Virus record (IMG/VR): IMGVR_UViG_3300034117_001294
Location: 124,001-188,000 of that record
DNA length: 64,000 nucleotides
Reading direction: 5' to 3' (one strand)
Below the pieces are notes generated by a model. That model made no database searches and was not told where the DNA came from. It saw nothing but the letters and a program-made list of their open reading frames with translations. Shown here piece after piece: positions 1 to 64,000 of this stretch. Made by a program: the position numbers and the translations under genes. Position 1 is the stretch's first letter, and the number at the start of each line of letters is the position of its first letter.

Positions 1-201
1 ACCGACCATAGAGATCAGTCACATAATGTTTGGTGGTGGTCGTACTTAACATTTGGCGAAGGTTGGCACTATAACCATCACACTACTCCCGGAAGTTGGA
101 AAATTGGAAAAGAATGGTGGCAGTTTGACCCCGGTCGATACGTTATCCAAATTTTGATATTTCTAGGACTTGCGTCGGAGAAGAAAATAAGTTATAATTA
201 A
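1..201 (+). CDS. C-terminal part of membrane fatty-acid (delta-9-type) desaturase
   Basis: Frame 1 reads ...SHNVWWWSYLTFGEGWHYNHH...WWQFDPG...; matches the third His box (GEGWHNNHH-type) and the W-x-x-DP tail of acyl-lipid desaturases; stop TAA 199-201. Confidence 0.8.
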   Translation, partial: TDHRDQSHNVWWWSYLTFGEGWHYNHHTTPGSWKIGKEWWQFDPGRYVIQILIFLGLASEKKISYN

Positions 202-203
202 TT

Positions 204-304
204 GCGGTCGTGAGCAAATTGGAAAAGCTCCCAAGGTCCACTGAGGGGAACGGGCACGGTCCTAGACGACGCCCTTGTAGGTTCGAAGCCTACCGACCGT
301 ACCA
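204..304 (+). tRNA. tRNA-like RNA, Leu-type body with non-canonical anticodon arm
   Basis: Acceptor stem GCGGTCG/CGACCGT, D-arm AGC-AAATTGGAAAA-GCT, T-arm GTAGG-TTCGAAG-CCTAC, discriminator A plus encoded CCA; the 46-nt central region has no canonical 5-bp/7-nt anticodon arm. Confidence 0.6.
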
Positions 305-317
305 AATTTAGTAAAGT

Positions 318-1013
318 ATGATTAAAACTATAATATCAGGTGTTGATGCTGACAAATACATATACAAAACAAATTTAAAATTTGCAGATGATTTTTGTCA
401 GGATCTGTTAGGTCAAGTTAAACTTAGCATAGACAATCTTGTTTTTAGAAATAACTACAACGACCCTAGAAATAACCCAAGAGATACTTTTAATTTAATA
501 GGAATTGAAGATTCAAGAGAATTGATTCGACGAGGCAGGCAAATCAAGGAATACTTTACAGAAAGTAATGTTATTAACTTTACTCAATATTTTCTTACAG
601 AACATGATACTTCTGAATTCCTTTCACTAACTCCGGACTTTTTAAAAGAACCCACTCCCGGCGAGCCAGTTCCTATATTCCAAATTAGCCACGGAGGAGA
701 AATCCTGCCGCCCCATAAAGGTCATAAAAGAAAAAGTTCTCTGTTTATGCTACTCGAAGGTAACGGAGAAGAGACTAGATGGTATCGAGAAAAAGAGCCA
801 TTCGAGATTATTCACACTACTAGAATACCAGACTTAGATAAAATCGAACATGTGGTCAGTGCCCAAATAGAGCCAGGGTATTGGTATGTGTTCAATCATC
901 TCGAGTGGCATAGTGTACATAAGTTTAGCACTGGTATTCGAATGAACATAGGCCTAGACTTTGACAGTATCTTAGCACCCGAACTAATTAACCTAATAAA
1001 AAAGAATTCTTAA
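318..1013 (+). CDS. putative cupin / 2OG-Fe(II) oxygenase-like protein
   Basis: ILPPHKGH and WYVFNHLEWHSVH motifs spaced like a double-stranded beta-helix metal site. Confidence 0.4.
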   Translation: MIKTIISGVDADKYIYKTNLKFADDFCQDLLGQVKLSIDNLVFRNNYNDPRNNPRDTFNLIGIEDSRELIRRGRQIKEYFTESNVINFTQYFLTEHDTSEFLSLTPDFLKEPTPGEPVPIFQISHGGEILPPHKGHKRKSSLFMLLEGNGEETRWYREKEPFEIIHTTRIPDLDKIEHVVSAQIEPGYWYVFNHLEWHSVHKFSTGIRMNIGLDFDSILAPELINLIKKNS

Positions 1014-1014
1014 A

Positions 1015-1746
1015 ATGTCAGAAGTTAAAAACAACTATATCAAAGCCTCATGGGCACGTAGAGCAGAACTTACAGAATTAGTGTATCAACGAACACAGGG
1101 ATTCGTACATCGAGGTCCATTTCAAGCAATGAAAATTTTGCACAAGTTTAGCTGGGGCGATGGCGACTGTGCTAGCAAATTACTAGGGTTATATGAATGT
1201 GAACTATTTGAAGACATTGAACGAGTTATTAATCAACCGCACGACCTAATCTTAAACATAGGATGTGCTGAAGGTTACTATGGTATTGGTTTGGCAAAAA
1301 GAACACAGACAAAAACCATAGTGTTTGATGTAAACAAAACTGCTGTGGACATTGCAAGAGAAAATGCTGCCGCCAACGGTGTAAACAAAATTCTATTCAG
1401 TACAGACTGCACTATAGACAACTATAGATCATTCCTTGCTTCGGCTAATAATCCGTTTATCTTTATGGATTGCGAAGGTGCAGAAGAAGAAATACTTGAC
1501 CTCAATGTGATGCCAGAACTAACCAAGACCGCAGTAATGGTTGAAAGTCATGACTGTAATAGGCCTGGCCTAACTGATAAGTTAGTTGCACGATTTGCAG
1601 AAACACACAATATTAAACTGATTAGGCAAGGAAATAAAAATCCCTATATGCCGTTAATTGACGATTTAGATGATTATGATAAAATGTTGCTATGTGTGGA
1701 AGCAAGGCCTAGCACAATGATCTGGTTATACATGTATCCTAAATGA
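1015..1746 (+). CDS. class I SAM-dependent methyltransferase (FkbM-like)
   Basis: LNIGCAEGYY glycine motif I, acidic FDVN motif II, FIFMDCEGAE motif. Confidence 0.6.
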   Translation: MSEVKNNYIKASWARRAELTELVYQRTQGFVHRGPFQAMKILHKFSWGDGDCASKLLGLYECELFEDIERVINQPHDLILNIGCAEGYYGIGLAKRTQTKTIVFDVNKTAVDIARENAAANGVNKILFSTDCTIDNYRSFLASANNPFIFMDCEGAEEEILDLNVMPELTKTAVMVESHDCNRPGLTDKLVARFAETHNIKLIRQGNKNPYMPLIDDLDDYDKMLLCVEARPSTMIWLYMYPK

Positions 1747-2381
1747 AGTACGAAATTTTTAAAGAACCATTTGTCCACATTGTGATAGATGATTTTGTAC
1801 CATGGGTGTACAATTTGCAGATTATCAACGAAGCTTGTAGATTAATTCCTGGAATGATTACTAGCAAGGTCAACAGTAATCAAGGCATTGTTATTAGTCC
1901 CGGCTCGAAGAGCAGTAAGAATATGTGGCTGTTCCAGCAATACGCTGCCCGACCAAACAATTTTCAAATTTCAACTTACCTTGAACAGAGAATTTGGTCC
2001 AACGAAGTTAAGCAGATATTACTTGAAGCAAATGATTCTCTCTTTACTAGTATGTTATATACTGATTCTAGTCAGATGCTAATGAGCAAATATACCCACG
2101 AAGATCATTACAGTTGGCATAGAGATTATAATCCCACTGCTACAATGAACTATATGTTTGCTAAAGACCCATCTAAATTTACAGGTGGGGATTTTGTGTT
2201 CGGCGATTGGGAAACTAAACAACCTCTTAAAACTATTCAATTTAAAAATAATAGATTAGTCATCTTTCCTAGCAGAGTCTACCACTGTGTAACTCCTGTA
2301 GTGAAAAAAGATAAAAATCCAGAGTACGATAGATTCACTGTTCAATACTGGAGTAAGCTCAAAGAGATCAGAGAAACTTGA
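1743..2381 (+). CDS. 2OG-Fe(II) oxygenase, prolyl-4-hydroxylase-like
   Basis: WHRD (HxD), FTGGDFVF, NNRLVIFPS..YHCVTPV, terminal R-F-T. Confidence 0.8.
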   Translation: MKYEIFKEPFVHIVIDDFVPWVYNLQIINEACRLIPGMITSKVNSNQGIVISPGSKSSKNMWLFQQYAARPNNFQISTYLEQRIWSNEVKQILLEANDSLFTSMLYTDSSQMLMSKYTHEDHYSWHRDYNPTATMNYMFAKDPSKFTGGDFVFGDWETKQPLKTIQFKNNRLVIFPSRVYHCVTPVVKKDKNPEYDRFTVQYWSKLKEIRET

Positions 2382-2406
2382 CATTCAGATCTAATAACGC
2401 TAATAT
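2378..2406 (+). promoter_or_regulatory. sigma70-type promoter
   Basis: TTGACA-17 bp-TAATAT upstream of tRNA-Thr. Confidence 0.6.
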
Positions 2407-2429
2407 AGTAGCTACTTAAATAAAACATT

Positions 2430-2505
2430 GCTGCCTTAGCTCAGTTGGTAGAGCACCGGTTTTGTAATCCGAAGGTCGTCAGTTCGATTCCGACAGGCAG
2501 CACCA
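2430..2505 (+). tRNA. tRNA-Thr(TGT)
   Basis: 76-nt cloverleaf: GCTGCCT/AGGCAGC acceptor, GCTC/GAGC D-stem, loop TT-TGT-AA, TTCGATT T-loop, encoded CCA. Confidence 0.9.
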
Positions 2506-2517
2506 ACTAATTAAATT

Positions 2518-3675
2518 ATGAGCCAAAAATTCAGATTCCACATATTGGGCTTGCCCCACACAGTATCCAGTAAAGAATATAATGCCTGTGCTTATACTCA
2601 GAAAGTCGTTAAATTCGGCAAGATGATGAAAGAGCGTGGGCATTATGTTATCCACTACGGACATGAAGACAGCGACCTAGTATGCGACGAGCATGTTACG
2701 GTCACTACAAACAAAGACTTAGAAATTGCTTACGGCAGCTATGACTGGCGTAAAAACTTCTTTAAGTTTGATACAGGCGATCATGCATATCAAACATTCT
2801 ATGCAAATGCTATCCGAGAAATTGGACTACGCAAACAACCTAAAGATTTTATCTTACCATTCTGGGGATCTGGTGTTCGTGCAGTATGTGATGCACACAA
2901 CGACCTAATTGTTGTTGAGCCGGGTATTGGCTACGCAGGAGGTCATTGGGCACGTTGGAAGATCTTTGAAAGCTATGCTATTATGCACGCCTTCTTTGGA
3001 TTACAAAGTGTGGGTACATGTAATCAAGATTGGTATCACGGTGTTGTTCCTAACTACTTTGACCTAGAAGACTTTACCTATGAGCCGGAAAAGAAAGAAG
3101 ATTACTTCCTGTTCTTGGGTCGAGTATATGAAGGCAAAGGAGCACACCTTGCCATTGAAGTGACTAGAAAGATTGGTGCAAAATTAATCATGGCTGGTCA
3201 GAATAACCTGGCATCAATGGGTTACGCAGAAACTCCAAGCCACGTAGAATTTGTAGGGTATGCAGATGTTGAAACTCGTAAGAAATTAATGAGCCGTGCC
3301 AAAGGAGCATTTGTTCCTAGTCTATATACCGAACCGTTTGGTGGTGTGCAAGTAGAGATGTTGTTGAGTGGTACTCCTACTATCACAACAGATTGGGGAT
3401 CATTTACAGAGAACAATGTACACGGTGTCACTGGATATCGTTGCAGAACATTTGATCAGTTTGTTTGGGCCGCTGAAAACATTGATAAGATCGATCCGGC
3501 TGCATGTCGTGCGTTTGGTGAGAACTTTAGCCTAGAACGAGTAGCACCGATGTATGAAGAATACTTCCAGATGGTGTATGATGTGCATAGCGGCAAAGGA
3601 TGGTACCAGGATCACCCAGAAAGAGAAAACCTTGATTGGTTGCGTAAGTACTATCCACCAATGGACAAGAAATGA
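2518..3675 (+). CDS. glycosyltransferase, GT4 / GT-B fold
   Basis: [12 protein letters not shown] and [23 protein letters not shown] (E-x7-E signature). Confidence 0.85.
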
Positions 3676-4610
3676 AAAGAGTAGTTTTTTACTTTGAGCC
3701 CAATTGGGCATTCGGCACAGTGCATTACGAGCTGTTCAAATATCTATGGGGACACGGATTTAACTGTCATCTGTTACCCTGGAATAAAAGTTACACTCGA
3801 GAAGAAATGTTGGAATTAAATTCCACAACTGATATTTTTGTAACTACCCCGCACGGATGGAGATTCTTAGGATATAATTACGGAACTGTTGCACCTGAAC
3901 AATGTGTTATTATAAGTCACGCTAAATTAGACATGACTGAACTTATTCATCATCACGGATATGAGGATTTTAAACGGTTCCGTAGATACGGTTGTGTCAG
4001 TCAATGGCTAGTTGATCTTAGCAAAGAGCTAGGTATCGAACGCCCGGCTGAACTAACGCCAGTAGCAATCAATTACAATACCTTCTACAGTACACCTAAC
4101 GATAATTTAAAAGTTGTAGGATATACAGGCAGCTTCCACAGAAAAGAAGAATTTGCACAGGATATGGTTGCGAGTGACTTAGCACAACCTAAGTATCATA
4201 AACGTGGTTGGTTAGTCGAAGAAGCAGTGAAACGTGCCGGATTAGAATTTAGAGTTGCCCAACAATACCATAATAGTTTTATCACTATGCCAGGATTCTA
4301 CAAAGGCATAGATGCTGTTATTGCAGCCAGTACAGAAGAAGGTGCCGGACTACCTGTTATGGAAGGCGGTGCAGCGGGCAAGCTGGTAATTGGTACTAAT
4401 GTTGGACACTGGGCTCAGAGAATTGGTGATGCAGGCGGATATGCTGTGCCTGTAGCAGAAGACGAATTCTTAGAAAAAACTGTGGAAATTTTAAGTTATT
4501 ATAAAGATAACCCTAACAAGTACAGACAACGATGCTTGGAAATTCAAGAACATGCTAAAAGTTACGATTGGAAGCACGTTATTGACAAGTGGGTTAACAT
4601 TTTATCTTAA
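3672..4610 (+). CDS. glycosyltransferase, GT4-like
   Basis: [27 protein letters not shown] matches the GT-B nucleotide-sugar binding motif. Confidence 0.7.
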
Positions 4611-4671
4611 TTAACTACCCTGATAACGTGGACTGATTTACGAATAATTATGTAAAATAGCTGAGGGGTTT

Positions 4672-5409
4672 ATGACTAAAGCTGCTACTTTTGATTGGTC
4701 TGCGTTAGATAGAAATCTAATAACAGAAATGGTAAATTTTATAAGCTACAATGTTGTGGATAAATCCTTATCTCCGACTAGCTTTTCTAACAAACTACGA
4801 GAAATCTTAAGATTTTTTAAAATACCTGTCAAGGTTAGATCCTGCTACAATACTAAAACAGAAAAAAATTCTGTATGGGTAGGTGGATTATACGACAGTG
4901 TGTTAGATCAAGAGGGCAAAACGTCCATCACGCTTTGTATCCAATATCATTCCTCCGACGTAATTATCAAAGCAAATAAAAATTTATTTCGCAGAGTCTG
5001 TATAGCAATAGCAGACACAGTAATGCACGAAGTTATTCATATGCGACAATATCGTAGACGAGGTTATAAAGACATTCCCGGATATGAAAGTTCTGCTAAT
5101 TTGGCAAGAAAACGCAACGAACAAGTGTATCTAGGAAATGGGGACGAGATTGATGCATACAGCTTTAACATCGCGTGTCAGCTGCTTGACAGATTTGGGG
5201 AAGATAAAACATCTATAGTAAATTATCTAAACACTGATCTCCGTGATAGGAGATTAAAAAAGGACGGCTTCAGAATGTATCTAGATACATTTGATCACAA
5301 TCACAGTCACAGAGTAATCCGTAAATTAAAAAAGAAGGTAATGAATTATATTCCTAATGCCCAGGAAATAGCAAAGCCTTATAAAACATCTGATTGGTTA
5401 AAAAAGTGA
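4672..5409 (+). CDS. HExxH zincin-like protein
   Basis: MHEVIHMRQ plus downstream DEIDAYSFNIA. Confidence 0.5.
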   Translation: MTKAATFDWSALDRNLITEMVNFISYNVVDKSLSPTSFSNKLREILRFFKIPVKVRSCYNTKTEKNSVWVGGLYDSVLDQEGKTSITLCIQYHSSDVIIKANKNLFRRVCIAIADTVMHEVIHMRQYRRRGYKDIPGYESSANLARKRNEQVYLGNGDEIDAYSFNIACQLLDRFGEDKTSIVNYLNTDLRDRRLKKDGFRMYLDTFDHNHSHRVIRKLKKKVMNYIPNAQEIAKPYKTSDWLKK

Positions 5410-6149
5410 GTAAAAGAACAAAAATGAAAAAATTCAACTGCTGCCCAAAGTTAGATAAAAAAGTAGTAGTCCCAACAAGAAAAGAAGTCCTTGAAATATT
5501 TAATGATATTAAACCTACAATAGTTAACCAATTTTATGCAGTTGATGAACTAATTCAAGACCTCGGAGTATTCATTGGAAAGCGTTTTAATATCGATGTT
5601 AAACATGCAGAAGCTACCCAAGTGGATCAAAATGACATTGAACTCAATGGATACTACGATGGCGGCTTAGATGAAGCCGGCGATGTTGCTATTGAGATAT
5701 ACCTAGTTACTAACCCAATGCAGGACGTCATGTTAATTGACGAAACTCAATTCGATATTATCACAAGAAAAATTGCAGATACCTTAAGTCATGAAGTTAT
5801 CCATATGCAGCAATTCCGTGCAAGAGATTTCTTAGAAGTTGAAAAATGGGACTTTGAAACAGCCTACGAAGAAGGCGATGACGAATACGACGAAGCAGAA
5901 GAAAATCGCTGGTACCTAAGTAGCCCAGATGAGATTAATGCCTATGCATATAACATTGCCAACGAATTGTTAGATAGAAATAGTTATCCACAAGTAATTG
6001 AAAAATTAAACAAAGTTAAAGACATTGCAATTGAAGACAGTATTAATCTTTGGGCATATGTTAACGCATTTTCCAAAGATGTAAATCATCCAGTTTTACG
6101 TAAATTAATCAAAAAAGTTTATAAAAGTTTAGATCGCTTAAACAGATAA
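5394..6149 (+). CDS. HExxH zincin-like protein, paralogue of 4672-5409
   Basis: SHEVIHMQQ plus DEINAYAYNIA; start may be a downstream Met. Confidence 0.5.
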   Translation: MVKKVSKRTKMKKFNCCPKLDKKVVVPTRKEVLEIFNDIKPTIVNQFYAVDELIQDLGVFIGKRFNIDVKHAEATQVDQNDIELNGYYDGGLDEAGDVAIEIYLVTNPMQDVMLIDETQFDIITRKIADTLSHEVIHMQQFRARDFLEVEKWDFETAYEEGDDEYDEAEENRWYLSSPDEINAYAYNIANELLDRNSYPQVIEKLNKVKDIAIEDSINLWAYVNAFSKDVNHPVLRKLIKKVYKSLDRLNR

Positions 6150-6165
6150 TTGGTAAAGTCGATAC

Positions 6166-6194
6166 TTGACAAAACCTTAAATGTGCTGTATTAT
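6166..6194 (+). promoter_or_regulatory. sigma70-type promoter
   Basis: TTGACA-17 bp-TATTAT. Confidence 0.7.
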
Positions 6195-6200
6195 ATACAC

Positions 6201-6443
6201 ATGTTTAAGGTTTTTTCTTTAGTGATCATTTTGTTAGCTGGCTGTTCTACTACCAGCTATAGAATTCTAACTCCTACGGAAGTTAGCAATATTCCAATTG
6301 ATTGCTGGAATAAAAATCGAATCAACGGATGGTTAACTGAACAACTGCAATTTGCAGAGAAAGATGCAAAAACAAATGGTGCCAGCATTAACGCTATTAA
6401 GCACAAAATTTGGCAAATTCGTACTGATTGCAACGGCCGCTAG
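6201..6443 (+). CDS. small lipoprotein
   Basis: ATG at 6201; signal peptide with lipobox LLAGC. Confidence 0.6.
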   Translation: MFKVFSLVIILLAGCSTTSYRILTPTEVSNIPIDCWNKNRINGWLTEQLQFAEKDAKTNGASINAIKHKIWQIRTDCNGR

Positions 6444-6732
6444 TCTAGTAGGGTGTGCAAGCACTACGCAACGTATTCTGCCGTCGTCGCATACTCTAGG
6501 TAGTTTTAAACCAGATTGCACCATTGCCAAAGAACAGGTTGAATGGTTACGCAGTATTCGGCCAACTCTACATGAGCGTCGAGACGCTTATCTTGAGGTA
6601 ACCTCTTGGGGTGGGTTTTCTAAAGAGTTTGCCAAAAACAAAGAGATTGCAAACGGTCGTATAGATTATTTGATTGACGCAAACATTGATGAGATTTACT
6701 ACAGATGCAACTTTCGACACAAATCTTACTAA
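6352..6732 (+). CDS. lipoprotein, apparent paralogue of upstream ORF
   Basis: Lipobox SLVGC; shares the C-S/A-(S)TT-x-RIL...DC...W-L pattern; exact start uncertain. Confidence 0.5.
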   Translation: MQRKMQKQMVPALTLLSTKFGKFVLIATAASLVGCASTTQRILPSSHTLGSFKPDCTIAKEQVEWLRSIRPTLHERRDAYLEVTSWGGFSKEFAKNKEIANGRIDYLIDANIDEIYYRCNFRHKSY

Positions 6733-7283
6733 CTGCTGTACTCTTTACTAATTCTGCGATCGCACAAGATTGCATTATGAAAGAGCGAACAACATCAAAA
6801 GAAATCGGACGGATACATGAAATTAAAAATGTAGTAGCCGAAGTTAATCCGTTTGGCAAAGGACAATACAAATGCACAGCTAGTCTAGAGGGCTATACTG
6901 GCGGGAAGTGGCATCAAGGTAAAGGTGAATTTATTTGGTCAGGTGACTATAGTCATGCCAAAGCCTGTGGTGCCGCAACTGAATTGGCAAAGAAAAATTT
7001 GCTCACAGGCTTATATTCAAGTACAATAACAAGTGAGACGTTCGTAGTTTGTAAAGAGCAGGAAGAAAAAGATAGACCTCTTTTAAATCCTAAGATTGGA
7101 ACAATTATAGATGATGTTCGTAGATTACGAGCCCATATAAATTATCCCAATGCATTTTACCACAACGGAGAAGAATGTAGATGGTATCTCGAAACTGGCT
7201 GGAATGGCAAGGACATTACACAGTTTCAAGGAATTGTTTGCAGATATGGTCCTACAAAATGGATCATAGTTGATAAATTTTAA
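6705..7283 (+). CDS. exported Cys-containing hypothetical protein
   Basis: N-terminal signal peptide (A-I-A|QDC), several Cys. Confidence 0.5.
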   Translation: MQLSTQILLTAVLFTNSAIAQDCIMKERTTSKEIGRIHEIKNVVAEVNPFGKGQYKCTASLEGYTGGKWHQGKGEFIWSGDYSHAKACGAATELAKKNLLTGLYSSTITSETFVVCKEQEEKDRPLLNPKIGTIIDDVRRLRAHINYPNAFYHNGEECRWYLETGWNGKDITQFQGIVCRYGPTKWIIVDKF

Positions 7284-7303
7284 CACACACAGAAAGAGTA
7301 GTT

Positions 7304-7432
7304 ATGACAAACTTTATTGTAGGAACAATCTTTGGAATTATCCTAGCCACTGCTGGAGCATCTGGCATTGCAAAAATTATCGACAGAGGTGTCGATCAAA
7401 CTAAAATTATCATTCAGGAGAATGTAAAATGA
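7304..7432 (+). CDS. small membrane protein (42 aa)
   Basis: MTNFIVGTIFGIILATAGASG...; stop overlaps the next ATG. Confidence 0.5.
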   Translation: MTNFIVGTIFGIILATAGASGIAKIIDRGVDQTKIIIQENVK

Positions 7433-8025
7433 AGCGTATTTCAATTGTTCTAGCAGTACTAGCGTTGTCTGCATGTTCGTCTATGACAGAACTGAGGACT
7501 GAGAATTTAGAGAAAAAGACTGTACCTACTTGGTATATCGATCATGTTGATGTAGGATCGGAAATGAAAGCATGGTATAAGCCGTGGGATCAAAACGGTA
7601 TGTATTATGCAGTAGCCGAAGATGTAAGTCCTTCAATGGAAATGGCCATGAAGAAAGCTACACTTAAGGCAAAAGCAAAAATTGCAGATCGAGTTAACGG
7701 TGAAATGAATAATCGTACAATTATTCGATACGACGAATCCGGTTCCCCAGATCGTCCATCAGGTCGGGCTCAGAGCCAAGATGTAATTGTAAATTTGATC
7801 GCCGAAAGTGTAGTACGTACTTACGGCGTTGAAAAGAAGATGGTCATCTTTAATCCAGAAGCAAATAACTTCAGAGTATTTGTTATGCTAAAAATTAGTC
7901 AACAAGATGTTAAGGCCATGGCAGCTACTTATGATCAAAACAAGCAGGTAAAACTTGAAGGTAGGGTTGGCGGCAAAACGCTAGATCAAACTGCTACTGA
8001 AGTTTTAGATCAAGCACGTCGATAA
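7429..8025 (+). CDS. LPP20-like lipoprotein
   Basis: Lipobox LSAC; P-x-W motif, 'YYAVAEDVSPSMEMA..KA...AK..IA' pattern. Confidence 0.55.
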   Translation: MKRISIVLAVLALSACSSMTELRTENLEKKTVPTWYIDHVDVGSEMKAWYKPWDQNGMYYAVAEDVSPSMEMAMKKATLKAKAKIADRVNGEMNNRTIIRYDESGSPDRPSGRAQSQDVIVNLIAESVVRTYGVEKKMVIFNPEANNFRVFVMLKISQQDVKAMAATYDQNKQVKLEGRVGGKTLDQTATEVLDQARR

Positions 8026-8086
8026 TCAAGAACGTAATAGCAGGTGCTTGATCTTAGATAATTAAAAGAATAAAACAAAGGATCCC

Positions 8087-8785
8087 ATGAAAAACAAACC
8101 CAAGTTCAATGTTAAGCCGGCACAGGCAGCACCTGCGGCTGCACCGGCACAACAAGGTAGAGCACCTAGCATTATGATCGCTGTTCCAGCAATGGAAATG
8201 GTCAATGCTGAATTTGCACAGCACTTAGCAATGGCGGCAGCTAATCTTGTTGCCAACGGAATTAAGATTAACTGTGCATTCAACATTGGTTCAGTTATTA
8301 CTATTGCTCGCCGTAACTTAACTGATATCTTTCTCAAGAGCGACTTCGATTATATTTGGTGGGTTGACTCAGATATGAAGTTTCCTATTGATGCACCTAT
8401 TCGTTTGCTCAAGAGAAACAAACCAATTGTCGGGGTAAACTATCGTCGACGCCGTTTCCCTAATGCTAACTTTACAGGTATGCTAGGGTCTAATGGTCAG
8501 TTCCGTGAATTTGAAACTAGAGATGATAGCCCTCCAATGGAATTGATTGATGTCCTACCGCACGGATGTGTATTAGTACATCGTTCAGTTTATGAAAAAA
8601 TCCCTCAACCTCACTACTTGCAAGAATATATTCCTGAGCTCAATCTTGAGATCGGTGAAGATATCTATTTCTGTCAACAGGCACAGAAGGCAGGTTATGA
8701 AGTTTGGTGTGATCAAGAGTTGAGTCGTGAAATAAGCCACATCGGCATATTCCACTTCAACTATAACCTAAGTGTGCCTAAATAA
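8087..8785 (+). CDS. glycosyltransferase family 2-like
   Basis: WVDSD (DxD), GCVLVHRSVYEKI, GEDIYFC. Confidence 0.7.
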   Translation: MKNKPKFNVKPAQAAPAAAPAQQGRAPSIMIAVPAMEMVNAEFAQHLAMAAANLVANGIKINCAFNIGSVITIARRNLTDIFLKSDFDYIWWVDSDMKFPIDAPIRLLKRNKPIVGVNYRRRRFPNANFTGMLGSNGQFREFETRDDSPPMELIDVLPHGCVLVHRSVYEKIPQPHYLQEYIPELNLEIGEDIYFCQQAQKAGYEVWCDQELSREISHIGIFHFNYNLSVPK

Positions 8786-8797
8786 AGAAAGATCACC

Positions 8798-8956
8798 ATG
8801 TTCGAAAGTATTGAATTGAGAAAAGTCGAGAACGGTATTGTTATTCTAATCAGAGATGACGAGAACAACGAAAAAGAGTTTGTATACGATACTGACCGCA
8901 AGGCTTTGAAATTCATCAAAGAATTGTTAGAAACTAAGGTAGCCAACGTAAAGTGA
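8798..8956 (+). CDS. hypothetical protein (52 aa)
   Basis: MFESIELRKVENG... fills the gap; stop overlaps the GTG of galE. Confidence 0.55.
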   Translation: MFESIELRKVENGIVILIRDDENNEKEFVYDTDRKALKFIKELLETKVANVK

Positions 8957-9957
8957 AAGTTATTTTAGTCACTGGCGGTAGTGGCTACGTAGGTAGTCAT
9001 GTTGCAAAAATGCTTTTCGAGCATGGGTATTTTCCTGTTGTATTTGACATGCAGGCCAAAGCAAGGCCGTGGGCAAGTCCCCATTGGCCTGCTGTTTGCG
9101 GAGACATAAACAACAAATGGTCATTAGACTTGTTATTTGAACAGTGGCAATTTGATGCAGTTATACACCTTGCCGCTAGTAGCGAAGTTGGTGCGAGTGT
9201 TACTGATCCATTAAGATACTATCAAAACAATGTAGGCGGAACAGCCGAGTTGTTGCGAGCCTGTGCAAAACATAACGTAACCAAAGTTATTTTTAGTTCT
9301 ACAAGTAGTGTCTACGGAGAGGTCAATATCAATAATCTTCCTACTAAAGAAGATCATGCTAAAACTCCAGTTACTAGTTACGGCTCAAGTAAATGGGCTG
9401 TTGAATGTATGCTACGAGATGTAGACATAGCACATAATATTAGGTCAGTTAGCTTACGATATTTTAATGCCAGCGGTGCTAGTCCGGATGGTACGATCGG
9501 AGAATTTCGTAACAGACCCACGCATTTGATTCCTAGCATACAAAATGTATACGACGGAAAAAAGGATGCGTTTGATATTTACGGAGTAGACTATCCTACA
9601 AAGGATGGTAGTGCTGTTCGTGACTTTACTCACATATGGGACATTGCAGATGCACATTTAAAAGCATTGCAGTATCTTGATGCAGGCGGAAAAACTGATG
9701 CAGTTAACATAGGTGCAGGGTCCGGCAAGAGTGTCTTAGAGATGTTAATCGAATACCAAGACCAAAAAGACCAAGCAATCACTGTTAACATAACGCCAAG
9801 AAGGCCCGGCGATATCCCTATGAATTATGCAGACATTGCCAAGGCAAAAAGCATTCTCGATTGGGAGCCAAAAATGAGTAGTGCTAAAAAAATTATAGAA
9901 GATGCTATTCAATGGTATTCAAGTGACCTTTACAAAGAACTAGCGAGTAATTCATGA
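8953..9957 (+). CDS. galE: UDP-glucose 4-epimerase
   Basis: TGGSGYVGSH, HLAA, FSSTSSVYG, YGSSK (YxxxK), LRYFNASG, DGSAVRDFTH, RRPGD. Confidence 0.9.
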   Translation: MKVILVTGGSGYVGSHVAKMLFEHGYFPVVFDMQAKARPWASPHWPAVCGDINNKWSLDLLFEQWQFDAVIHLAASSEVGASVTDPLRYYQNNVGGTAELLRACAKHNVTKVIFSSTSSVYGEVNINNLPTKEDHAKTPVTSYGSSKWAVECMLRDVDIAHNIRSVSLRYFNASGASPDGTIGEFRNRPTHLIPSIQNVYDGKKDAFDIYGVDYPTKDGSAVRDFTHIWDIADAHLKALQYLDAGGKTDAVNIGAGSGKSVLEMLIEYQDQKDQAITVNITPRRPGDIPMNYADIAKAKSILDWEPKMSSAKKIIEDAIQWYSSDLYKELASNS

Positions 9958-10310
9958 TCGAAGTATTAATCATATTGGCATTGTTACAGATCAAGCATTG
10001 GTACATCGACTTTGTTAACCAAACAACTGAAGAAGTACAGCACAAAGGAATTTACCTTAATTGGTTAGGTGTTAAGCATAGTCTTAAACACGGAGTTGCT
10101 ACTGCGGCTATCTTGTTCTTATTCACTCCAGTAAGTTGGGCAATCTTATTGGGGTTTATTGATTTCGTATTGCATTATCATATTGACTGGACTAAAATGA
10201 ATAAAGGCAATAGAGACATCACCACTCCTCAGTTCTGGAATCATCTAGGACTTGACCAAATGGCCCACCAACTAGTTTACCTAGTAATTGTAGCAGTACT
10301 AATAGTATGA
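9954..10310 (+). CDS. DUF3307-like membrane protein
   Basis: KHWYIDF, KHSLKHG, HYHIDWTK, GLDQMAHQ with hydrophobic helices. Confidence 0.65.
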   Translation: MIEVLIILALLQIKHWYIDFVNQTTEEVQHKGIYLNWLGVKHSLKHGVATAAILFLFTPVSWAILLGFIDFVLHYHIDWTKMNKGNRDITTPQFWNHLGLDQMAHQLVYLVIVAVLIV

Positions 10311-10789
10311 AAAAAGAATATAACATTAAAGACAGAGTTTGGATTCATTTAGGTGAACGTAAACTTGTAGAAGGTAGAGTGGTGGAAATTATTGACCTAG
10401 TACATTTAAAAGAAGGACATAGTTCCGATCGTGAACTATACATTATCGAACTTAAAACAGGAATTGACGACGTTTACGAAGTTAGAGATTACGATCAGAT
10501 TAGTCCTGATGCTAGAGGTCCCATTAATTTGTTTAGGAATAGTAAAACTGATATCCTAAAGAATCAACGATACTTGAATAAAGTAGGCATTAAGATGCCA
10601 GTAGATGGACCAAATCCTCTTGAAGATATTGCCAATGAAATTAATAGTGAGCTTGCTAGAAATGACGAAGGTCCAACTATTGAAGAAATTCATGCAGCAC
10701 TTGATAAGAGTTTAAAAGACACTGAGCACCAACCTCTAAATTTAAAAACAGATAAACCTAAGCGTAGATACTTTAAAAAGAAAAAATAA
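10307..10789 (+). CDS. hypothetical protein
   Basis: ATGA/TAATG coupled ORF; no recognised motif. Confidence 0.6.
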   Translation: MKKEYNIKDRVWIHLGERKLVEGRVVEIIDLVHLKEGHSSDRELYIIELKTGIDDVYEVRDYDQISPDARGPINLFRNSKTDILKNQRYLNKVGIKMPVDGPNPLEDIANEINSELARNDEGPTIEEIHAALDKSLKDTEHQPLNLKTDKPKRRYFKKKK

Positions 10790-11136
10790 TGAATAGTGAT
10801 CCCTGGATTGGTGTCCTTGAGCAATTAGAGCCCAATTATCAAGACCTTAAGTATATGTCAGAACACGCACCTAAGATTAGACTAGTATTGCGTAAAGTTA
10901 ATCTAGCATGGCGTGTGCGAATCGAAGAAGATTGGGAACACGTATCTGATGACGAACAGTATCTTTATTACACAGCAGATTACGGCAATTTAGATACAAG
11001 ATGCGAATGGTCTGCTACTCAACTAAAAGATTGGAAGTTAGTTAATCGCCTTAGTTATCAAGAATGGAAGTTTTGGAAACGTGAAGACGCCGATAAATTT
11101 TTAACCATATTCAATTTAAAATGGTCATGTCAGTAA
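10789..11136 (+). CDS. hypothetical protein (C-terminal F-x-LKW motif)
   Basis: Coupled ORF; ends ...FLTIFNLKWS. Confidence 0.55.
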   Translation: MNSDPWIGVLEQLEPNYQDLKYMSEHAPKIRLVLRKVNLAWRVRIEEDWEHVSDDEQYLYYTADYGNLDTRCEWSATQLKDWKLVNRLSYQEWKFWKREDADKFLTIFNLKWSCQ

Positions 11137-11432
11137 GATGTCAAGTTATTGAAGAAAACGGTACTAGCCGAGTAGTAGAAATACATAAAGTAGTAGTACA
11201 CCGATTTATGATGGGTGATGTTGACGACCCAGACTTGTATGCGGCTCAGCCATTATGGGAATGGGAAAAAAGCGAAGCTGGACAATATGTAATGGAACAC
11301 GCTATAGATAAACCAGAATGGCATAGGAACATTAGTCACTTGACAATGGGACACGAATATGCTATAATAGCTGAGTTAGAAAAGAAAAAACTGTCAGAAT
11401 TTTATTTAAAGTTTGGAAAAGTAAATGCGTAA
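11121..11432 (+). CDS. hypothetical protein (C-terminal F-x-LKF motif)
   Basis: Ends ...LSEFYLKFG. Confidence 0.55.
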   Translation: MVMSVRCQVIEENGTSRVVEIHKVVVHRFMMGDVDDPDLYAAQPLWEWEKSEAGQYVMEHAIDKPEWHRNISHLTMGHEYAIIAELEKKKLSEFYLKFGKVNA

Positions 11433-12261
11433 TCACTATTGGACATGCTCAAAGTTTGCGGATTGGATCCGCGGCACAGCCAAACTCAAGGCTGGCACAT
11501 CAGAAGAATGGGACGAATGGACTACTACTGCACAAATGCGACACAACTTCCGCTACTGGTTAGCAGAAGAAGGTTTAGATTACTTACAAAAAATTGTTTA
11601 TTTTATTCCGGACAAACTACATGCTATCAAGTACTACATTAACAACCGTTGGGTTAGTCGGACTCATAGTCTTACCGCTCATCCCCGGGATATTAAGCCT
11701 GGCCAGTGGCAAGACGTGGGGAACCGCTTTCTGCCTTGCCTATTCAATGAGCTGGTTGATTTTGTTGAGATAGAATCAGCGTGGAGTCATATTGCTTGGG
11801 GCGACAAAGAAGCTCGTGCCAAATACAATCCTCCATTCTATGCAAGTGGTTGGTGGCGTTGGAGAACTTGGCGTTGTCCCCAAGCTGGCCTTGATCACCT
11901 TGACTGGGCCATGACATTGACCATGGGCTCAGACTGGGGTGTGGAAGAAGACAATCTAAACTTTGGCAAGCCCACTGGACAAGCTATCCGTGCCAAAGAG
12001 CTTAAAGAGCTTTATGTTTGGTGGACTGTAACCTATCGCAATCGTCCTGACCCCTACGATGTAAGTGGCTGGACAGAATACTGCGAAAAGTCTCGGTTAC
12101 TTAACGATGGCAGACTCTTTGGCAGCAAGAAGACTCCCGAACTTGAAGAACTCAGCACACGTTCACATGAACTACTGCAAAAGATCGAAGCTGACTATAC
12201 GGCTGAAGACGAAGCCATGATGATCCGTTTGATCAAGGCACGTGACAGTCTTTGGACATGA
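11425..12261 (+). CDS. Trp-rich hypothetical protein
   Basis: 278-aa ORF in operon context. Confidence 0.6.
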   Translation: MRNHYWTCSKFADWIRGTAKLKAGTSEEWDEWTTTAQMRHNFRYWLAEEGLDYLQKIVYFIPDKLHAIKYYINNRWVSRTHSLTAHPRDIKPGQWQDVGNRFLPCLFNELVDFVEIESAWSHIAWGDKEARAKYNPPFYASGWWRWRTWRCPQAGLDHLDWAMTLTMGSDWGVEEDNLNFGKPTGQAIRAKELKELYVWWTVTYRNRPDPYDVSGWTEYCEKSRLLNDGRLFGSKKTPELEELSTRSHELLQKIEADYTAEDEAMMIRLIKARDSLWT

Positions 12262-12443
12262 TCCTAAGAATAATAACTATTGCAATAGTTCTAAGCATTC
12301 CTATATTGATTTTAGTCAATAATAGGTTGCCTAGAGTGCATTATTATAACTGCGAAATTGCAGAGTTTCATCCCGATTACCCGATTGCGGTTAAAGAAGA
12401 GTGCCGTAAGATTCGTTCAGATTCAAAACAAGTAACTATATGA
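12252..12443 (+). CDS. small membrane-anchored protein
   Basis: N-terminal TM helix, C..E.HPDYP....EEC. Confidence 0.5.
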   Translation: MDMILRIITIAIVLSIPILILVNNRLPRVHYYNCEIAEFHPDYPIAVKEECRKIRSDSKQVTI

Positions 12444-12976
12444 AACCTAGTAAAAGTCCAGACCGACATACCTTTCAAAAAGAAGGATATGTCGAACGTA
12501 TGAAAGAAAAAGGCGAAGAACCTAGTCAAGACTACTTGGACATGTTTCAAAAGATTTTAGAAGAAGCTGATCTAAAATGGCAAACTCCAGAGTCCAAGAT
12601 TGATAACATGGAATACGATCTAGTAACCACTGATTGGATTTTGGCAAAAGTTCGTGCTAACAAATCATATGCCCAAAATCTTTATGCCGCAATCTGCAAC
12701 AACGATTTCCAAAAGTTAGCAGTCATTCCTATCCTAACTGAAAAAACTTGGAGTGCCAGTTGGAGATCGGCTGGGGGCATTATTGCAGATATGCGTCAAG
12801 AGGGCGACTACATCGATTGGTATTGTTCGGGTATTCGAAACGACGGCAATTATGATCCAGAAATAAACATCAAGTTCCCAAACGGATATGTTCCGGAAAA
12901 GGTAGTTACTGATGAGATTCGAGAAGACCTAAAACGACTTGGTTGGATAGTCGTGGACCAAAATGATGAATTCTAA
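12440..12976 (+). CDS. hypothetical protein
   Basis: Coupled ORF. Confidence 0.6.
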   Translation: MKPSKSPDRHTFQKEGYVERMKEKGEEPSQDYLDMFQKILEEADLKWQTPESKIDNMEYDLVTTDWILAKVRANKSYAQNLYAAICNNDFQKLAVIPILTEKTWSASWRSAGGIIADMRQEGDYIDWYCSGIRNDGNYDPEINIKFPNGYVPEKVVTDEIREDLKRLGWIVVDQNDEF

Positions 12977-13254
12977 TGAGCAAACCAATTGTATTAAATT
13001 TGGAGCAATGGCTCCGTCTGCATTCTCAACTGACTAAAGATACCCCTCCCAGTGTAATGCTTATTCGAGATAAGATGAAGTCTGTTTTAGGATTTACTGT
13101 TAGGAGACATGCAGTATGGAAAACGGATTCAGATTTTGGACACAAATACCTGAAAGAATCTATACACTTGGATTTTTACAACGAGCCAAAACGCACCATG
13201 TTTCTGCTGAAATATAGTGAATATTTGGACAAAACTGGTATTACCGACTCTTGA
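12976..13254 (+). CDS. hypothetical protein (F-x-LKY motif)
   Basis: ...KRTMFLLKYS... Confidence 0.55.
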   Translation: MSKPIVLNLEQWLRLHSQLTKDTPPSVMLIRDKMKSVLGFTVRRHAVWKTDSDFGHKYLKESIHLDFYNEPKRTMFLLKYSEYLDKTGITDS

Positions 13255-13279
13255 CAAAGCCCCCAATTGGCTATATAAT
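13251..13279 (+). promoter_or_regulatory. consensus sigma70 promoter
   Basis: TTGACA-17 bp-TATAAT, followed by AAAGGAG and ATG 13311. Confidence 0.85.
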
Positions 13280-13310
13280 AATAACATACTGAAACACAAA
13301 GGAGCGACAC

Positions 13311-14525
13311 ATGGCAACAGTTGCAGGCATCAAGATCAAACCCAAAGTTAAAAAAGAAAAAATCACTAGCCAAAGCATTCGTGAGAATGCCAAACGTGAC
13401 TATAGCCCAAAGTGGGACAATACCGCAGAGCTAACTGGCGAAGAATTTAATCGTCACTTCCGTGGTGCTATGGCCTACTACCGTTTGGAAAAGACTAATA
13501 AGGATCTTAAGCCAGCAGTTATCAACTGGATGGCAGCAAACGGCTACGACAAGTCAGACATCAAAGCATTTAAAGACACTAAGGACAGTCGTTGCGGTAC
13601 AACTATGGGCAGTGTTGCCGCTTGCCTGCTTCGTGGTATGCCAGAAGTTCATGAAGACTTTAATCAAGGTCGAGACACTGCACAATGGTTGCGAAACGAA
13701 ATTGCCAAGGTAATTGAGCAAGGTGCTGATGACGAAGTTGAAGATGACAAAGAAATAAAATCTGCAAAAATTACAGTAGCACAACCTACTATTCAAGATC
13801 GTATGCGTGAGGCTGCTGGCACAATGAGCGAAGAACTCGATGCCGCCATCGACAGCTGGATCTTAGACCCAGAAGCATTCAATCCCAAGGATATCAAGAT
13901 TATTAATCTGTTGCGTAGTAAAGGTGCCAAGGCCGCCCACTCACGTTTTATTAAACAGTATTTTCAGCGAAACTTTGATGAACTAGCCGAACTGGCTAGT
14001 GGTAATGCCGATGAACAGTTGCGTGAAGCGTATAAGCACAACAGTCGAAAGAATGTTAAGAAACTGATTGAGTTCTACGAAATGATTATGGCTGCATGTG
14101 AACAGATTGCCGCCGAACAGAAAATTCTAAAGAAGCCACGTGCTAAGAAAGTTAAGCCAGCAGAAGAGCTAGTGGCAAAACTCAAATTTAAACCTATTGA
14201 CGATAAACTAGGTGTAGTGTCAGTGCCGGCTGCGGGCTTGATCGGAGCACAGGCGGCAGTTATTTACAACAGCAAGACTCGAAAAATTGGTATCTATATT
14301 GCTAAGACATCAGCCGGGCTGAGTGTCAAAGGTACTAGTATTGCTGAGTTTACTGAAAAGAGCTTCCAGAAAACTCTGCGTAAGCCGGCAGATCAACTAC
14401 GTGAGTTTAAAGAACAGAACACTCAGAGACGAGTTACAGATTGGTTTGGTAAGATTAAAGCTACCGAGACTATTATGAACGGGCGTATGAATGTGGACAT
14501 TATGATTTTAAAGGTGTTTAAATGA
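13311..14525 (+). CDS. early hypothetical protein (404 aa, basic C-terminus)
   Basis: Strong promoter and RBS; no recognised family. Confidence 0.7.
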   Translation: MATVAGIKIKPKVKKEKITSQSIRENAKRDYSPKWDNTAELTGEEFNRHFRGAMAYYRLEKTNKDLKPAVINWMAANGYDKSDIKAFKDTKDSRCGTTMGSVAACLLRGMPEVHEDFNQGRDTAQWLRNEIAKVIEQGADDEVEDDKEIKSAKITVAQPTIQDRMREAAGTMSEELDAAIDSWILDPEAFNPKDIKIINLLRSKGAKAAHSRFIKQYFQRNFDELAELASGNADEQLREAYKHNSRKNVKKLIEFYEMIMAACEQIAAEQKILKKPRAKKVKPAEELVAKLKFKPIDDKLGVVSVPAAGLIGAQAAVIYNSKTRKIGIYIAKTSAGLSVKGTSIAEFTEKSFQKTLRKPADQLREFKEQNTQRRVTDWFGKIKATETIMNGRMNVDIMILKVFK

Positions 14526-14740
14526 ATGTTGTAGAAACAGTTATGTGGAGGAAATACTCCATTGACTTAAACACTGGACCAGAGCTAGAATACATTAACA
14601 TGGCTGTGGAGTTAACTAACAATCGATGTGTGACTATATGTAAAGAAGTTCAAGAAAGTTTTGAAATTAGCCCTCGATTAAAACCTGTAGTAGTACAAGT
14701 AATTGATGCGTGTACGACAAAAATTAAAGTAACTAAATGA
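14522..14740 (+). CDS. hypothetical protein
   Basis: ATGA-coupled on both sides. Confidence 0.5.
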   Translation: MNVVETVMWRKYSIDLNTGPELEYINMAVELTNNRCVTICKEVQESFEISPRLKPVVVQVIDACTTKIKVTK

Positions 14741-15513
14741 AGAATATTATTTTAATAATGTGTCTTGCCTCTGCGGCAGTTGGATGTACTACAGTTCCTG
14801 AGTCATATTATCCAACAAAGGACACTAACTATCACACTAACGGAATTCCTATTGAGGAAAAGTATGTTTTTAAGGAAGTAAAAAATACTCCAAGGCCAAC
14901 TGTTATCATTGCACACGGGTGTGACGGCACTCAAAATCAGTCCTATAAAGAATGGTTAGTACAAGTTAGTCGTTGGGGTTACAATGGAGTTATGGTAGAT
15001 TCTTTTTTGCCAAGAGGTTTTTCTAACCTCTGTCATAGAGGATATGCAGTTAATCCCGAATTACGGGCATACGATATTGGCAAGTTAGTTGATTATATTA
15101 AAAAACAAACTTGGCATACTGGAAAAATAGCAGTAATAGGATTTAGCCACGGAGGCAGTACTGTGTTAAATCTAGCAAATAACGATCGGGTCAGCGGAGT
15201 AGATGCCGCAATAGCATATTATCCGAGCTGTTACAATAAGTATTTCAATTTTATAGGAAGAGATTGGTCAAGACCACAGTTTCCTGTGCAGATACATTTT
15301 GGAGATAAGGACACATGGACGCCGCCAGAATTATGTACAAATATAGAGAAATATGAATCACACATGTATAAAAATGCCACCCATGCGTTTGATATGAATT
15401 TTCCATCAAGAGTTGCATACGGATATTACATGGAGTATAATTCAGAAGCAGACAGGCTCTCAAGAAAACGAACAAAAGAATTTTTAGATAAAAATTTAGT
15501 TGCAAACAAATAA
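14737..15513 (+). CDS. dienelactone-hydrolase-family alpha/beta hydrolase, lipoprotein
   Basis: AHGCDG, GFSHGG nucleophile elbow, GDKD, ATHAFD; lipobox AVGC. Confidence 0.75.
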
Positions 15514-15528
15514 ACAATCTGCTACAAT
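15500..15528 (+). promoter_or_regulatory. sigma70-type promoter
   Basis: TTGCAA-17 bp-TACAAT. Confidence 0.55.
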
Positions 15529-15544
15529 AAACAAAGGAAAAATT

Positions 15545-16165
15545 ATGCTAGTACCAATGGTAATCGAAAAAACAAGTTCGGGAGAACGTGCATTTGACAT
15601 TTTTAGTCGACTGCTGAACGAACGAATTGTTTTCTTAAATGGTCCAGTTGATGACCATAGTGCCAATTTGATTGTGGCACAGATGCTGCATCTTGAAAGT
15701 CAAGATGCAGCCAAAGACATTCATTTTTACATTAACAGTCCTGGCGGAGTAGTCACCGCTGGACTTAGCATCTACGATGTTATGCAGTTTATCAAACCAG
15801 ATGTCTGCACTTATGTTATGGGACAAGCCTGCTCTATGGGCTCTTTCCTTGCACAAGCAGGTGCCAGGGGTAAACGATTTGTACTTCCAGAGGCTCGAAC
15901 AATGATCCATCGTGTTAGTTCAGGAACACGGGGCACAAGCGGATCAGTTCATGTACAAGATCTGCAATTTGAAGATGCTAAACGTAGTTTTGAAGAATCT
16001 AAACGAGTAAACGAACGGCTGACTCAGCTGTATGTCAAACACAATACTGCTGGGAAAACATACGAAGAAATGTTCGAAACTATGAAGTTTGACACATTTT
16101 TAAGTGCCGCAGAGGCTGTACAGCACGGTCTTGCTGATCAAGTAGTGGAAAATAGACCCGTATAA
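15545..16165 (+). CDS. clpP: ATP-dependent Clp protease proteolytic subunit
   Basis: [38 protein letters not shown] (Ser), MIH (His), D-T-FLSA-EA; ATG at 15545 after AAAGGA. Confidence 0.95.
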
Positions 16166-16182
16166 TCGTTCCTAAACTGTAG

Positions 16183-16221
16183 AGCCCCTATGTGCTAAAT
16201 ACACAAAAGCACTTAGGGGCT
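16183..16221. terminator. inverted repeat after clpP, with TAAATA in the loop
   Basis: AGCCCCTA-T-GTGCT / AGCAC-T-TAGGGGCT arms; weak U tract. Confidence 0.5.
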
Positions 16222-16244
16222 TCTCACATTTACGGAACAACACC

Positions 16245-17324
16245 ATGGTAAAGACATTTGATGCAGGTAATCTAGAAAATATTCCACGCGGCAGCTTATT
16301 AATTGTAGAAAACGATTTTAGCGGCGATGTTATTGATGGCGGAACAATTACCAATTTTGGTAGCACAGGTATTAAAGATCTTGCTACAAAACAGACGTTA
16401 GTTGTAGAAGATGATAAAATTACAGTACAGACACTGAATGTAAAGAACATCGAAGGTAACACTACATTCCGAGGGGATGTTAAAATCTATGGTGTACTAG
16501 ATGCAGGATTTGTTCGTACTACAGAAATTATCACAAATCAGATTTATGAAAAGCAATATCTAGAGTTTGCACACGGAGAAAGCGGTACAAACGTAGGTAC
16601 AGGATTGTTATGGCCAGGTGCCCCTTACAATAAACAATTGGTGTTGATGGCTGGTCCTGATCGATTCTTTAGTACAGAAAGCATCGAAATTGCCAAAGGC
16701 AGAAACTATCTTATTGGTGGTGCCAGTGTACTTACTAGCGAAAGCCTGGGCAGTAGCATTGTTAATTCCAGTTTAAAAACTGTAGGAACACTCCGTGACT
16801 TAAATGTAAGTGGTGCTGTAAACTTTAACGACTTTGTTTTTTACAACCCCATTGCTAATAGATTCAGCCTAGGACAAGATGCTCCTACTGCATTGTTTAC
16901 AGTTTACGATTATCCAAATAATGTTGAAGTAGTTATTGATTCAGACGATCGAGGCCGTGGCCGCATCGGTACTCTGAATACCAAGGCACTGGACATTATT
17001 ACAGATGACCAAGTTCGCGTAAGTATTGATGAACAGGGCCATATTACATTTGGACATGAACTCCGTGACAGCACAGTTATTCGTGCATACGGTAAACTGG
17101 CCATCAACGTGAAGAATCCAACTGAAGCATTTGAAGTTGGTGGGAATGTTCGAATTGGCGGAAAGCTACAGATGCGTGGAGTTGAACCTCCAACACAAGG
17201 TGCTTACCAACAAGGAGACATTGTATGGAATGACAATCCTCTACCACAGGGCTTCATTGGTTGGGTCTGTGTCAGATCTGGCACTCCGGGCACTTGGAAG
17301 AATTTTGGTGAAATTAGAGCTTAA
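16245..17324 (+). CDS. putative virion fibre/structural protein
   Basis: Beta-repeat-rich; C-terminal GDIVWN..P..G.IGWVC..SGTPGTWK motif typical of phage fibre ends; TAAATA upstream. Confidence 0.5.
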   Translation: MVKTFDAGNLENIPRGSLLIVENDFSGDVIDGGTITNFGSTGIKDLATKQTLVVEDDKITVQTLNVKNIEGNTTFRGDVKIYGVLDAGFVRTTEIITNQIYEKQYLEFAHGESGTNVGTGLLWPGAPYNKQLVLMAGPDRFFSTESIEIAKGRNYLIGGASVLTSESLGSSIVNSSLKTVGTLRDLNVSGAVNFNDFVFYNPIANRFSLGQDAPTALFTVYDYPNNVEVVIDSDDRGRGRIGTLNTKALDIITDDQVRVSIDEQGHITFGHELRDSTVIRAYGKLAINVKNPTEAFEVGGNVRIGGKLQMRGVEPPTQGAYQQGDIVWNDNPLPQGFIGWVCVRSGTPGTWKNFGEIRA

Positions 17325-17328
17325 ACAC

Positions 17329-17357
17329 TTGACAGAATAAATATCTGCCTATATAAT
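17329..17357 (+). promoter_or_regulatory. consensus sigma70 promoter
   Basis: TTGACA-17 bp-TATAAT. Confidence 0.85.
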
Positions 17358-17364
17358 AGTTACT

Positions 17365-17412
17365 AGCGGTCTTTAACGACTTTCACCCCGCTTTATAAAT
17401 TCTGCATGTCGT
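17365..17412 (+). ncRNA. candidate preQ1-I-like pseudoknot riboswitch in queD leader
   Basis: P1 AGCGG/CCGCT, loop starting UC and ending CACC, tail UUAUAAA, loop ACGAC pairs with downstream GTCGT. Confidence 0.45.
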
Positions 17413-17443
17413 CAAACTTGCTACCTTACAAAGGAGACTAGAG

Positions 17444-17950
17444 ATGGCAAATCTACAACCCGTACAATATAAGTACACCTCGACAAAAGAGTATCACGAT
17501 GCTTTTCCATGTGCATATCGCCAATGGAGAGCCGATAGTCACTGTAACCTAAATCACGGATACAGTTTTTCAATGAAGTTCTATTTTGGAACTAACGACC
17601 TAGACGTTCGTAATTGGGCGGCTGACTACGGTGGCTTAAAAGAACTTAAAAAAATCTTAGAAGATCAATTTGATCACACTACCCTAGTTAGTGCCGACGA
17701 TCCAGAACTAGAATTCTATAAAGAGATGGAACGCCGTAAGTTAGCAAAGCTAACAATACTGCCAGCATTAGGTTGCGAAGCACTGAGCGATATGCTGTAC
17801 AAGTATGTGAATGGTGTTTACATTCCAGACATGTGGGGTGACGGTGAAAGCAAACGTCTTTGGTGTTATCGTGTAGAAGTACGTGAAACCCAAAGTAACA
17901 TGGCATTCCGTGAAGGTCATCGTGAATGGAATGAAGATCTATTTGCGTAA
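17444..17950 (+). CDS. queD: 6-carboxytetrahydropterin synthase (QueD/PTPS family)
   Basis: HCNLNHGYS, DYGGLKELKKILEDQFDH, GCE, VEVRET. Confidence 0.85.
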   Translation: MANLQPVQYKYTSTKEYHDAFPCAYRQWRADSHCNLNHGYSFSMKFYFGTNDLDVRNWAADYGGLKELKKILEDQFDHTTLVSADDPELEFYKEMERRKLAKLTILPALGCEALSDMLYKYVNGVYIPDMWGDGESKRLWCYRVEVRETQSNMAFREGHREWNEDLFA

Positions 17951-18101
17951 AGTATGGAGACTTTGGGCCAAGGCCCTAGGTGAAAAAATGGGCGATACTG
18001 ATCGAGAAGCTGATCGTATTGCCCTTATTCGTACACTAATTGTATCTGTGTACATGATAACCAATTTGTTCATTATTGCTGGTGTTATTAGACATTGGTG
18101 A
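17931..18101 (+). CDS. small membrane protein
   Basis: MKIYLRKVWRLWAKALGEK... followed by a TM helix. Confidence 0.55.
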   Translation: MKIYLRKVWRLWAKALGEKMGDTDREADRIALIRTLIVSVYMITNLFIIAGVIRHW

Positions 18102-18130
18102 TTGACAATGCTACATAAATCCTGTACAAT
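18102..18130 (+). promoter_or_regulatory. sigma70-type promoter
   Basis: TTGACA-17 bp-TACAAT. Confidence 0.75.
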
Positions 18131-18147
18131 AAGATATTACTAGAAAG

Positions 18148-18330
18148 GTGTTTATGTGGAATTCATTTCGTAATTGGTACATTTATAATCAAGATCAAAT
18201 TACTTGGTTTATTATTGGATGGCTGACTTTTGCCGGCATTGATAGTATTGCTCGCGGTAACTACATTTGGGCACTTGTTAACTTTGCTCTTGTATACGTT
18301 AACTATAAATTTTCAAAGGTGAGAATGTGA
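18148..18330 (+). CDS. small two-TM membrane protein
   Basis: Two hydrophobic segments. Confidence 0.5.
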   Translation: MFMWNSFRNWYIYNQDQITWFIIGWLTFAGIDSIARGNYIWALVNFALVYVNYKFSKVRM

Positions 18331-18635
18331 TTGACTTTGCAGGTACCTCTAACCCTGTGGAAACACAGTATCAAGTTATTAAAGACATCCTCTATCAAGG
18401 TGTTTGTGAAGTTGAGTTTACTAAAGTAAGTGGCGAGCTTCGAGTCATGAAGTGTACGCTTCATAAAGATTGGATGCCTAGTGAAGCAATTCGCGAACAT
18501 CATCAAACCCGTCTGCTAGATTTAGAAACCGTTCCGGTTTTTGATACAGACAAACAAGAATGGCGTAGTTTCAAAACTATGCGTGTACTAACCGTTAAAT
18601 TAATAGATCATGGAACAGAAACACTGGACACTTAA
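18327..18635 (+). CDS. WYL_2 / Sm-like SH3 domain protein
   Basis: VEFTKVSGELRVMKCTL...VFDTDKQEWRSFK pattern. Confidence 0.65.
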   Translation: MIDFAGTSNPVETQYQVIKDILYQGVCEVEFTKVSGELRVMKCTLHKDWMPSEAIREHHQTRLLDLETVPVFDTDKQEWRSFKTMRVLTVKLIDHGTETLDT

Positions 18636-19080
18636 TATAGAAGAAGATCCCGCAACAGGAGATGCTATCCTAATGTTCCCTCCAGAACTGCTAGAGAAGG
18701 CAGGATGGAAAGAAGGGGACACGATAGAGTGGATTGATCGTAAAGACGGTTCTTGGGAACTTAAAAAGAAAGAACCAACTCAATGGGTGCTAGTTGAATG
18801 TGTTAGCACATTTCGTGAACGCTATATGGTTGAAGTGCCAGTAGGTGTAGACCAGTACGGTAAAGATAAAACTCTATGGGCATTAGATACTGTAACAATG
18901 AACGAAGCTAAAGAATTTAGCCAAGAACATATCGGCGAACAAATTGTGTCTCATCGTGTTGTTACTAAGGAAGAAGCACTGGCGTTGTGCGATAAAGACA
19001 ACGACTATGGTACTTCTTGGGATGAAGATACAAAAATCAAAAACTTTTTTACAACTTGGAAAGAACAAGTAAATGACTGA
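18610..19080 (+). CDS. AbrB/SpoVT-like N-terminal domain protein
   Basis: GDAILMFPPELLEKAGWKEGDTIEW. Confidence 0.55.
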   Translation: MEQKHWTLNIEEDPATGDAILMFPPELLEKAGWKEGDTIEWIDRKDGSWELKKKEPTQWVLVECVSTFRERYMVEVPVGVDQYGKDKTLWALDTVTMNEAKEFSQEHIGEQIVSHRVVTKEEALALCDKDNDYGTSWDEDTKIKNFFTTWKEQVND

Positions 19081-19243
19081 TACTAGCCAGGTTGTTACTC
19101 TAGAGGGAGATCCGGAGCATCCTGGAAAATTAATGATGCCTTTCCCTCCTGATCTATTGGCTCAAATGGGGTGGGACTACGGTGATGTACTAGTTTGGAA
19201 AGATTATAACGACAGTGGTTTTTCACTTTCTAAGAAAGAATAA
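19073..19243 (+). CDS. AbrB/SpoVT-like protein (56 aa)
   Basis: GKLMMPFPPDLLAQMGWDYGDVLVW; below the ORF-track cutoff. Confidence 0.55.
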   Translation: MTDTSQVVTLEGDPEHPGKLMMPFPPDLLAQMGWDYGDVLVWKDYNDSGFSLSKKE

Positions 19244-19244
19244 A

Positions 19245-20261
19245 ATGGGTAAGATTGGGTTTGCATGTAAATGGATTGATAATCCTGCACAAATTGACGG
19301 TATTAAGCCTACAGACGATGCTAAACAATACAACACAGGTTCTACTACTGTGGCATGGCTCAAACGTCAAAGCCAACAGGTAGCAGAAGAAAAACTGTGG
19401 GACCTAATGAAAGGCAACATTGAAGCTGTACGCAAACTAGTAGAAAAAGTAGGCACACTTGATGAATCTCTCCGAATGGTACGTATTAGCAGTGATATAC
19501 TTCCTGTCTATACCCAACCTGATTATAGCTACTTTTGGCGTCTACCAGACGTTCGTGCTTATGCGGAAAAGCACTTCGCCCAAGTGGGTGCTTTGGCTCG
19601 CACTAATAACGTTCGCTTGTCATTTCATCCTGGTCAGTTTACTGTGCTGGCTAGTGAAAATCCCGGCATTGTAGAACGTTCAATTGAGGAGTTTGAATAT
19701 CATGTGGATATGGCCCGCTGGATGGGATTCGGTAAGACCTTCCAAGATCTTAAAATCAATGTTCACATCTCGGGTAAACGCGGCCCCGAAGGCATCATTG
19801 ACGCATTGGGAAAGTTATCCCCAGAAGCAAGAAACTGCATCACAATCGAAAACGACGAAAACTGTTGGGGAATCGACTCAAGTATCGAACTCGCAAAACA
19901 TTGTGCCCTCGTACTTGATATACACCACCACTGGATCCGTACAGGAGACTACATTCAAGCCACCGACGATAGATGTCAGCGTGTGATTGAATCGTGGCGT
20001 GGCGTTCGTCCTGTTATTCATTATTCAGTCAGCCGAGAAGATGTGTTAATAGGGCATTGTCCAATTACGTTACCTGATCATGCATTATTGCTAGAGAACG
20101 GCTACAAAAAACAGAAGATGCGAGCACACAGCAACTTCTATTGGAACAAGTCTGTTAATGATTGGGCATTGACTTTTAGAAAAGACTTTGACATTATGTG
20201 CGAGTCTAAAGCTAAAAACCTAGCTTCTAAAACACTGTACGATTACAGTTTAACCAATTAA
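19245..20261 (+). CDS. uvsE: UV-damage endonuclease
   Basis: GKIGFAC, RISSDILP, RLSFHPGQFTVL, INVH, IENDE, LVLDIHHHW, HYS, AH..., DIMCESKAKNLA. Confidence 0.9.
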   Translation: MGKIGFACKWIDNPAQIDGIKPTDDAKQYNTGSTTVAWLKRQSQQVAEEKLWDLMKGNIEAVRKLVEKVGTLDESLRMVRISSDILPVYTQPDYSYFWRLPDVRAYAEKHFAQVGALARTNNVRLSFHPGQFTVLASENPGIVERSIEEFEYHVDMARWMGFGKTFQDLKINVHISGKRGPEGIIDALGKLSPEARNCITIENDENCWGIDSSIELAKHCALVLDIHHHWIRTGDYIQATDDRCQRVIESWRGVRPVIHYSVSREDVLIGHCPITLPDHALLLENGYKKQKMRAHSNFYWNKSVNDWALTFRKDFDIMCESKAKNLASKTLYDYSLTN

Positions 20262-20286
20262 AAAAGGGCTCTCGGAGCCCTTTTTT
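20260..20286. terminator. bidirectional intrinsic terminator
   Basis: AAAAAAGGGCTC-TCG-GAGCCCTTTTTT between convergent genes. Confidence 0.85.
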
Positions 20287-20629
20287 ATTTTACCTTCTTT
20301 GCTTTAATTACTGCTACCTTTTTTGGTGCAGTTTTTTCTGCTTTAGGCTTTGTGGCTTTTGCCGGAGTTGCAACCACAGCTTTAGGAGCACGTGGTTTAC
20401 GCGGCGTCTTAGCAGTTACCGGAGTAGTAGCGGTTGCAAAATCCATTGGTTCTAAATCTAATGCGACTGAAACCGGATCAACCTTAGCTTCTACTACTGG
20501 TTGCACTTCCTCAACTACCGGTTGTAGTACCACATCATTTGCATGTACAGGCTTTGTTTCTTCAACCTTGGGTGCTGCCGGTGTTTCAACTGGCTTGCCT
20601 AGGAAGAATTCTTTAATTGTTTTAAACAT
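20285..20629 (-). CDS. Ala/Lys/Pro-rich low-complexity protein
   Basis: AAGGAG RBS and TAAATA upstream on the minus strand; H1-like basic tail. Confidence 0.65.
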   Translation of the reverse strand: MFKTIKEFFLGKPVETPAAPKVEETKPVHANDVVLQPVVEEVQPVVEAKVDPVSVALDLEPMDFATATTPVTAKTPRKPRAPKAVVATPAKATKPKAEKTAPKKVAVIKAKKVK

Positions 20630-20790
20630 CGATATCTCCTTAAAAGTATTAACTCGATACTTTATTTACTATTACAGGAATTTCATTTAACACCCTTTGA
20701 GTAACTTAAAATAAATACTTGTAGAATACTACCTGCTGTTATTTTGACAGAATTTTACCAGAATAAATATGGTGTAGTACAGAGGAAATT

Positions 20791-23700
20791 ATGCCACTAA
20801 ATCAACAGATTATCAATATCGGTAGCGAACCAAACGATGGAACAGGCGACAGCGTCTATGCAGCTTTTCAGAAAGTTAACTCTAACTTTACAGACATCTA
20901 TACATTGTTAGGTTTTGGTGCTGGATTCAGCTTTTTAAGACTAAAGGAAGCTCCTAGCACATTAAGACCCAATGCTATTTTACAAGTTAACGCAGAAGGT
21001 AATAAATTTCTTAATAAAATTTTAGTAGCTGGCACAGGTATTAACATTGACTTTGTTACAAGTTCAACTGAAATCAGGATCGTTAATACTGCATCTAGCC
21101 TATCAAGTGATAAGAATCCAACACTAGCAGCAGACATCAGCGGTGAGAATGCATTTAGTATCATTAACATGGATAACACAGGTCCACATGCAGATTGGGA
21201 TGCAGTTAGTCGTAAGTGGGTTTATGAGAACTTTGTTAACCGTGACGGTATTACTAGATATGATAACACTAGTGTAAGTGAGAGCATATATGACGGAATG
21301 AGTACGATTCGGGATAATGTTGAATTATTAGTAAGTCCTACAAGTTCTACTCACATTGTTAACAAAGGATATGTTGACGAACTTGTTGACAACAGTGGTT
21401 TTGCAAGTCGCCAAAACTTCTTTGTTAGTTTAAGTGGTGACGATCATCAGTATTCTTTACCTAGCTATAAACGTGGGCGGGCCTTTGCCTATGCATTTAA
21501 AACTGTTAATCGTGCCGCAGAAGCAGCAGAACAATTTATTGCAGCAAGTCAAATTGTACTAGGACCGTACCAAAAAACTGTTTCGATGAGTAACGGCACA
21601 GCAAATCCTGTTGTTACTAACATAACCACTAGTACATTGCTAGACACTAGCTCTTTTGGTATCCGCTTAAGATTAACACTAGATCCAGCTAGTTTTAATA
21701 TTGGATCAGATCCCTTTATTAATAAAAGTATTTTCCCAGGAAACTACATCATTGGTGCAAGCAGTGAAGCAGTAGGTCTAGTTGAAGCTATTACACTCGA
21801 TGACGTGAATGGCTATGAATACTATGATATTACTCCAGTTGATTACGCTAAACCATATCGTATGGCAGTTGAACCAGAGCCGTTCAGCTATAATGCGTAT
21901 GTAACCAGTGGTGGTGAAATTACCGAAGTAGCGTTCTTATTAGACGTAGCAGACAGCATTGACATTCCAGATTTTTGGATTGGTTACAAATTTGTCATCA
22001 CTAATTCTAGTTACGGTGTCATAAGCTATGGATATATTTCTCGAATTATTCAAGAACTAGACGACGATCAAAACGTTAGAGACACTATTGTTGTTGAGTT
22101 TAGAGATGGTCTCGGATTACAAAATGGCGATGTTGTTGACTATGATAAGTGGCACGTCTATGCTGCCGACTTTGAATTAAACGAAGAGCTACAATGGGGC
22201 CAAAAACAGAACAAGAATCAATCTACTATTATGGTAGAGTCGGGTGAGCATAACGATCAATACCCAATTAAGGTTCCGGAAAACTGTTCTATCCGTGGTG
22301 ATGAATTCCGCCGAAGTGTTATTAAACCTGCACCTTTAGAAGGTACAAGACTTCCAGGTATTAGTAGTTCTAAATGGGCTAATACATACTTCTTTAGAGA
22401 TGCCCAAATTGACGGTATTATTGTAACACAATTAAACACTGCAACTGATTATGCAAGTGCAGCAGGTATTACTATCAGCTCAACTGATAATGACTCAGTT
22501 ACACAAACTGTTACTGTTACTGTAGATGCAGGAGTTGTTAGCACCAATTGGATTGGAAAGATTTTCAAAACTACCGGTGCAGTTTCTGCACAAGGTGAAG
22601 TTCGAGCCGTAAGTAGCAATACTTTTGCAGTTTCTCTAGCACAGAACGAAGTTAATTTTGAAAAGAGTGCTTACAATTATACAGTAGGCAATACTATTGC
22701 TTACGGTGCATGGCATATATATGAACCGTTCAAATACGGATATCATTACCTAAGAGATGCTAGTCGTCCAGTTAACACATTAACTACTCAGACTAACAGT
22801 GGTGGTTATAATAATGCCGGTTCTATTCTACTAGACAACCGAGAATTTATCAAAGCAGAATGTATTGGCTTCCTAAATGCTACATACCCTAGTTTTGTAT
22901 TTGATGAAGATAAATGTGCAAGAGACATCGGTATTATTGTTGATTCAATTGCATACGATTTAACTAACGGTGGAAATAATAGAACTATTAATGCAGGCGA
23001 TAGCTATCGAAATGTTGCAGTAGTTAAAGGATCCCAACTAGCAGAGACTGTTGCGGCTATTAACTATATTAACACTATTGGTCAACGAATTATTAAGAAT
23101 CAACAACCTGTTACTTCTTATCAAGCGGTCGAAGATCAAGTGTTCACTGACCCAGTTGGTGGTACACTAGTTAGTAGTGGGTCTGATTTAATCTTAGCAG
23201 ACTTAGTGCAGGCCTGCTCACGCATTGTCAACAACGATCCTGATTTTAATCCTCCCAAGTATAACGATCAAATGGATGTGTTCTTGATGAACGATGCAAC
23301 AATTAATCGATATATTAGTTGTCAAGGACACGGCGGCTTCATGAAAGTACTTGACCCAGACGGTCAAATTCTTGCCAAGTCCCCATATACTCAAACTGCT
23401 TCTAGCTTCTCTAAGAGCAAGAACAGGCACGTATTTGCAGGTGGTATGTTTATTGACGGATTCTCCGGCAATACTAAGATGACTCCTGCTAGCATTACTA
23501 CTGCATCAGGAACAGGCTATCCAGTAAGAATTAATTCAGCATTGACTACTGGCAGCATTGGACGTCCGAGTGTTGTGCCTGGTGAAGGATATATTCGTCC
23601 CCAAGTGCCTTGCTTCTTTGTTCATAGCGGTGTTACATACGAAGTCAGCTTTGTTAGTAACTTTAATCCAACAAACGGTACAGGTAGTTTAAACTTAAAT

Positions 23701-26700
23701 CCGTTACGTCCAGGTGGTATTGCCACTATTACTAATGCAGGAAACATTGCTACAGGATTTAAAGCTAACGCAGGAACAGTACCTGTAAGATTCAGTGCTC
23801 CGACACAGGCAGGTGGTCTAAATGCAACAGGTACTGCGGTGATTGGAGTTTCGGGTAATGTATCTAGTGTTTCTGTATCCTTCCCAGGATCAGGGTATAC
23901 AAACGGATTATTCACGTTCGGAACTACTCAAGGTTGCCCAAATATTGTTATTGGTGGTGCTCGAATTAGTTGGACTAGAAATAGTTCAGGTGCAATTACT
24001 GGTTACGAAATTATCGACGGTGGTGTTGGATACGCAGTTGGCACAGTTATTAATTTCCCAAGTTCCGGTGGTACAAGTGCTGCCGCAACAGTGGCCAGTG
24101 TAGACGGCAATGGTACAATTACTGCAATTACTATTGGAACAGCAGGCAGCGGCTATAATTCAGATCCGGCAGTAACATTTGGTACTGGGTTAGCATATGT
24201 GGCCACAGTTAAACCTGGATTCATTGTTACCGCAGCACATCCTTTACCAAGCGAGATCACATTAATCACAGCTGGTAATAGAAGTATGTTGGCTAACGAC
24301 TTCACACAGATCAACGACTTAGGCTACGGTATTTTTGCAACTAACGGCGGTTTAGTAGAAAACGTTTCCATGTTTACTTACTACTGCTATAGTGCGTACT
24401 ATTCTTTAAATGGTGCTCAATGTCGTAGTATTGCTGGTTCTACTTCCTACGGTCTAAATGGTCTTAAGTCAGAGGGGAGCGATCCAACAGAGGTTCCAAT
24501 TGCAGTTAGAAACAAACGTTCTACTAGCCAGATTGCCACAATTACCGCAGCAGGCACATACACAAACAAAGCTGAAGATGCAACCTTGTATGTAACTGGG
24601 TTGTCTTATGCACCTATTGCACAAAGTCAACTTGAAGTTAACCATAGTGGAACTGTTGTCCTTTATAATGTCAAGAGTGCAGTACAAGATACATTTGATA
24701 GTACCGTGTATTCTCTATCATTAGATGACGGGCAAGGACAGGGACTAAGGGCAGCTATTGCAAACGGTGAGAAAGCCACGTTACGCATATACTACAATCA
24801 AGAATTATTAGATGTAAATGCAGCAACATTAAGCCGTCCTAGTACTGTATTGACTTTAGACGAAGATCCAACATACGTATATCGTGTATTAAAATATTCA
24901 GACCTTGGCGGAGATACTGCACTTGCAGAAAGTGATACTCCTTACAACTATATTAACCTAACTCCGTGGACTGAGAGTAACGGTTTATACAGACAAGGCT
25001 TAGGCAAATTAACAATTACCAGCGGCGGTGCTGGATTTGGTTCGACTACCACAAACTATACTGCAACAATTCCTGCACCAAGTACCGCAGGAACTGCATC
25101 AGTTAATGGCACTGCAACAGATACTGATTTAATTACTATCAGTGGTGCAAGCGGCACTATAATGATAGGTAGTCGTGTAACTTTAACATCTGGTGGTGCT
25201 GATCCTAACGGTGCTGCAACTTATGTAACTTGGGTTAATTCTAGTTCTACACAGATTAGAGTTGACCGAACATGGACATGGCCTAACAGTACTGGCCTAA
25301 CATTCTCCGGAACACAGGCAGTTGGTTACGGCAAGGCTAACAGCAGTGGACAAATTTTTAAAGTTATTTTAACTAATCAGGGTGCAGGCTACGCCGGAAC
25401 CAGTGTTAGTAATATCACGATTACTGGAGGATCTGCCACAGCTACTGTAACAGCTTACCCAGATGGCGAAACTGGTAATAACAGGATCAAAGTTGTAGAC
25501 CTTGACGCAGATGATCAGGCAAGGATAGGTGCGGGATTAACTGCAAGTACTCCTTACTATTATATATTTGGTCATGCAGGTAATTTGTATAAAATTACAG
25601 ATTATATTAACAGCGACGAAACTTATAATGAATGGGGAGAAATTGTTGTTGAGAGAGTTAGTGATGGTGCTACATTACAACATCAAGTTTTGGCTACAGC
25701 ATTAAAAGCAGGTATTACATCTAATCAACCGGGTGATATTACTGTACGTATTTCTACAATGCGTGTTACCGGACACGACATGTTGAACGTAGGTACAGGA
25801 GGCTATGCTGACAGTAAGTATCCAAACGATTTATACGGCCCTCCAAGCAATCCTCCAGACTCGGCATTAGAAACTCAAGAGGTAGGAAAAGGTCGTGTAT
25901 ACTATGCCACTACTGACCAAGACGGTAACTTTAAAGTTGGTAAGTTCTTCAGCGTAGACCAAGGTCGCGGTACTGTGAGTATCAGTGCTCCGATTAGTTT
26001 AACTAACGTTGATGGCATTAGCTTTAAACGTGGGCAGACTCTTGTACAGGTGTTTAGCGTAGACGGTACGTTAGGCGGCAACAGTAATAACAGCGTTCCA
26101 ACTGAACGTGCTATACAAACATATGTTAATAGTAGATTAGGCCTAAACAGAAACAATACTACCGCAGGTGTCAGTCCAATCGGTAATGGATTCTTAGATC
26201 GTGGCGGCGTTTTAGAAATGCTCGATACTATCAAGATGGGCGACAACCGTATTGTTAATATGGCCGATCCAGCAGCTGATAAAGATGCTGTTAACAGACA
26301 ATGGGCTAACCTAAACTATATCAATACCAGTGGCGACACTATGGTAGGTACGTTAGTTACTCAAAAGTTAGAACCTAGTGCTAACTTAACATACGACATT
26401 GGTGAAAATGGCAAGCGATACGTTAATGTCTATGCGAACAGATTCCAAGGTACTGCAACTACTGCACAGAGCTTAGATGCTGCGGTAACTATTCAACTTA
26501 GCGGTGATGTTACTGGTAGTGCTAGTTTCTCTGGTGCAGGTGGTATCAACATTGTGACTACTATATCAAACAATAGTGTTGCATTAGGTACTGATACAAC
26601 TGGAGATTATGTATCTACTGGTGCAACTAGCGGATATGGTCTAAGCGGTAGCACAACAGGAGAAACTCAAACATTCACCGTTACTTCAAACGGTACAAGT

Positions 26701-27276
26701 TCTAATAGTGCAAGTACACTGGTCTTTAGAGACGGTAGTGGCAATTTTAGTGCAGGGACCGTTACTGCAACATTTAGCGGTAACATAACCGGTACTCCGA
26801 CTGTTCCGAGCATCACAAAGAGCGGCACTAACGGAACTGGCGACATTGGTCAAAGTGATAACTTGTTTGGAACAGTTTATGGCACTGCTTACTATGCAAA
26901 ATACGGTGACTTGGCAGAAAAATATTTGCCAGATGCACATTATGAGCCAGGTACTGTTGTAGTATTTGGCGGTGCAAAAGAAGTTACTGCTGCGGTAGAA
27001 TTCATGGACCGCAGGATCGCCGGCGTGGTTGCAACTAATCCGGCGTTCAAAATGAATGCCGAACTAGAAGGTGGCGTCTTTATTGCACTTACTGGTCGTG
27101 TTCCATGTAAAGTTGTAGGTAAAGTACGCAAAGGCGATATGTTAATTTCTAGTGGTGCTCCGGGTGTTGCAACTGCTGAAAAGAATCCTGCAATGGGTTC
27201 AGTAATTGGCAAAGCATTAGAAGATTATGATAGTCAAACAATTGGCGTCATTGAAGTTGTAGTAGGGAGAATTTAA
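20791..27276 (+). CDS. giant tail-fibre/baseplate protein with C-terminal intramolecular chaperone
   Basis: N-terminal INIGSEPNDGTGD (T4 gp9/gp10-like), beta-helix-like IRGDEFRRS segment, KCARDIG..VD repeat, GSGY repeats, C-terminal YGDLAEKY...GRVPCKV. Confidence 0.75.
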   Translation: MPLNQQIINIGSEPNDGTGDSVYAAFQKVNSNFTDIYTLLGFGAGFSFLRLKEAPSTLRPNAILQVNAEGNKFLNKILVAGTGINIDFVTSSTEIRIVNTASSLSSDKNPTLAADISGENAFSIINMDNTGPHADWDAVSRKWVYENFVNRDGITRYDNTSVSESIYDGMSTIRDNVELLVSPTSSTHIVNKGYVDELVDNSGFASRQNFFVSLSGDDHQYSLPSYKRGRAFAYAFKTVNRAAEAAEQFIAASQIVLGPYQKTVSMSNGTANPVVTNITTSTLLDTSSFGIRLRLTLDPASFNIGSDPFINKSIFPGNYIIGASSEAVGLVEAITLDDVNGYEYYDITPVDYAKPYRMAVEPEPFSYNAYVTSGGEITEVAFLLDVADSIDIPDFWIGYKFVITNSSYGVISYGYISRIIQELDDDQNVRDTIVVEFRDGLGLQNGDVVDYDKWHVYAADFELNEELQWGQKQNKNQSTIMVESGEHNDQYPIKVPENCSIRGDEFRRSVIKPAPLEGTRLPGISSSKWANTYFFRDAQIDGIIVTQLNTATDYASAAGITISSTDNDSVTQTVTVTVDAGVVSTNWIGKIFKTTGAVSAQGEVRAVSSNTFAVSLAQNEVNFEKSAYNYTVGNTIAYGAWHIYEPFKYGYHYLRDASRPVNTLTTQTNSGGYNNAGSILLDNREFIKAECIGFLNATYPSFVFDEDKCARDIGIIVDSIAYDLTNGGNNRTINAGDSYRNVAVVKGSQLAETVAAINYINTIGQRIIKNQQPVTSYQAVEDQVFTDPVGGTLVSSGSDLILADLVQACSRIVNNDPDFNPPKYNDQMDVFLMNDATINRYISCQGHGGFMKVLDPDGQILAKSPYTQTASSFSKSKNRHVFAGGMFIDGFSGNTKMTPASITTASGTGYPVRINSALTTGSIGRPSVVPGEGYIRPQVPCFFVHSGVTYEVSFVSNFNPTNGTGSLNLNPLRPGGIATITNAGNIATGFKANAGTVPVRFSAPTQAGGLNATGTAVIGVSGNVSSVSVSFPGSGYTNGLFTFGTTQGCPNIVIGGARISWTRNSSGAITGYEIIDGGVGYAVGTVINFPSSGGTSAAATVASVDGNGTITAITIGTAGSGYNSDPAVTFGTGLAYVATVKPGFIVTAAHPLPSEITLITAGNRSMLANDFTQINDLGYGIFATNGGLVENVSMFTYYCYSAYYSLNGAQCRSIAGSTSYGLNGLKSEGSDPTEVPIAVRNKRSTSQIATITAAGTYTNKAEDATLYVTGLSYAPIAQSQLEVNHSGTVVLYNVKSAVQDTFDSTVYSLSLDDGQGQGLRAAIANGEKATLRIYYNQELLDVNAATLSRPSTVLTLDEDPTYVYRVLKYSDLGGDTALAESDTPYNYINLTPWTESNGLYRQGLGKLTITSGGAGFGSTTTNYTATIPAPSTAGTASVNGTATDTDLITISGASGTIMIGSRVTLTSGGADPNGAATYVTWVNSSSTQIRVDRTWTWPNSTGLTFSGTQAVGYGKANSSGQIFKVILTNQGAGYAGTSVSNITITGGSATATVTAYPDGETGNNRIKVVDLDADDQARIGAGLTASTPYYYIFGHAGNLYKITDYINSDETYNEWGEIVVERVSDGATLQHQVLATALKAGITSNQPGDITVRISTMRVTGHDMLNVGTGGYADSKYPNDLYGPPSNPPDSALETQEVGKGRVYYATTDQDGNFKVGKFFSVDQGRGTVSISAPISLTNVDGISFKRGQTLVQVFSVDGTLGGNSNNSVPTERAIQTYVNSRLGLNRNNTTAGVSPIGNGFLDRGGVLEMLDTIKMGDNRIVNMADPAADKDAVNRQWANLNYINTSGDTMVGTLVTQKLEPSANLTYDIGENGKRYVNVYANRFQGTATTAQSLDAAVTIQLSGDVTGSASFSGAGGINIVTTISNNSVALGTDTTGDYVSTGATSGYGLSGSTTGETQTFTVTSNGTSSNSASTLVFRDGSGNFSAGTVTATFSGNITGTPTVPSITKSGTNGTGDIGQSDNLFGTVYGTAYYAKYGDLAEKYLPDAHYEPGTVVVFGGAKEVTAAVEFMDRRIAGVVATNPAFKMNAELEGGVFIALTGRVPCKVVGKVRKGDMLISSGAPGVATAEKNPAMGSVIGKALEDYDSQTIGVIEVVVGRI

Positions 27277-27800
27277 TGGCATTACAATACATCAACACTG
27301 GAACAAGTGCAAACAAAGGAGACGGTGATAGTCTCCGAGTAGCATTCCACAAAATTAATCAAAACTTTTCACAAGTTCAAAGTTCCAGTACGTCATCTGT
27401 TGTTATCAGCGATAGTGGTGAAGTGCCTGCAATTGAACTACAATCATTTGGTGGCACATTTACCTTACCGGGCGACAACTCTACGGCTGTGCAACTTTTT
27501 GAATTTGATAAAAGAATATATAGAGGTGCTAGCATAGATATTCTAGCAGAGAACCAAACTACTGATACACAGGATTCCGGAAGTAGCTATATGGTAACCT
27601 GGAATAGCACTACCAGTCATGTGTTAGGTACAGGAATTGTGAGCTTATTTGAAAACGGTAGCACCAATAATGCCAACTGGGACATTGTAGATACATCAAT
27701 CTATGACAATCGAGTGAGAGTACAGGCCTATAATGTTTCCGGACTAACTGCTACTAATGTAATTTCTTGGCGTGCTCAAGTAAGTTTGTTTAGGTTATAA
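27276..27800 (+). CDS. baseplate/fibre-connector protein
   Basis: INTGTSANKGDGDSLRVAFHKINQNF (gp9/gp10-like N-terminus). Confidence 0.6.
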   Translation: MALQYINTGTSANKGDGDSLRVAFHKINQNFSQVQSSSTSSVVISDSGEVPAIELQSFGGTFTLPGDNSTAVQLFEFDKRIYRGASIDILAENQTTDTQDSGSSYMVTWNSTTSHVLGTGIVSLFENGSTNNANWDIVDTSIYDNRVRVQAYNVSGLTATNVISWRAQVSLFRL

Positions 27801-27801
27801 T

Positions 27802-30531
27802 ATGACAGCACCAGTATGGATTACCAATGCGGGGTTCCTGGGCACGTTAACAGAACGAACTGCTATTAATATACCATTTTCAGTTGAAGGCACTGGATCT
27901 ACATTCAGTGTTATAAGCGGGAAGCTTCCGGACGGAATGGTTTTACAATTAGTAACTACTGCTACGTCGACTACTACAACTGGGTTTATTATTGGAAACC
28001 CTATGAGCGTGCCTTCTACAATTAGAAGTCAATTTGTAGTTCGTGCAAAAAATGCACAGGGTGTAGCTGACCGTACGTTTTCAGTAGATGTAACTAGCAA
28101 TCAAGATCCAGTATGGGTAACTCCTAGCGGATTCCTAGCAGTAGGAACCAGTGGTGAGTGTTTTGCAGTAAACGAACATATTGTAGATTATCAATTGTCT
28201 GCTGTAGCTAATGTCTTGTTTGAAAATATGAAACTAAGATATTACATTGCAGACGGAGACGGGCAACTACCCAAAGGGATTAAATTAACTGAAGACGGTA
28301 GATTAACTGGCGTTATTGATGAAATAACTGTGCAAGAAGAGCCGGTTGGAGTTTCAGGCAACGGATACGACACTGAAAAATATGACCGTTATCCGTATGA
28401 TAGTGCTTTCATTATTGAAAATAAAACTAATCGTCCAAAATACATTAAGAAAATTTATCAATTCTATGTAACTGCCACTGACAGTTTTAATAGCAGTCGT
28501 AAATTATTTAAATTGCAAGTTGTTGATGTAAACAGCTTACGTGCAGACACTGGGTATATTTCAGCAGATGCAAGATGTTTTCAAGCAGGCGACAGTTACT
28601 TGTATGCACCTGCTTGGCTAAGTCCGGCGAACTTGGGTATTCGTCGTGCCGCGAACTATCAAATTGTTAGAATACAAACATATGATCCGCACCCTGAACT
28701 AGGTGCAGTTAATTGGATCTGGGATAATATTAGTGTAAATCCGGAAGTACGAGCTATTGCTGATACTCAGTACAATACAGGACCAAGTGGCTTACCTGTA
28801 ACTGTAAGAGGTGTAGTTGATACGTTTGCTGAGTTACCGTTAGTTAATACCATCGGTGATTTGTACAATGTAGTAGATGAAACTGTTAGCTATGTGTGGA
28901 ACGGAACGGATTGGGAAAGTGCAGACTTCTTACCTAAGTATAACCGTGCTGGTATGAGTGAGGTGCATTTAAAGAGCTTGTCTAGCTTGCCTCAAGTTGG
29001 ACAATTGCTTAGATTGGACACATATGTGCCCGATGCAATATACGATACTACTTATACAATCAGTTCAGTGACAGGAACTACTTCAACTTGTGTAGTTGGT
29101 ATTAAACATAGTCCAGTACTTGTAGGCGATACGGTAGTATATGACACTACACTAAGAGACGACATTCCAGATAATACTATTCTATTCGTTGGAAGTGAGA
29201 GTCAAAAGCCGCCCGGATTTAATTTAAATGAAACGTCTGGAGACCTATACGGACAAATTCCGTACATACCTGCATATAGTGAAGATTACAAATTTACTAT
29301 TAGGATGATTAAAACTGATCCTAAGACCGGAGATCAAAGTAAAAGCGATAGAGTATTTCAATTAAGACTACAAGGCAGTGTAAACACTGATTTACAATGG
29401 ATTACTACCTCTACCGTAGGAACAATTGCAGCAGGATATCAAAGTGAGCTATCAGTAGTAGCACAACATGAAAATTTACCCGACTTAGGAATTCAATACA
29501 GATTTGTACAAGGTGAATTACCTGCAGGTTTAGAATTTAAGAATGACGGAAGTATTGTGGGGAAAATTCCTTATGGTGGAACTACTGAAGTTGATTACTA
29601 CCAACCTACAGAATTTACCATCGATGGTGGCGGAACTACATTTGACCGTGCATATACGTTTACAGTAGAAGCTACTAATGCCTATCGACTGGCAACAATT
29701 GATCAAGAGTTTACAATTCTTATTGGAGACAACGATCCAACTCCGTTTAGCAGCGTGTACATGAGACCGTTCATGGCACGACATAGAAGAAAAGTCTATA
29801 GAGATTTTATTAACAATAGAGATGTATTCGATCCAAAGGTATTATACCGACCATCGGATCCAGCATTCGGGCTACAAAAAGATATTCGAATGACTTTAGA
29901 GTACGGCATTGAGCGATTAAACTTAGCTGAATACGTTTTAGGGCTACAGAATTATTTCTACAATAAGAGATTCTATTTTGGAGATGTCAAGACAATTCCT
30001 GCAGAAGACGCTCAAGGAAATTATGTTTACGACTTTGTCTACGTTGACATTATTGACAGCCAAAGTAATACATTAGGGAAAAGTCCGGATAATATCAGTT
30101 TCTTGATTAATCAGGGACTGGTTAATTTATACAGTAATAGCGTTGAAAACTGGCAAAAGAGTCTAGAAAGCGTTCAAATATACGGCGAAACTATTAAAGT
30201 AGACGAATATTTACGTCCTAGATTTATGAGTACTATTCAACAGGCAACTGGAGCACCTTTAGGATTTATTAAAGCGATGCCAATTTGTTATGCATTACCC
30301 GGCGAAGGCTATAAAATTAAAAGAAAGATTGAGCTTAATGGATTTGACTTTAAGTTAATTGATTTCGAAGTTGATAGATTAATTATTGATCAAACACTAG
30401 ATTACAGTGGCGATAAATATCTCAAGTTCCCAATTAAGAATGTTGATGATGTACAACCATTAAATGTGCTGGCTGGTCCAGACGGTATCATTATTACTGA
30501 CTCTGATGGAAACGCACTACTAGTTGAATAA
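27802..30531 (+). CDS. baseplate wedge-like protein with Ig-like repeats
   Basis: Repeated P-x-W-(I/V)T...G.L and SG.LP.G...G.(I/L).G motifs. Confidence 0.6.
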   Translation: MTAPVWITNAGFLGTLTERTAINIPFSVEGTGSTFSVISGKLPDGMVLQLVTTATSTTTTGFIIGNPMSVPSTIRSQFVVRAKNAQGVADRTFSVDVTSNQDPVWVTPSGFLAVGTSGECFAVNEHIVDYQLSAVANVLFENMKLRYYIADGDGQLPKGIKLTEDGRLTGVIDEITVQEEPVGVSGNGYDTEKYDRYPYDSAFIIENKTNRPKYIKKIYQFYVTATDSFNSSRKLFKLQVVDVNSLRADTGYISADARCFQAGDSYLYAPAWLSPANLGIRRAANYQIVRIQTYDPHPELGAVNWIWDNISVNPEVRAIADTQYNTGPSGLPVTVRGVVDTFAELPLVNTIGDLYNVVDETVSYVWNGTDWESADFLPKYNRAGMSEVHLKSLSSLPQVGQLLRLDTYVPDAIYDTTYTISSVTGTTSTCVVGIKHSPVLVGDTVVYDTTLRDDIPDNTILFVGSESQKPPGFNLNETSGDLYGQIPYIPAYSEDYKFTIRMIKTDPKTGDQSKSDRVFQLRLQGSVNTDLQWITTSTVGTIAAGYQSELSVVAQHENLPDLGIQYRFVQGELPAGLEFKNDGSIVGKIPYGGTTEVDYYQPTEFTIDGGGTTFDRAYTFTVEATNAYRLATIDQEFTILIGDNDPTPFSSVYMRPFMARHRRKVYRDFINNRDVFDPKVLYRPSDPAFGLQKDIRMTLEYGIERLNLAEYVLGLQNYFYNKRFYFGDVKTIPAEDAQGNYVYDFVYVDIIDSQSNTLGKSPDNISFLINQGLVNLYSNSVENWQKSLESVQIYGETIKVDEYLRPRFMSTIQQATGAPLGFIKAMPICYALPGEGYKIKRKIELNGFDFKLIDFEVDRLIIDQTLDYSGDKYLKFPIKNVDDVQPLNVLAGPDGIIITDSDGNALLVE

Positions 30532-30534
30532 AAG

Positions 30535-33072
30535 ATGAGCACAATAAGTAATTTACCACCGTTAAACACACTAACCAATGCTGTTCTGATACCAGTAGCG
30601 GATACTTCTACCAGACAAACATACTATGTAACTGTAGAAACATTAGGAACATTTTTTAGTAGAGAAACTGCGGTAGGTGCTAGCGGAGCCACTGGACCGA
30701 TTGGTCTACGAGGTGCCACAGGCAGCGGATCAACTGGTGCTACGGGGCAAGGTGGTTCAACTGGATCTACTGGTCCAAAAGGTGATATTGGCTATCCCGG
30801 AGGAACTGGTGCTACTGGTCCGCAAGGTATCCCAGGTACTGCTGCATTTATGGGTGCAACTGGTGCAACCGGAAGTCAAGGGCCTGCTGGTAGTGCAGGT
30901 GCTACAGGTAGTGCAGGTGCTACTGGTAGCGGTGCTACTGGTTCTACAGGTGCCCAAGGTGCAACCGGTGAACAAGGTGCAACCGGTCTCCAGGGTATTC
31001 CCGGAATAGCAGCATTCCAAGGCGGTACTGGTTCCACTGGTCAACAAGGTATTCCCGGCCAAGGCGGTACAGGTGCAACTGGTGCTCAAGGATCAACAGG
31101 TTCTACAGGACCCCAAGGTGCTACTGGTATTGCTGGAACATTTGCAGGTCAAGGCGGTACGGGTTCAACTGGACCAATTGGTTCAACTGGTGCTACAGGC
31201 GAAGGTGCTACAGGTGCAACAGGGGAAATTGGTCAGCCATTTGTTATTGATGCTGTAGGGTATTGGCCAACTCCGTACGACGAACGAAGTCAATATGATG
31301 ATCGTCCGTTTGGTTTTGCATTTTTAGAACTAGGTACCGGAACATTATACATTAAACAAAACGGAGATGGTAACTGGAGTGCAGGTGCACCATTTGGCGG
31401 TGCAGGTGCAACTGGTGCTACTGGACAAGGAACTACAGGTGCAACTGGTATAGGCAGTCCGGGTGCTACTGGACCAGTTGGCGGAACTGGGGCTACTGGC
31501 AATTTTGGTGCAACTGGTGCTACTGGCATTCAAGGACCGACTGGCGACTTAGGTACAACAGGTGCAACTGGTCCGTTAGGATCAACAGGTGCTACAGGTA
31601 ACTTTGGTGCTACTGGTGCTACCGGACTCCGAGGTGCTACAGGTGCAACTGGTCCGCAAGGATCAACTGGATTAGGTGCTACAGGTGCAACCGGAGCAGA
31701 CGGTGCTACCGGTCCAGACGGTGCTACTGGTTCAACTGGACCAATTGGCGGTGACGGTGCTACCGGTGCAACTGGTATTCAAGGCGAGTTAGGCTCAACT
31801 GGTGCTACAGGCATTGGTTCAACTGGTGCCACAGGTGCTACTGGTAACCAAGGAGAGCCGGGTGCTACAGGTGCTACAGGACAAGGTGCTACAGGTGCAA
31901 CAGGTGCCATTGGAGCAACAGGTGCAACAGGTGCTACTGGATTACAAGGCAGCACAGGTGCAACTGGCCCGTTAGGAACTACAGGTGCAACCGGTGCAAC
32001 CGGTGCTACTGGTCCTGCAGGTGCTACTGGTTCAGAAGGTCCAAGTATACCGGGAACTACAGGTGCGACAGGTGCGACAGGGCCGGCTGGGGCTACCGGA
32101 GCAGTCGGTTTACAAGGCAGTGAAGGAGCATCTGGTGCTACTGGTGCAACTGGTCCTCAAGGCAAATATATTACCACTGCTACATTAACTTCTAGCAATA
32201 CAATAATTGAATTTACATTAAGCGATGCTTCCGTAATAAGTGTTGGTCCAATAACCGGTGCTACTGGTCCTAGTGGGGCTACAGGTGCAACTGGAGCAGA
32301 AGGTGTAATGGGTGCTACTGGTGCTACTGGAATAGGATCAACAGGTGCGACCGGAGCAACTGGTGCAACTGGATCAATGGGAGCAACTGGTCCACAAGGA
32401 GATATCGGACTTCCAGGAAGTACAGGATCAACTGGTTTGTGGGGGTCTACTGGGCCTGCTGGATATGATGGTGCCACAGGTGCCACAGGTGCTCAAGGAT
32501 CATCGGGTGCAACTGGTGCTCAAGGATCAACTGGTGCCACTGGATTAACTGGTGCTACTGGTTCGAGTAATGCACAGGCCGCAGCTTTAGAAATTGTGCC
32601 TTATGCAGGCGGATTTACATACTATGCTAAAGGATATGAAGATAATATTACTGCTACTATTGTTGCAAGAGATGACCTAGGTGATATTAGAGGATCGTTC
32701 TTTAGAGGAACTGCTACTGTTGCAGTGTATGCTGACTTGGCAGAAAAATATCTAACAGACCGAGAATACTCAGTCGGTACTGTGATGACAGTTGGTGGCA
32801 TTGCAGAAGTTACCGCGGTAACAACTAGTGACTGTTATGTTATCGGTGTAGTCTCCGGTAAGCCTGCATATATGATGAATAGTGAATTAGAAGGCGGAAC
32901 ATATATTGCGTTAACTGGTCGTGTACCAGTTAAAGTAGAAGGGTACGTGTTAAAAGGCGAACCTATTTGGCCGTACATGGATGGCAAAGGCAGTACAACT
33001 AGCAATGGCCGACAACCATTTGCATTTGCATTAGAAAACGGTTCAGGCATTGTGGAGTGTTTAGTTAAATGA
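30535..33072 (+). CDS. collagen-like fibre with C-terminal chaperone domain
   Basis: Long Gly-X-Thr repeats; C-terminal YADLAEKY...GRVPVKV. Confidence 0.8.
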
Positions 33073-36017
33073 GTACCATTAGTAATCTACCCGTTATTGG
33101 TTCAATAACAACGGCAACTAGTATGCCTGTTGCTGACGGCAACCTAACTAAACAGATGACTGTAGGGCAGTTAGGCGAATTCATTAATAATGAATTAGTC
33201 ACATTCAATGTGTCAACGGCAACTACTAGCACTATTGGCGGAATTAAAATTGGCGATGGTTTAAATATTGACCAAGAAGGATTTTTAAATGTAACAACTG
33301 TTGCTACTACTGCAACTACTTCTACTCTAGGAACAATTATAGTAGGCGACGGTTTAGAAATTGTTGAAGGTGTAGTCAATGTAGTTTCAATGGGTGCAAC
33401 TGGTGCTCGGGGTGCAACTGGCACTAGAGGATCGACTGGTGCAACTGGTCCTAGACTGACCGCAGTAATTTCAACTTCAAGACCATCGGTGGCAGCGGCT
33501 GGGGACATGTGGCTTGATACTCAAGAAACAGGACAACTGTTTACTTACAACGGTTCTGTTTGGGTATCAGCAAGTCCTGGTGGTGCTGTTGGAGAAACGG
33601 GAGCAACTGGTTCAGTCGGTGCTACGGGTGCAACTGGGTATCAGGGTGCCACCGGTGCTACCGGATTTACTGGCGGGCCAGGTGCTACAGGCTTAACCGG
33701 TGCAACTGGTGCCCAAGGCATTCCTGGCACATTTGCAGGTCAAGGGTCTACTGGTGCAAGCGGATTGCCGGGCGTAGACGGTGCAACTGGTGCAACTGGT
33801 AGTGGTAGCACAGGTGCAACCGGAGTTGGTTTCATTCCTTTGTATTCTCAAACTACTGCAACTATCAGTTTAAACACTGTAACTTTCGTAACTCATTTAT
33901 CGTCTAGTACTGTAGCGTATACAGTAAGTTCTAGAGTAAGGGCTACTGCGGACGCTGATATTTTATCAAACTTTGACGGCATTGTTGAAAGTTTTATTGG
34001 AGATCAGCTCACTATTAGACCGTTAACTAGCTTTGGTGCAGGAACATTCCAAGCATGGACTATAACATTAGTCGGCGGACAAGGTGCTAGAGGTTCTACA
34101 GGACCGGATGGTGCTACCGGAGCAACGGGTATTGGATCTACTGGTGCTACCGGTGCTACTGGACCTCAAGGTGCTACTGGTGCAGGTGCTACAGGTGCTC
34201 AGGGAGAAATTGGATCTACTGGTGCTACCGGTGCTACTGGACTTCAAGGGGCAACAGGTAGTGGTAGTACAGGTGCTACAGGAAATATTGGATCAACTGG
34301 TGCTACAGGTGCTACAGGTGCAACTGGGCCAGTTGGTTCAACAGGTGCTACAGGTGCTACAGGTGCTACTGGTCCTCAAGGTGCTACTGGGCCCCAAGGC
34401 ATTCCTGGAACGTTTGCAGGTCAAGGAGCAACAGGTGCTCAGGGAGAAATTGGATCTACTGGTGCAACTGGATTGCAAGGCGGCACAGGTTCTACTGGAC
34501 CTCAAGGATCTGAAGGAAATATTGGTGCTACTGGTGCTCAGGGATCAACTGGTGCAACCGGAGCAGGTGCAACTGGAGCGACAGGTGCTATTGGAGCAAC
34601 AGGTGCTACTGGTGCTACTGGTCCAGCAGGTGCTACAGGATCTGGTGCTACAGGTGCAACCGGTGCACAGGGTGCTACAGGCCCACAGGGACAAAACGGT
34701 GCCACCGGTCAAGGTGCTTCAGGTTCAACTGGACCGCAAGGTGATCAAGGATCAACAGGAGCAACCGGATTAACAGGTTCAACTGGTCTGGGTGCCACAG
34801 GTTCAACTGGTGCAACTGGATTCATCGGTGCTACAGGTGCCGTTGGTGAGTTCGGTAGTACAGGTGCTACAGGTATTCAAGGCACTACCGGAGCGTTTGG
34901 AGCAACAGGTGCTACAGGACCGACTGGAACTAGAGGATCAACAGGGGCTACTGGCCCAGCAGGTGCTACTGGTAGTGGTTCTACCGGTGCTACAGGTGCA
35001 GCCGGACAGTTTGGGTCTACTGGGGCTACAGGGCAATGGGGATCTACTGGTGCTACTGGTCTATGGGGATCTACTGGTGCCACTGGTCCAACAGGATCAA
35101 CTGGACCTGGATACCTACAACTAATTTCTACATCAACTACCTTAGTTATAACTACCAGTACTTCGACTTTTGTATTTCAAGTTGATAAAGCATACGGAAC
35201 TAATGCGTATACAACATCAACTCGTGTTCGTGCAGTGGCATTTACCAGTACTGCATTTAGCACAGTTATTGACGGCTACGTTGAATGGTATACTGGCACT
35301 AATATAGGTATTGCTCCATATACCATTAACGGGCCGGGAACATTTAAAGATTGGTCTATTAGTCTTACTGGTGCAAGAGGATTTCAAGGATTTACAGGTG
35401 CCACTGGTCCTGCTGGTGCAACAGGTGCAATTGCAAATCCATTAAGTAGCGTCTTTACAATTACAAATACTACCAGTGCAACTTCAACAAACTCTGGTGC
35501 TCTACAAGTTGTAGGTGGTGCTGGCATTGGCGGAAACTTACATGTTGGCGGAAATATTTCAGTCAATAATAGTCAGGCTGTAAACGGCCCTGCATTCTCA
35601 GTTTATCCAGACTCGGGAGTAACGCAGACAATTACTTCTGGAACACAACAAAAAGTGTTGTTCCAACTTGAAGATTTTGACACTAATGGAAATTTTGCCA
35701 GTTCAAGATTTACGCCCACTGTTGCAGGTTATTATCAACTAAATGCCGCAGTTCGCATAAGCGGTACTATGGGTACTGGTGAAAGCATGTTAGTTATTTG
35801 GAAAAATGGATCAGAGTATAAGCGTGGTTGGAATGCAAGTGGCACAGAAGTAGGTGCTAGTTTCTTTAGCATGGGCGTAAGCACTATAGCTTATGCTAAC
35901 GGAACTGGAGATTATTTTGAAGTCTATATTCAACAGACTAGCGGCAGCAGTAAAGATATTACCGTTGCTGGCGGAAACATTACATGGTTTAACGGCTGCA
36001 TGATGCGTGGTGCGTAA
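33069..36017 (+). CDS. collagen-like fibre with C1q-like head
   Basis: GAT/GST repeats; C-terminal PAFSVY...KVLFQ.EDFDT...[10 protein letters not shown]. Confidence 0.8.
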
Positions 36018-36038
36018 TTAGAAATATAGGAATACACA

Positions 36039-36872
36039 ATGGCAATTCAATTTCCATCAAGCCCGATAGCTGGTCAAGTTTACACTTACAACGGCAGTCT
36101 TTGGGTTTATAACAGCACATCAACAGCATGGGTTGCAGGCCCATTACCTAGAGGTGCCACAGGTGCAACTGGTATGCCGGGTGCCACAGGTCCTAGAGGA
36201 TTAGACGGAACTGTAGCGTTTGCAGGTGCTACTGGTGCAACTGGGCAAAGTGGATCAACAGGACCGGGTGGTGCTACCGGATTGCAAGGAATCCCCGGAA
36301 CTGCGGCAGCACAGGGCAGCACAGGTGCTACTGGCCCTCAAGGGGCAACCGGACCACAAGGAGCTACTGGTCAAGGTGCCACAGGTGCTACGGGTGCAAT
36401 TGGTTCGTCCGGTGCTACTGGTACTGGCAATGACGGTTCTACTGGTGCTACTGGTCTAAGAGGGGCAACAGGTGCTACTGGTATTACTGGTGCAACGGGT
36501 CAAATAGGCCTAACTGGCTCAACTGGACTAACTGGTGCAACAGGTAATCTAGGAGCAACTGGGGCTGTTACAGTAGTGGGCAATACTTACACTGTGCAGA
36601 CTCTTTACATCTCAACGCTAACTGTTACCGGAGTAAGCACTGCTGCAACTATTCAATCAGGCAACGATCTTAATTTACGGGCTGCTGGACAAATTACTGT
36701 TAACAGTCCTTTTGTATTAACTACTGCAACTACTGCACAATTATCTGCGTTAGGTGCAATTACACGACAAGGTGCAATACTTTATGTAGTAGATGCTGCG
36801 GGCGGTGGGCAACCTTGTTTCTATGACGGAGCCAATTGGAGACTATTCACTGATAGAACAGTGATATCGTAA
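36039..36872 (+). CDS. short collagen-like fibre
   Basis: N-terminal [21 protein letters not shown] repeats. Confidence 0.75.
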
Positions 36873-36875
36873 GGA

Positions 36876-38450
36876 ATGTCAATGTTACGAAAATATTATG
36901 TCGTAGTTGAAAATCCAAATGACAAGCCCGGCGTTCATGCAGATTTGACTACGGATTATTCAGACGAAGCCATTCCAGAACGTGCCGTAGAAATCATTAA
37001 CCCAATGCTGCACAGTGAGCACAATTCTACTGTGATGCTAACTGACGAAGAAGCGGCGGCACTGATGTCCGATCTTAGGATCAAAGAAGTTCATAGAGAT
37101 CCTGTTGAAATGGGCGTTAAGAAAAGAACAACAGGTATTAGAACTGGTGTTTTTAACAAATCAGTTGAGCCTTTTCAGACTTCAAAAAATTGGGGTTTGA
37201 TTAGATGCCTAAGCACAGTGACTAATTTTCCAACAGGGTTTGGGTCTAGTACTGGTCCATTTACTTTTAATCTAAATGGTTCAGGAGTTGATATAATTAT
37301 TATCGATACAGGTGTCGAGCCTAACCATCCAGAATTTGCAGTTAATGCAGACGGTACTGGAGGTAGCAGAGTTGTAGATTACGACTGGACACAGCACGGA
37401 ATTATTACATCTGCACCCACAGGCGGGTTCTTAGGGGACTGCGATGGACATGGCAGCAACTGTGCCAGCATTGCGGCAGGCAATACACAGGGTTGGGCAC
37501 CGGGTGCAAATATCTATAGTCTACGTTCAGTTGGTTCAGGTGCGGCAACAGAATACGATATAACAGATGGCAGAGAATTAGGACTGTTAGATGACTTTGA
37601 AGTTTGGCAAACTATCAGAGCATTTCATGTAGCTAAGTCTGTAGATCCCACAACTGGTTACAAGAGACCTACTATTGTTAATTGCAGTTTTGGTTTCTTT
37701 TATAGCTACACAAGAGTAACAGGTATTAGATATCGTAGTACTAACTATGCCGTATCAACTACTACTGCGGCATACGGAACTATCGGAATTCCCGAAGGTG
37801 GCATAGGTGTACACGGATATTTCTATCCTGCATTAAATGCTGAAATAGAAAGTTGTATCAATGCCGGAGTTATTGTAGTAGCTGCTGCCGGTAACGATCG
37901 TCATAAAATTGATGTCAGCGGTGGTCTCGATTATAACAACTATTGGACTGAATATACGGGCTTTACTTATTATTACCATAGAGGATCAACTCCTGCAGGT
38001 ACTAATGGAGTAATCTGTGTCGGTGCAATTGCAGCCTATGCAACTGCTGCGGTTAATCCCGAACATAAACGAGATTTTAGCTGCACAGGACCCGGGGTAG
38101 ATATATGGGCCCCAGGAGATTATATTATGGGTGCATATGCAAATAGTGCATATGCATATCCTGCGGTAGCGGATCCTAGAAATTCTAATTACTATCTAAA
38201 TGCCGTATCCGGAACCAGTCAAGCATGTCCACAGGTAGTGGGTGTATTGGCCAATGTGTTACAGGCAAGACCACAGATGACTCAACAACAGTGTTTAAAT
38301 TGGACAACTTCTACAGGCAGCACATGGAAAGTTAACGAAAGTTATTACGGCGGTTCTGGCTACACTAACTGGGGCAGCTTACAAGGTGGCTCAGCTAAAG
38401 CATTGTATCAGGTTTTTAATTCTGCAACACCCCTCACAATCTTCGGATAA
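36876..38450 (+). CDS. subtilisin-like S8 serine protease
   Basis: IIDTG (Asp), GHGSNCASIAAG (His), AAAGN oxyanion, SGTSQACPQV (Ser). Confidence 0.9.
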   Translation: MSMLRKYYVVVENPNDKPGVHADLTTDYSDEAIPERAVEIINPMLHSEHNSTVMLTDEEAAALMSDLRIKEVHRDPVEMGVKKRTTGIRTGVFNKSVEPFQTSKNWGLIRCLSTVTNFPTGFGSSTGPFTFNLNGSGVDIIIIDTGVEPNHPEFAVNADGTGGSRVVDYDWTQHGIITSAPTGGFLGDCDGHGSNCASIAAGNTQGWAPGANIYSLRSVGSGAATEYDITDGRELGLLDDFEVWQTIRAFHVAKSVDPTTGYKRPTIVNCSFGFFYSYTRVTGIRYRSTNYAVSTTTAAYGTIGIPEGGIGVHGYFYPALNAEIESCINAGVIVVAAAGNDRHKIDVSGGLDYNNYWTEYTGFTYYYHRGSTPAGTNGVICVGAIAAYATAAVNPEHKRDFSCTGPGVDIWAPGDYIMGAYANSAYAYPAVADPRNSNYYLNAVSGTSQACPQVVGVLANVLQARPQMTQQQCLNWTTSTGSTWKVNESYYGGSGYTNWGSLQGGSAKALYQVFNSATPLTIFG

Positions 38451-38477
38451 ATATCTACTGTTCTTAGAGAGAAACAT

Positions 38478-39056
38478 ATGTCAAGCACCGTAACCAATTT
38501 TAGTAACAATATCAATGTTTTATATCCTGTGCCAGGAGTAGATAACGATACTCAGGGATTTCGAGATAACTTTGCCAGCATCAAAAATGCACTGCAATCT
38601 GCGGCCCAAGAATTAACTCAACTAGAATTAACTTCTGTAAAACTAAACGATGTAAATGACTACGGATACGAAGGCAGCATATATCGAGGAGTGCTCAAAG
38701 CAACAGGTATTGCAGGAACAGTTATTGATGACATATCATCAAGTACTCAAATAAACTATCAACTAGGTGGATATCATAAAGTTACTGTAGACGGTGCTGC
38801 AACCTTAACAGTGATCAACTGGCCATCTGATAGCAACATATATTCAACAGTAAGGTTTGAAATCTTAAACGCAACTACGTTAACAGGAACTATCAGTTTT
38901 ACACAAGGTAGTAATGTGTTAAAGAAGGAAGCAAGTTTAACATTACCGCACGTTTTAGGAACTAATACAGAAGTATCTCACATATTTGAAATGTCAACTG
39001 CTGATGCAGGAGACACTGTATTCATAAAGTTTATCGGCACATATACTAATGTTTAA
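38478..39056 (+). CDS. putative structural protein
   Basis: TAAATA upstream; YPVPGVDNDTQGFRDNF motif. Confidence 0.5.
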   Translation: MSSTVTNFSNNINVLYPVPGVDNDTQGFRDNFASIKNALQSAAQELTQLELTSVKLNDVNDYGYEGSIYRGVLKATGIAGTVIDDISSSTQINYQLGGYHKVTVDGAATLTVINWPSDSNIYSTVRFEILNATTLTGTISFTQGSNVLKKEASLTLPHVLGTNTEVSHIFEMSTADAGDTVFIKFIGTYTNV

Positions 39057-39291
39057 CCCGTTGCTGGCAAATCCTGCTGATTTAAAAGATGCAGAACTAG
39101 AACAAAGAATTTTAGATCTCTCTAGAAAGTACGGTATTGCAGCAAGAACAGGAATGAATCAGGTATTACCACAAATTATTGTTGTGCTTAATACCTATAG
39201 AGAAGAAATGGCCAAACGGAATCAAGCAGCATTACAGGGTGCAACTAAGAAGAATAATGGCAATATTGACGACTTGATTAACGTAGATTAA
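39049..39291 (+). CDS. hypothetical protein
   Basis: Coupled ORF. Confidence 0.55.
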   Translation: MFNPLLANPADLKDAELEQRILDLSRKYGIAARTGMNQVLPQIIVVLNTYREEMAKRNQAALQGATKKNNGNIDDLINVD

Positions 39292-39308
39292 TATGTTAAA
39301 CTTGTTAA

Positions 39309-39833
39309 ATGAGATCTGACAACTACGGACAGTTAATATTAAACACAGACGATGCATTTAAGGCATTGTATTCTGGTAAAATCAAAAGTCTTGATAAGAT
39401 TTTATTTGACGATACCGCAGAAATTAAACAATTCAATGCTGCCGTCAAGGAAAACTTTGAACATACTGCCCTTTTAAAGATTTACCAACAACCTGCAGAT
39501 GTTGATTCTGTAGAGCTATTTGACAAAACTAATCAAAGTAATTGGTTTATGCCCGACAATTACTGCCCGGATTTGATACAACAAATTTACGGAATGTGCA
39601 AAACTGACGAACAAAGAGATAGAGTAAGTTCAGAACTAGAACTGTTTATTCAGCATGGCATGCTGGACCTATTGTATTACCTTAAATACTTGGTAGACAC
39701 TATGCGTGAACATCAACTAATTTGGGGTGTAGGCAGAGGCAGTAGTGTGGCCAGTTATGTGCTGTACCTAATAGGTATCCATAAAGTAGATAGTATCAAA
39801 TACAAACTCGATATACATGAGTTTTTAAAATAA
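39309..39833 (+). CDS. stand-alone DnaE (Pol III alpha)-like fragment
   Basis: RVSSELELF...YLKYLVD..RE....WGVGRGSSVASYVLYLIGIHKVD...EFLK*; ends before the PDxDxD catalytic motif. Confidence 0.7.
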   Translation: MRSDNYGQLILNTDDAFKALYSGKIKSLDKILFDDTAEIKQFNAAVKENFEHTALLKIYQQPADVDSVELFDKTNQSNWFMPDNYCPDLIQQIYGMCKTDEQRDRVSSELELFIQHGMLDLLYYLKYLVDTMREHQLIWGVGRGSSVASYVLYLIGIHKVDSIKYKLDIHEFLK

Positions 39834-39843
39834 GGAGTCAAAA

Positions 39844-40062
39844 ATGACACGTAAAGTATATAGAACAATGAAGGGCAAAGAAGTTGACATGGACCAACTT
39901 CTAGAAAAAAATCAACTAATGCCAGCAGTAGGCAATGTGCGAATGAATGCTCGTGGAGATGAATTAGGACCAGGCGGCAGGATTGTTAAGAAGCGTGAAG
40001 ACACTATTAATTCGTATTACGAAAGTAATCCAAACGCCACTATGAATAAAGGTAAAAAATGA
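39844..40062 (+). CDS. hypothetical protein
   Basis: AAGGAG RBS; ORF. Confidence 0.6.
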   Translation: MTRKVYRTMKGKEVDMDQLLEKNQLMPAVGNVRMNARGDELGPGGRIVKKREDTINSYYESNPNATMNKGKK

Positions 40063-40439
40063 AAGTCATAGGAAAGATTGTTCCTATTCGAGACAAGGTA
40101 CTTGTGTCGGACATGAATTTTGACAGTCAGAAAACTTTTTCAGGTATTATCATTCCTAGTGACAACGGTAAGGTGCAAGGCATTCATCCACGATGGGCTA
40201 AGGTCTTTGCAGTCGGTCCTGAACAAAAAGAAGTAAAAGTAGGCGAATGGATTTTAGTAGAGCACGGCCGTTGGACCAGAAGTATCGAATATGAACTTGA
40301 AGATGGCGAGATGATCGAGTTGCGTATGGTAGATAATGCTGCTATACTAATGTCAGCTGACGAAGTTCCTAACGATGCATTATTTGCATTCCAAGTAGGA
40401 GCACCGGCTGAAAATACTTCTAATGTAGGAAAACAATGA
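40059..40439 (+). CDS. groES: GroES-like co-chaperonin
   Basis: PIRDKVLV, SGIIIP mobile loop, VFAVGP..KEVKVGEWIL. Confidence 0.75.
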   Translation: MKVIGKIVPIRDKVLVSDMNFDSQKTFSGIIIPSDNGKVQGIHPRWAKVFAVGPEQKEVKVGEWILVEHGRWTRSIEYELEDGEMIELRMVDNAAILMSADEVPNDALFAFQVGAPAENTSNVGKQ

Positions 40440-40801
40440 CCAACCCATTTCGTGATCAAGAAAAGTTTATGCGGGCCTGTGACCAAACGGTCGAAGAGTT
40501 TAACCAAGAACAATTTAAAATGTATCTCGGATTAATTGAAGAAGAGTATAAAGAACTCAAAGAAGCTATTAATAATCATGATCAATTAGAAACGCTAGAT
40601 GCATTGATTGACATTCTAGTTGTTACTATTGGTACTATTCACAGTGCAGGTTATGATGCCGAAGGTGCATGGAAAGAAGTCATGAACACAAACTTTGCCA
40701 AGATTGACAAAGAAACTGGCAAGGTTCGCAAACGTGAAGATGGTAAGGTTCTCAAGCCAATAGGTTGGACGCCGCCGGATTTAAAACCGTTTGTAAAATA
40801 A
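40436..40801 (+). CDS. MazG-like / PRA-PH-family NTP pyrophosphohydrolase
   Basis: LIEEEYKEL, DALIDILVV, N..K....G....REDGKVLKP. Confidence 0.75.
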   Translation: MTNPFRDQEKFMRACDQTVEEFNQEQFKMYLGLIEEEYKELKEAINNHDQLETLDALIDILVVTIGTIHSAGYDAEGAWKEVMNTNFAKIDKETGKVRKREDGKVLKPIGWTPPDLKPFVK

Positions 40802-40805
40802 CACC

Positions 40806-40830
40806 AAAGGGTCTTGACAGACCCTTTTTT
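40806..40830 (+). terminator. intrinsic terminator whose loop carries a -35 box
   Basis: AAAGGGTCT-TGAC-AGACCCTTT-TTT. Confidence 0.75.
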
Positions 40831-40842
40831 AATCTCTACAAT
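40814..40842 (+). promoter_or_regulatory. sigma70-type promoter
   Basis: TTGACA-17 bp-TACAAT; ATG at 40849. Confidence 0.7.
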
Positions 40843-40848
40843 ATTTGT

Positions 40849-41097
40849 ATGGGATATAAACATTCATACGATATTATCGAAGCCACTAACCAAATACGTG
40901 CTGCGGCACGTGAGTGTAGTAATCCACGCAATGACGGATTTGTTGCCTGGGGTGTTAAACAAGACCTGTATCAACTGAAATGGCAGTTGGACAAATTATT
41001 AAAAGAATGTCCAACATTTAGTCCGGAAGAGGAATGGTTACATGAGCAAGAGCAAAAACGGATCATTAACATCCTTAGCACAGATAAACCTGTATAA
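40849..41097 (+). CDS. hypothetical protein
   Basis: Starts MGYKHSY just after the promoter. Confidence 0.55.
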   Translation: MGYKHSYDIIEATNQIRAAARECSNPRNDGFVAWGVKQDLYQLKWQLDKLLKECPTFSPEEEWLHEQEQKRIINILSTDKPV

Positions 41098-41359
41098 AGA
41101 ATTTACAGATGAACTGCAAAAAGACCCTGCACGGTTAAAAACATTTTTGCGTAAAATTATGGGGCTGCCTCATATTACGTTGGAAGGTAAAGAAAAGGAC
41201 AATGTTTTATTGTTGTTAGCATTAATGGAGCCGTTCAAGGCTACTAACAATCAGCACAGTTTTACAGAGTACTATATAATTGGTGAGACAGAATATCATG
41301 TTACTACCTTCCCTGGAGAAGATGTAATTGTTGACAAAATGTTAAAGGAAGAAGAATGA
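41042..41359 (+). CDS. hypothetical protein
   Basis: ORF in operon; start uncertain. Confidence 0.5.
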   Translation: MSKSKNGSLTSLAQINLYKEFTDELQKDPARLKTFLRKIMGLPHITLEGKEKDNVLLLLALMEPFKATNNQHSFTEYYIIGETEYHVTTFPGEDVIVDKMLKEEE

Positions 41360-41508
41360 AGTGTAATTTTTGTAGGAAAGAAATCGCACCAGATTGCGAC
41401 TATAATCAGGGCCGCTGCCCCTATCGTGAGCCTATGCTGACAAATTATCATTTTAGATTTTACAATCTAATACAAACTATTAAAGGATTTTTCAAACGTG
41501 GAAATTGA
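41356..41508 (+). CDS. small Cys4 protein (50 aa)
   Basis: MKCNFC...DC....GRCP; ATGA-coupled. Confidence 0.5.
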   Translation: MKCNFCRKEIAPDCDYNQGRCPYREPMLTNYHFRFYNLIQTIKGFFKRGN

Positions 41509-41671
41509 AGTACAACCAAAAGATACTAGCAAGGGACATTTTTATGTCAGCATTTGTAAGAGTGCAGTACGTATTGCCGCAGGTGCAGCCCTTATTATGG
41601 GGTCATTAGTTGTGTGCGGTGCTTTGCTTATTCTAGCAGAAATTCTAGGCATTGTTGAGGAAGTGGTATGA
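41498..41671 (+). CDS. small membrane protein (57 aa)
   Basis: GTG start; hydrophobic helices; ends LGIVEEVV. Confidence 0.55.
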   Translation: MEIEVQPKDTSKGHFYVSICKSAVRIAAGAALIMGSLVVCGALLILAEILGIVEEVV

Positions 41672-42126
41672 TCTTCAACAAAATACAAGAACTTAAAAAG
41701 CAAGGAATGAAGATTGGCATTACCTTTAGCCAATTTGATATGTTACATGCAGGACACATTGCCATGTTAAGTGAGGCCCGCAACCATTGCGATTACCTGA
41801 TTGCAGGTTTGCAAAACAATGCCAAGTGGGATCGTCCAGAAAAGAATGAGCCCATTCAAAGTATTGTAGAACGACAAATACAATTGGCTGCAACTCGGTA
41901 CGTGGACGAAATTGTGGTGTATAATACTGAAAAAGACCTTGAAGATCTCTTGCTCATTTTGCCAATTGATGTTAGAATATTAGGTATAGAGTACGAAAAG
42001 AAGGAATTTACTGGTAAAGCTATTTGCTTACAAAGAGGCATTAACTTAGTTTTTAACGGTAGAGATCACAGTTTTAGTTCATCCAGCCTACGCAAACGTG
42101 TGGCAGAAGCAGAAAGTAAAAAATGA
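41668..42126 (+). CDS. cytidylyltransferase (TagD-like HxGH nucleotidyltransferase)
   Basis: FDMLHAGH, CDYLIAGL, YVDEIVVY, SSSSLR. Confidence 0.8.
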   Translation: MIFNKIQELKKQGMKIGITFSQFDMLHAGHIAMLSEARNHCDYLIAGLQNNAKWDRPEKNEPIQSIVERQIQLAATRYVDEIVVYNTEKDLEDLLLILPIDVRILGIEYEKKEFTGKAICLQRGINLVFNGRDHSFSSSSLRKRVAEAESKK

Positions 42127-42971
42127 AGATCCAATTAGCGTCAGATTTACATCTAGAGTTTCATGATTTGAATCTCCAAAACCAAAACGGTGCAGATGTA
42201 CTGGTGCTGTCTGGCGACATTTGCACAGCACAGGATCTTCATGATCATCCTGCGGCTCAGTTTGATCCGTGGAGCCCCGGAGCATTAGAAGACCTTAAAC
42301 GTCAAGCAGGTAAAGCACAAAGATTCCGAGACTTCTTCAAGCGTGTTAGTTTTCAATTCTCTCATGTTATCTACGTGATGGGTAATCACGAACACTATCA
42401 TGGTAAGTTTGATCGTAGTGCAACCTATTTGAGGGACGAATTCACTAGTATGGGTTTGGACAATGTTCATCTGTTAGACAACAACACTAAAGAAATTGAC
42501 GGAGTTCATTTCATTGGGGGAACCTTGTGGACTGACATGAACAATCATGATGCACTTACTTTGTATCATATTGAGAATATGATGAACGACTTCCGAATTA
42601 TTCGCATTGCTAACGAAAACTTTAAAAAGTTCTTGCCCAAGCGAGCAGTAGTTGAACATATTAAGACCAAGCAATACCTTCAAACAGTTATACAAGGACT
42701 ACCTCAAGATGCTAAAGTAGTTGTATGTACACATCATGCACCTACTTTCCTCAGTATCGGAGAGCAGTACAAAGATGACACATTGATGAACGGTGGTTAT
42801 GCAAGTAATCTGAGTGAGTTTATATTAGATCATCCTAGAATCAAAGTATGGACACACGGCCACATGCATCAGAAGTTTGACTATATGGTAGGGGACACTA
42901 GAGTTGTATGCAACCCTAGAGGTTATCCTGGCGAAATAGAATTTGATGATAACTTTATTTTTGAGGTGTAA
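42123..42971 (+). CDS. calcineurin-like metallophosphoesterase
   Basis: SDLHLE, LSGDI, GNHEHY, THHAP, HGHMH, NPRGY. Confidence 0.9.
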   Translation: MKIQLASDLHLEFHDLNLQNQNGADVLVLSGDICTAQDLHDHPAAQFDPWSPGALEDLKRQAGKAQRFRDFFKRVSFQFSHVIYVMGNHEHYHGKFDRSATYLRDEFTSMGLDNVHLLDNNTKEIDGVHFIGGTLWTDMNNHDALTLYHIENMMNDFRIIRIANENFKKFLPKRAVVEHIKTKQYLQTVIQGLPQDAKVVVCTHHAPTFLSIGEQYKDDTLMNGGYASNLSEFILDHPRIKVWTHGHMHQKFDYMVGDTRVVCNPRGYPGEIEFDDNFIFEV

Positions 42972-42972
42972 A

Positions 42973-43434
42973 ATGGGTGATGAAGAACTAGAACCTTATG
43001 AGGTGTTTGCTGAACAAATGGAAACTCGCTTTCCAAAAATGTTCGAAGAAGGATACGGTGGATTTGCCTGCGGTGAAGGCTGGTGGCCTATTCTTGAAGC
43101 ATTGTGTGTTAATATTCAGGGCCATATTGATTGGAAGAATAAGACTCGTGCTCAATTATTAGAAGACAATCCGTATAATCACGATATTCCAGACGAAGTA
43201 GAACAAGTTGTAGTTCGTCAAATTAAAGAAAAATTTGGCGGACTACGTTTCTACTACGATGGTGGTGACGACGAAATTAGCGGAATGGTTAGAATGGCAG
43301 AAAGCTGGGCACAAAGATCTTGCGAAGATTGCGGTTCACCTGCTACTAAACAGACATCGGGTTGGATTAAGAATGTATGTGATAAACATTTTGAAGAATA
43401 CGAAGCTAAACGTAAAGCAAGGTTTGCAGAATGA
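42973..43434 (+). CDS. conserved phage hypothetical protein
   Basis: CGEGWWPIL...QIKEKFGGLRFYY...CEDCG. Confidence 0.6.
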   Translation: MGDEELEPYEVFAEQMETRFPKMFEEGYGGFACGEGWWPILEALCVNIQGHIDWKNKTRAQLLEDNPYNHDIPDEVEQVVVRQIKEKFGGLRFYYDGGDDEISGMVRMAESWAQRSCEDCGSPATKQTSGWIKNVCDKHFEEYEAKRKARFAE

Positions 43435-43583
43435 AATTACTCTGTGACGACTATAAAGAAATATATGTTTGGGTTGACGACCTAAATGAAGACTTAGAAT
43501 TGAGCCCGCATTTTGACTACGAAGAAGACGCAGTTAGGTGGCGGGATAGAATGAAGCAAGAACTACTGAGAGAAAAGAAATGA
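43431..43583 (+). CDS. hypothetical protein (50 aa)
   Basis: ATGA-coupled on both sides. Confidence 0.5.
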   Translation: MKLLCDDYKEIYVWVDDLNEDLELSPHFDYEEDAVRWRDRMKQELLREKK

Positions 43584-44005
43584 AAATCGGATTAAGTTAC
43601 AGCCGGTGTGTCCTGGACATTGTAGAAGGTCGAGTTGGCATAGAAGATGTACTAGTTTTAATTACTCGTACAAATTTTGATCCACGTGATGACGAACAAT
43701 GGGCAGGAATTTGGTCTGGATATTGCTATGGCGGGCTGAGCAATCCCGAATGGAGTGATTACGATTTTCATAGTAAAGATGACGAGGACAAATTCCGTAG
43801 CGTCAGCATTATGCTTTACGCAGATGGCAAGATGCATCAACCTCGACAGTTTGGAGCTCATCCCCGCCGCCGTCCTGAAATTTGGCTAGAAGCAGTCTTG
43901 CCAAGTAGTGAACTGGAAACAAATCCAGCCGCTAAGAAAGCGTGGGATAACTTCCAAGTTATTGCCGGACTTACCAACACTACCTTAGATAAGGAATATC
44001 AATAA
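43580..44005 (+). CDS. hypothetical protein
   Basis: Coupled ORF. Confidence 0.6.
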   Translation: MKIGLSYSRCVLDIVEGRVGIEDVLVLITRTNFDPRDDEQWAGIWSGYCYGGLSNPEWSDYDFHSKDDEDKFRSVSIMLYADGKMHQPRQFGAHPRRRPEIWLEAVLPSSELETNPAAKKAWDNFQVIAGLTNTTLDKEYQ

Positions 44006-44427
44006 TGAACTACGGTGCAGCAATAGCGTCGGCAAAATACGCAGAAGAAACAGATGTAGAGTACAGAATCGAATCTGCACTACAAAAAAAGAAAGTTAAA
44101 AAGCCAGGATTCTTTTCTCGATGGCTCATGAAGAAGTTGGTAGAAGGTGCCGATTTTGAAAAGCGTCAGAATCAAGAACGTGAATCAGCACAGAAAATAA
44201 GTCGATTATCTGGTTCTTTAATTAGTGTAGGCCCTCCAAATATTGATCAGCCAGAACGTGCAATTCAATTCACTGTGTATAATGCTAATGGTGGTAGAGT
44301 TATTGAGACACGCCGCTATGACAAGAAGACAGACCGCAATACAAACGGTTTGTACGTCATTAACAACGATGCAGATTTTGGTAAAGAGATTGATAAGATT
44401 ATTACTATGGAACATTTAAAATCATGA
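44005..44427 (+). CDS. hypothetical protein
   Basis: Coupled ORF. Confidence 0.6.
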   Translation: MNYGAAIASAKYAEETDVEYRIESALQKKKVKKPGFFSRWLMKKLVEGADFEKRQNQERESAQKISRLSGSLISVGPPNIDQPERAIQFTVYNANGGRVIETRRYDKKTDRNTNGLYVINNDADFGKEIDKIITMEHLKS

Positions 44428-45347
44428 GCAAAGAACTCTGGGTAGAAAAATACAGACCAAAGACAGTTGACGGCTATGTGTTCAAAGATGCACAGCAACG
44501 CAGGCAGGTCAATACATGGATTAAGGACAAGAGTATCCCTCATCTGTTGCTCAGTGGTACTGCCGGAATCGGCAAGACTACTATGGCTAAATTATTAATT
44601 AACGAGTTAGGCATTGAAGAATTTGATGTGTTGGAAATCAACGCCAGTCGTACTAACTCAGTTGAAGATGTTCGAGACAAAATCACAAACTTTGTTTCAA
44701 TGATTCCTTTTGGACCTTTTAAAGTTGTACTACTTGATGAAGCAGATTATCTTACACCTAATGCACAAGCTGCCCTCCGCGGAGTTATGGAGCAGTTTGC
44801 TTCGACCGCTCGTTTCATACTTACTTGCAATTATCCTGCTCGTATTATCCCTGCTATCCACAGTAGATGTCAAGGATTCCACATCGACAGAGTCGATCAA
44901 ACCGAGTTCACCGGACGAGTTGCGGTCATCCTGGTAGAAGAGAATATTGAATTTGAATTAGACGATCTTGATACTTTCGTCAAAGCAACATACCCGGACT
45001 TGCGTAAATGTATTAATACCGTACAACAACATGTGCAGGGCGGACAATTAGTTAAGCCAACGTCAGAAACTTCCACTACATCAGATTGGAAGATTGATAT
45101 GGTTGATCTCTTTAAAAAGAAAAAGTTTAAAGAAGCAAGAACACTAGTATGTAGTAAAGCTAGACCTGAGGAGATTGATGAAATCTTTAGATGGCTATAT
45201 GATAACCTAGACTTGTTCAGCACTGACGAAGATACTAAGGATGCTGCTATCCTTATTATCAAACAAGGACTAGTTGACCACACTATTATTGCAGATCCAG
45301 AAATTAATCTGGCAGCAACTATAATTAAATTAGCTAGAATACAATAA
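44424..45347 (+). CDS. sliding-clamp loader AAA+ subunit (RFC/T4 gp44-like)
   Basis: LWVEKYRP, GTAGIGKT, EINAS, LLDEAD, RFILTCN, SRC motif. Confidence 0.9.
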   Translation: MSKELWVEKYRPKTVDGYVFKDAQQRRQVNTWIKDKSIPHLLLSGTAGIGKTTMAKLLINELGIEEFDVLEINASRTNSVEDVRDKITNFVSMIPFGPFKVVLLDEADYLTPNAQAALRGVMEQFASTARFILTCNYPARIIPAIHSRCQGFHIDRVDQTEFTGRVAVILVEENIEFELDDLDTFVKATYPDLRKCINTVQQHVQGGQLVKPTSETSTTSDWKIDMVDLFKKKKFKEARTLVCSKARPEEIDEIFRWLYDNLDLFSTDEDTKDAAILIIKQGLVDHTIIADPEINLAATIIKLARIQ

Positions 45348-45351
45348 AAAA

Positions 45352-45394
45352 ATCAGGTAGTGTGCAGGCCGGATAAACGGTTACACTACCTGAT
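45352..45394. terminator. inverted repeat between convergent genes
   Basis: ATCAGGTAGTGT / ACACTACCTGAT 12-bp arms. Confidence 0.6.
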
Positions 45395-45424
45395 CGTACG
45401 ATTTATGTTTAGCGAATGTGGTGT

Positions 45425-46165
45425 TTATTCGTTATCTGATTCCTTATAGATCTTTAATACTTCTCGAACTACAGGGTGACGTTCAACGTCTTTTGTTTCA
45501 AACCTTGCCATCGCAATCATACGATACTCACCTCCTTGGGCGTATAAACTGCAAAATTCTAGCAAGCCGTTCTCTCTAGGACGGTCCGCTTGATTCAAAT
45601 CTCCTGTGACTACCATGCGACTGCCGTCGCCTAATCTAGTTAATAACATTTTCATCTGTGACGGTGTGGCGTTTTGCATTTCGTCAGCAATGACAAAGGC
45701 GTTCTTAAAGGTTCTGCCTCGCATATAAGCTAACGGCGATATTTCAATCGCTCCATCCTCTAGCATTTCTGCTATTTCTTTTGGATGGTAATACTCTTCA
45801 AATACATCGAAAATGGGCCTTGTCCAAGGTGCCATCTTAGCATTCAAATCACCCGGTAAAAAACCGTGTTCCTCATCTACGCTAACCGCAGGTCTGGTTA
45901 CAATGATCTTACTGATTGCACCCTCTTTAAACAACTTAATGGCCATTTGAACGGCTAGCATAGTTTTACCCGTGCCGGCTGGACCAATAGCAAAAACAAT
46001 GTATTTTCGAGGATTTTTCAGCAGTTCTAAGTATGTTTCCTGCGAAAGATTTCGCGGAACTATATTGACCTGTGTTTTTTTACGCAGATATTGATTCATT
46101 TGAATCAGATTTTGACCTTGTTCGGGACGAGCCATTACTCTTTCCTTACGTTTTGCTCTAGACAA
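45425..46165 (-). CDS. phoH: PhoH-family ATPase
   Basis: GPAGTGKT, TRPAV, GFLPGD...KM.PW..P, YMRGRTF, DEMQN, GD..Q.D; TTG start with AGGAGG. Confidence 0.9.
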   Translation of the reverse strand: MSRAKRKERVMARPEQGQNLIQMNQYLRKKTQVNIVPRNLSQETYLELLKNPRKYIVFAIGPAGTGKTMLAVQMAIKLFKEGAISKIIVTRPAVSVDEEHGFLPGDLNAKMAPWTRPIFDVFEEYYHPKEIAEMLEDGAIEISPLAYMRGRTFKNAFVIADEMQNATPSQMKMLLTRLGDGSRMVVTGDLNQADRPRENGLLEFCSLYAQGGEYRMIAMARFETKDVERHPVVREVLKIYKESDNE

Positions 46166-46248
46166 ATTATGCCTCCTTTGTGAGCGACCTGCATAGATAT
46201 TTACTCAAGAGTATAAAAAAGCTAATCAAATAGGGTTCTTTCGAATCG

Positions 46249-46256
46249 TATAAATA
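46249..46256 (+). promoter_or_regulatory. T4-type late promoter TATAAATA
   Basis: Exact gp55 consensus 18 nt upstream of ATG 46274. The TAAATA core also occurs at 16196, 20712, 20764, 30414, 38448, 48981, 51193, 54621, 55109, 60611 (+) and 20663, 46198 (-), all shortly upstream of genes; the hexamer is AT-rich, so some may be chance. Confidence 0.65.
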
Positions 46257-46273
46257 TTACAAAGAGAACCCCT

Positions 46274-46834
46274 ATGCACGATATTGTAGATATTATTAAA
46301 AACGTACAGACTCTAAGCTCTAACGACACTGCATTTCAAATCCTAAAAGATTTTGAACGTGTAATCGACGAGTTAGATATCTATGTGTTTAAAAACTGGG
46401 AAGACGGTGAACTTATCGAAGGTCCTACTGTAAACAGGTATTCAGTTACCTGCAAGTTTATGTGGCCTCGTGAAGAGATGCCTGATCCTAGTGGCGGCGA
46501 AAGATTGTTAGACTATGGTTGCAAAATCACTTATCAGAAAGACAATCTACTCGTTCCTAGAAAAGTATATAGTCCAGATGATTTTAGACCTAATACTAAA
46601 AAAGGAAAACTAGATGCACATCCTGTTTGGATTGTGACTATCACTATTCCTAAAAAATTAATGCAGGATATCTTCCAAGGATACGAAGATCGAGAGAATA
46701 GTGCGTTGGCAGATTCACTAAAATACGAACAGTTACAGCAGGCAAATCAATCAGCTGTTGCTGGAGGTGGAGAAGAAGCCGCAGCAGGCGGCCAAGTTGC
46801 AGGAGGAGCACCTAATGAAGCACCAGTTGTTTGA
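46274..46834 (+). CDS. hypothetical late protein
   Basis: ORF behind the late promoter. Confidence 0.6.
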   Translation: MHDIVDIIKNVQTLSSNDTAFQILKDFERVIDELDIYVFKNWEDGELIEGPTVNRYSVTCKFMWPREEMPDPSGGERLLDYGCKITYQKDNLLVPRKVYSPDDFRPNTKKGKLDAHPVWIVTITIPKKLMQDIFQGYEDRENSALADSLKYEQLQQANQSAVAGGGEEAAAGGQVAGGAPNEAPVV

Positions 46835-47561
46835 AGGTCTTAGGAGAGGTGATCTGCAAGGATTTGTAGATACAACTTTTACTATTGATCAATATACTAG
46901 CAAGATGGGGCAAGACTCCGATGTACTAGTCTTAGGATTTAAAGTTAACGATAAGCATCCTGCTATCGATTTGATGGAGTTTATTGAAAAGGGCTATCCT
47001 TTTGTACTCGATGCTGACATGAGCAGCGGAGAAGAGAGAGATGGCAAATATCAAGTGTTTGTAGAAATACAAAGAACTAAACATTTGCCTGGACAAATTA
47101 GAGATTTGTTAAGTGGCGTTGGTCAACTGGTCGACAGTGTTGATTGGAGATACCGATACCATAAAGGCGGAAAAAGCAGAGCGTTTAGCGAACAGGCAAT
47201 CCAAGAAGACATTCCGTTGTCTGAAGAAGATTACAAAAATAAAATGCTAGAAATTAAAGGAGACGCTATTAAAGAATTCTTTGATAGAACTCCGTTTGAT
47301 TCTGTAAAAATTGACGAGAATCACAGCGTTACTATTTCTAAGCCATTTTCAGGATCTGTTAATTTAGAACTATTAGCAATGGGGCCGTATCAAGAAATAC
47401 AAGACAGCTTACAAGGTGCTATTCAGTTAGACGAAGCTAGCCAAAGTCAGGTTAATTTTTTAGAAAAATATTTAGGTCCTTACGAAATACATAAAATTAA
47501 TGATAAATTTTTAGTTCGTAATGGAGATACAGCGTTAGTTTTTAAAAAGGAACGATGGTAA
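46815..47561 (+). CDS. hypothetical late protein
   Basis: Likely start MKHQLFEG at 46815. Confidence 0.6.
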   Translation: MKHQLFEGLRRGDLQGFVDTTFTIDQYTSKMGQDSDVLVLGFKVNDKHPAIDLMEFIEKGYPFVLDADMSSGEERDGKYQVFVEIQRTKHLPGQIRDLLSGVGQLVDSVDWRYRYHKGGKSRAFSEQAIQEDIPLSEEDYKNKMLEIKGDAIKEFFDRTPFDSVKIDENHSVTISKPFSGSVNLELLAMGPYQEIQDSLQGAIQLDEASQSQVNFLEKYLGPYEIHKINDKFLVRNGDTALVFKKERW

Positions 47562-47608
47562 TGGATCAAGAAGAATGCCCTAAATGCGGCGGAAAACATA
47601 AGAGGTAA
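47561..47608 (+). CDS. tiny ORF MDQEECPKCGGKHKR
   Basis: TAATG-coupled to the upstream gene; AAGGA upstream; contains the SD of the endolysin. Confidence 0.3.
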   Translation: MDQEECPKCGGKHKR

Positions 47609-47610
47609 TA

Positions 47611-48240
47611 ATGAGCTTTACATTTGATTTTAAAAAAGAACATCTAGAAGAAATGATTCACGGCAATCCGTATGTGGATCAATGGTATGATGCATTATAT
47701 GCAATTTTGCCAGAATACCAGATCAACACACCAGAACGTGTAGCAGCATTTGTTGCTCAATGTGCTCACGAAAGTGGCGGCTTTAGAGCACTTAAAGAAA
47801 ACTTAAACTACCGTGCAGTGACATTAAGGAAAGTATTTCCTAAATATTTCACAAGTGATGAAATGGCCGCACAATACGCTAACAAGCAAGAAGCAATTGC
47901 TAACAGAGTTTATGCGAATCGTATGGGCAACGGTAGCGAAGCAAGCGGAGACGGATTCCGTTATTGTGGTCGTGGATTAATTCAGTTAACTGGTAAAGAA
48001 AACTATTCTTGGTTTGCTGCTAGTTTAGAAATGTCTGTCGAAGAGGTTCCTGAATACTTGGCAACATTTGAAGGTGCTGTACAATCAGCGTGTTGGTTCT
48101 GGGAAAGCACTGGATTGAATAAAGAAGCAGATGCTGGCGATATTAAAACAATGACCAAAAAAATCAACGGCGGTTTTATTGGTTTAGAAGATCGTATTAA
48201 GCATTACAATCACGCATTGCATGTTCTAGGAGCACACTAA
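47611..48240 (+). CDS. GH19 chitinase-like endolysin
   Basis: AAFVAQCAHESGGF..LKENLNY, GRGLIQLTGKENY, SACWFW, TKKINGG..GLEDR. Confidence 0.9.
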   Translation: MSFTFDFKKEHLEEMIHGNPYVDQWYDALYAILPEYQINTPERVAAFVAQCAHESGGFRALKENLNYRAVTLRKVFPKYFTSDEMAAQYANKQEAIANRVYANRMGNGSEASGDGFRYCGRGLIQLTGKENYSWFAASLEMSVEEVPEYLATFEGAVQSACWFWESTGLNKEADAGDIKTMTKKINGGFIGLEDRIKHYNHALHVLGAH

Positions 48241-48241
48241 A

Positions 48242-48721
48242 ATGTGGCAATTAACTTGGATGCTAGGTCTATTACCTGATTGGTTTTGGGCATTAGTATT
48301 AATAGCAGGAGTGCTGGCGGTGCTAGCATCATTTGTTCTCAAGTTCATTCCTTTTGTTTCTACATACCGCTTGCCTTTACAGGTTGGCGGTATTTTAGCT
48401 TTGTTAGTGGGAGTTTACTTTCAAGGAGTAATTGCCAATGAAGCAAAGTGGGAAGCACGAGTAAAAGAATTAGAAGCTAAGTTAGTAATAGCCGAACAAG
48501 AAAGCAAACAGACAAATACTGTTATACAAGAAAAGATTGTAAAACAAAAAGAATTTGTCAAAGGCAAAACTGAATATATTACAAGATATATTGATAAAGA
48601 AATTATCAAGAAAGAAGAAATTGTCAAATATATCGAAACTTGTCCAGTTCCAAAAGAAATTATTGAGCTACATAATGCTGCTACTGAAATGAACAAAGCC
48701 GCAGAAGGAGCAAAGAAATGA
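48242..48721 (+). CDS. i-spanin (Rz-like)
   Basis: N-terminal TM helices and coiled coil, directly after the endolysin. Confidence 0.65.
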   Translation: MWQLTWMLGLLPDWFWALVLIAGVLAVLASFVLKFIPFVSTYRLPLQVGGILALLVGVYFQGVIANEAKWEARVKELEAKLVIAEQESKQTNTVIQEKIVKQKEFVKGKTEYITRYIDKEIIKKEEIVKYIETCPVPKEIIELHNAATEMNKAAEGAKK

Positions 48722-48987
48722 AATACAGTATTTTAGCACTTGTATTTTTTCTAGCAGCGTGTTCTACTGCGGTACCCGTAAAACAAAAATGGCCCGAGGC
48801 ACCTAAAGAACTTTTAGACAAGTGCCAGGCTTTGCAAAAAGCAGACCCTTCAAAGCCTGCTATAACAGATTTGCTAAAAACTGTAGTAGAAAATTACGGA
48901 CTGTATTATCAATGCAGTTTGAAGGTAGAAGGTTGGAATGAATGGTACACTGAGCAAAAACGAATATTTGATAATTCAAATAAATAA
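48718..48987 (+). CDS. o-spanin (Rz1-like lipoprotein)
   Basis: Lipobox LAAC, Pro-rich P..PKELL..C; 4-nt overlap with the i-spanin. Confidence 0.7.
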   Translation: MKYSILALVFFLAACSTAVPVKQKWPEAPKELLDKCQALQKADPSKPAITDLLKTVVENYGLYYQCSLKVEGWNEWYTEQKRIFDNSNK

Positions 48988-49014
48988 TTAACACTACACT
49001 TATTAGGAGCGACA

Positions 49015-49551
49015 ATGTCAGAAGTGAAACCACTATCACGTTCAGAGCGTGAAGCAAAGATTAAAGACAAAGCAGGATGGGTCATTACCGTCATTGCTCT
49101 GTTACTAGCAGGCAACACATATGTTGCTAGCGGATTTAGTAGCAAAATTTTAGGTAATACTATTAAAGCTAACGATACTTGGAACTTTTATCAGGCAAAA
49201 AGTATCAAGCAAAGTATTGCAGAAGGTCAATTAGAAGCTACTAATGATACCCAACGTAAGGCCACACTACAGGCTAAAATTGATCGATACGAAAGTGATC
49301 CTAAGTCAGGTGAAGGAAAGAAAGAACTGATGGCCAAAGCTATCAGCATCGAAGCAGAACGAGATCAGGCTAAACAACATACACCGTGGCTAACATTTGC
49401 TGGCATGGCTTTCCAACTAGGAATCGTGTTGTTAAGTGCAAGTATTCTAGCTGTCAGTATGCCCATGTTTTGGGGCAGTATTGCAGTAGGTGCATTTGGT
49501 TCTCTACTACTAAGTCAGGGCCTGTGGCTGTGGCTACCACTATCACTATAA
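49015..49551 (+). CDS. DUF4337-like membrane protein
   Basis: TM - ANDTWNFYQAKSIKQ coiled coil - two TMs. Confidence 0.55.
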   Translation: MSEVKPLSRSEREAKIKDKAGWVITVIALLLAGNTYVASGFSSKILGNTIKANDTWNFYQAKSIKQSIAEGQLEATNDTQRKATLQAKIDRYESDPKSGEGKKELMAKAISIEAERDQAKQHTPWLTFAGMAFQLGIVLLSASILAVSMPMFWGSIAVGAFGSLLLSQGLWLWLPLSL

Positions 49552-49560
49552 GGGGCGATC

Positions 49561-50094
49561 ATGACAGAAGAAGTTAAACAAAGCGAAAGCGAAAAGAAAA
49601 AAGAAGATTGGATGAACAGTAAGTGGCGTCCAATGATGGGATGGATGTATATGGTTGTCTGTACTATGGACATGGTTATATTTCCAATTCTGTGGAGTTT
49701 ATTACAAACTACAACAGGCACACAAATCACACAATGGAATCCGTTAACCCTGCAAGGTGCTGGATTATTCCATATTGCAATGGGTGCTGTTTTAGGTATT
49801 GCGGCATTTGGTCGAACTCAGGAGAAATTAAATGGAGCAAACAATGGAGGCATCTCCGTACCATCAACTAACGGTCCAGCATTTGGCTCGCCGTCAGCAG
49901 GAGGCTTCGGCACACCCAGTAGCTTTGGTTCACCAGCAGCAACACCGAGTTTCGGAGCACCGGCAGCAGGCCCAAGTTTTGGAGCACCAGCAGCAAGGTC
50001 ACCAGTAACTCAACCATCGTTTACTCCTAGCTCAACATTTGTTTCAAGCAGCGGTAAGCCGGGTCCTATGCAGGGCCCAGATCCAGAACTATAA
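49561..50094 (+). CDS. holin-like membrane protein with low-complexity tail
   Basis: WMNSKWRPMMGW..., FHIAMGAVLGIAAFGRTQEK; lies in the lysis cassette. Confidence 0.6.
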   Translation: MTEEVKQSESEKKKEDWMNSKWRPMMGWMYMVVCTMDMVIFPILWSLLQTTTGTQITQWNPLTLQGAGLFHIAMGAVLGIAAFGRTQEKLNGANNGGISVPSTNGPAFGSPSAGGFGTPSSFGSPAATPSFGAPAAGPSFGAPAARSPVTQPSFTPSSTFVSSSGKPGPMQGPDPEL

Positions 50095-50105
50095 AAGGAA
50101 AAACT

Positions 50106-50309
50106 ATGAAAAATATTATTTTTGTCGCAGGTCTAGCATTAGCATTAGCTACAGGAGCCCAGGCTGAAGAAGCTAAACCAGAAACTAAAAAAGTGTGTGT
50201 TAAAACCACAGATGCAAAGACTCAGAAAGAAGTTGAAAAGTGCAAAACTGTAAAAATACACGAAAAGCACGAAGGAACAAAAGTTCCAGAAAAAGCACCT
50301 AAGAAATAA
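50106..50309 (+). CDS. small exported basic protein
   Basis: Signal peptide A-Q-A|EE, Cys pair. Confidence 0.55.
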   Translation: MKNIIFVAGLALALATGAQAEEAKPETKKVCVKTTDAKTQKEVEKCKTVKIHEKHEGTKVPEKAPKK

Positions 50310-50315
50310 TCTTAG

Positions 50316-50344
50316 TTGACAATTAGAAAAAGGTATAGTATAAT
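50316..50344 (+). promoter_or_regulatory. consensus sigma70 promoter embedded in a palindrome
   Basis: TTGACA-17 bp-TATAAT; arms AAAAGGTATAGT/ACTATACCTTTT flank the -10. Confidence 0.8.
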
Positions 50345-50361
50345 AAACTATACCTTTTCTT

Positions 50362-51195
50362 ATGGACCATTACAAAACTTTAGGCATTTCAAAAGAAGCA
50401 ACACAAGACGAAATTAAAAAAGCGTTTCGTAGTCTAGCTTCAAAACATCACCCAGATAAGGGAGGTGATACTGCCTCTTTTCAAAAAATTCAAGAAGCAT
50501 ATGCTACACTGGGAGATCCAGAAAAACGAGCAGCATATGATAATCCCAGTCCGTTTGGACAAGATCCATTTGGAGGATGGCAACAGGCAAATACCGGCGG
50601 AGTTCCGCAAGGATTTGAACAATTCTTTCATCACTTTGGTCCAGACCTGGGTGCAGTGTTTGGCAGAAGGCCTCAGCGTAATAAAAATATAAATCTTGAA
50701 ACAGTTATTAGTCTAGAAGAAGCATTTGCTGGTAAAGAAATTATTGCAAGCTATCGTTTAATAAATCATCAAGAAAGAACGTTTGAAGTTAAAATTCCTG
50801 CTGGTATTAATGATGGAATAGTACTAAGGATTGCAGGTGCAGGAGATAATTCATTTGCAGGTATGCCTCCCGGTGATGCTATGCTGTCAGTAAGAATTCG
50901 CCCTCACTCAAGATTTCAGAGAAATGGAAATGATCTTGTTGAACAGATTAATATCACTGCCTGGGATGCAATGTTAGGCAAAGACCTTGAAGTAATTACA
51001 GTTGGAGGAGATAAACTAACTGTTCAAATAAAAGAAGGCACTCAACCAGATTCGTTCCTACGAATACAAGGCTACGGAATGCCAGTAATGAATAATCCCG
51101 GTATTAAAGGCAATCATATGATACTGATTAAAGTATCAATTCCTAATAACCTTACAGAGTATCAAAAGAATACACTGAGATCAATTGCATCTTAA
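50362..51195 (+). CDS. dnaJ: DnaJ class II (CbpA-like) co-chaperone
   Basis: J-domain with HPD, G/F-rich linker, C-terminal domain; no Cys zinc finger. Confidence 0.85.
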   Translation: MDHYKTLGISKEATQDEIKKAFRSLASKHHPDKGGDTASFQKIQEAYATLGDPEKRAAYDNPSPFGQDPFGGWQQANTGGVPQGFEQFFHHFGPDLGAVFGRRPQRNKNINLETVISLEEAFAGKEIIASYRLINHQERTFEVKIPAGINDGIVLRIAGAGDNSFAGMPPGDAMLSVRIRPHSRFQRNGNDLVEQINITAWDAMLGKDLEVITVGGDKLTVQIKEGTQPDSFLRIQGYGMPVMNNPGIKGNHMILIKVSIPNNLTEYQKNTLRSIAS

Positions 51196-51203
51196 ATATT
51201 ACT

Positions 51204-51704
51204 ATGTTGACAATTATAAAAAATCCAGACCCAATATTGGCTGAAAGAATGCCAGAATTTGATTTTGAAAATCCACTAACCGATCCTGTTCAACTTGAAA
51301 AAGACATGATTGAAGCTATGCTTGCCAATGGCGGCATTGGATTATCTGCTAATCAAATAGGTGTTAGAACTCGTATGTTTGTTATGGGACATCAGAAATA
51401 TCGAGATCATGCACAGGCATTTTTCAATCCAATCATTGCGAGAGTAACAGACGACTTGCTCGAAGAAGAGGAAGGATGCTTGAGTTTTCCCAACATTTAT
51501 GCTAAAATAAAAAGACCAAGAGGAATTCTTGTTAGGTTTCAAAACTCAAAAGGTGAGACCCAAGAAGCTGAATTTTTTGGTTACGAGTGTCGATGCTTTT
51601 TACATGAATTTGATCATCTAGAAGGAATCACATTTCAAAATAGAACAAGTGCTCTCAAGTGGGCGTTGGCAGTAAAGAAATCAATCAAAAGGAAATACAA
51701 ATAA
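51204..51704 (+). CDS. def: peptide deformylase
   Basis: GIGLSANQIG, EEGCLS, HEFDHLEGI. Confidence 0.95.
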   Translation: MLTIIKNPDPILAERMPEFDFENPLTDPVQLEKDMIEAMLANGGIGLSANQIGVRTRMFVMGHQKYRDHAQAFFNPIIARVTDDLLEEEEGCLSFPNIYAKIKRPRGILVRFQNSKGETQEAEFFGYECRCFLHEFDHLEGITFQNRTSALKWALAVKKSIKRKYK

Positions 51705-53974
51705 TGCTGGAACCAAATAACGATCTCGAAGGAATGTTTGAACGTGCGATCGAAGTTGCCGCTAAACATAAACATGAGTATATCACGCTGGAACATTTTT
51801 TGTACAGTATGATAACTGATGAAAACTTCAAAGGGATGCTAAAAGATTTTGGTGCCGAAGTTGAGTTGTTAAAGAAGAGTCTCGAAAAGTTTATTCGAGA
51901 TGATCTTAACGATATTAAAACTGACAAAGAAAATTATCGTCCAAAGAAAACAAACACTGTAGAGCGTATGTTGAATCGTGCTTTTACACAAGTGTTGTTT
52001 AGCGGCCGTACAGTAATTGAACCAATTGACTGCTTTATTAGTATTTTTAGTGAAAAGAAGAGCTTTGCTAACTTCTTTCTACGCAAGGCTAAAATTGATA
52101 AAGACAAGTTTATTGAATTTCTACATAACAGTGCGTTAAACGAAGACGGTGAGGCTAGCGAAGTAGGTAGCAATCAACTAGAAAAAATGATTGTTCAATA
52201 CTGTGCAAACTTAACTAATAGGGTCAAGCAGAAAAAGATTGATCCTGTTATCGGTCGTGAGAAAGAAATTGAAGAAATTCAACTTGCACTAGCACGCCGT
52301 CAAAAATCAAATGTTATGTTGATCGGCGACCCAGGTGTAGGTAAAACTGCTATTGCAGAGGGCCTTGCTCGCAAGATTGAAGAAGGCAAGGTTCCTAAGT
52401 TTATTCAAGGTCATACTGTTTACAGTCTAGATATCAGTGCATTACTAGCAGGCAGTAAGTATCGTGGCGACTTTGAAGAACGCTTAAAGATGGTTATTAC
52501 TGCACTTGAAAAGAAAAAGAACTGTATCTTGTTCATCGACGAAGCACATATGATGAACGGTGCTGGATCAGCAAGTGGCGGATCTAATGACATGGCAAAT
52601 ATGTTGAAACCAGCATTAGGTAAAGGTACTATCAAAGTTGTGGCATCGACTACATGGGAAGAATTCCGTAAGCACTTTGAAAAGGATCGTGCCCTGATGC
52701 GTCGATTCCAACGTGTTGTAGTTAACGAGCCAGATGAAGCTACTGCTATTAAAATCCTTAAAGGTCTTAAGAAGTACTATGAACAGCATCACGGTGTTAA
52801 GATCACTAATCAGGCAGTTATTGACAGCGTAAAATATTCTATCAAGTATATGACTGATAAGAAGCTGCCAGATAAAGCAATTGACCTAATTGACTGTGCA
52901 TGTGCTAGATTCAAAGTCAGAGACGAAGAAGCAGGCATTGTTGATCACGATGAAATTTTATTTGAAGTGTCAAAGTTAACTGGCTTACCTTTAGATCAAA
53001 TTGCACAAAAAGAAAACAAGAATCTTAAAGACCTTGACAAGAACATGCGTAACAAAGTGTTTGGTCAGGAAACTGCAATTGAAATATTGTTAGATAAAAT
53101 CTTTATTGCACAAGCAGGTTTAAAGAGCTTAAACAAACCAGTAGGTAGTTTCCTATTTACAGGACCAACCGGTGTAGGTAAGACTGAAACTGCAAAAGTA
53201 TTGGCTGCAAGTATGGGAGTAGAACTAGTTCGCTTTGATATGAGTGAATTCCAAGAGAAACACTCAATTGCTAAGTTTATTGGTGCTCCCCCCGGCTATA
53301 TTGGATTTGAAGACAATGCAGGTATGTTGATTACCAAACTGCAAGAGCATCCAACTGCTATTTTACTGTTTGATGAAATTGAGAAAGCTCATCCTGATGT
53401 TGCTAACTTACTACTACAAATGATGGACAATGGTTATGTTACTGGATCTAATGGTAAGAAGGCTGATGGTCGAAATGCCATTCTTATCCTTACTAGTAAT
53501 TTAGGTGCTGCCGATAACGATCGTAATGCAGTTGGATTTAGTAGTTTAGAAAGAGGTGACGAAACTGATGGTGCAATTAACAGTTTCTTTAAACCAGAAT
53601 TCCGCAATCGATTAGACGGTATTATCAAGTTTGGTAAACTAGATCACAATACCATGGCTAAGATTGTCAAGAAGTTTATTGACGAACTAAACAGTTTGTT
53701 GAAAGATAAGAATGTTGCTGTTAAGTTAACTGCTGACGCTGCCGAATTGTTAATCAAGAAAGGATTTAATCGTAAGATGGGTGCTCGTCCACTACAACGT
53801 ACAATTGATGATATGATTAAGAAGCCGCTGAGTAAGGAAATTTTATTTGGTCGGTTAGTAAACGGTGGAGTTGTTGAAGTAGGTGCTAACAGTAATGATC
53901 TTACCTTAACTTATCCTGAAATTTTACCCGTAGTAGAAAATGTTGAAATTGATAAAGCGACAGAAAGTCGATAA
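51704..53974 (+). CDS. clpA: ClpA-type AAA+ unfoldase
   Basis: N-domain HEYITLEH, two Walker A motifs (GDPGVGKT, GPTGVGKT), FIDEAH, RFDMSE, VGF ClpP-docking loop, GARPL; ATG at 51704. Confidence 0.9.
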   Translation: MLEPNNDLEGMFERAIEVAAKHKHEYITLEHFLYSMITDENFKGMLKDFGAEVELLKKSLEKFIRDDLNDIKTDKENYRPKKTNTVERMLNRAFTQVLFSGRTVIEPIDCFISIFSEKKSFANFFLRKAKIDKDKFIEFLHNSALNEDGEASEVGSNQLEKMIVQYCANLTNRVKQKKIDPVIGREKEIEEIQLALARRQKSNVMLIGDPGVGKTAIAEGLARKIEEGKVPKFIQGHTVYSLDISALLAGSKYRGDFEERLKMVITALEKKKNCILFIDEAHMMNGAGSASGGSNDMANMLKPALGKGTIKVVASTTWEEFRKHFEKDRALMRRFQRVVVNEPDEATAIKILKGLKKYYEQHHGVKITNQAVIDSVKYSIKYMTDKKLPDKAIDLIDCACARFKVRDEEAGIVDHDEILFEVSKLTGLPLDQIAQKENKNLKDLDKNMRNKVFGQETAIEILLDKIFIAQAGLKSLNKPVGSFLFTGPTGVGKTETAKVLAASMGVELVRFDMSEFQEKHSIAKFIGAPPGYIGFEDNAGMLITKLQEHPTAILLFDEIEKAHPDVANLLLQMMDNGYVTGSNGKKADGRNAILILTSNLGAADNDRNAVGFSSLERGDETDGAINSFFKPEFRNRLDGIIKFGKLDHNTMAKIVKKFIDELNSLLKDKNVAVKLTADAAELLIKKGFNRKMGARPLQRTIDDMIKKPLSKEILFGRLVNGGVVEVGANSNDLTLTYPEILPVVENVEIDKATESR

Positions 53975-54623
53975 GCTATTCTACAACAAGTGGCCCTACA
54001 AGATTGAATGTCTTGTATCGGCCTCTAGTAGAATAGTTCGATATGGTGCTGACACTGTTTTAGATTATTGTGACGGTAAGGTTGCTAATCTGGGATATTC
54101 AAAGATTGCAGTTGACAAGGATAAACTTCGTGAATTTACCAAGGCAGTTATATCTTACCTAGGTCGCAAAGAAGAAATACAGGTCAGAGCAGAGGGCAGT
54201 AAGTTCTGCCTTTTCTGTAAAGACCCTGCTGTCTATGACAGTATTGTAAAAGACTTATCTCCTTGGGTATGGACAATATCCGAACCAGAAACTCCGGACC
54301 AATTAACATTCTTATTAGATAACGAAAACAAACGAATTTTATGTGATGTTATTCCATATGAAAAATACGCTTATAAAGTTGTTATGCGAAGTGTAGCATC
54401 TAATGTGAAATTTCAATTCTACGAGTGGGCTAAAAAATACGGCGACAATATTAAAATTAGTCCCACAACCGAAAAATGGATGACTGGAAGATACTCTTAT
54501 AAACAAGATCCGTTCTTTTATGTCAAGGACAGTAAGATGTTAACCATGACTCATTTGTTCTTAGGTAATAACATTCGTAAAGTGTACGAATACATACCTC
54601 GAGATACATTAGTTAAGGGCTAA
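53940..54623 (+). CDS. hypothetical protein
   Basis: ORF in operon. Confidence 0.6.
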   Translation: MLKLIKRQKVDKLFYNKWPYKIECLVSASSRIVRYGADTVLDYCDGKVANLGYSKIAVDKDKLREFTKAVISYLGRKEEIQVRAEGSKFCLFCKDPAVYDSIVKDLSPWVWTISEPETPDQLTFLLDNENKRILCDVIPYEKYAYKVVMRSVASNVKFQFYEWAKKYGDNIKISPTTEKWMTGRYSYKQDPFFYVKDSKMLTMTHLFLGNNIRKVYEYIPRDTLVKG

Positions 54624-54644
54624 ATATAGCTTTAGAGCCGTAAT

Positions 54645-55094
54645 ATGCCATCACTAAGTAAGAGTTTTAAATTCACCGTATATACAGGAATAGGATCAAC
54701 TGGTACCAGTGTAGCAGTTGCATACCCACTTTATCCTATTGGTACCACAGGTACTCAAGTCTTTACCAGTGTTCCGGAACACGGAGCAGGTTATTATGGA
54801 ACTACTTCAGGTTTACACACGCTTATAGTGAATACTACTCCTACATTTGTAGGAACAGCAACTATCCAAGCTACGTTAGCAGTGAGTCCGGCGGATACTG
54901 ACTGGTTCAATATAGACAATGCGGAGTTTGTCTATACTACAAATAGCCCGGGCTATATACCTCCAGCTAGAGTAGGTGCCATTGAAGGTCCTATTCGCAC
55001 AGAACACCTTAATTTTACAGGACAATTTGCATGGTTACGTGCAATATTTGCTGTAAATTCCGGTGCTGTGACCTCAGTCAGCTACAATTACTAA
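54645..55094 (+). CDS. putative structural protein
   Basis: TAAATA upstream; Thr/Gly beta-rich. Confidence 0.5.
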   Translation: MPSLSKSFKFTVYTGIGSTGTSVAVAYPLYPIGTTGTQVFTSVPEHGAGYYGTTSGLHTLIVNTTPTFVGTATIQATLAVSPADTDWFNIDNAEFVYTTNSPGYIPPARVGAIEGPIRTEHLNFTGQFAWLRAIFAVNSGAVTSVSYNY

Positions 55095-55165
55095 GCAAAC
55101 ATTTCAGCTAAATACTCTACTAGAGCGTTAGCCTCTCTATTGGTTATATTAGGGCCTATAAACAT

Positions 55166-55540
55166 ATGCTATTAAATGAATTCTTTGGACGATTAAACAT
55201 CAAAAACGACAAGCCGTCGAGAAATGAAGAAACTGACAAACTTCAAGAAACACAGATGTTAGAGGATATACTAGAGTATATCATAAATGACGACAATTTG
55301 CATAAAAAGGTCTTCTTCCCAATCGCAGAAGAGATTGGAAACAAACCGACTGATGAGCATACTCCAAAAGTTTGGATGCCATTGGCAAACAAAGGCTGCA
55401 TGAAATTTTATCACAAATTTGATCTTAAAGAAGATCCTGTAAAGTTATTTTCTAAAGAGTTTAGAGAGTCTTTATGCACTCGATTATCAGAACACTATAA
55501 CGGCGACATTCTCAAAGGCCTATATCAATTAGGAAAATAA
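55166..55540 (+). CDS. putative internal head protein
   Basis: N-terminus MLLNEFF. Confidence 0.45.
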   Translation: MLLNEFFGRLNIKNDKPSRNEETDKLQETQMLEDILEYIINDDNLHKKVFFPIAEEIGNKPTDEHTPKVWMPLANKGCMKFYHKFDLKEDPVKLFSKEFRESLCTRLSEHYNGDILKGLYQLGK

Positions 55541-55541
55541 A

Positions 55542-58500
55542 ATGAATTTAAATGAGCTGTTTAGTAACAAAAAGAAAGTTGTGTCAGAAGGTGGAAATTT
55601 ATCGCTACCTGGCGGGCACGATGCACAGCAAATCGATCTTAAAGTGCATAATCGTTCCTACATTGTACCAATTTTAGATACACTGTTGATTAATATCAAC
55701 AGTTCTTTTGCAAAAAAATACAAAAAACCTTTGTGGAATCCGCAACTACTACAGAGTAAACAATTTCTAAGTGGAAGTAGTCTACACTTCTTTAATACCA
55801 AAGGTATTACTGACCAACAATTTGTAGAAAAGAAACCAAAAGTAGGCGACATTGACACACAGGTCAACAAAGAAAACGAACAAGAATTAGAACAATGGTT
55901 ATCTGCTAGTCAAGGTAAGATGGTAGGCAATGCCAAGTTCTTAGGTTTCCAAAGAGGCAACGAACAATTCTCCAGTTTATGGGAGCTACAAGACCCACCT
56001 ATTAAAGTGCAAATTGACTTAGAATTTGTAGAGTTTGACAAAGACGAACCCACTCCATGGAGCAAATTTAGTCATAGCAGCAGCTGGGATGATCTAAACG
56101 CAGGAGTTAAGGGTGTATTCCACAAGTTTTTAATTCAAAGTCTAGCATCATTAAGTAGAAAAGATTTCTTACTACGCAAAGCTGTAGGACGAGGCAAGGC
56201 CAAAGAAATACAAGATGTTCCTACAACTGATAACATGGTCAGCTTTGCAGTATCCAGTAAAGAAGGCGGCGGCCTACGTGCCAAATACGAACCAGTATTA
56301 GATGCAAACGGACAGCCTTTAATTAGTAACGGTATGCCAGTTATGCAGGCATTACCAGCAACTGGTTACGAACAAGACATTGGAAAGATTTTTGGATCTA
56401 TCTTTGGTTCGAGATTAAATCCTAAACAAGCTGCACAATTAGAAAGCAAGTACTGGAGCTTTACTGGTTTAGTTGATGCAATGAATACGCTAGTAACTCC
56501 AGAAGAAAAGCAGTCAGTGTTGTCTGCATTTATTGACAAAATATTTGGCAAGGGTGCCCAAGGTCTTTACAAAGGCGATCCAGAGCGTGATAGTGCAGAA
56601 AAATCTGCTGCATTGGATTTAATGATCAATAAATTAGGAGTTCAGACACCTAGTGATCTTGAACAGATGAAGCAGCAATACAAGGCATCGTACAGAGTTA
56701 CTGCTGAAAGTTTGCAAGAAGCAGAAGTTAAAGCACAGTTCCGTAAGAACATGCCACACCTACGTGATCTAAAGCCTATTGACTTTTTAGATCTATTGGA
56801 CGAGATTCACGATGGTAATGGTAATTTTAAATTACAAAACATTCCGTTAAATGTTAAGATTGACGGATTTGGCGGACGTTTTGGTAAGGATGCAGAAGGC
56901 AAGCCTTTTATGGCTACCAGCAATACTCCTCCAAGATATAAAGCAGGATTTGTACAATATCATCAAGACAAGGGCACAACTGATCCTGAAATTTTAGGTC
57001 GTGCAGAAAAGTTTGATGAACTGTTTAATGAAATGATGAACGCTATCAAATTGGTTGATAGCAAGCTAGGTGCAGACTTTCTTGTTAATAAACAGGTCAC
57101 CTGTGAAGTATTGTTCTTGCCGTTTGCAGCCGAAACGTCAGAGGGCAAATTAAAATTTGTAGGAATTCAATACGATAAGTTTCCTCCAGGTGTAGAATTA
57201 GTTCTTGTGCCGTTCCGTGTAGTAGATGCTAGTTCCGGAGAAGATGTACCTGATGCTAACGATGTTGTTACAAGTCTAAGCAAATTAGGCGGACAAGGAA
57301 GTGTTAGATTCCTTAGTAATAGTCTAGTACAAAAAGACGGACTTGATGTTACTGAGATTATTAATCCTTTAGATAATATCGAAGAACTAAAACAAATTGT
57401 ATCTGACACAGCAGGCAAAAGAGATCGTGCCAGTTTGCAACTAAGACGCGAAGTAGAAGAAAAATTAATGCCTGTTAAGATTGCACTGGAAAAGGCAATT
57501 GATGCAGATCCTAACATTATTGGCAAAGATATATTAGGTCAAGACTACGAAGGTATTGTTATCAACAGTCGTCTTGGCCCTATCAAAGTTACTAGCCAAC
57601 AACAAAAAGATATTATTACCCAAAAGAACGCTGCCAAAGCTGCCGCTCGTGCAGAACAGCCGCGTGGTGAAAACAAAACTGCGGTAGTTGCTATCGGTAG
57701 CTTTGTGGGACACAAAGGTCATCAACAGCTATTTGGTCTTACAATTAATAAGGCAAAAGAAGTCAGCGGCGATCCTTATCTGTTTATGGGCAGTGCAGTA
57801 GGTGCAGACGATCCTATTCCAGTTGCTGACAAAATTAAAACTTGGAAACAATTGTATCCCGAGTATGCAGGCAATATCAGTGCTGTAACACAAGAGGGCG
57901 GATCTTTGATGCAAAAGATCAAGCACGAGTTAATCAACCCGTTGCCAGGCAAGCCACCACGCTACGATAATGTTATTATTATGGTAGGTGAAGATCAGGC
58001 CAAGATGCCTATCGCACAGGCCCTAATGAAGGCAGTTAATAAGTTTCCTGGATACGAGCATGTTAAGGTACAATTAGAAGTTACTCCTAGAGGAACTGGC
58101 ATGAGCTTTACTAAGCTACGTAACGTGTTAAAAACTGGAGATGAGCAACAAGCATTCCAAATGTGGAATGATGCATTCAATGGCGGCCAGGATGGAGCAA
58201 AACCATTACCGTCACAATGGATTAAACATTTAATGGATGTGTCAAAGACCGGAATGAGCACACCTCAACCAAAGCCAGCAGTTAAGAAGCCTGCTGTACT
58301 ACCTACTCCGCAGACTGTTCAACAACCTGCACTAGGTGAAATGAGATTGTTTAATGCACTAATGAGTCCTAAAAAAATTGTAAATGAAAAGACTATTGAA
58401 GAACGTAAACGTAAAAAAAGTAAAGGTGCAGCATGGGGTCCAGGGCCATATGGTTGGTACGGATTTGATGCAGGTTATAGTGGTAACGGTGGAGATGGTG

Positions 58501-60350
58501 GTAGTGATGGTGGTGAGAGCATGAATCAAGAAAACTTTGCTGATAGTCGTAATCCACAAGACAACAGCAACAGTAAACGGCAAATGTTAAAAATTGCATC
58601 ATTAAACAATATTAAAGATGTGAACAAAATTAATGCAGGGCAGATGTTAAAATTGCCTAACGGCACAACTTATAAAGTAATGCCTGGAGATACCCTGTCT
58701 ACAATTGCGGCAAGACAAGTGAAAGATCAATCTTCTCCAATGCCCCAACCCTCAGTTAAACAAGGTCCAAACTCTAACATAGATCAAACGACAAGAGATA
58801 AAGCACAGGCATTTGTTGGTCAACAAAAACCAGAAATGGGTGGTGGCAGGGGGGTCGTTAATCCAGCAACCGTCCGGCCCGACGAACCAACCCAAACCGG
58901 AGTTCGAAGTGGTCCTAACACAAACATAGATCAACCAGCAAGAGATAGGGCCAAAGCGGCTGTTACTAAAATTTCTAGTGAAGACGATATCATGAATATG
59001 GTTAAAGATCATGAAGGTGTAAAAAATAAACCATACCAAGATACAAAAGGATTATGGACTGTAGGAGTAGGTCACTTAATTGGTGATGGCAAGACTCTCC
59101 CTTCAGAGTGGAAAAGAACATTTTCAGACGCAGAAATAATGAATCTGTTTAAAAAGGATTATCAGCATCATAAACAGGCAGCAGAAAAAATTCCTGGATT
59201 TAGTAATTTAAACATGAACGGACAGGCTGCTCTAATTGATCTAACATTTAACATGGGTCCAAGATGGTGGAAGGCTTGGCCTAATTTTACAAAAGCCATG
59301 CAAGCAGGAAACATAGATCAAGCAGCAAATGCATTAAAAAATAGTGCATGGTATTCACAAGTTGGTAGAAGAGCACCTAAAATTGTATCTCTTTTACAGA
59401 GCGGAGATCGATCTGTAGCAGAAAACTTTGCGGATGGACGTAATCCACAAGACAAGGGCGACAGTAAACGTCACGGCGTTCCTACAAAATCGTCAGTGAG
59501 CAATCTACGTAAAGTAGCTAAACAAGGCGGCCGTAAAGGACAATTAGCACATTGGATGGCAAATATGAAAGCAGGTAAAGCAAAAGCTAAGAATGAAGAC
59601 TTCAACGGCGAATACGACGACGAAGCAGGAATGGCACAGAGTAATCTACGCACAATGGCTCGTGCAGTTGATGGTTTATTAAAAACTATTAAGAGCAACG
59701 ATAACTTGCCAGAATGGGGACAAGAAAAGATTGCCAAAGCAGAAATGATGTTGGTCAGTGTCTGGGATTATTTGTTAAGCCAAAAAGAAATGGGCATGGA
59801 TCCTAAGATCAACGAAAGCAAGGCTGTAGAAAGTTTAAGACAGATTGTCGCAGAGTTGTCCAATGAAAAATTAGGACAATATAAAAAGGCCGCCGGTGAT
59901 CAAGCAACTGCCGCAGACAAAGCGGGCGACTATGCTAAGGGTCATAAACGTTTCAAAGGAATTGTTAAAGCAACTAACAAGCAGTTTGATAATGATGCTA
60001 AAAAGCATAGAGAGCAAGGTATGGCGGAGGCTGGCAGCAATGCTATAGATACTGTATCTAAACGCTTAACTGATCCTAAAGATGGAATGACAGCCAAACT
60101 TAGAGCAGCTGGTGATAAGAAACGCGATAGTCAGTACATGGGCACACAGATTGCTAAGAATGATCGAACCAGTAAAGACGAATGGGGCAACTTAAAAGAA
60201 AAGATTAAAGGTGCAGACGGCAAAGCCTGTTGGAAAGGTTATAAGTACGCAGGTACTAAGAACGGTAAAGACAAGTGTGTGCCAATTGGCGAAGCCTACG
60301 AACTTGAAATGACCCTGGCTATTCTAAAGCTGTTTGAAAGTAATAAATGA
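55542..60350 (+). CDS. 1602-aa multidomain polyprotein: pol-beta-like NTase, ligase-like adenylation domain, HxGH nucleotidyltransferase, LysM, GH24 lysozyme, short head-protein modules
   Basis: GSS..VGDID; KIDG/CEVLF/EGIVI/IKV; GHKGH...VGEDQ...MSFTKLR; LysM YKVMPGDTLSTIA; HEGVKNKPYQDTKGLWT (E-x8-D-x5-T). Confidence 0.7.
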   Translation: MNLNELFSNKKKVVSEGGNLSLPGGHDAQQIDLKVHNRSYIVPILDTLLININSSFAKKYKKPLWNPQLLQSKQFLSGSSLHFFNTKGITDQQFVEKKPKVGDIDTQVNKENEQELEQWLSASQGKMVGNAKFLGFQRGNEQFSSLWELQDPPIKVQIDLEFVEFDKDEPTPWSKFSHSSSWDDLNAGVKGVFHKFLIQSLASLSRKDFLLRKAVGRGKAKEIQDVPTTDNMVSFAVSSKEGGGLRAKYEPVLDANGQPLISNGMPVMQALPATGYEQDIGKIFGSIFGSRLNPKQAAQLESKYWSFTGLVDAMNTLVTPEEKQSVLSAFIDKIFGKGAQGLYKGDPERDSAEKSAALDLMINKLGVQTPSDLEQMKQQYKASYRVTAESLQEAEVKAQFRKNMPHLRDLKPIDFLDLLDEIHDGNGNFKLQNIPLNVKIDGFGGRFGKDAEGKPFMATSNTPPRYKAGFVQYHQDKGTTDPEILGRAEKFDELFNEMMNAIKLVDSKLGADFLVNKQVTCEVLFLPFAAETSEGKLKFVGIQYDKFPPGVELVLVPFRVVDASSGEDVPDANDVVTSLSKLGGQGSVRFLSNSLVQKDGLDVTEIINPLDNIEELKQIVSDTAGKRDRASLQLRREVEEKLMPVKIALEKAIDADPNIIGKDILGQDYEGIVINSRLGPIKVTSQQQKDIITQKNAAKAAARAEQPRGENKTAVVAIGSFVGHKGHQQLFGLTINKAKEVSGDPYLFMGSAVGADDPIPVADKIKTWKQLYPEYAGNISAVTQEGGSLMQKIKHELINPLPGKPPRYDNVIIMVGEDQAKMPIAQALMKAVNKFPGYEHVKVQLEVTPRGTGMSFTKLRNVLKTGDEQQAFQMWNDAFNGGQDGAKPLPSQWIKHLMDVSKTGMSTPQPKPAVKKPAVLPTPQTVQQPALGEMRLFNALMSPKKIVNEKTIEERKRKKSKGAAWGPGPYGWYGFDAGYSGNGGDGGSDGGESMNQENFADSRNPQDNSNSKRQMLKIASLNNIKDVNKINAGQMLKLPNGTTYKVMPGDTLSTIAARQVKDQSSPMPQPSVKQGPNSNIDQTTRDKAQAFVGQQKPEMGGGRGVVNPATVRPDEPTQTGVRSGPNTNIDQPARDRAKAAVTKISSEDDIMNMVKDHEGVKNKPYQDTKGLWTVGVGHLIGDGKTLPSEWKRTFSDAEIMNLFKKDYQHHKQAAEKIPGFSNLNMNGQAALIDLTFNMGPRWWKAWPNFTKAMQAGNIDQAANALKNSAWYSQVGRRAPKIVSLLQSGDRSVAENFADGRNPQDKGDSKRHGVPTKSSVSNLRKVAKQGGRKGQLAHWMANMKAGKAKAKNEDFNGEYDDEAGMAQSNLRTMARAVDGLLKTIKSNDNLPEWGQEKIAKAEMMLVSVWDYLLSQKEMGMDPKINESKAVESLRQIVAELSNEKLGQYKKAAGDQATAADKAGDYAKGHKRFKGIVKATNKQFDNDAKKHREQGMAEAGSNAIDTVSKRLTDPKDGMTAKLRAAGDKKRDSQYMGTQIAKNDRTSKDEWGNLKEKIKGADGKACWKGYKYAGTKNGKDKCVPIGEAYELEMTLAILKLFESNK
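58530..59473 (+). repeat. 53-bp direct repeat pair (58530-58582 and 59421-59473)
   Basis: 46/53 identical by hand alignment; both encode ENFAD(S/G)RNPQD..(N/D)SKR. Confidence 0.85.
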
Positions 60351-60613
60351 AGCAATATCGAATAGCAGGATTTCCTGTAGATACTTCAACTGATCCAGAC
60401 TGTGCTCTAAGCCCAGATGATCCTATACATGCACTACAATCTAGTAACTGGTTAGGAGAGTTAGGTGCAGAACAGCGTATGCGTGAATACTTAAAAAAGA
60501 GAGACACACCTTTGCATAGTCAGCACGGTAATGAAAATGCTCGCATAATGCGTGAACAAGGAATTAAACCGGGTACACCGGCTTGGTTCGAACTTTGGTT
60601 TGGTAAAAAATAA
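60347..60613 (+). CDS. hypothetical protein
   Basis: Ends EQGIKPGTPAWFELWF. Confidence 0.6.
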   Translation: MKQYRIAGFPVDTSTDPDCALSPDDPIHALQSSNWLGELGAEQRMREYLKKRDTPLHSQHGNENARIMREQGIKPGTPAWFELWFGKK

Positions 60614-60621
60614 ATAACATT

Positions 60622-60993
60622 ATGAGAGCAAAAGAATTCATCGCTGAAAGAAAAGAAGGTAAGATAACAAAACGTCAGCAACAATCTACTAGGGGTCTGC
60701 ATCGTTATTCAGACGCCGAAAAAGCAGATAGCGGTTATGTTAGCTTTAGAGTAGGCATGGCCGCAGCTATGAGCGATGGAAAAAATAAATTAGACATCGA
60801 TTCAAAGAGTTGGGCAGGAAAGAAAAAGACTGCACATCCTTACACTCAAGTGGAAGCAGACATGCTCAAAGCAGCATACAAAGCTGCCGGTGCCAGTTAT
60901 GAAGATATGAATCACGGCGATATGGATAGTTGCGAGTTAGACTCGACTAATATATACGGGCCTGTACCAGATAGAAAGAAACTAACAAAATGA
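60622..60993 (+). CDS. putative internal head protein with T4 CTS-like N-terminus
   Basis: MRAKEFIAE versus T4 capsid-targeting sequence MKTYQEFIAE; TAAATA upstream. Confidence 0.6.
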   Translation: MRAKEFIAERKEGKITKRQQQSTRGLHRYSDAEKADSGYVSFRVGMAAAMSDGKNKLDIDSKSWAGKKKTAHPYTQVEADMLKAAYKAAGASYEDMNHGDMDSCELDSTNIYGPVPDRKKLTK

Positions 60994-62177
60994 GAATTAA
61001 ACAACTTTTAGAATCAGCAACTACTGGAGGCACAAGCTCAGCATCAGTAGCAACAGTTGCAAAAGGCAGTAAGGGAATGATTAAACGTCAGAAACCTACT
61101 GACAATGCATTGGATAGTGGAAAGTTGTTTCAAGAAACTAACGCTGCGGAAGGCAAGGAAGATAAGATTGCTCAACTAAAGAAAGACCATGACACCGCAG
61201 TGCATTGGAGCAAGAATGAAACAAGCCCACAAAAGCGTGAGGCTGCTCGTCAAAAGGCTGAAAAGATCAAGCGTCACTTAGATACACAATACAAGCAAGG
61301 TGTGGCGGAGGTTAGTGATGCTACGCTAACCAGTTATCTAACAAAATTAGATAAAGATAATCTTAAACACAGAATGGATCCCACAAAACGCAGTGACACA
61401 AAACGCATGAAAAGTGGTCCTAATTTTGTTAAAGCGTTTACCAAATTGGATAATAAAAAGCAAGGTGTGGCGGAGGCCACAGGTGACGAAAAATTTGATA
61501 AATCAATGAGAAAAATGACTGGAAAAATTACTCCAGGCGATGCTGACGAGATGTGGCCGACACAAGAATTTGAACCAGTTGATCTTGATCCATCATACTT
61601 GCCAAGTATGGAAAAATACAAGGCAAAATTATTTCCATTGGCTTACCAATACTGGACTGACGGCGACAATGCAGATGAATTAAGAGCATTAGGATGGGAA
61701 CCCGATTATGGCGACGACTATGTTATGGTGGTGCTGTCTGGCATCGGACACGACGGTCACATTCAATACGACAAATATGATTTTGATGCTGAAGATGAAA
61801 ACAATGAAGGTGTGGCGGAGGTAGCACCGCCGGGAGCCAAAGCCGAACGCATGGTCAAGCATATTAAAAAGGGATATGCTAAAGATGGTAAGTTAACTAA
61901 AACTGAAAAAAGCAAGGCATACGGTGCTGCATGGAAAGCACACAATGCCGGCAAAGTAGAAGAACAAAGTGTAGAAGAAAACAAGAAAGGTGTACGTGCT
62001 GTGAAACATGCAGTTAAGCCTAGAAACTTTGTTGCCAAGAACGCAGTACAAAGTGGTGCAGGTGCTCACAAAGATAAAAAGAAAGCACAAAAGCAAGGTG
62101 ATGTAAAACACAAGGCTAAAGAGCCAGCTTACGAATCTAAGCTATGGGCAGCATTAGATCGAAGAATTATCAAGTAA
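60990..62177 (+). CDS. modular putative internal head polyprotein
   Basis: MRIKQLLES start; modules separated by (Q/E)GVAE. Confidence 0.6.
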   Translation: MRIKQLLESATTGGTSSASVATVAKGSKGMIKRQKPTDNALDSGKLFQETNAAEGKEDKIAQLKKDHDTAVHWSKNETSPQKREAARQKAEKIKRHLDTQYKQGVAEVSDATLTSYLTKLDKDNLKHRMDPTKRSDTKRMKSGPNFVKAFTKLDNKKQGVAEATGDEKFDKSMRKMTGKITPGDADEMWPTQEFEPVDLDPSYLPSMEKYKAKLFPLAYQYWTDGDNADELRALGWEPDYGDDYVMVVLSGIGHDGHIQYDKYDFDAEDENNEGVAEVAPPGAKAERMVKHIKKGYAKDGKLTKTEKSKAYGAAWKAHNAGKVEEQSVEENKKGVRAVKHAVKPRNFVAKNAVQSGAGAHKDKKKAQKQGDVKHKAKEPAYESKLWAALDRRIIK

Positions 62178-62593
62178 TGAAAATCATAGACCTATTAGAG
62201 GATGTAAATTCAAAACCTGATTTTATGAAAATACTTCAGGAGTTTCTTCCCTTTGCAGTCAATGAACTTAAATTAAAATCTGTTCCAAAAATTAAAATGC
62301 ATTTACGTATTGGCAGCGTAGATGATCAACCTAGTTTTGGTAGTTTTAACAGTGAAACTAAAATAATCAATATTGCAATTGAAGATAGACATCCTTTAGA
62401 TATTTTAAGAACTCTTGCACACGAGATGGTACATTACAAACAAAACGAAGAAACTGGACTGAAGCCAGGTGCGGGTGCTACCGGTAGCCCTGAAGAAAAT
62501 CAAGCACACGAACTAGCTGGTATTGTGATGCGTAAATTTAATAAAGCGAACCCTGAATTTTTTAATACCGACGCTGTTAATCTAGAAGAATAA
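62177..62593 (+). CDS. HExxH zincin-like protein with CTS-like N-terminus
   Basis: MKIIDLLED; LAHEMVHYKQ...EENQA; ATG at 62177. Confidence 0.55.
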   Translation: MKIIDLLEDVNSKPDFMKILQEFLPFAVNELKLKSVPKIKMHLRIGSVDDQPSFGSFNSETKIINIAIEDRHPLDILRTLAHEMVHYKQNEETGLKPGAGATGSPEENQAHELAGIVMRKFNKANPEFFNTDAVNLEE

Positions 62594-62594
62594 A

Positions 62595-63230
62595 ATGAGT
62601 TTCTTAGTTGCAAACTTACCTCCGGTGCATTGTTTTGTACGCAAAGAATTTTTGTATGATTTTAAGTCAGGACAGGGCGAATACGAACCGTGCATATGGG
62701 TGTCAATCAAAAGCCTGCGTAGTCAAGCATTCCGTATAGAAAGCTATTTGCCCAGATACGGAGCACTGTACGACAAACTACCTTTACATGCCTATGTAAG
62801 CAGAAACACCGATTTAGAGCCAGACAAGTTTGTACCACTCGATACACTGCAAATATGGGACTGCTTCAGCTATGATATTGCTGTAATACAAAAGGCGTTC
62901 TTACGTAATCTTTCCTGCGAGTTCTATGCCAAGGATCGTCAGCTACACAAAGGCGACTATATGTTTACCGTAGACAATGCTAGTCCAGATCTCAATGTTA
63001 TAGACACTAGCTACTCAGAGTGGCCCGAAGATCACAAAAGTTTTAACTTTATACAACTAGATAATGGACAATATGCCGCACAGCCCAATAATCGTTGCAG
63101 ATTCTTTGATGCAGCCAGTAACCCTAAAGAAATGTTATTTCCAGATTTTAAAGTTGCTACAAAAAAATGGGTTGTAGAAACAAACCCCAAATGGCGATTG
63201 GGCGACTCCGATACAGTAACTTACGAATAA
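62595..63230 (+). CDS. conserved phage hypothetical protein
   Basis: VANLPPVHCFVRKEFLYD...NGQYAAQPNNR. Confidence 0.6.
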   Translation: MSFLVANLPPVHCFVRKEFLYDFKSGQGEYEPCIWVSIKSLRSQAFRIESYLPRYGALYDKLPLHAYVSRNTDLEPDKFVPLDTLQIWDCFSYDIAVIQKAFLRNLSCEFYAKDRQLHKGDYMFTVDNASPDLNVIDTSYSEWPEDHKSFNFIQLDNGQYAAQPNNRCRFFDAASNPKEMLFPDFKVATKKWVVETNPKWRLGDSDTVTYE

Positions 63231-63234
63231 AAGT

Positions 63235-63263
63235 TTGACACTGTGGTTGCATTAGTATATACT
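63235..63263 (+). promoter_or_regulatory. sigma70-type promoter
   Basis: TTGACA-17 bp-TATACT. Confidence 0.75.
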
Positions 63264-63286
63264 TAATGTTCACAGGAGATTAATTT

Positions 63287-63556
63287 ATGTCAAAAGCATT
63301 CGGTGCACCAGAGCAAGCAAAGATTAAGCAGATTGTCGCAGAAGGTATGACAGTTATGCAGGAAATTCAAGACTTAACAGAAGGATTGAATGAAACAATC
63401 AAAGCTGTTGCAGAGGAACTTGAAGTCAAGCCAAGCGTTATCAAGAAGGCTATCAAGATTGCACAAAAAGATACATGGGATCAAGTGTTCCGTGAGTTTG
63501 ATGATTTGGAAACTATTGTTGATATTAGCGGTCACAGTTTTCGTAAGGAAGATTAA
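63287..63556 (+). CDS. T4 DsbA/GapR-like small DNA-binding protein
   Basis: Helical pattern ...IQDLTEGLNETIKAVAEELEVKPSVIKKAIKIA. Confidence 0.55.
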   Translation: MSKAFGAPEQAKIKQIVAEGMTVMQEIQDLTEGLNETIKAVAEELEVKPSVIKKAIKIAQKDTWDQVFREFDDLETIVDISGHSFRKED

Positions 63557-63843
63557 TGGGCCTTGTCCAAAAAATATATAATTGGGCGAGAACTGATTAT
63601 CGAGAGTGGCCAACTCGATTTTCATTAGAAATTGCTGCCTGGCTAATGAGTCTCGGATGTTCCTTAACATTGGCCGCAGGAGCAACTGATCCTTTATTTT
63701 TCTATCTATATCCTATATTCATTTTACAATGTGCAATATTCGGGTGGGCTGCTTGGACTCGTAAGAGTACTGGCATGGTTGCAAACTATCTACTATTAGT
63801 CACTATTGACATTGTTGGATACGTTAGACTATTAAATATATAA
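63556..63843 (+). CDS. three-TM membrane protein
   Basis: Hydrophobic segments. Confidence 0.55.
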   Translation: MGLVQKIYNWARTDYREWPTRFSLEIAAWLMSLGCSLTLAAGATDPLFFYLYPIFILQCAIFGWAAWTRKSTGMVANYLLLVTIDIVGYVRLLNI

Positions 63844-63853
63844 GAGAAAGGTT

Positions 63854-63907
63854 TGATCAGCCATAAATGATCATGTTGGTATTTGTAGGCCACAAACTAC
63901 AAAGGAG
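63854..63907 (+). promoter_or_regulatory. twin-hairpin leader (candidate translational operator)
   Basis: TGATCA-GCCATAAA-TGATCA and TTTGTAG-GCCACAAA-CTACAAA abutting GGAG. Confidence 0.55.
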
Positions 63908-63913
63908 AAAAAA

Positions 63914-64000
63914 ATGAGCTACGTCGATTCAATGTGGGATCGCGACAAGGACGTTATTCGCGTCGTTGAGCGTGATCCCAAAAAAGGCAGAATCTTTCAA
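63914..64000 (+). CDS. N-terminus of probable family-B DNA polymerase (runs off window)
   Basis: MSYVDSMWDRDKDVIRVVERD... resembles jumbo-phage PolB N-termini as I recall them; only 29 codons visible. Confidence 0.5.
   Translation, partial: MSYVDSMWDRDKDVIRVVERDPKKGRIFQ

What the first reader, a model, noticed from the sequence alone, without database searches (positions are those of the whole stretch)
204..304. tRNA-Leu-like RNA with intact acceptor, D and T arms but no normal anticodon arm
Seen: 101 nt with a 7-bp acceptor, encoded CCA, a Leu-style D arm, A15 with U48, discriminator A73 and a canonical T arm. The 46 nt between the D and T arms fold only into an imperfect CCCAAG-GTCCA-CTGAGGG hairpin (5-nt loop) and a long GGGC...GCCC arm. 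Known: LeuRS ignores the anticodon and reads A73, the A15-U48 core and the long variable arm. Inference: it could be aminoacylated yet unable to decode. It might then act as a decoy for anticodon nucleases or as a non-ribosomal Leu donor (speculatively for L/F-transferase N-degron tagging, given phage ClpA and ClpP in this window). A decaying tRNA gene is the alternative.
Basis: partly seen in the sequence, partly recalled or inferred. Interest (0 to 1): 0.7.

Follow-up and report, generated by a model that had tools for sequence, protein, structure and literature searches.

The report
Phage tRNA-Leu look-alike without an anticodon
Window 204-304 is one member of a conserved family of about 75 distinct phage RNAs that keep every part of a leucine tRNA needed for folding and charging but replace the anticodon arm with an arbitrary hairpin, so it is a working non-decoding tRNA mimic, not a dying gene.

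Summary
Window 204-304 has a 7-bp acceptor stem, a Leu-type D arm, a canonical T arm, A73 and CCA, but no anticodon arm. ARAGORN and Rfam's tRNA model do not call it.

It is not decaying. The same architecture occurs in about 75 distinct sequences from uncultured lake phages, most of them fragments of genomes of about 350 kb. Acceptor, H1-base and H2 helices covary, and 97% of cells pair. A covariance model separates the family (77-128 bits) from ordinary tRNAs (45 bits or less). There is one copy per genome and none in 185,000 prokaryote genomes or in GenBank phages.

- **H1 (anticodon-arm position):** any hairpin of 12-28 nt.
- **H2 (long arm):** held at 21-26 nt with an NUA triloop.
- **Invariant:** U8, A14, A15, G18G19, A20a, U48 and A73, which match the published E. 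coli LeuRS identity set.
- **Promoter:** a sigma-70-type promoter places +1 at the first nucleotide.

Best reading: an early-expressed, probably leucylatable, non-decoding tRNA-Leu mimic that acts off the ribosome. I favour a decoy for host factors that bind class-II tRNA bodies. A non-ribosomal Leu donor is the main rival. Neither expression nor charging could be tested.

The parts
170..175 (+). -35-like hexamer TTGCGT (3 of 6 matches), 17-nt spacer to the -10 box; lies in the 3' end of the upstream desaturase gene
   Evidence: Sequence. Across the family the same position holds TTGACA-like hexamers.
193..198 (+). -10 box TATAAT, ending 5 nt before the first nucleotide of the RNA
   Evidence: Sequence. 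In 69 distinct family upstream regions the -10 box ends 5-7 nt before +1 in 68. TATAAT is perfect in 42. Total mismatches are 3 or fewer in 58 of 69, against 71 of 2290 random positions.
204..304 (+). The whole tRNA-Leu-like RNA (101 nt), probably a leaderless primary transcript starting at G204
   Evidence: Covariance model R1 gives 89.7 bits, and it is the only family-level hit in the 228,849-bp record. ARAGORN and Rfam tRNA are negative.
204..210 (+). Acceptor stem, 5' strand (pairs with 294-300)
   Evidence: 100% paired in 63 sequences; 6 of 7 pairs show compensatory changes.
211..229 (+). U8, G9 and the D arm (3-bp stem 213-215/227-229; 11-nt loop with A14, A15, G18G19, A20a)
   Evidence: U8, A14, A15, G18, G19, A20a and A22 are invariant. 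The third stem pair switches from C-G to G-C in perfect correlation, 17 versus 46 sequences. The same D loop is used by true tRNA-Leu of related phages.
230..247 (+). H1: hairpin in the anticodon-arm position (CCC/GGG base, irregular top, no 7-nt loop)
   Evidence: All four base pairs covary (C-G to G-C, U-A and G.U). The rest is 12-28 nt, with 56 variants among 63 sequences.
248..251 (+). Linker GAAC between H1 and H2 (G248 invariant)
   Evidence: Column composition.
252..274 (+). H2: long arm in the variable-arm position (4-bp outer helix, 3x3 internal loop, GUC/GAC inner helix, CUA triloop)
   Evidence: Length is 21-26 nt in all 63 members. The outer helix is 99.6% paired, with G-C to A-U changes. 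The inner helix covaries (U-A to A-U in 21 sequences). The triloop is always NUA.
275..276 (+). U47-U48 (U48 is the partner of A15)
   Evidence: Invariant, including in the 15 loci found through the D arm alone.
277..293 (+). T arm: GUAGG / UUCGAAG / CCUAC
   Evidence: The stem sequence is invariant in every member, including those retrieved without using the T arm.
294..304 (+). Acceptor 3' strand (294-300), discriminator A73 (301), encoded CCA (302-304)
   Evidence: A73 is present in 63/63 and 15/15. CCA is encoded in 58-60 of 63 and in 9 of 15.
318..1013 (+). Next gene (231 aa, no Pfam hit; some homologues hit a 2OG-Fe(II) oxygenase family). It starts 13 nt after CCA with no terminator between, so it is probably co-transcribed.
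   Evidence: Synteny desaturase | RNA | this gene holds in L032-L042.

Best explanation
Window 204-304 encodes a functional, non-decoding RNA derived from a class-II tRNA-Leu. It belongs to a family confined to uncultured freshwater phages, most of them jumbo.

**Shown here**
- The cloverleaf core is under purifying selection with compensatory changes.
- The arm in the anticodon position can be any hairpin of 12-28 nt, so no codon can be read.
- The long arm H2 keeps a fixed size and an NUA triloop.
- A sigma-70-type promoter sits so that transcription starts at nucleotide 1.
- There is one copy per genome.

**Inferred**
- Host RNA polymerase makes it early as a leaderless transcript. Its 3' end is trimmed to CCA like a tRNA.
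- It retains exactly the published bacterial LeuRS identity set (A73, A15-U48, G18G19, A20a, U8-A14, D/T-loop pairs). LeuRS does not need the anticodon arm, so host LeuRS probably binds it and probably leucylates it.
- It then acts off the ribosome.

**Preferred role**
I favour a translation-neutral stand-in for class-II tRNA bodies. Such a decoy or sponge would occupy host factors that bind or attack the acceptor, elbow or variable-arm part of tRNAs without disturbing decoding.

**Rough odds**
- Functional conserved RNA: 0.9
- Non-decoding: 0.85
- Leucylated: 0.5
- Decoy role: 0.3
For: **Conservation and covariation**
- The RNA sits in a conserved syntenic position in relatives whose neighbouring protein is only 60-85% identical. 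Acceptor pairs covary there.
- There are 63 distinct sequences from a T-arm pattern and 12 more from a D-arm pattern.
- 94-97% of cells pair, and 18-19 of 30 pairs show double changes. No shuffle out of 500 reaches this, and slid controls fall to 20-47% paired.

**Distinctness**
- Covariance-model scores are 77-128 bits for the family and 45 bits or less for ordinary tRNAs. The best non-family hits in isolated phages are true tRNA-Leu.

**Arms and identity positions**
- H1 spans 12-28 nt in 56 variants. H2 spans 21-26 nt and always ends in an NUA triloop.
- The LeuRS determinant positions are invariant, set against PMC9976931 and PMC2377443.
- The D loops are identical or near-identical to those of the lineage's own tRNA-Leu.

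**Promoter**

**Precedent for the decoy idea**
- Septu and retron-Eco7 cut the variable arm of the class-II tRNA-Tyr. Over-expressed phage tRNA-Tyr partly protects the host tRNA (PMC13096335).
Against: - No expression, processing or charging data could be obtained. No RNA run was listed.
- The complex-prediction tool would not fold LeuRS with the RNA.
- The host, and therefore its LeuRS, is unknown.
- H2 is longer than natural tRNA-Leu variable arms. In Aquifex an oversized arm lowered leucylation (PMC2377443).
- About 13% of members do not encode CCA.
- Most records look like one phage lineage, so part of the conservation reflects shared ancestry.
- No defence system or partner protein is linked to the RNA. 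Its gene neighbourhoods differ between clades.
- The single-sequence folding energy is unremarkable.
Confidence: 0.4

Rival explanations
1. It is a dedicated non-ribosomal leucine donor. Host LeuRS charges the RNA, and because it cannot enter decoding it feeds a tRNA-dependent transferase. One candidate is the host L/F-transferase, which would create N-degrons that phage ClpS and ClpA-like/ClpP then degrade.
For: - The LeuRS identity set is fully conserved.
- The phage encodes ClpS, a 771-aa double-AAA+ ClpA-like protein (window 51659-53974) and ClpP.
- The T stem carries A51-U63, the weakest EF-Tu pair at that position. The summed change is +0.7 kcal/mol against yeast tRNA-Phe (PMC3239215), the direction expected for a non-ribosomal donor.
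- The T-stem sequence is invariant while the acceptor stem covaries freely.
Against: - No L/F-transferase (PF03588) was found in the window's record, in a 98%-complete relative or in six others.
- No class Ia synthetase was found in those eight relatives.
- The ClpP-like gene's closest homologues in isolated phages are annotated in some records as ClpP and in others as head-maturation protease.
- The predicted EF-Tu affinity (about -9.4 kcal/mol) is within the normal tRNA range.
- ClpS co-occurrence is uninformative because most records belong to one lineage.
- No phage use of aminoacyl-tRNA outside translation is known to me.
Confidence: 0.13
2. It is a cis-acting 5' module. The tRNA-like fold sits at the 5' end of an operon transcript. 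There it either protects the mRNA's 5' end or serves as a tRNA-type processing site that releases a nearly leaderless downstream mRNA, as in 'tRNA punctuation'.
For: - The promoter directly abuts the RNA in nearly all members.
- No terminator follows it.
- In the window's clade the next ORF starts only 6-15 nt after CCA, in L033 without room for a Shine-Dalgarno sequence.
Against: - In several phages the RNA lies inside tRNA arrays and is followed by tRNA-Ser, not by an ORF.
- The distance to the next ORF varies from 6 to more than 60 nt, and the downstream genes differ between clades.
- A structural cap or processing signal would not require A73, A15-U48, A20a or a fixed H2 triloop.
Confidence: 0.12
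3. It is an unconventional decoder or an interrupted tRNA gene. On this reading one of the two central hairpins carries a real anticodon. Candidates are H2's CCUAGAC read as UAG or CUA, and the majority clade's C(U/C)CAUAG loop. Alternatively a short insert is removed to give a normal tRNA.
For: - In L002 the H2 top can be drawn as a 4-bp stem with the 7-nt loop CCUAGAC.
- Most family members carry a 5-bp covarying stem with a conserved Met-like 7-nt loop in H1.
- ARAGORN at 80% stringency proposes a tRNA-Arg with a 17-nt intron.
Against: - The H2 inner helix covaries right up to a 3-nt loop (U-A to A-U, C-G to A-U/G-C), so it is a triloop hairpin.
- H1 length varies by 16 nt, and in eight members it is a 4-5-bp stem with a 4-5-nt loop.
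- The Met-like loop sits on a stem about 4 bp too long and often has C33.
- The window's clade has no 7-nt loop at all.
- The relaxed ARAGORN models are not conserved in relatives.
- Bacterial and phage tRNA introns are self-splicing and more than 200 nt long (established knowledge).
Confidence: 0.04
4. It is a decaying tRNA-Leu pseudogene with no function.
For: It lacks an anticodon arm. Standard detectors miss it. Its single-sequence folding energy is ordinary.
Against: - About 75 distinct conserved versions exist with compensatory changes in four helices.
- Tertiary-interaction nucleotides are invariant.
- It has a dedicated consensus-like promoter.
- Position is conserved across relatives whose neighbouring protein has diverged to 60% identity.
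Confidence: 0.02

Closest known systems
Bacterial/phage class-II tRNA-Leu
   Same: 7-bp acceptor stem, A73, CCA, 3-bp D stem, an 11-nt D loop of the form R-A-A-U-U-G-G-N-A-R-A, the A15-U48 pair, a long extra arm and a canonical T arm. True tRNA-Leu are the best non-family hits of the family model in isolated phages. The lineage's own tRNA-Leu share the D loops.
   Different: There is no 5-bp anticodon stem with a 7-nt loop. The arm in that position is a free-form hairpin of 12-28 nt. The extra arm is longer (21-26 nt) and has an internal loop and an NUA triloop. ARAGORN and Rfam do not detect it.
Engineered minimal tRNA-Leu lacking the anticodon arm (Larkin et al. 2002, cited in PMC9976931; Aquifex anticodon-arm deletion, PMC2377443)
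   Same: Those molecules show that LeuRS charges a tRNA-Leu body without its anticodon arm, provided that A73 and the D/T-loop tertiary contacts are intact. These are the elements conserved here.
   Different: Those are laboratory constructs. This is a natural, conserved gene with its own promoter, and its charging has not been tested.
Phage tRNAs that counter tRNA-cleaving defences (T5/T6 tRNA-Tyr against retron-Eco7 and Septu, PMC13096335; T5 tRNA-Lys against PARIS, from my own knowledge)
   Same: A phage-encoded tRNA-shaped RNA expressed during infection. The targeted site in tRNA-Tyr is the tip of a class-II variable arm, a 3-bp GUC/GAC stem with a triloop in E. coli tyrU. H2's tip has the same form.
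   Different: Those are working decoders that replace or out-compete the cleaved host tRNA. This RNA cannot decode, and no link to any defence system has been shown.
Non-proteinogenic tRNAs (for example Staphylococcus tRNA-Gly for cell-wall bridges) and Bacillus cereus tRNA-Other (my own knowledge)
   Same: tRNA-derived molecules that are charged but kept out of, or used outside, ribosomal elongation.
   Different: Those keep a normal anticodon arm and are cellular. A partner transferase or regulatory target is known for them, and none is known here.
tmRNA tRNA-like domain and viral 3' tRNA-like structures
   Same: Aminoacylatable tRNA mimicry without codon reading.
   Different: - tmRNA has Ala identity (G3.U70), an mRNA part and pseudoknots. 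ARAGORN's tmRNA search is negative here, and position 3-70 is G-C.
- Plant-virus TLSs are 3'-terminal parts of RNA genomes with pseudoknotted acceptors.

Membership tests
Canonical decoding tRNA (Rfam RF00005; ARAGORN model) | 7-bp acceptor stem, discriminator and (encoded or added) CCA | tested here: met
   204-210/294-300, A301 and CCA 302-304. 100% paired across the family.
Canonical decoding tRNA (Rfam RF00005; ARAGORN model) | D arm with G18G19 and T arm with UUCRA loop | tested here: met
Canonical decoding tRNA (Rfam RF00005; ARAGORN model) | 5-bp anticodon stem with a 7-nt loop (U33, anticodon 34-36) at a fixed distance from the elbow | tested here: not met
   H1 is a 3-bp base with an irregular top in the window. 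It is 12-28 nt across the family, including 4-bp stems with tetraloops.
Canonical decoding tRNA (Rfam RF00005; ARAGORN model) | Detected by the curated tRNA covariance model or by ARAGORN at default thresholds | tested here: not met
   No hit at gathering threshold or at E<=10. ARAGORN finds nothing at default settings or with introns allowed at default stringency.
Substrate set of bacterial LeuRS (E. coli/Aquifex identity rules, PMC9976931, PMC2377443) | Discriminator A73 | tested here: met
   A in 63/63 and 15/15 members.
Substrate set of bacterial LeuRS (E. coli/Aquifex identity rules, PMC9976931, PMC2377443) | A15-U48 pair, G18G19 at the Leu position in the D loop, A20a, U8-A14 | tested here: met
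   All invariant. U48 is also invariant in members found without using the T-arm pattern.
Substrate set of bacterial LeuRS (E. coli/Aquifex identity rules, PMC9976931, PMC2377443) | T-loop partners U54-A58, U55, C56 | tested here: met
   U54, U55 and C56 are kept in all members. A58 is kept in all 63 members found with the T-arm pattern and in all but one (L173, loop UUCGACU) of the 15 found through the D arm.
Substrate set of bacterial LeuRS (E. coli/Aquifex identity rules, PMC9976931, PMC2377443) | Actual leucylation by LeuRS | not testable with these tools
A biochemical assay is needed.
tmRNA | Ala identity pair G3.U70, a tag reading frame and pseudoknots | tested here: not met
   ARAGORN's tmRNA search is negative. 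Position 3-70 is G-C or A-U. The RNA is only 101 nt.
Described bacterial tRNA mimics and other curated RNA families (Rfam 15: YrlA/Y RNA, skipping-rope and others) | Match to the family covariance model | tested here: not met
   No Rfam family matches 100-420 apart from two chance-level snoRNA hits.
tRNA pseudogene | Substitutions spread without regard to pairing, no conserved expression signals, and erratic presence among relatives | tested here: not met
Non-ribosomal aminoacyl-tRNA donor systems | A tRNA-dependent transferase encoded with, or co-occurring with, the RNA | tested here: not met
   No PF03588 in 9 records, including one that is 98% complete. Only that transferase family was searched; FemAB-type enzymes and cyclodipeptide synthases were not.

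The most novel reading that the evidence does not exclude
Freshwater phages, most of them jumbo, carry a purpose-built 'blank' tRNA. It is made at once from a strong host-type promoter without needing RNase P. LeuRS and the rest of the tRNA machinery accept it, but the ribosome cannot see it. It would work either as a decoy that absorbs host immune enzymes aimed at tRNA bodies or 3' ends, or as a private leucine donor for protein tagging linked to the phage's own ClpS/ClpA/ClpP. Either way it would be the first natural anticodon-less aminoacyl-tRNA mimic described in a DNA virus.
Probability: 0.3. Interest if true: 0.85.

Novelty: new variant of a known kind. Interest (0 to 1): 0.66.

Why it matters
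Phage tRNA genes are usually explained by codon usage or, more recently, by replacement of host tRNAs destroyed by defence nucleases. A conserved phage tRNA that has deliberately lost its anticodon fits neither explanation. It points to a use of the tRNA body itself, in charging, binding or decoying. It is also a natural counterpart of the minimalist tRNA-Leu constructs used to define LeuRS recognition. The hypothesis is cheap to test with a 101-nt transcript, LeuRS and defence-system co-expression. The family is invisible to standard tRNA and Rfam annotation, so similar blank tRNAs may be overlooked elsewhere.

Tried and rejected
1. **H2 as the real anticodon arm.** I considered a 7-nt loop CCUAGAC carrying UAG, with H1 as a 25-nt insertion at position 26. 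L002's four perfect pairs suggested this. I rejected it because more distant members covary right up to a 3-nt loop.

2. **A nested 72-nt tRNA starting at 233.** ARAGORN proposes this at 70% stringency. Three GGUC copies could each pair with the 3' acceptor strand. I rejected it because the second copy decays in L002 and L035.

3. **A tRNA-Arg with a 17-nt intron.** ARAGORN proposes this at 80% stringency. It is not conserved.

4. **tmRNA and Rfam searches.** Both were negative.

5. **Searches for known relatives.**
   - blastn against GenBank phages found only T-arm matches or nothing.
   - The family model run on S-CAM7, ACG-2014f, PA5oct, Atu_ph07 and Phosso found only ordinary tRNAs.

6. 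**RNA sequencing runs.** None was listed. Only lake-water DNA metagenomes hold the sequence.

7. **Complex prediction with E. coli LeuRS.** The job was not folded by the tool. It is no evidence either way.

8. **ClpS co-occurrence.** It is uninformative because most records look like one phage lineage.

9. **EF-Tu T-stem calculation.** It gave only a mild weakening (+0.7 kcal/mol), within the normal range.

10. **Gene-neighbourhood clustering.** It found no partner gene shared by all clades.

11. **Literature searches.** They found no description of this family. It may be an unnamed entry among the 8,495 IMG/VR candidate RNAs of PMC10690425, which I could not check.
Full report
**1. The observation**

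- The acceptor stem is 204-210 paired with 294-300: G1.U72 plus six Watson-Crick pairs.
- U8 and G9 follow, then a 3-bp D stem (213-215/227-229) around an 11-nt loop, AAAUUGGAAAA.
- The T arm is GUAGG/UUCGAAG/CCUAC (277-293), preceded by UU (275-276).
- A73 is 301 and CCA is 302-304.

The 46 nt in between fold into two hairpins.
- H1 (230-247) has a CCC/GGG base and an irregular top.
- H2 (252-274) has a GGGC/GCCC outer helix, a 3x3 internal loop, a GUC/GAC inner helix and a CUA triloop.

ARAGORN finds only tRNA-Thr(UGU) at 2430-2505 in the window. Even with introns allowed it does not at default stringency. Rfam gives no tRNA hit at gathering threshold or at E<=10. The folding energy is not better than that of shuffles (z = -0.8). 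The single sequence therefore proves nothing by itself.

**2. Where it comes from**

The window is bases 124001-188000 of a 228,849-bp IMG/VR virus record, which CheckV rates 65% complete.
- The record carries 39 ARAGORN tRNAs, nearly all in a cluster at 86.5-102.4 kb. They include four tRNA-Leu.
- A sequence identical over window 150-1020 occurs in 20 lake-water metagenomes from 2020-2025.
- Its ClpP is closest to those of jumbo phages of Proteobacteria: PA5oct, Atu_ph07 and Phosso.
- No psbA was found in nine related records. A cyanobacterial host is therefore not indicated, although a glycosyltransferase gene is 72-76% identical in DNA to that of Synechococcus phages.

**3. Homologues by synteny**

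The protein encoded just downstream (318-1013) has a graded series of homologues. I fetched contigs for homologues at 85, 78, 74, 70, 68 and 60% identity. All show the same order: fatty-acid desaturase, a gap of 115-155 nt, then this gene. Every gap holds the same RNA.
- In L035 the acceptor has A1-U72 and U6-A67 where the window has G1.U72 and C6-G67.
- In L037 and L041 it has U2-A71 in place of C2-G71.
- The H2 outer helix changes G-C to A-U, and the inner helix changes GUC/GAC to GAAC/GUUC.
- H1 changes completely: 18 nt in the window and 27-28 nt in L033 and L037.

This is the pattern of a selected structure, not of decay.

**4. A large family**

A pattern built on the T arm found 101 stretches in IMG/VR. 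After removing three ordinary tRNAs and one truncated copy, 63 distinct sequences remain. A second pattern built on the D arm, independent of the T arm, found 15 further loci with 12 new sequences.

Pairing and covariation were counted on the MAFFT alignment and then on the model-fitted alignment.
- On the MAFFT alignment 94.2% of cells pair, and 18 of 30 pairs show changes on both sides.
- No shuffle out of 500 reaches these values. Sliding the partners drops pairing to 25-47%.
- On the model-fitted alignment pairing is 97.3%. That alignment leans towards the structure.

By helix:

| Helix | Pairs with compensatory change |
|---|---|
| Acceptor | 6 of 7 |
| H1 base | 4 of 4 |
| H1 distal | 4-5 of 5 |
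| H2 outer | 2 of 4 |
| H2 inner | 2 of 3 |

The third D-stem pair switches from C-G to G-C in perfect correlation, 17 versus 46 sequences.

A covariance model built from the family scores members at 77-128 bits and every ordinary tRNA at 45 bits or less.
- In the three isolated phages whose best hits I checked, those hits are true tRNA-Leu (Phosso, Atu_ph07) and tRNA-Ser (PA5oct).
- There is one copy in the window's genome.
- The T-arm pattern found no member in one genome each of 185,579 prokaryote species.
- No member was found in GenBank phages.
- By CheckV, most records are 8-55% fragments of genomes of about 350-380 kb, and one is 353 kb at 98% complete. A few fragments with 2-3% estimates may belong elsewhere.

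**5. What varies and what does not**

H1 is always a hairpin. It ranges from 12 nt (a 4-bp stem with tetraloop UUAG, UAAA, AUAG or UUCG) to 28 nt, with 56 variants among 63 sequences.
- In the commonest clade H1 is a covarying 5-bp stem with a conserved 7-nt loop C(U/C)CAUAG.
- That stem-loop sits on a CCC/GGG extension, about 4 bp too far from the elbow to act as an anticodon. It often has C at position 33.
- The window's clade has no 7-nt loop at all.

H2 stays within 21-26 nt with the same outer-helix, internal-loop, inner-helix layout. It always ends in a triloop NUA.

The following positions are invariant and were not part of the first search pattern: U8, A14, A15, G18, G19, A20a, A22, G7-C66's partner, A10-U25, G11-C24 and A73.

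U47U48 and the T-stem sequence GUAGG/CCUAC were in that pattern. They are nevertheless also invariant in all 15 loci found through the D arm and in the members found by synteny.

CCA is encoded in about 87% of members. The rest end in CCG, CAA, CAU, AAU, UUA, UUC or UAG.

**6. Leu identity**

According to the review PMC9976931, E. coli leucine identity rests on these features:
- A73;
- the A15-U48 pair;
- G18G19 and A20a;
- the D/T-loop tertiary pairs.

The anticodon and the long arm are not needed, and variants lacking both arms remain chargeable (Larkin et al. 2002). In Aquifex, deleting the whole anticodon arm costs only 2.5-fold in affinity. The orientation and maximal size of the variable arm do matter there, and editing needs the anticodon arm (PMC2377443).

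Every one of these determinants is invariant in the family.
- The two D-loop types of the family (AAAUUGGCAAA and GAAUUGGCAGA) match or nearly match the D loops of the lineage's own tRNA-Leu(CAA) and tRNA-Leu(UAA).
- Other IMG/VR phages use the window's exact D arm in bona fide tRNA-Leu(UAG) and tRNA-Leu(UAA).
- Ser identity is unlikely (A73, no G2-C71). Ala is excluded (3-70 is G-C or A-U). Tyr and most other identities need the anticodon, by established identity rules.

If the RNA is charged at all, leucine is the expected amino acid. Charging itself was not testable here. The complex-prediction tool would not fold a protein-RNA pair.

**7. Expression signals**

In 69 distinct upstream regions a -10 box ends 5-7 nt before nucleotide 1 in 68.
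- TATAAT is perfect in 42.
- The -10 and -35 boxes together have 3 or fewer mismatches in 58 of 69, against 3% of random positions.
- All members start with a purine.

In the window the -10 box is TATAAT (193-198), and a weak -35 box, TTGCGT (170-175), lies 17 nt upstream. Even the copies inside tRNA arrays have their own promoter. The RNA is therefore most likely a leaderless primary transcript made by host polymerase early in infection.

No terminator follows. In the window's clade the next ORF starts 6-15 nt after CCA. In the commonest clade a conserved ORF starts 40-70 nt downstream. In array copies a tRNA-Ser follows within 3-8 nt.

**8. Context**

Neighbourhoods differ between clades.
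- Window clade: desaturases, then the RNA, then a 231-aa protein, a methyltransferase, a 2OG-Fe(II) oxygenase and glycosyltransferases.
- Commonest clade: a divergent radical-SAM gene, then the RNA, then a 161-aa protein and ThyX.
- Third group: tRNA arrays.

No gene travels with the RNA in all clades.
- The window's record and eight relatives, including the 98%-complete genome, lack an L/F-transferase. The eight relatives also lack a class Ia synthetase and a CCA-adding enzyme.
- The phage does encode ClpS, a 771-aa ClpA-like ATPase (window 51659-53974), a ClpX-like ATPase and ClpP.
- ClpS appears in 5 of the 6 largest related records. Because most records look like one lineage, this is not independent support for an N-degron link.

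**9. Interpretation**

The data establish a conserved, single-copy, promoter-equipped, tRNA-Leu-derived RNA that cannot decode. They fit a molecule selected to be recognised as a tRNA body, by the maturation enzymes and very plausibly by LeuRS, while staying out of translation.

What it does next is inference. I favour a decoy or sponge role, for these reasons:
- the promoter is strong and early;
- no RNase P step is needed;
- the anticodon arm is irrelevant;
- a distinctive long arm is held constant;
- defence systems such as Septu and retron-Eco7 cut the variable arm of a class-II tRNA, and over-expressed phage tRNA-Tyr partly shields the host tRNA (PMC13096335).

E. coli tyrU's variable arm is a GUC/GAC stem with a triloop, the same form as the tip of H2. 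That resemblance is only a 3-bp stem, and H2's stem covaries within the family.

The main rival is a non-ribosomal Leu donor.
- The T stem is invariant in sequence while the acceptor covaries.
- It carries A51-U63, the weakest EF-Tu pair at that position.
- The summed effect is only +0.7 kcal/mol, which gives about -9.4 kcal/mol, within the normal range (PMC3239215).

A purely cis-acting role is less likely, given the array copies and the conserved A73, CCA and D-loop determinants.

**10. Novelty**

No Rfam family, GenBank phage annotation or paper found in seven completed literature searches describes this family. It may sit unnamed among the thousands of IMG/VR candidate RNAs of PMC10690425. 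I rate it a new variant of a known kind: a tRNA-derived, non-decoding RNA.

**11. Limits**
- There are no expression or charging data.
- The host is unknown.
- The family was collected by sequence patterns, so more divergent members are probably missing.
- Conservation is measured within what is largely one phage lineage.

Noticed in passing
Outside the window: own record G000 91452-91528 and 91667-91743: Two 77-nt tRNAs with Leu anticodons (UAG, CAA), A73 and G1.U72 but only a short variable loop and a 6-bp anticodon stem. They look like type-I tRNA-Leu, which is rare in bacteria (a Streptomyces case is described in PMC6614811). They sit beside two normal 84-nt tRNA-Leu.
   Followed up: partly
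Outside the window: G000 91361-91446 and 93479-93570: ARAGORN reports a class-II-like tRNA with a 6-nt anticodon loop (anticodon given as 'ga'). It also reports a 92-nt tRNA-Ile(UAU) with a variable arm of about 21 nt. Both are structurally odd members of the 39-tRNA set.
   Followed up: no
window 2378-2505: A solitary tRNA-Thr(UGU) at 2430-2505 (Rfam 65.9 bits) is a second copy of the Thr(UGU) in the main cluster. A promoter-like TTGACA-N17-TAATAT site lies at 2378-2406.
   Followed up: partly
window 15500-16165 and 51659-53974; G000 61350-61580 and about 38.6 kb: The phage carries a full Clp-type set:
- ClpP (210 bits);
- a 771-aa double-AAA+ ClpA/ClpB-like protein;
- a 415-aa ClpX-like protein;
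- ClpS (95 bits), the N-degron adaptor.

The closest ClpP homologues in isolated jumbo phages are annotated in some records as head-maturation protease.
   Followed up: partly
L045-L143 (commonest clade), arm H1: Most family members carry a covarying 5-bp stem capped by a conserved 7-nt loop C(U/C)CAUAG. This resembles a Met/Ile2 anticodon loop, but it is mounted on an extra CCC/GGG helix. The conserved loop suggests a clade-specific contact that the window's clade lacks.
   Followed up: partly
all family members, T stem (window 277-281/289-293): The T-stem sequence GUAGG/CCUAC never varies in about 75 distinct sequences, whereas 6 of 7 acceptor pairs covary. This suggests sequence-specific reading of the T stem by an unknown partner.
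   Followed up: partly
L057, L059, L060, L064 and others, 5-60 nt after the RNA: A conserved motif, roughly TATAAGTATTAGAACATAAC, is followed by AAGGAA and a conserved ORF start (ATGTCAACAACAGTAGAACAAC...). In some members a GC-rich hairpin is inserted between CCA and the motif. It may be a second promoter or a leader element.
   Followed up: no
L144 (Gammaproteobacteria MAG) and L145 (Methyloprofundus MAG): Long tRNA arrays in MAG contigs share the family's exact T arm. One 86-nt tRNA has a GUU anticodon, a long variable arm and G73. These contigs may be phage-derived.
   Followed up: no
window 20791-27276: A very long ORF (2161 aa) on the + strand was not examined.
   Followed up: no
window 2518-3675: A glycosyltransferase gene is 72-76% identical at the DNA level to genes of marine Synechococcus phages S-CAM7 and ACG-2014f. 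The rest of the phage looks related to jumbo phages of Proteobacteria and has no psbA. This may reflect gene exchange.
   Followed up: partly

What the first reader, a model, noticed from the sequence alone, without database searches (positions are those of the whole stretch)
318..9957. Hydroxylase, methyltransferase and glycosyltransferase kit plausibly decorating the Thr-rich collagen fibres
Seen: two oxygenase-like ORFs (one P4H-like), an FkbM-like methyltransferase, two GT-B and one GT2 glycosyltransferase and GalE here, plus a TagD-like cytidylyltransferase at 41668. The virion module encodes three fibres with many dozens of Gly-X-Thr triplets. Known: Bacillus BclA Gly-X-Thr collagen is O-glycosylated, and giant viruses glycosylate their collagens. 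Inference: a phage virion glycosylation pathway. DNA-base glycosylation or host LPS modification are alternatives.
Basis: inference. Interest (0 to 1): 0.6.

Follow-up and report, generated by a model that had tools for sequence, protein, structure and literature searches.

The report
Glycosyltransferase family partnered with collagen-like fibres
A jumbo aquatic phage carries a sugar-adding enzyme whose relatives sit next to collagen-like fibre genes in many unrelated phages and in bacteria, so the phage probably sugar-coats its own fibres rather than its DNA or its host.

Summary
The listed genes are real. They are two oxygenase-like ORFs, a SAM methyltransferase, two GT-B glycosyltransferases, a tentative GT-A enzyme and GalE. 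Three collagen-like fibre genes carry 192 Gly-X-Thr triplets. About a third of the interval encodes unrelated proteins, and the fibres lie 27 kb away.

The main result concerns the first glycosyltransferase, GT1a (2518-3675). It is a highly conserved viral GT4 enzyme. In 34 of 80 related viral loci a Thr-rich collagen-like gene lies within 10 kb, and in about 20 it is the immediate neighbour, in several different gene orders. The pairing also holds at 32-45% identity: in cyanophage S-CBWM1, in a 41-kb phage, and in chromosomes of Acidobacteriota and Saccharibacteria. No thymidylate-synthase-type base hydroxylase was found. The enzymes have no membrane segments. Both points weaken the DNA and seroconversion alternatives.

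For the oxygenases, methyltransferase and GalE it is only plausible. For the GT-A-like gene and the cytidylyltransferase it is unsupported; both look like lineage-wide genes. Most Gly-X-Thr collagens in viruses have no GT1a. No biochemical evidence exists.

The parts
318..1013 (+). 231-aa double-stranded beta-helix protein resembling 2OG oxygenases, with AspH-like PHxG...H residues. Whether it belongs to the glycosylation kit is uncertain.
   Evidence: No Pfam, PHROG or NCBIfam hit. The AF2 model has pLDDT 92. The top Foldseek PDB hits are YcfD, proline 3-hydroxylase, FIH and AspH, at E about 4e-5 and TM 0.37-0.41. H133, G135, H136, H198 and H201 are invariant in 28 homologues. Two homologues carry PF13759. 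A fatty-acid-desaturase-like gene lies directly upstream.
1015..1746 (+). Class I SAM-dependent methyltransferase, FkbM-like. Proposed to O-methylate a sugar (inferred).
   Evidence: Pfam MTS E 8e-7 and PrmA E 4e-5. TIGR01444 fkbM_fam scores 23.6 bits, below the cut-off of 37.7. In other lineages, methyltransferases of other families, including a clear FkbM domain (E 2e-8), sit beside GT1a and GT1b.
1743..2381 (+). 2OG-Fe(II) oxygenase of the prolyl-hydroxylase/PKHD superfamily. Its substrate is unknown.
   Evidence: PF13640 E 3e-11; phrog_61 E 3e-18. Only weak similarity to the S-CAM7 oxygenase that follows GT1b there. There are few Pro or Lys at Y in this phage's collagens.
2518..3675 (+). 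GT1a, a GT4-type (GT-B, retaining) glycosyltransferase. It is the member of the kit tied to collagen-like genes across genomes.
   Evidence: PF00534 E 1e-16; phrog_3408 E 8e-198. The closest solved structure is the alpha-1,2-glucosyltransferase TeGSS, 7FG9, E 2e-23. E272-x7-E280 and G201-R202...K207-G208 are invariant across 26 homologues of 32-100% identity. No membrane segment. Collagen neighbourhood.
3672..4610 (+). GT1b, a second GT-B glycosyltransferase. Its start overlaps the GT1a stop codon.
   Evidence: PF13692 and PF00534 on the C-terminal half. phrog_18799 E 1.5e-48. 31% identical (E 4e-44) to the S-CAM7 gene that follows GT1a. It accompanies GT1a in 33 of 81 loci. Weak best hits are to protein O-glycosyltransferases GtfA/Gtf1 and SdgA/B.
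8087..8785 (+). Tentative GT-A-fold glycosyltransferase. It is a lineage-wide conserved gene, and its link to collagens is not shown.
   Evidence: phrog_1574 E 2e-25 (unknown function); phrog_12406 'glycosyltransferase' E 4e-6. Pfam GT2 only at E 0.19. Conserved W[VI]DSD, EDI and HIG motifs. AF2 pLDDT 48. 371 homologue clusters, the best 120 listed 76-91% identical, with no Pfam domain. Present in relatives G011, G016 and G019.
8953..9957 (+). UDP-glucose 4-epimerase GalE. Proposed supplier of UDP-galactose or UDP-GalNAc (inferred).
   Evidence: TIGR01179 scores 342 bits against a cut-off of 262. PF01370 E 6e-54. GalE-like genes flank GT1a in 15 of 80 loci.
27802..30531 (+). 909-aa fibre-module protein without collagen repeats, between the gp9-like connector and the collagens.
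   Evidence: No Gly-X-Y runs. No Pfam hit. Homologues sit next to collagens in relatives G011 and G016. The upstream ORF 27276-27800 hits the baseplate wedge tail fibre connector phrog_677.
30535..33072 (+). Collagen-like fibre protein 1 (845 aa), a proposed acceptor.
   Evidence: Pfam Collagen E 1e-53. 165 Gly-X-Y triplets, 86 with Thr at Y and 7 with Pro at Y.
33069..36017 (+). Collagen-like fibre protein 2 (982 aa), a proposed acceptor.
   Evidence: Pfam Collagen E 7e-47. 147 triplets, 82 with Thr at Y.
36039..36872 (+). Collagen-like fibre protein 3 (277 aa), a proposed acceptor.
   Evidence: Pfam Collagen E 8e-18. 43 triplets, 24 with Thr at Y.
41668..42126 (+). Cytidylyltransferase-like protein. 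Probably not part of the kit.
   Evidence: PF01467 E 1e-9 only. 68-76% identical copies occur in relatives G011, G016 and G019, whether or not they have GT1a.

Best explanation
GT1a is a soluble, catalytically intact GT4 glycosyltransferase. It belongs to a family whose job is to glycosylate collagen-like proteins, most likely on the Thr hydroxyls of Gly-X-Thr repeats. In this jumbo phage it would decorate the four collagen-like fibre proteins in the cytoplasm before or during virion assembly.

Proposed roles of the other genes:
- GT1b adds a further sugar.
- The FkbM-like methyltransferase caps a sugar.
- GalE provides UDP-Gal or UDP-GalNAc.

What is shown:
- The genes and their motifs.
- The conserved GT1a-collagen gene pair across phages and bacteria.
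- The absence, in the sequence at hand, of the known DNA-glycosylation and seroconversion partners.

What is inferred: the acceptor, the sugar, the order of steps, and any part played by the two oxygenases and the GT-A-like protein.
For: 1. Neighbourhood in viral loci. Of 80 viral loci with GT1a at 72-100% identity, 34 hold a collagen-like ORF with at least 12 Gly-X-Y triplets within 10 kb; pooled over the collagen-like ORFs of these loci and the window, Y is Thr in 58% of triplets. In 20 of the 35 loci that have both genes (S-CAM7 included), the collagen is the immediate neighbour. The expectation for a random gene of the same loci is 5.4. The collagen lies upstream or downstream, in several gene orders.

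2. Cultured phages. S-CAM7 has the order collagen, collagen, GT1a, GT1b, 2OG oxygenase, tail fibre. S-CBWM1 has a GT at only 32-33% identity directly after a Gly-Pro-Thr 'tail fiber protein'.

3. A nearly complete 41-kb phage has a collagen two genes from a GT1a at 41% identity.

4. Bacteria. 9 of 11 full-length homologues (38-55% identity to the window's GT1a), in MAGs of Acidobacteriota, Saccharibacteria and an unassigned bacterium, have a collagen-like gene within three genes, Thr-rich at Y in most. The flanks are cellular: TatC, an FtsX/MacB permease, GH76 and surface-protein domains.

5. On the GT1a tree the collagen-adjacent state covers the outgroups and most clades. The window lies in one derived clade where the gene moved away. 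Those genomes still encode collagens: 4 of 5 records, the fifth being a 48-kb fragment.

6. The E-x7-E and GR...KG motifs are invariant.

7. Precedent. C. difficile SgtA adds O-GlcNAc to Thr in the collagen repeats of BclA3 in vitro (PMC7157674). BclA of Bacillus is glycosylated (PMC8968730).

8. Methyltransferases, 2OG oxygenases and further glycosyltransferases of non-orthologous families recur beside GT1a.
Against: - In this window GT1a is 27 kb from the collagens. It lies in an island next to lipid- and metabolite-modifying genes.
- No NATAAATA late-type motif precedes the cluster, whereas one precedes the fibre operon. A sigma-70-like site lies upstream of GT1a. Co-expression with structural genes is therefore not shown.
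- Only 1 of 47 viral records with Gly-X-Thr collagens has GT1a, so such collagens do not need it.
- In phages, proximity could partly reflect shared residence in the hypervariable host-recognition region (PMC7029224).
- GT4 enzymes of similar fold can be DNA glycosyltransferases (PMC13326640).
- The closest solved enzyme makes a small sugar, glucosylsucrose.
- Loci are not phylogenetically independent, and many are fragments.
- There are no biochemical data.
Confidence: 0.55

Rival explanations
1. Modification of the host envelope. The glycosyltransferases, GalE and methyltransferase, together with the neighbouring AspH-like and desaturase-like genes, remodel LPS, lipid or another surface glycan of the infected cell, for example to block superinfection.
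For: This is the usual reading for glycosyltransferases in the host-recognition cluster of aquatic myophages (PMC7029224; PMC12801897). The window cluster abuts three FA_desaturase-like genes and an Asp_Arg_Hydrox gene, the family that includes the lipid A hydroxylase LpxO (that membership is from my own knowledge). Secreted and lipoprotein ORFs lie inside the interval. There is a sigma-70-like site upstream of GT1a and no late-type motif.
Against: It does not explain why GT1a sits beside collagen-like genes in unrelated phages and in bacterial chromosomes. There is no membrane glycosyltransferase, flippase or polyprenol-linked enzyme, and all enzymes lack membrane segments. GT1a is 72-78% identical across phages that presumably infect different hosts, which fits badly with host-specific surface glycans.
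Confidence: 0.2
2. DNA hypermodification. The methyltransferase, 2OG oxygenase and glycosyltransferases build a glycosylated base, as in T4 hmC glucosylation, the 5-hydroxycytosine glycosides, or TET-plus-glycosyltransferase clusters.
For: The gene order methyltransferase, dioxygenase, GT, GT recalls phage TET-type clusters (from my own knowledge). GT4-like enzymes whose best structural match is 7FG9/8X3Q are proposed as DNA glycosyltransferases in Rhizobium phage RL38J1 (PMC13326640).
Against: No thymidylate-synthase-type hydroxymethylase or hydroxylase (PF00303) occurs in the 229-kb record, in complete S-CAM7 and S-CBWM1, or in three large relatives. The oxygenase is 2OG-FeII_Oxy_3, and Pfam returned no TET/JBP hit. 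The methyltransferase is FkbM/MTS-like, and Pfam returned no C5-cytosine DNA methylase hit. No nucleotide kinase or dCTPase lies in the cluster. A QueD-like gene points to a different, deazaguanine-type DNA chemistry. The bacterial GT1a-collagen pairs argue against a DNA role.
Confidence: 0.07
3. GT1a glycosylates another virion component such as capsid, tail tube or non-collagen fibre domains, or it makes a free oligosaccharide. Its closeness to collagens would then be a by-product of lying in the fibre module.
For: Mycobacteriophage glycosyltransferases modify capsid and tail-tube subunits (Freeman 2023, as cited in PMC12619734). The closest solved homologue makes glucosylsucrose. In many loci GT1a also lies near neck, gp15 and terminase genes.
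Against: The pairing holds in bacterial chromosomes that have no phage structural genes nearby. Immediate adjacency is to collagen genes in particular, 20 observed against 5.4 expected within the same loci.
Confidence: 0.13

Closest known systems
Clostridioides difficile SgtA-BclA3 (and glycosylated BclA of Bacillus exosporium)
   Same: A dedicated glycosyltransferase acts on a collagen-like surface protein. SgtA adds O-GlcNAc to Thr in the collagen repeats of BclA3 in vitro (PMC7157674). The fibre layout is also the same: N-terminal domain, Gly-X-Thr collagen, C-terminal head.
   Different: Here the proteins are phage fibres. GT1a is a GT4 enzyme. Homology to SgtA was not tested because no reference sequence was at hand. 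In the window the glycosyltransferase is 27 kb from the collagens. Sugar and linkage are unknown.
Mycobacteriophage virion glycosylation (Freeman et al. 2023, cited in PMC12619734)
   Same: Phage-encoded glycosyltransferases modify the phage's own virion proteins.
   Different: The acceptors there are the C-termini of capsid and tail-tube subunits of actinophages. Here the proposed acceptors are collagen-like fibres of aquatic myophages and jumbo phages. There is no experimental proof here.
Giant-virus collagen and fibril glycosylation (Mimivirus; from my own knowledge)
   Same: A virus encodes both collagen-like proteins and the enzymes that hydroxylate and glycosylate them.
   Different: Mimivirus uses a hydroxylysine-glucose route with a bifunctional enzyme. 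Here Lys and Pro are almost absent from the Y position, and Thr is the likely acceptor.
TeGSS alpha-1,2-glucosyltransferase of Thermosynechococcus (PDB 7FG9)
   Same: It is the closest solved sequence relative of GT1a, with E 2e-23 over the C-terminal domain. It has the GT4 fold, uses a UDP-sugar donor and carries the E-x7-E motif.
   Different: TeGSS glucosylates sucrose. Only the donor-binding half aligns, so the acceptor cannot be carried over.
Phage DNA glycosyltransferases of the 5-hydroxycytosine and hmC systems (PMC13326640)
   Same: GT-B enzymes with similar structural neighbours, encoded by large phages.
   Different: Those systems need a thymidylate-synthase homologue, a nucleotide kinase and a dCTPase nearby. 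None was found here or in complete S-CAM7 and S-CBWM1.

Membership tests
GT4 / Glycos_transf_1 retaining GT-B glycosyltransferases (GT1a, GT1b) | Pfam Glycos_transf_1 domain above the gathering score | tested here: met
   GT1a scores 61.1 bits and GT1b 29.3 bits, against a cut-off of 26.4.
GT4 / Glycos_transf_1 retaining GT-B glycosyltransferases (GT1a, GT1b) | E-x7-E motif and basic donor-binding residues conserved | tested here: met
   For GT1a, E272 and E280 and G201-R202...K207-G208 are invariant in 26 sequences of 32-100% identity. For GT1b an E-x7-E motif is visible in the sequence.
Collagen-directed protein O-glycosyltransferase system (SgtA-BclA3 type) | The glycosyltransferase gene is genomically coupled to a collagen-like gene | tested here: met
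   Met for the GT1a family. In the window itself the two are 27 kb apart, so the coupling is by homology and not by position.
Collagen-directed protein O-glycosyltransferase system (SgtA-BclA3 type) | Transfer of sugar to Thr of Gly-X-Thr repeats | not testable with these tools
   This needs an enzyme assay or glycoproteomics.
Collagen-directed protein O-glycosyltransferase system (SgtA-BclA3 type) | Sequence homology of GT1a to SgtA | not tested
   No SgtA sequence was obtained from a tool.
Phage DNA base glycosylation (hmC or 5hoC type) | Thymidylate-synthase homologue that makes the hydroxylated base | tested here: not met
   PF00303 is absent from G000 (229 kb, 65% complete), S-CAM7, S-CBWM1 and three large relatives. 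A gene in the missing third of G000 cannot be excluded.
TET/JBP-type DNA hypermodification cluster | C5-cytosine DNA methyltransferase plus a TET_JBP dioxygenase | tested here: not met
   The methyltransferase hits MTS, PrmA and FkbM-like models. The oxygenase hits 2OG-FeII_Oxy_3.
Seroconversion module (GtrABC type) | Membrane-embedded glycosyltransferase and flippase | tested here: not met
   The hydropathy scan finds no membrane segment in any enzyme of the cluster.
Collagen prolyl 4-hydroxylase | P4H-type 2OG oxygenase together with Pro at the Y position of the collagens | tested here: inconclusive
   The domain is present, but only 7, 4 and 2 Pro sit at Y. In another clade, a 2OG oxygenase next to GT1a goes with 37-56% Pro at X. 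That clade counts as a single evolutionary event.
UDP-glucose 4-epimerase GalE | Equivalog model above its cut-off | tested here: met
   TIGR01179 scores 342.3 bits against 262.3.
FkbM methyltransferase | TIGR01444 or PF05050 above the cut-off | tested here: not met
   23.6 bits against a cut-off of 37.7, and no PF05050 hit. It remains a class I SAM methyltransferase.
GT2 (GT-A) glycosyltransferase (8087-8785) | Pfam GT2 domain or a confident GT-A fold | tested here: inconclusive
   PF00535 at E 0.19. AF2 pLDDT 48. A DxD-like DSD motif is conserved.
TagD glycerol-3-phosphate cytidylyltransferase | A specific TagD model, not just the generic nucleotidyltransferase domain | not tested
   Only PF01467 at E 1e-9.

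The most novel reading that the evidence does not exclude
GT1a defines a previously unrecognised family of collagen-specific protein O-glycosyltransferases. The family is shared by bacteria (Acidobacteriota, Saccharibacteria) and by several unrelated groups of phages: T4-like cyanophages, jumbo phages and a 41-kb phage. Glycosylated collagen-like tail fibres would then be a common feature of aquatic phages. The many 'LPS-type' glycosyltransferases in their host-recognition clusters would at least partly serve to modify the virion.
Probability: 0.45. Interest if true: 0.75.

Novelty: new variant of a known kind. Interest (0 to 1): 0.62.

Why it matters
Glycosyltransferases in the host-recognition regions of marine and freshwater myophages are usually put down to host LPS remodelling or DNA protection (PMC7029224, PMC12801897, PMC12619734).

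A glycosyltransferase family that travels with collagen-like fibre genes, from bacteria to several phage types, points instead to glycosylated receptor-binding fibres. That would bear on host range, fibre stability, stickiness to particles and recognition by grazers or defences.

It can be tested directly, because two cultured Synechococcus phages (S-CAM7 and S-CBWM1) carry the gene pair.

Tried and rejected
- **Complex prediction.** Complex prediction on GT1a plus GT1b gave no verdict. It counts neither for nor against binding.
- **Fold of the GT-A-like protein.** The AF2 model had pLDDT 48, so no fold search was run on it.
- **HExxH pair.** Profile search against PDB, and Atlas and Pfam searches of the HExxH pair, found nothing usable.
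- **Late promoter.** The T4 late promoter TATAAATA occurs once in the window, against 5.4 expected by chance. The looser NATAAATA is found upstream of 24 of 280 genes, but of none in the cluster. Sigma-70-like sites are no more frequent than chance. Expression timing is therefore left open.
- **GT-A-like gene and collagens.** Among 20 clamp-loader relatives, the GT-A-like gene and collagens occur in the same three records. I rejected this as evidence. The records are 13-76% fragments and the two genes lie 13-24 kb apart, so a fragment that holds one tends to hold the other.
- **C-terminal heads.** Pfam search of the collagen C-terminal heads at E up to 5 gave nothing. A C1q-like look of the second fibre's head is only an impression.
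- **Reverse test.** The test from collagen to GT1a came out nearly negative, 1 of 47. This limits the claim to 'GT1a implies collagen'.
- **Tools and codes not used.** The look-up of sequencing runs and read laying were not used.

Full report
**Setting.** The window is bases 124001-188000 of a 228,849-bp IMG/VR virus record, judged 65% complete. An identical copy of one of its proteins occurs on a 381-kb contig, so this is a jumbo phage of about 350-380 kb. It has T4-like features: a clamp loader, a gp9-like connector and a prohead protease. It also has a ClpA-like ATPase of the kind found in other jumbo phages. A recently described aquatic jumbo lineage, the 'moraphages', has ClpA and several glycosyltransferases among its core genes and leaves their role open (PMC12619734). 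I did not test whether this phage belongs to that lineage.

Clear assignments:
- 1743-2381 is a 2OG-FeII_Oxy_3 oxygenase.
- 2518-3675 (GT1a) and 3672-4610 (GT1b) are GT-B glycosyltransferases.
- 8953-9957 is GalE, above its equivalog cut-off.
- The three collagen genes are as described. They carry 355 Gly-X-Y triplets, 192 with Thr at Y.
- A fourth collagen gene with 44 more Gly-X-Thr triplets lies elsewhere in the genome.

ORF 318-1013 had no family hit. With an alignment of 28 homologues it folds confidently (pLDDT 92). The model matches 2OG oxygenases such as YcfD, proline 3-hydroxylase, FIH and AspH. The invariant residues resemble the AspH-type His-x-Gly...His site.

Weaker assignments:
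- The methyltransferase is a class I SAM enzyme that falls below the FkbM cut-off.
- The 'GT2' at 8087-8785 is tentative.
- The ORF at 41668 has only the generic cytidylyltransferase-like domain.

One third of the interval (4672-8025) encodes two HExxH paralogues and small envelope-type proteins. Thr at Y is the commonest choice in prokaryotic collagens anyway (PMC8968730).

**The central result: GT1a travels with collagen-like genes.**

GT1a is unusually conserved. 259 viral contigs encode relatives, and the best 80 are 72-100% identical, although their flanking genes differ widely. Among cultured phages it occurs only in the Synechococcus phages S-CAM7 and ACG-2014f (71-77% identity) and, at 33%, in S-CBWM1.

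- In S-CAM7 the order is two collagen-like proteins (74 and 27 Thr at Y), GT1a, a GT1b orthologue (31% identity, E 4e-44), a 2OG oxygenase, then a 1958-aa tail fibre.
- In S-CBWM1 the gene directly upstream of the glycosyltransferase is an annotated tail fibre protein made of Gly-Pro-Thr repeats.
- Across the 80 metagenomic loci, 34 hold a collagen-like ORF within 10 kb. Over all such ORFs in the GT1a loci, Y is Thr in 58% of 5303 triplets.
- In 20 of the 35 loci that have both genes (S-CAM7 included), the collagen is the immediate neighbour. The expectation is 5.4 if GT1a were a random gene of those same loci.
- The collagen can lie on either side of GT1a, and the other flanking genes differ between lineages.

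On a GT1a tree the adjacent state covers the outgroups and most clades. Several 'none' rows are identical in sequence to adjacent rows and simply come from truncated contigs. The window sits in one derived clade in which GT1a has left the fibre module. Records of that clade still carry collagens elsewhere: four of five tested, the exception being a 48-kb fragment.

**Beyond phages.** A scan of one genome per prokaryotic species found full-length homologues at 38-55% identity to the window's GT1a. They occur in MAGs of Acidobacteriota, Pyrinomonadaceae, Stellaceae, Saccharibacteria, Patescibacteria and an unassigned bacterium. Nine of these eleven loci have a collagen-like gene within three genes of the glycosyltransferase, Thr-rich at Y in most.

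The flanking genes are cellular:
- In Saccharibacteria: TatC and a MacB/FtsX permease.
- On a 4.7-Mb Acidobacteriota contig: GH76, a triple-GT2/TPR protein and surface-protein domains.

This removes the objection that the pairing only reflects residence in a phage tail-fibre module. A nearly complete 41-kb phage, found through its collagen, also has a 41%-identical GT1a two genes away.

**Limits of the association.** The reverse does not hold. Of 47 viral records with at least two (Gly-X-Thr)4 runs, only that one has GT1a. Gly-X-Thr collagens are therefore common in viruses and usually lack this enzyme.

Among 20 relatives chosen by clamp loader (70-75% identity), only one has a GT1a homologue, and that one has strong collagen genes. 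Two of the other 19 have short collagen stretches. A 270-kb record has neither GT1a nor collagens. These records are fragments, so the counts are only indicative.

**The rest of the kit.**

- Non-orthologous methyltransferases recur beside GT1a in other lineages, including a clear FkbM domain and a sugar C-methyltransferase.
- So do 2OG oxygenases, a GT2-HtrL fusion, a GT17-like protein and GalE-like epimerases.
- This fits a glycan-building set, so a role for the window's methyltransferase, GT1b and GalE is plausible.

The oxygenases are harder to place. Only 13 Pro and one Lys occupy the Y position here. In one clade, a 2OG oxygenase directly upstream of GT1a goes with collagens that have 37-56% Pro at X, against 23% or less in all other loci. 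That clade is a single evolutionary event.

Three genes look unconnected to the collagens:
- The GT-A-like gene is a very conserved gene of the jumbo group (371 homologue clusters, the best 120 listed 76-91% identical). It shows no demonstrable tie to collagens.
- The cytidylyltransferase is conserved regardless of GT1a.
- ORF 318-1013 follows a fatty-acid-desaturase-like gene. It faces a divergent cluster with two more desaturase-like genes, two B12-radical-SAM enzymes, an ATP-grasp enzyme and an Asp_Arg_Hydrox protein. It may belong to that island.

**Rivals.**

DNA glycosylation is a real possibility for GT4-like enzymes (PMC13326640). However:
- No thymidylate-synthase-type base hydroxylase is present in the record, in complete S-CAM7 and S-CBWM1, or in three large relatives.
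- The oxygenase and methyltransferase are not of the TET or C5-methylase kinds.
- The bacterial gene pairs do not fit a DNA role.

Seroconversion-type modules are membrane-bound, whereas these enzymes are soluble. Cytoplasmic LPS-core-type activity cannot be excluded, and the literature favours host-surface roles.

Expression timing could not be settled.

**Mechanism proposed.**
1. GalE converts host UDP-Glc or UDP-GlcNAc to the galacto form (inferred).
2. GT1a, a retaining GT4 enzyme with intact E-x7-E and donor-binding residues (shown), transfers a sugar to collagen-like fibre proteins, probably on Thr of the Gly-X-Thr repeats. This is inferred from the gene pairing and from the SgtA-BclA3 precedent.
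3. GT1b extends the glycan and the methyltransferase caps it (inferred).

**Verdict.** No paper in the searched library links a glycosyltransferase family to collagen-like fibres of phages. I rate this a new variant of a known kind of system. My confidence in the main explanation is about 0.55.

Noticed in passing
G000:C1:110001-124300 (L007 910-14201), just upstream of the window: A gene island holds three FA_desaturase-like proteins, two B12-binding or radical-SAM enzymes, an ATP-grasp enzyme and an Asp_Arg_Hydrox protein. It is mostly on the minus strand. It may be a lipid- or metabolite-modifying auxiliary cluster.
   Followed up: partly
window 4672-5409 and 5394-6149: Two paralogous proteins of about 245 aa have an invariant HExxH and further invariant residues. 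The family is virus-only and has no Pfam or PDB match. In the window's clade, and near GT1a in record G016, they always follow GT1a-GT1b. They may be metallopeptidases.
   Followed up: partly
window 6150-6443, 6352-6732, 6705-7283, 7429-8025: Two small ORFs overlap. The first has an N-terminal membrane segment and a weak Rz1/LysC-like hit. They are followed by a protein whose N-terminus looks like a signal peptide and by a lipoprotein with a lipobox. They may be spanin-like or envelope-directed proteins lying inside the 'kit' interval.
   Followed up: no
window 36876-38450; loci such as L055:4934-5776: An S8 subtilase follows the third collagen gene. In 11 other loci a papain-like C1 peptidase lies between the collagen or fibre genes and GT1a. 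These may be fibre-maturation or host-surface proteases.
   Followed up: no
loci L033, L037, L061, L067, L080, L082, L085: A 2OG-FeII_Oxy_3 oxygenase lies directly upstream of GT1a only in the clade whose adjacent collagens are Gly-Pro-Thr rich. There, X is Pro in 37-56% of triplets, against 23% or less in 28 other loci. This hints at a prolyl hydroxylase acting on X-position Pro, but it rests on one clade.
   Followed up: partly
window 17444-17950: A QueD-like 6-pyruvoyl-tetrahydropterin synthase (phrog_2389, E 3e-35) suggests a 7-deazaguanine pathway. That would be a DNA or tRNA modification route unrelated to the glycosyltransferases.
   Followed up: no
whole genome G000; window 20769, 38453, 48986, 60616: The motif NATAAATA lies within 60 bp upstream of 24 of 280 ORFs, out of 37 occurrences in all. 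One site precedes the 2161-aa ORF that opens the fibre operon. It looks like a late-promoter motif of the cyanomyovirus type. None lies in the glycosyltransferase cluster.
   Followed up: partly
window 8953-9957 against record G001: G001 shares GT1a at 99% and the clamp loader at 100% identity with the window, but its GalE is only 79% identical. This is local mosaicism inside the cluster.
   Followed up: no
L304 (Acidobacteriota MAG contig, 4.68 Mb) 3570-9764: The bacterial collagen-like gene (560 aa, 80 Thr at Y) is flanked on one side by the GT1a homologue. On the other side is an 836-aa protein with three GT2 stretches and TPR repeats, then a GH76. This looks like a cellular surface-glycoprotein locus.
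   Followed up: partly
window 51659-53974: A 771-aa ClpA/ClpB-like double AAA+ ATPase is about 40% identical to those of jumbo phages of Agrobacterium, Pseudomonas, Vibrio and E. coli.
   Followed up: no

Follow-up and report, generated by a model that had tools for sequence, protein, structure and literature searches.

A conserved pseudoknot in the leader of phage queD genes is a candidate preQ1-I-like riboswitch

Class I preQ1 (preQ1-I; Rfam RF00522) riboswitches are small H-type pseudoknots associated with queuosine/7-deazaguanine biosynthesis genes. According to a 2024 review of the family, they are defined by the H-type fold, a G-C pair closing P1 as the floor of the ligand pocket, a strictly conserved specificity C directly before the P1 3′ strand (preceded by U in type I), a U in loop 1 (U6) that reads the ligand edge, an A of loop 3 that reads the ligand and, in translational members, Shine-Dalgarno (SD) nucleotides inside P2, so that ligand binding represses (PMC11625349). 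Members bind preQ1 or preQ0 with high affinity, and their A-rich loop 3 docks in the P1 minor groove. The preQ1-II (RF01054) and preQ1-III (RF02680) riboswitches share the que gene context and a conserved cytosine that reads the ligand, but are HLout pseudoknots of about 80-100 nt with an extra hairpin and a different pocket. Riboswitch classes are normally found in cellular genomes and only secondarily in phages. Phage genomes do carry cis-regulatory structured RNAs (PMC9004378), such as the glutamine/glnA RNA of marine phages, PhotoRC and others, and these are copies of cellular classes. The T4 gene 32 mRNA leader also contains a pseudoknot that controls translation, but it is an autogenous operator that binds a protein rather than a small molecule.

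The window analysed here is a 64,000-nt stretch of the 228-kb IMG/VR contig IMGVR_UViG_3300034117_001294, part of an uncultured phage found in many lake-water metagenomes. All of its long ORFs lie on the + strand and its GC content is about 0.40. A search of isolated phages returned no close relative, the only DNA matches being short cyanophage stretches and the best QueD protein identity being 53% or less. A tail-fibre-like ORF ends at 17324 and the next ORF, beginning at 17444, encodes a QueD-like protein that matches Pfam PF01242 (5.7e-14) and PHROG 2389 (3.4e-35), and for which NCBIfam TIGR03367 (QueD) is the best match, although below its cutoff (30 against 89 bits). A first-pass annotation of the leader between them had proposed a perfect sigma-70 promoter with a transcription start near A17365, a 5-bp P1 and a 5-bp loop-tail pairing (ACGAC/GUCGU, 17376-17380 with 17408-17412) forming a pseudoknot that resembles preQ1-I but has a longer loop and tail. 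Each of these sequence features is present as described, and the comparison with relatives reported below strengthens the observation considerably. After refinement, the features of the locus, in window coordinates, are as follows.

17329-17357, + strand: sigma-70-type promoter, TTGACA (17329-17334), 17-nt spacer, TATAAT (17352-17357), with the predicted start at about 17364-17365, the first base of P1
17365-17369, + strand: P1 5′ strand, AGCGG
17370-17375, + strand: loop 1, UCUUUA
17376-17382, + strand: P2 5′ strand, ACGACUU, pairing with 17406-17412 (U17381.U17407 is a mismatch)
17383-17385, + strand: U17383, a mismatch opposite C17405, then the P2 extension 5′ strand C17384 and A17385, pairing with G17404 and U17403
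17386-17387, + strand: two-nucleotide junction, C17387 being the invariant C directly before the P1 3′ strand and the candidate ligand-pairing base
17388-17392, + strand: P1 3′ strand, CCGCU
17393-17402, + strand: loop 3, UUAUAAAUUC
17403-17405, + strand: P2 extension 3′ strand U17403 and G17404, and C17405
17406-17412, + strand: P2 3′ strand, AUGUCGU, the putative switching strand shared by the pseudoknot and the alternative helix
17407-17413, + strand: 5′ strand, UGUCGUC, of the predicted alternative helix that would sequester the ribosome-binding site (RBS)
17424-17434, + strand: predicted small inner hairpin, CCUU (17424-17427) with AAGG (17431-17434), covering the 5′ half of the SD
17433-17436, + strand: SD core GGAG, within AAGGAG (17431-17436), 8 nt before the AUG
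17443-17449, + strand: 3′ strand, GAUGGCA, of the predicted alternative helix, containing the start codon (17444-17446) and codon 2
17444-17950, + strand: the presumed regulated gene, a QueD-like 6-carboxy-tetrahydropterin / 6-pyruvoyl-tetrahydropterin synthase family protein of 168 aa

The promoter is a 12/12 consensus match and the best site in the region, and equivalent promoters end 4-10 nt before P1 in 17 of 21 type B and 16 of 48 type A leaders of relatives (the leader types are described below). The transcription start remains an inference from sequence, as metatranscriptome contigs cover only fragments, include promoter sequence from relatives and yielded no evidence on the start site or on expression.

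In the single sequence the fold is unremarkable: the nested minimum free energy structure has a z-score of -0.54, nested folding cannot see a pseudoknot and 5-bp stems are common, so that on this sequence alone the two pairings could be a chance resemblance without function. To test this, relatives were collected by a protein search with the window's QueD, and 80 viral loci at 85-100% identity were fetched out of more than 600 matches in IMG/VR. The element was found directly before the gene in 78 of the 80, the other two being cut off upstream, while the sequence further upstream, including the promoter and the neighbouring gene, differs from locus to locus. In a second protein-based sample, fetched with a QueD subfamily only about 38% identical to that of the window, the element was found in 70 of 78 loci and gave the same statistics. 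Overall, the element precedes QueD homologs of 32-100% identity in more than 250 viral contigs, one copy per locus, and is present in hundreds of lake-water phages.

In a gap-free comparison anchored on the conserved flanks, P1 was always paired, with pair types that include AGCGG/CCGCU, UGCGG/CCGCA, AGUGG/CCACU, AUCGG/CCGAU, ACCGG/CCGGU, AGAGG/CCUCU and UCCGG/CCGGA. P2 types include ACGAC/GUCGU, GGCAU/AUGCC, GGCG/CGCC, GGUG/CACC and GACGC/GUGUC, and the leaders' own tails paired better than in any of 2000 re-dealings of tails among leaders. On a covariance model alignment of 100 distinct sequences, P1 was 100% paired, with compensatory changes at its outer three pairs (AU/UA; GC/CG/UA; CG/UA/AU) and the inner two G-C pairs invariant in 100 of 100 sequences, while P2 was 84.5% paired, with compensatory changes at all five pairs (for example GGCG/CGCC to GGUG/CACC). 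In total, 92.6% of cells were paired and eight of ten pairs showed double-sided changes, compared to 30-56% paired (35-55% in another summary of the same controls) when the partner was slid by 1-3 columns, and 0 of 500 shuffles reached the observed values. Many of the sequences are related, so the shuffle tests overstate significance; on the other hand, the MAFFT and covariance model alignments put short P2 3′ strands out of register, so these P2 counts are conservative. Covariation among homologous leaders had been set beforehand as a test of the proposed structure, and it is clearly present. Chance resemblance is excluded by these comparative data.

The comparison also refined the structure. 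A divergent subgroup (the locus designated L262 and its relatives) changes the conserved UCAUC of the original "loop 2" to UAAUC and at the same time changes the otherwise invariant UCUGC at the end of "loop 3" to UCUUC, while another locus, L034, changes UCAUC to UCGUC together with UCUGC to UCCGC. These two independent compensatory changes (CA/UG to AA/UU, and A-U to G-C) support two further base pairs that continue P2 across the U.C mismatch, which explains the otherwise invariant UCUGC, and no unpaired cells occurred at these pairs among sequences with a 5-nt segment. The 48-nt candidate aptamer (17365-17412) therefore has a junction of only 2 nt and a loop 3 of 10 nt, and most of the extra nucleotides in the longer loop and tail of the first-pass annotation are paired. 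The unpaired nucleotides are highly conserved. On 160 leaders, loop 1, which is variable in length, has C at position 2 in 158 and U at position 3 in 158, whereas position 1 is U in 60, A in 44 and C in 56. Loop 3 is A-rich and of fixed length, with invariant A at positions 3, 5 and 7 and invariant U and C at positions 9 and 10. The junction C is present in all leaders, including those found by protein or covariance model searches that do not force it, and the position before it is U in most relatives. A correlation of loop-1 length with P2 length was not informative.

A covariance model found a single copy in the window at 57.8 bits, the next hit scoring 11.7 bits, and one copy per locus in 70 related loci, always before queD, the only second occurrence being a truncated P1-only remnant in one locus (L062). 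A degenerate pattern scan of IMG/VR returned at least 120 loci, in which the motif precedes QueD homologs of 32-98% identity to the window protein. In three loci one extra gene lies between the motif and queD, namely a cupin, a CmoB-like methyltransferase and an unknown. The same pattern in one genome for each of 185,579 bacterial and archaeal species gave 27 matches, of which 22 are chance matches inside genes and five lie on short MAG contigs of 4-8 kb, each time before queD. The element therefore appears to be phage-specific, and no chromosomal bacterial example was found in this set, in contrast to the phage-borne copies of cellular riboswitch classes mentioned above.

In relatives, folE often lies 0.5-6 kb upstream and a QueE-like radical-SAM gene 0.5-8 kb downstream, and in 23 loci a xanthine/guanine-type phosphoribosyltransferase directly follows queD. 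Within the roughly 1-14 kb of flank examined, queC was seen once and tgt/dpdA never. In the window itself queD stands alone: Pfam searches of about 60 ORFs and tblastn with phage FolE, QueE, QueC and TGT returned no folE, queE, queC or tgt/dpdA homolog in the 64 kb.

Rfam 15 at gathering thresholds found only a tRNA in the window. Permissive scans of five leaders gave only sub-threshold preQ1-I alignments and noise hits such as miRNA and lncRNA: the window leader gave no preQ1 hit at E<=10, the related leaders L029 and L172 scored 12.8 and 9.8 bits with RF00522 against a gathering score of 39, and the related leaders L018 and L110 gave none. RF00522 was nevertheless the only riboswitch model that aligned to the candidate aptamer, over P1, GGU-C, UCCC and the A-rich tail. 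A preQ1-II hit in L029 (18.1 bits against 47) covered only unpaired model ends over the unstructured SD region, and no meaningful structural alignment to preQ1-II or preQ1-III was obtained.

Compared with preQ1-I, especially type I (for example that of Carnobacterium antarcticum), the element is likewise a small H-type pseudoknot (about 35-50 nt in both) with a 5-bp P1 closed by an invariant G-C pair, a P2 formed with the 3′ tail and an invariant C directly before the P1 3′ strand, which in most relatives is part of the UC dinucleotide that is the type I signature (PMC11625349). It is similarly linked to a 7-deazaguanine pathway gene and, by inference, to translational control, and its A-rich loop 3 is compatible with that of preQ1-I. 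It differs in that the first loop-1 nucleotide, equivalent to U6, is variable and followed by a nearly invariant CU, P2 is much longer (7-10 layers, including the conserved CA/UG segment and the U.C mismatch), loop 3 carries an invariant YUC, and the SD is not in P2 but starts 9-30 nt (median 21) after the UCUGC. We therefore do not file the element as a member of RF00522 but describe it as a preQ1-I-like variant, or possibly a separate class. Literature searches found no description of this motif.

No intrinsic terminator follows the pseudoknot, which fits control of translation. The leaders fall into four expression-platform types, and in each RNAalifold found a helix between the P2 3′ strand plus 2-4 following nucleotides and the RBS: GUC.UC with GGAGAC or UGUCGU with AUGGCA in type A, to which the window belongs; GYCAUUG with CAAUGGC in type B; CCUAUG with CAUAGG in type C; and UGUC with GACA elsewhere. 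In the window, this helix (17407-17413 with 17443-17449) is contained in both the minimum free energy and centroid folds at -9.0 kcal/mol, against -5.8 for P2, and encloses the predicted CCUU/AAGG hairpin over the SD; similar CYUU...AAAGG pairings are visible in type A leaders. The duplex energy with a leader's own partner was -8.0 kcal/mol, compared to -4.4 for shuffled partners and -6.1 for partners from another type, and the own partner was better in 130 of 160 leaders. Of 78 non-type-C leaders, 63 have 6/6 complementarity between NNNC(A/G)U after the UCUGC and the AUG plus codon 2, although covariation of this helix is modest (81% fully complementary, against 73% when partners are re-dealt) and its independent variation limited. 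Codon 2 covaries with P2 in a three-way fashion (P2 5′ strand/P2 3′ strand/start region: GGCA/UGCC/AUGGCA, GGUA/UACC/AUGGUA and GACUU/AAGUC/AUGACUU), such that the P2 5′ strand mimics the start region.

Blocking only the five nucleotides of the P2 3′ strand raised predicted RBS accessibility, from 0.09 to 0.37 for the SD and from 0.00 to 0.36 for the AUG in the window, and from 0.02 to 0.34 (type A) and 0.01 to 0.49 (type B) for the AUG, with a similar effect in the remaining "other" leaders, though such gains arise partly by construction. In type C leaders, the SD was freed (0.30 to 0.78) but predicted AUG accessibility fell (0.83 to 0.28), and in 36 of 160 leaders the summed SD and AUG accessibility dropped by more than 0.1. 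In addition, 58 of 71 type C leaders carry a TGnTAWAAT element in the hairpin loop, between the pseudoknot and the SD, and none has a promoter next to P1; these leaders may use a second, internal promoter that bypasses the aptamer.

The leader (17365-17443) thus has the general attributes of a riboswitch at the sequence level, namely a conserved, covarying structure in the 5′ UTR of functionally coherent genes with an expression platform that overlaps it. With moderate confidence, we favor the view that it is a candidate riboswitch of a kind not yet catalogued, probably acting as a translational ON switch. In this view, loop 3 is expected to lie in the P1 groove and, by analogy with class I preQ1 aptamers, a guanine-faced ligand would stack between P1 and P2 and pair with C17387. 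The ligand could be a 7-deazaguanine such as preQ1, preQ0 or CDG, perhaps with a feed-forward role, or a pterin such as the QueD substrate, which has the same 2-amino-4-oxo face as guanine. Without ligand, the alternative helix would hide the start-codon region or, in other leader types, the SD; with ligand, the P2 3′ strand would be captured in the pseudoknot and queD translation turned on. The same logic, in which ligand binding captures a strand that otherwise sequesters the expression signal of a metabolic gene, operates in the substrate- or precursor-sensing ZTP, PRPP and adenine (add) riboswitches, whose folds and ligands are unrelated. The pseudoknot and its covariation, its exclusive link to queD, its apparent restriction to phage contigs and the competing helix rest directly on the sequence comparisons, whereas the binding of any small molecule, the identity of that molecule, its effect on queD expression and the direction of the switch are inferred.

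The first-pass interpretation, a phage-borne variant riboswitch sensing preQ0, preQ1 or a related deazaguanine to tune precursor supply, is therefore supported only in part. A constrained, riboswitch-like pseudoknot tied to queD and sharing core preQ1-I features is upheld, but classical end-product feedback, in which ligand binding lowers queD expression, appears unlikely, since the P2 3′ strand is itself complementary to the SD or start codon in all leader types, the SD lies outside P2, no terminator is present and no element was found that would sequester the RBS only in the bound state. An OFF switch nonetheless remains possible: its architecture and key nucleotides resemble preQ1-I, all known members of which repress, the gene belongs to the 7-deazaguanine pathway, AUG accessibility falls in type C leaders upon capture of the P2 3′ strand, and a folded pseudoknot 20-30 nt upstream of the AUG could hinder 30S standby binding. 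An ON switch on a biosynthetic gene is also not the usual feedback logic, and no natural ON preQ1 riboswitch is known to us.

It is also possible, though unlikely, that the pseudoknot is a translational operator bound by QueD itself or another phage protein, which would shift the balance between the pseudoknot and the sequestering helix as in T4 gene 32 autoregulation. This would explain the exclusive link to queD across very divergent subfamilies and the apparent restriction to phages, and conserved single-stranded nucleotides could equally be protein contacts. However, the conserved G-C floor and the C before the P1 3′ strand match features that form the preQ1-I ligand pocket, with which the A-rich loop 3 is compatible, the motif is nearly unchanged before QueD proteins only 32-40% identical, which makes a co-evolving protein-RNA interface less likely, and it stays at the head of the operon when another gene is inserted. 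The T4 gene 32 pseudoknot shows no sequence or loop similarity to this element. Even less likely is a structure that needs no ligand, such as a translational enhancer or standby site, an mRNA-stabilizing 5′ structure, or an RNA thermometer whose balance of folds depends on temperature or on translation of the upstream gene. The pseudoknot does begin at the predicted 5′ end of the transcript in type A and B leaders, and two competing folds of similar stability (-5.8 and -9.0 kcal/mol) could respond to temperature, but the near-invariance of about 15 unpaired nucleotides and the fixed loop 3 length go beyond what a simple stabilizer or thermometer needs, and the strict link to one enzyme family would be left unexplained.

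A more speculative possibility, which we regard as tentative, is a riboswitch class that exists only in viruses, a preQ1-I-like pseudoknot re-wired as a translational ON switch. It would sense a 7-deazapurine or pterin intermediate, for example the QueD substrate dihydroneopterin triphosphate made by the phage FolE, or CDG/preQ0, and would thereby license translation of the first committed enzyme of a phage 7-deazaguanine pathway, which in many relatives runs FolE-QueD-QueE-purine phosphoribosyltransferase. The element is abundant, given the more than 600 QueD loci of this group in IMG/VR, and at about 48 nt it is small enough for immediate biochemical and structural work. It would extend the preQ1 family with a longer P2, a different loop 1 and, if the ON logic holds, a mode of control not known for this family. 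It also gives a handle on how phages regulate 7-deazaguanine synthesis, the pathway behind the DNA modifications that protect phage DNA from restriction, and its ligand specificity could reveal which intermediate these phages monitor.

Other genes and signals noticed in the window are listed here.
2430-2502 (+), a tRNA gene.
2534-3140, a glycosyltransferase gene.
15500-16165, 50362-53974 and 45425-46165 (-), a proteostasis-like gene set (ClpP-like protease, DnaJ, peptide deformylase and a ClpB-like AAA+ protein of 771 aa) together with PhoH on the minus strand.
17883-18101 (+), a small ORF (PHROG 1679) overlapping the 3′ end of queD.
18102-18130, a second near-consensus promoter (TTGACA-17-TACAAT, 11/12).
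19215-20261, UvdE.
20791-27276 and 55542-60350, two very large ORFs of 2161 and 1602 aa.
30000-38000, a block of higher GC (0.45-0.48) encoding 845-982-aa proteins, a collagen-repeat protein and a subtilase.

The tRNA gene was the only hit in the window at the Rfam gathering level. The glycosyltransferase gene is 75% identical at the DNA level to Synechococcus phage S-CAM7, and this was the only megablast hit of the first 25 kb to any isolated phage. The DNA of the small ORF overlapping the 3′ end of queD is about 70% identical to cyanophage genes annotated as “Rnf-like,” and the second near-consensus promoter follows at 18102-18130.

Among the related viral loci, one (L062) carries a truncated copy of the motif at 2217-2242, about 640 nt upstream of the complete copy, which has the P1 hairpin and loop but lacks the A-rich loop 3 and the UCUGC, and which sits behind its own TATAAT and in front of a different small ORF. 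In the type C leaders, one of the expression-platform types found among the relatives, 58 of 71 carry a TGnTAWAAT (extended -10-like) sequence in the loop of the hairpin between the aptamer and the SD, for example at 2960-2990 in the relative L029, while none of the 71 has a sigma-70-like promoter next to P1. This sequence may be an internal promoter giving an aptamer-free queD transcript.

The only “genome” hits of the motif were short contigs binned into freshwater MAGs, four of them binned as Bacteroidota (L094, L098, L105 and L114) and one as Nitrospira (L110). As these contigs look like phage fragments, the bins probably contain viral contamination, or else they hint at the hosts.

In many related phages, queD is flanked by folE upstream and a QueE-like radical-SAM gene downstream, and in 23 loci a xanthine/guanine-type phosphoribosyltransferase directly follows queD (relatives include L177:389-934(-), L180:4338-5198(+) and L169:1246-1947(+)). 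Within the fetched flanks, queC was seen once and tgt/dpdA never. The combination of FolE-QueD-QueE with a phosphoribosyltransferase recalls, by analogy alone, the start of deazapurine nucleoside pathways of the tubercidin/toyocamycin type, and hints at nucleotide-level rather than DpdA-type 7-deazapurine chemistry.
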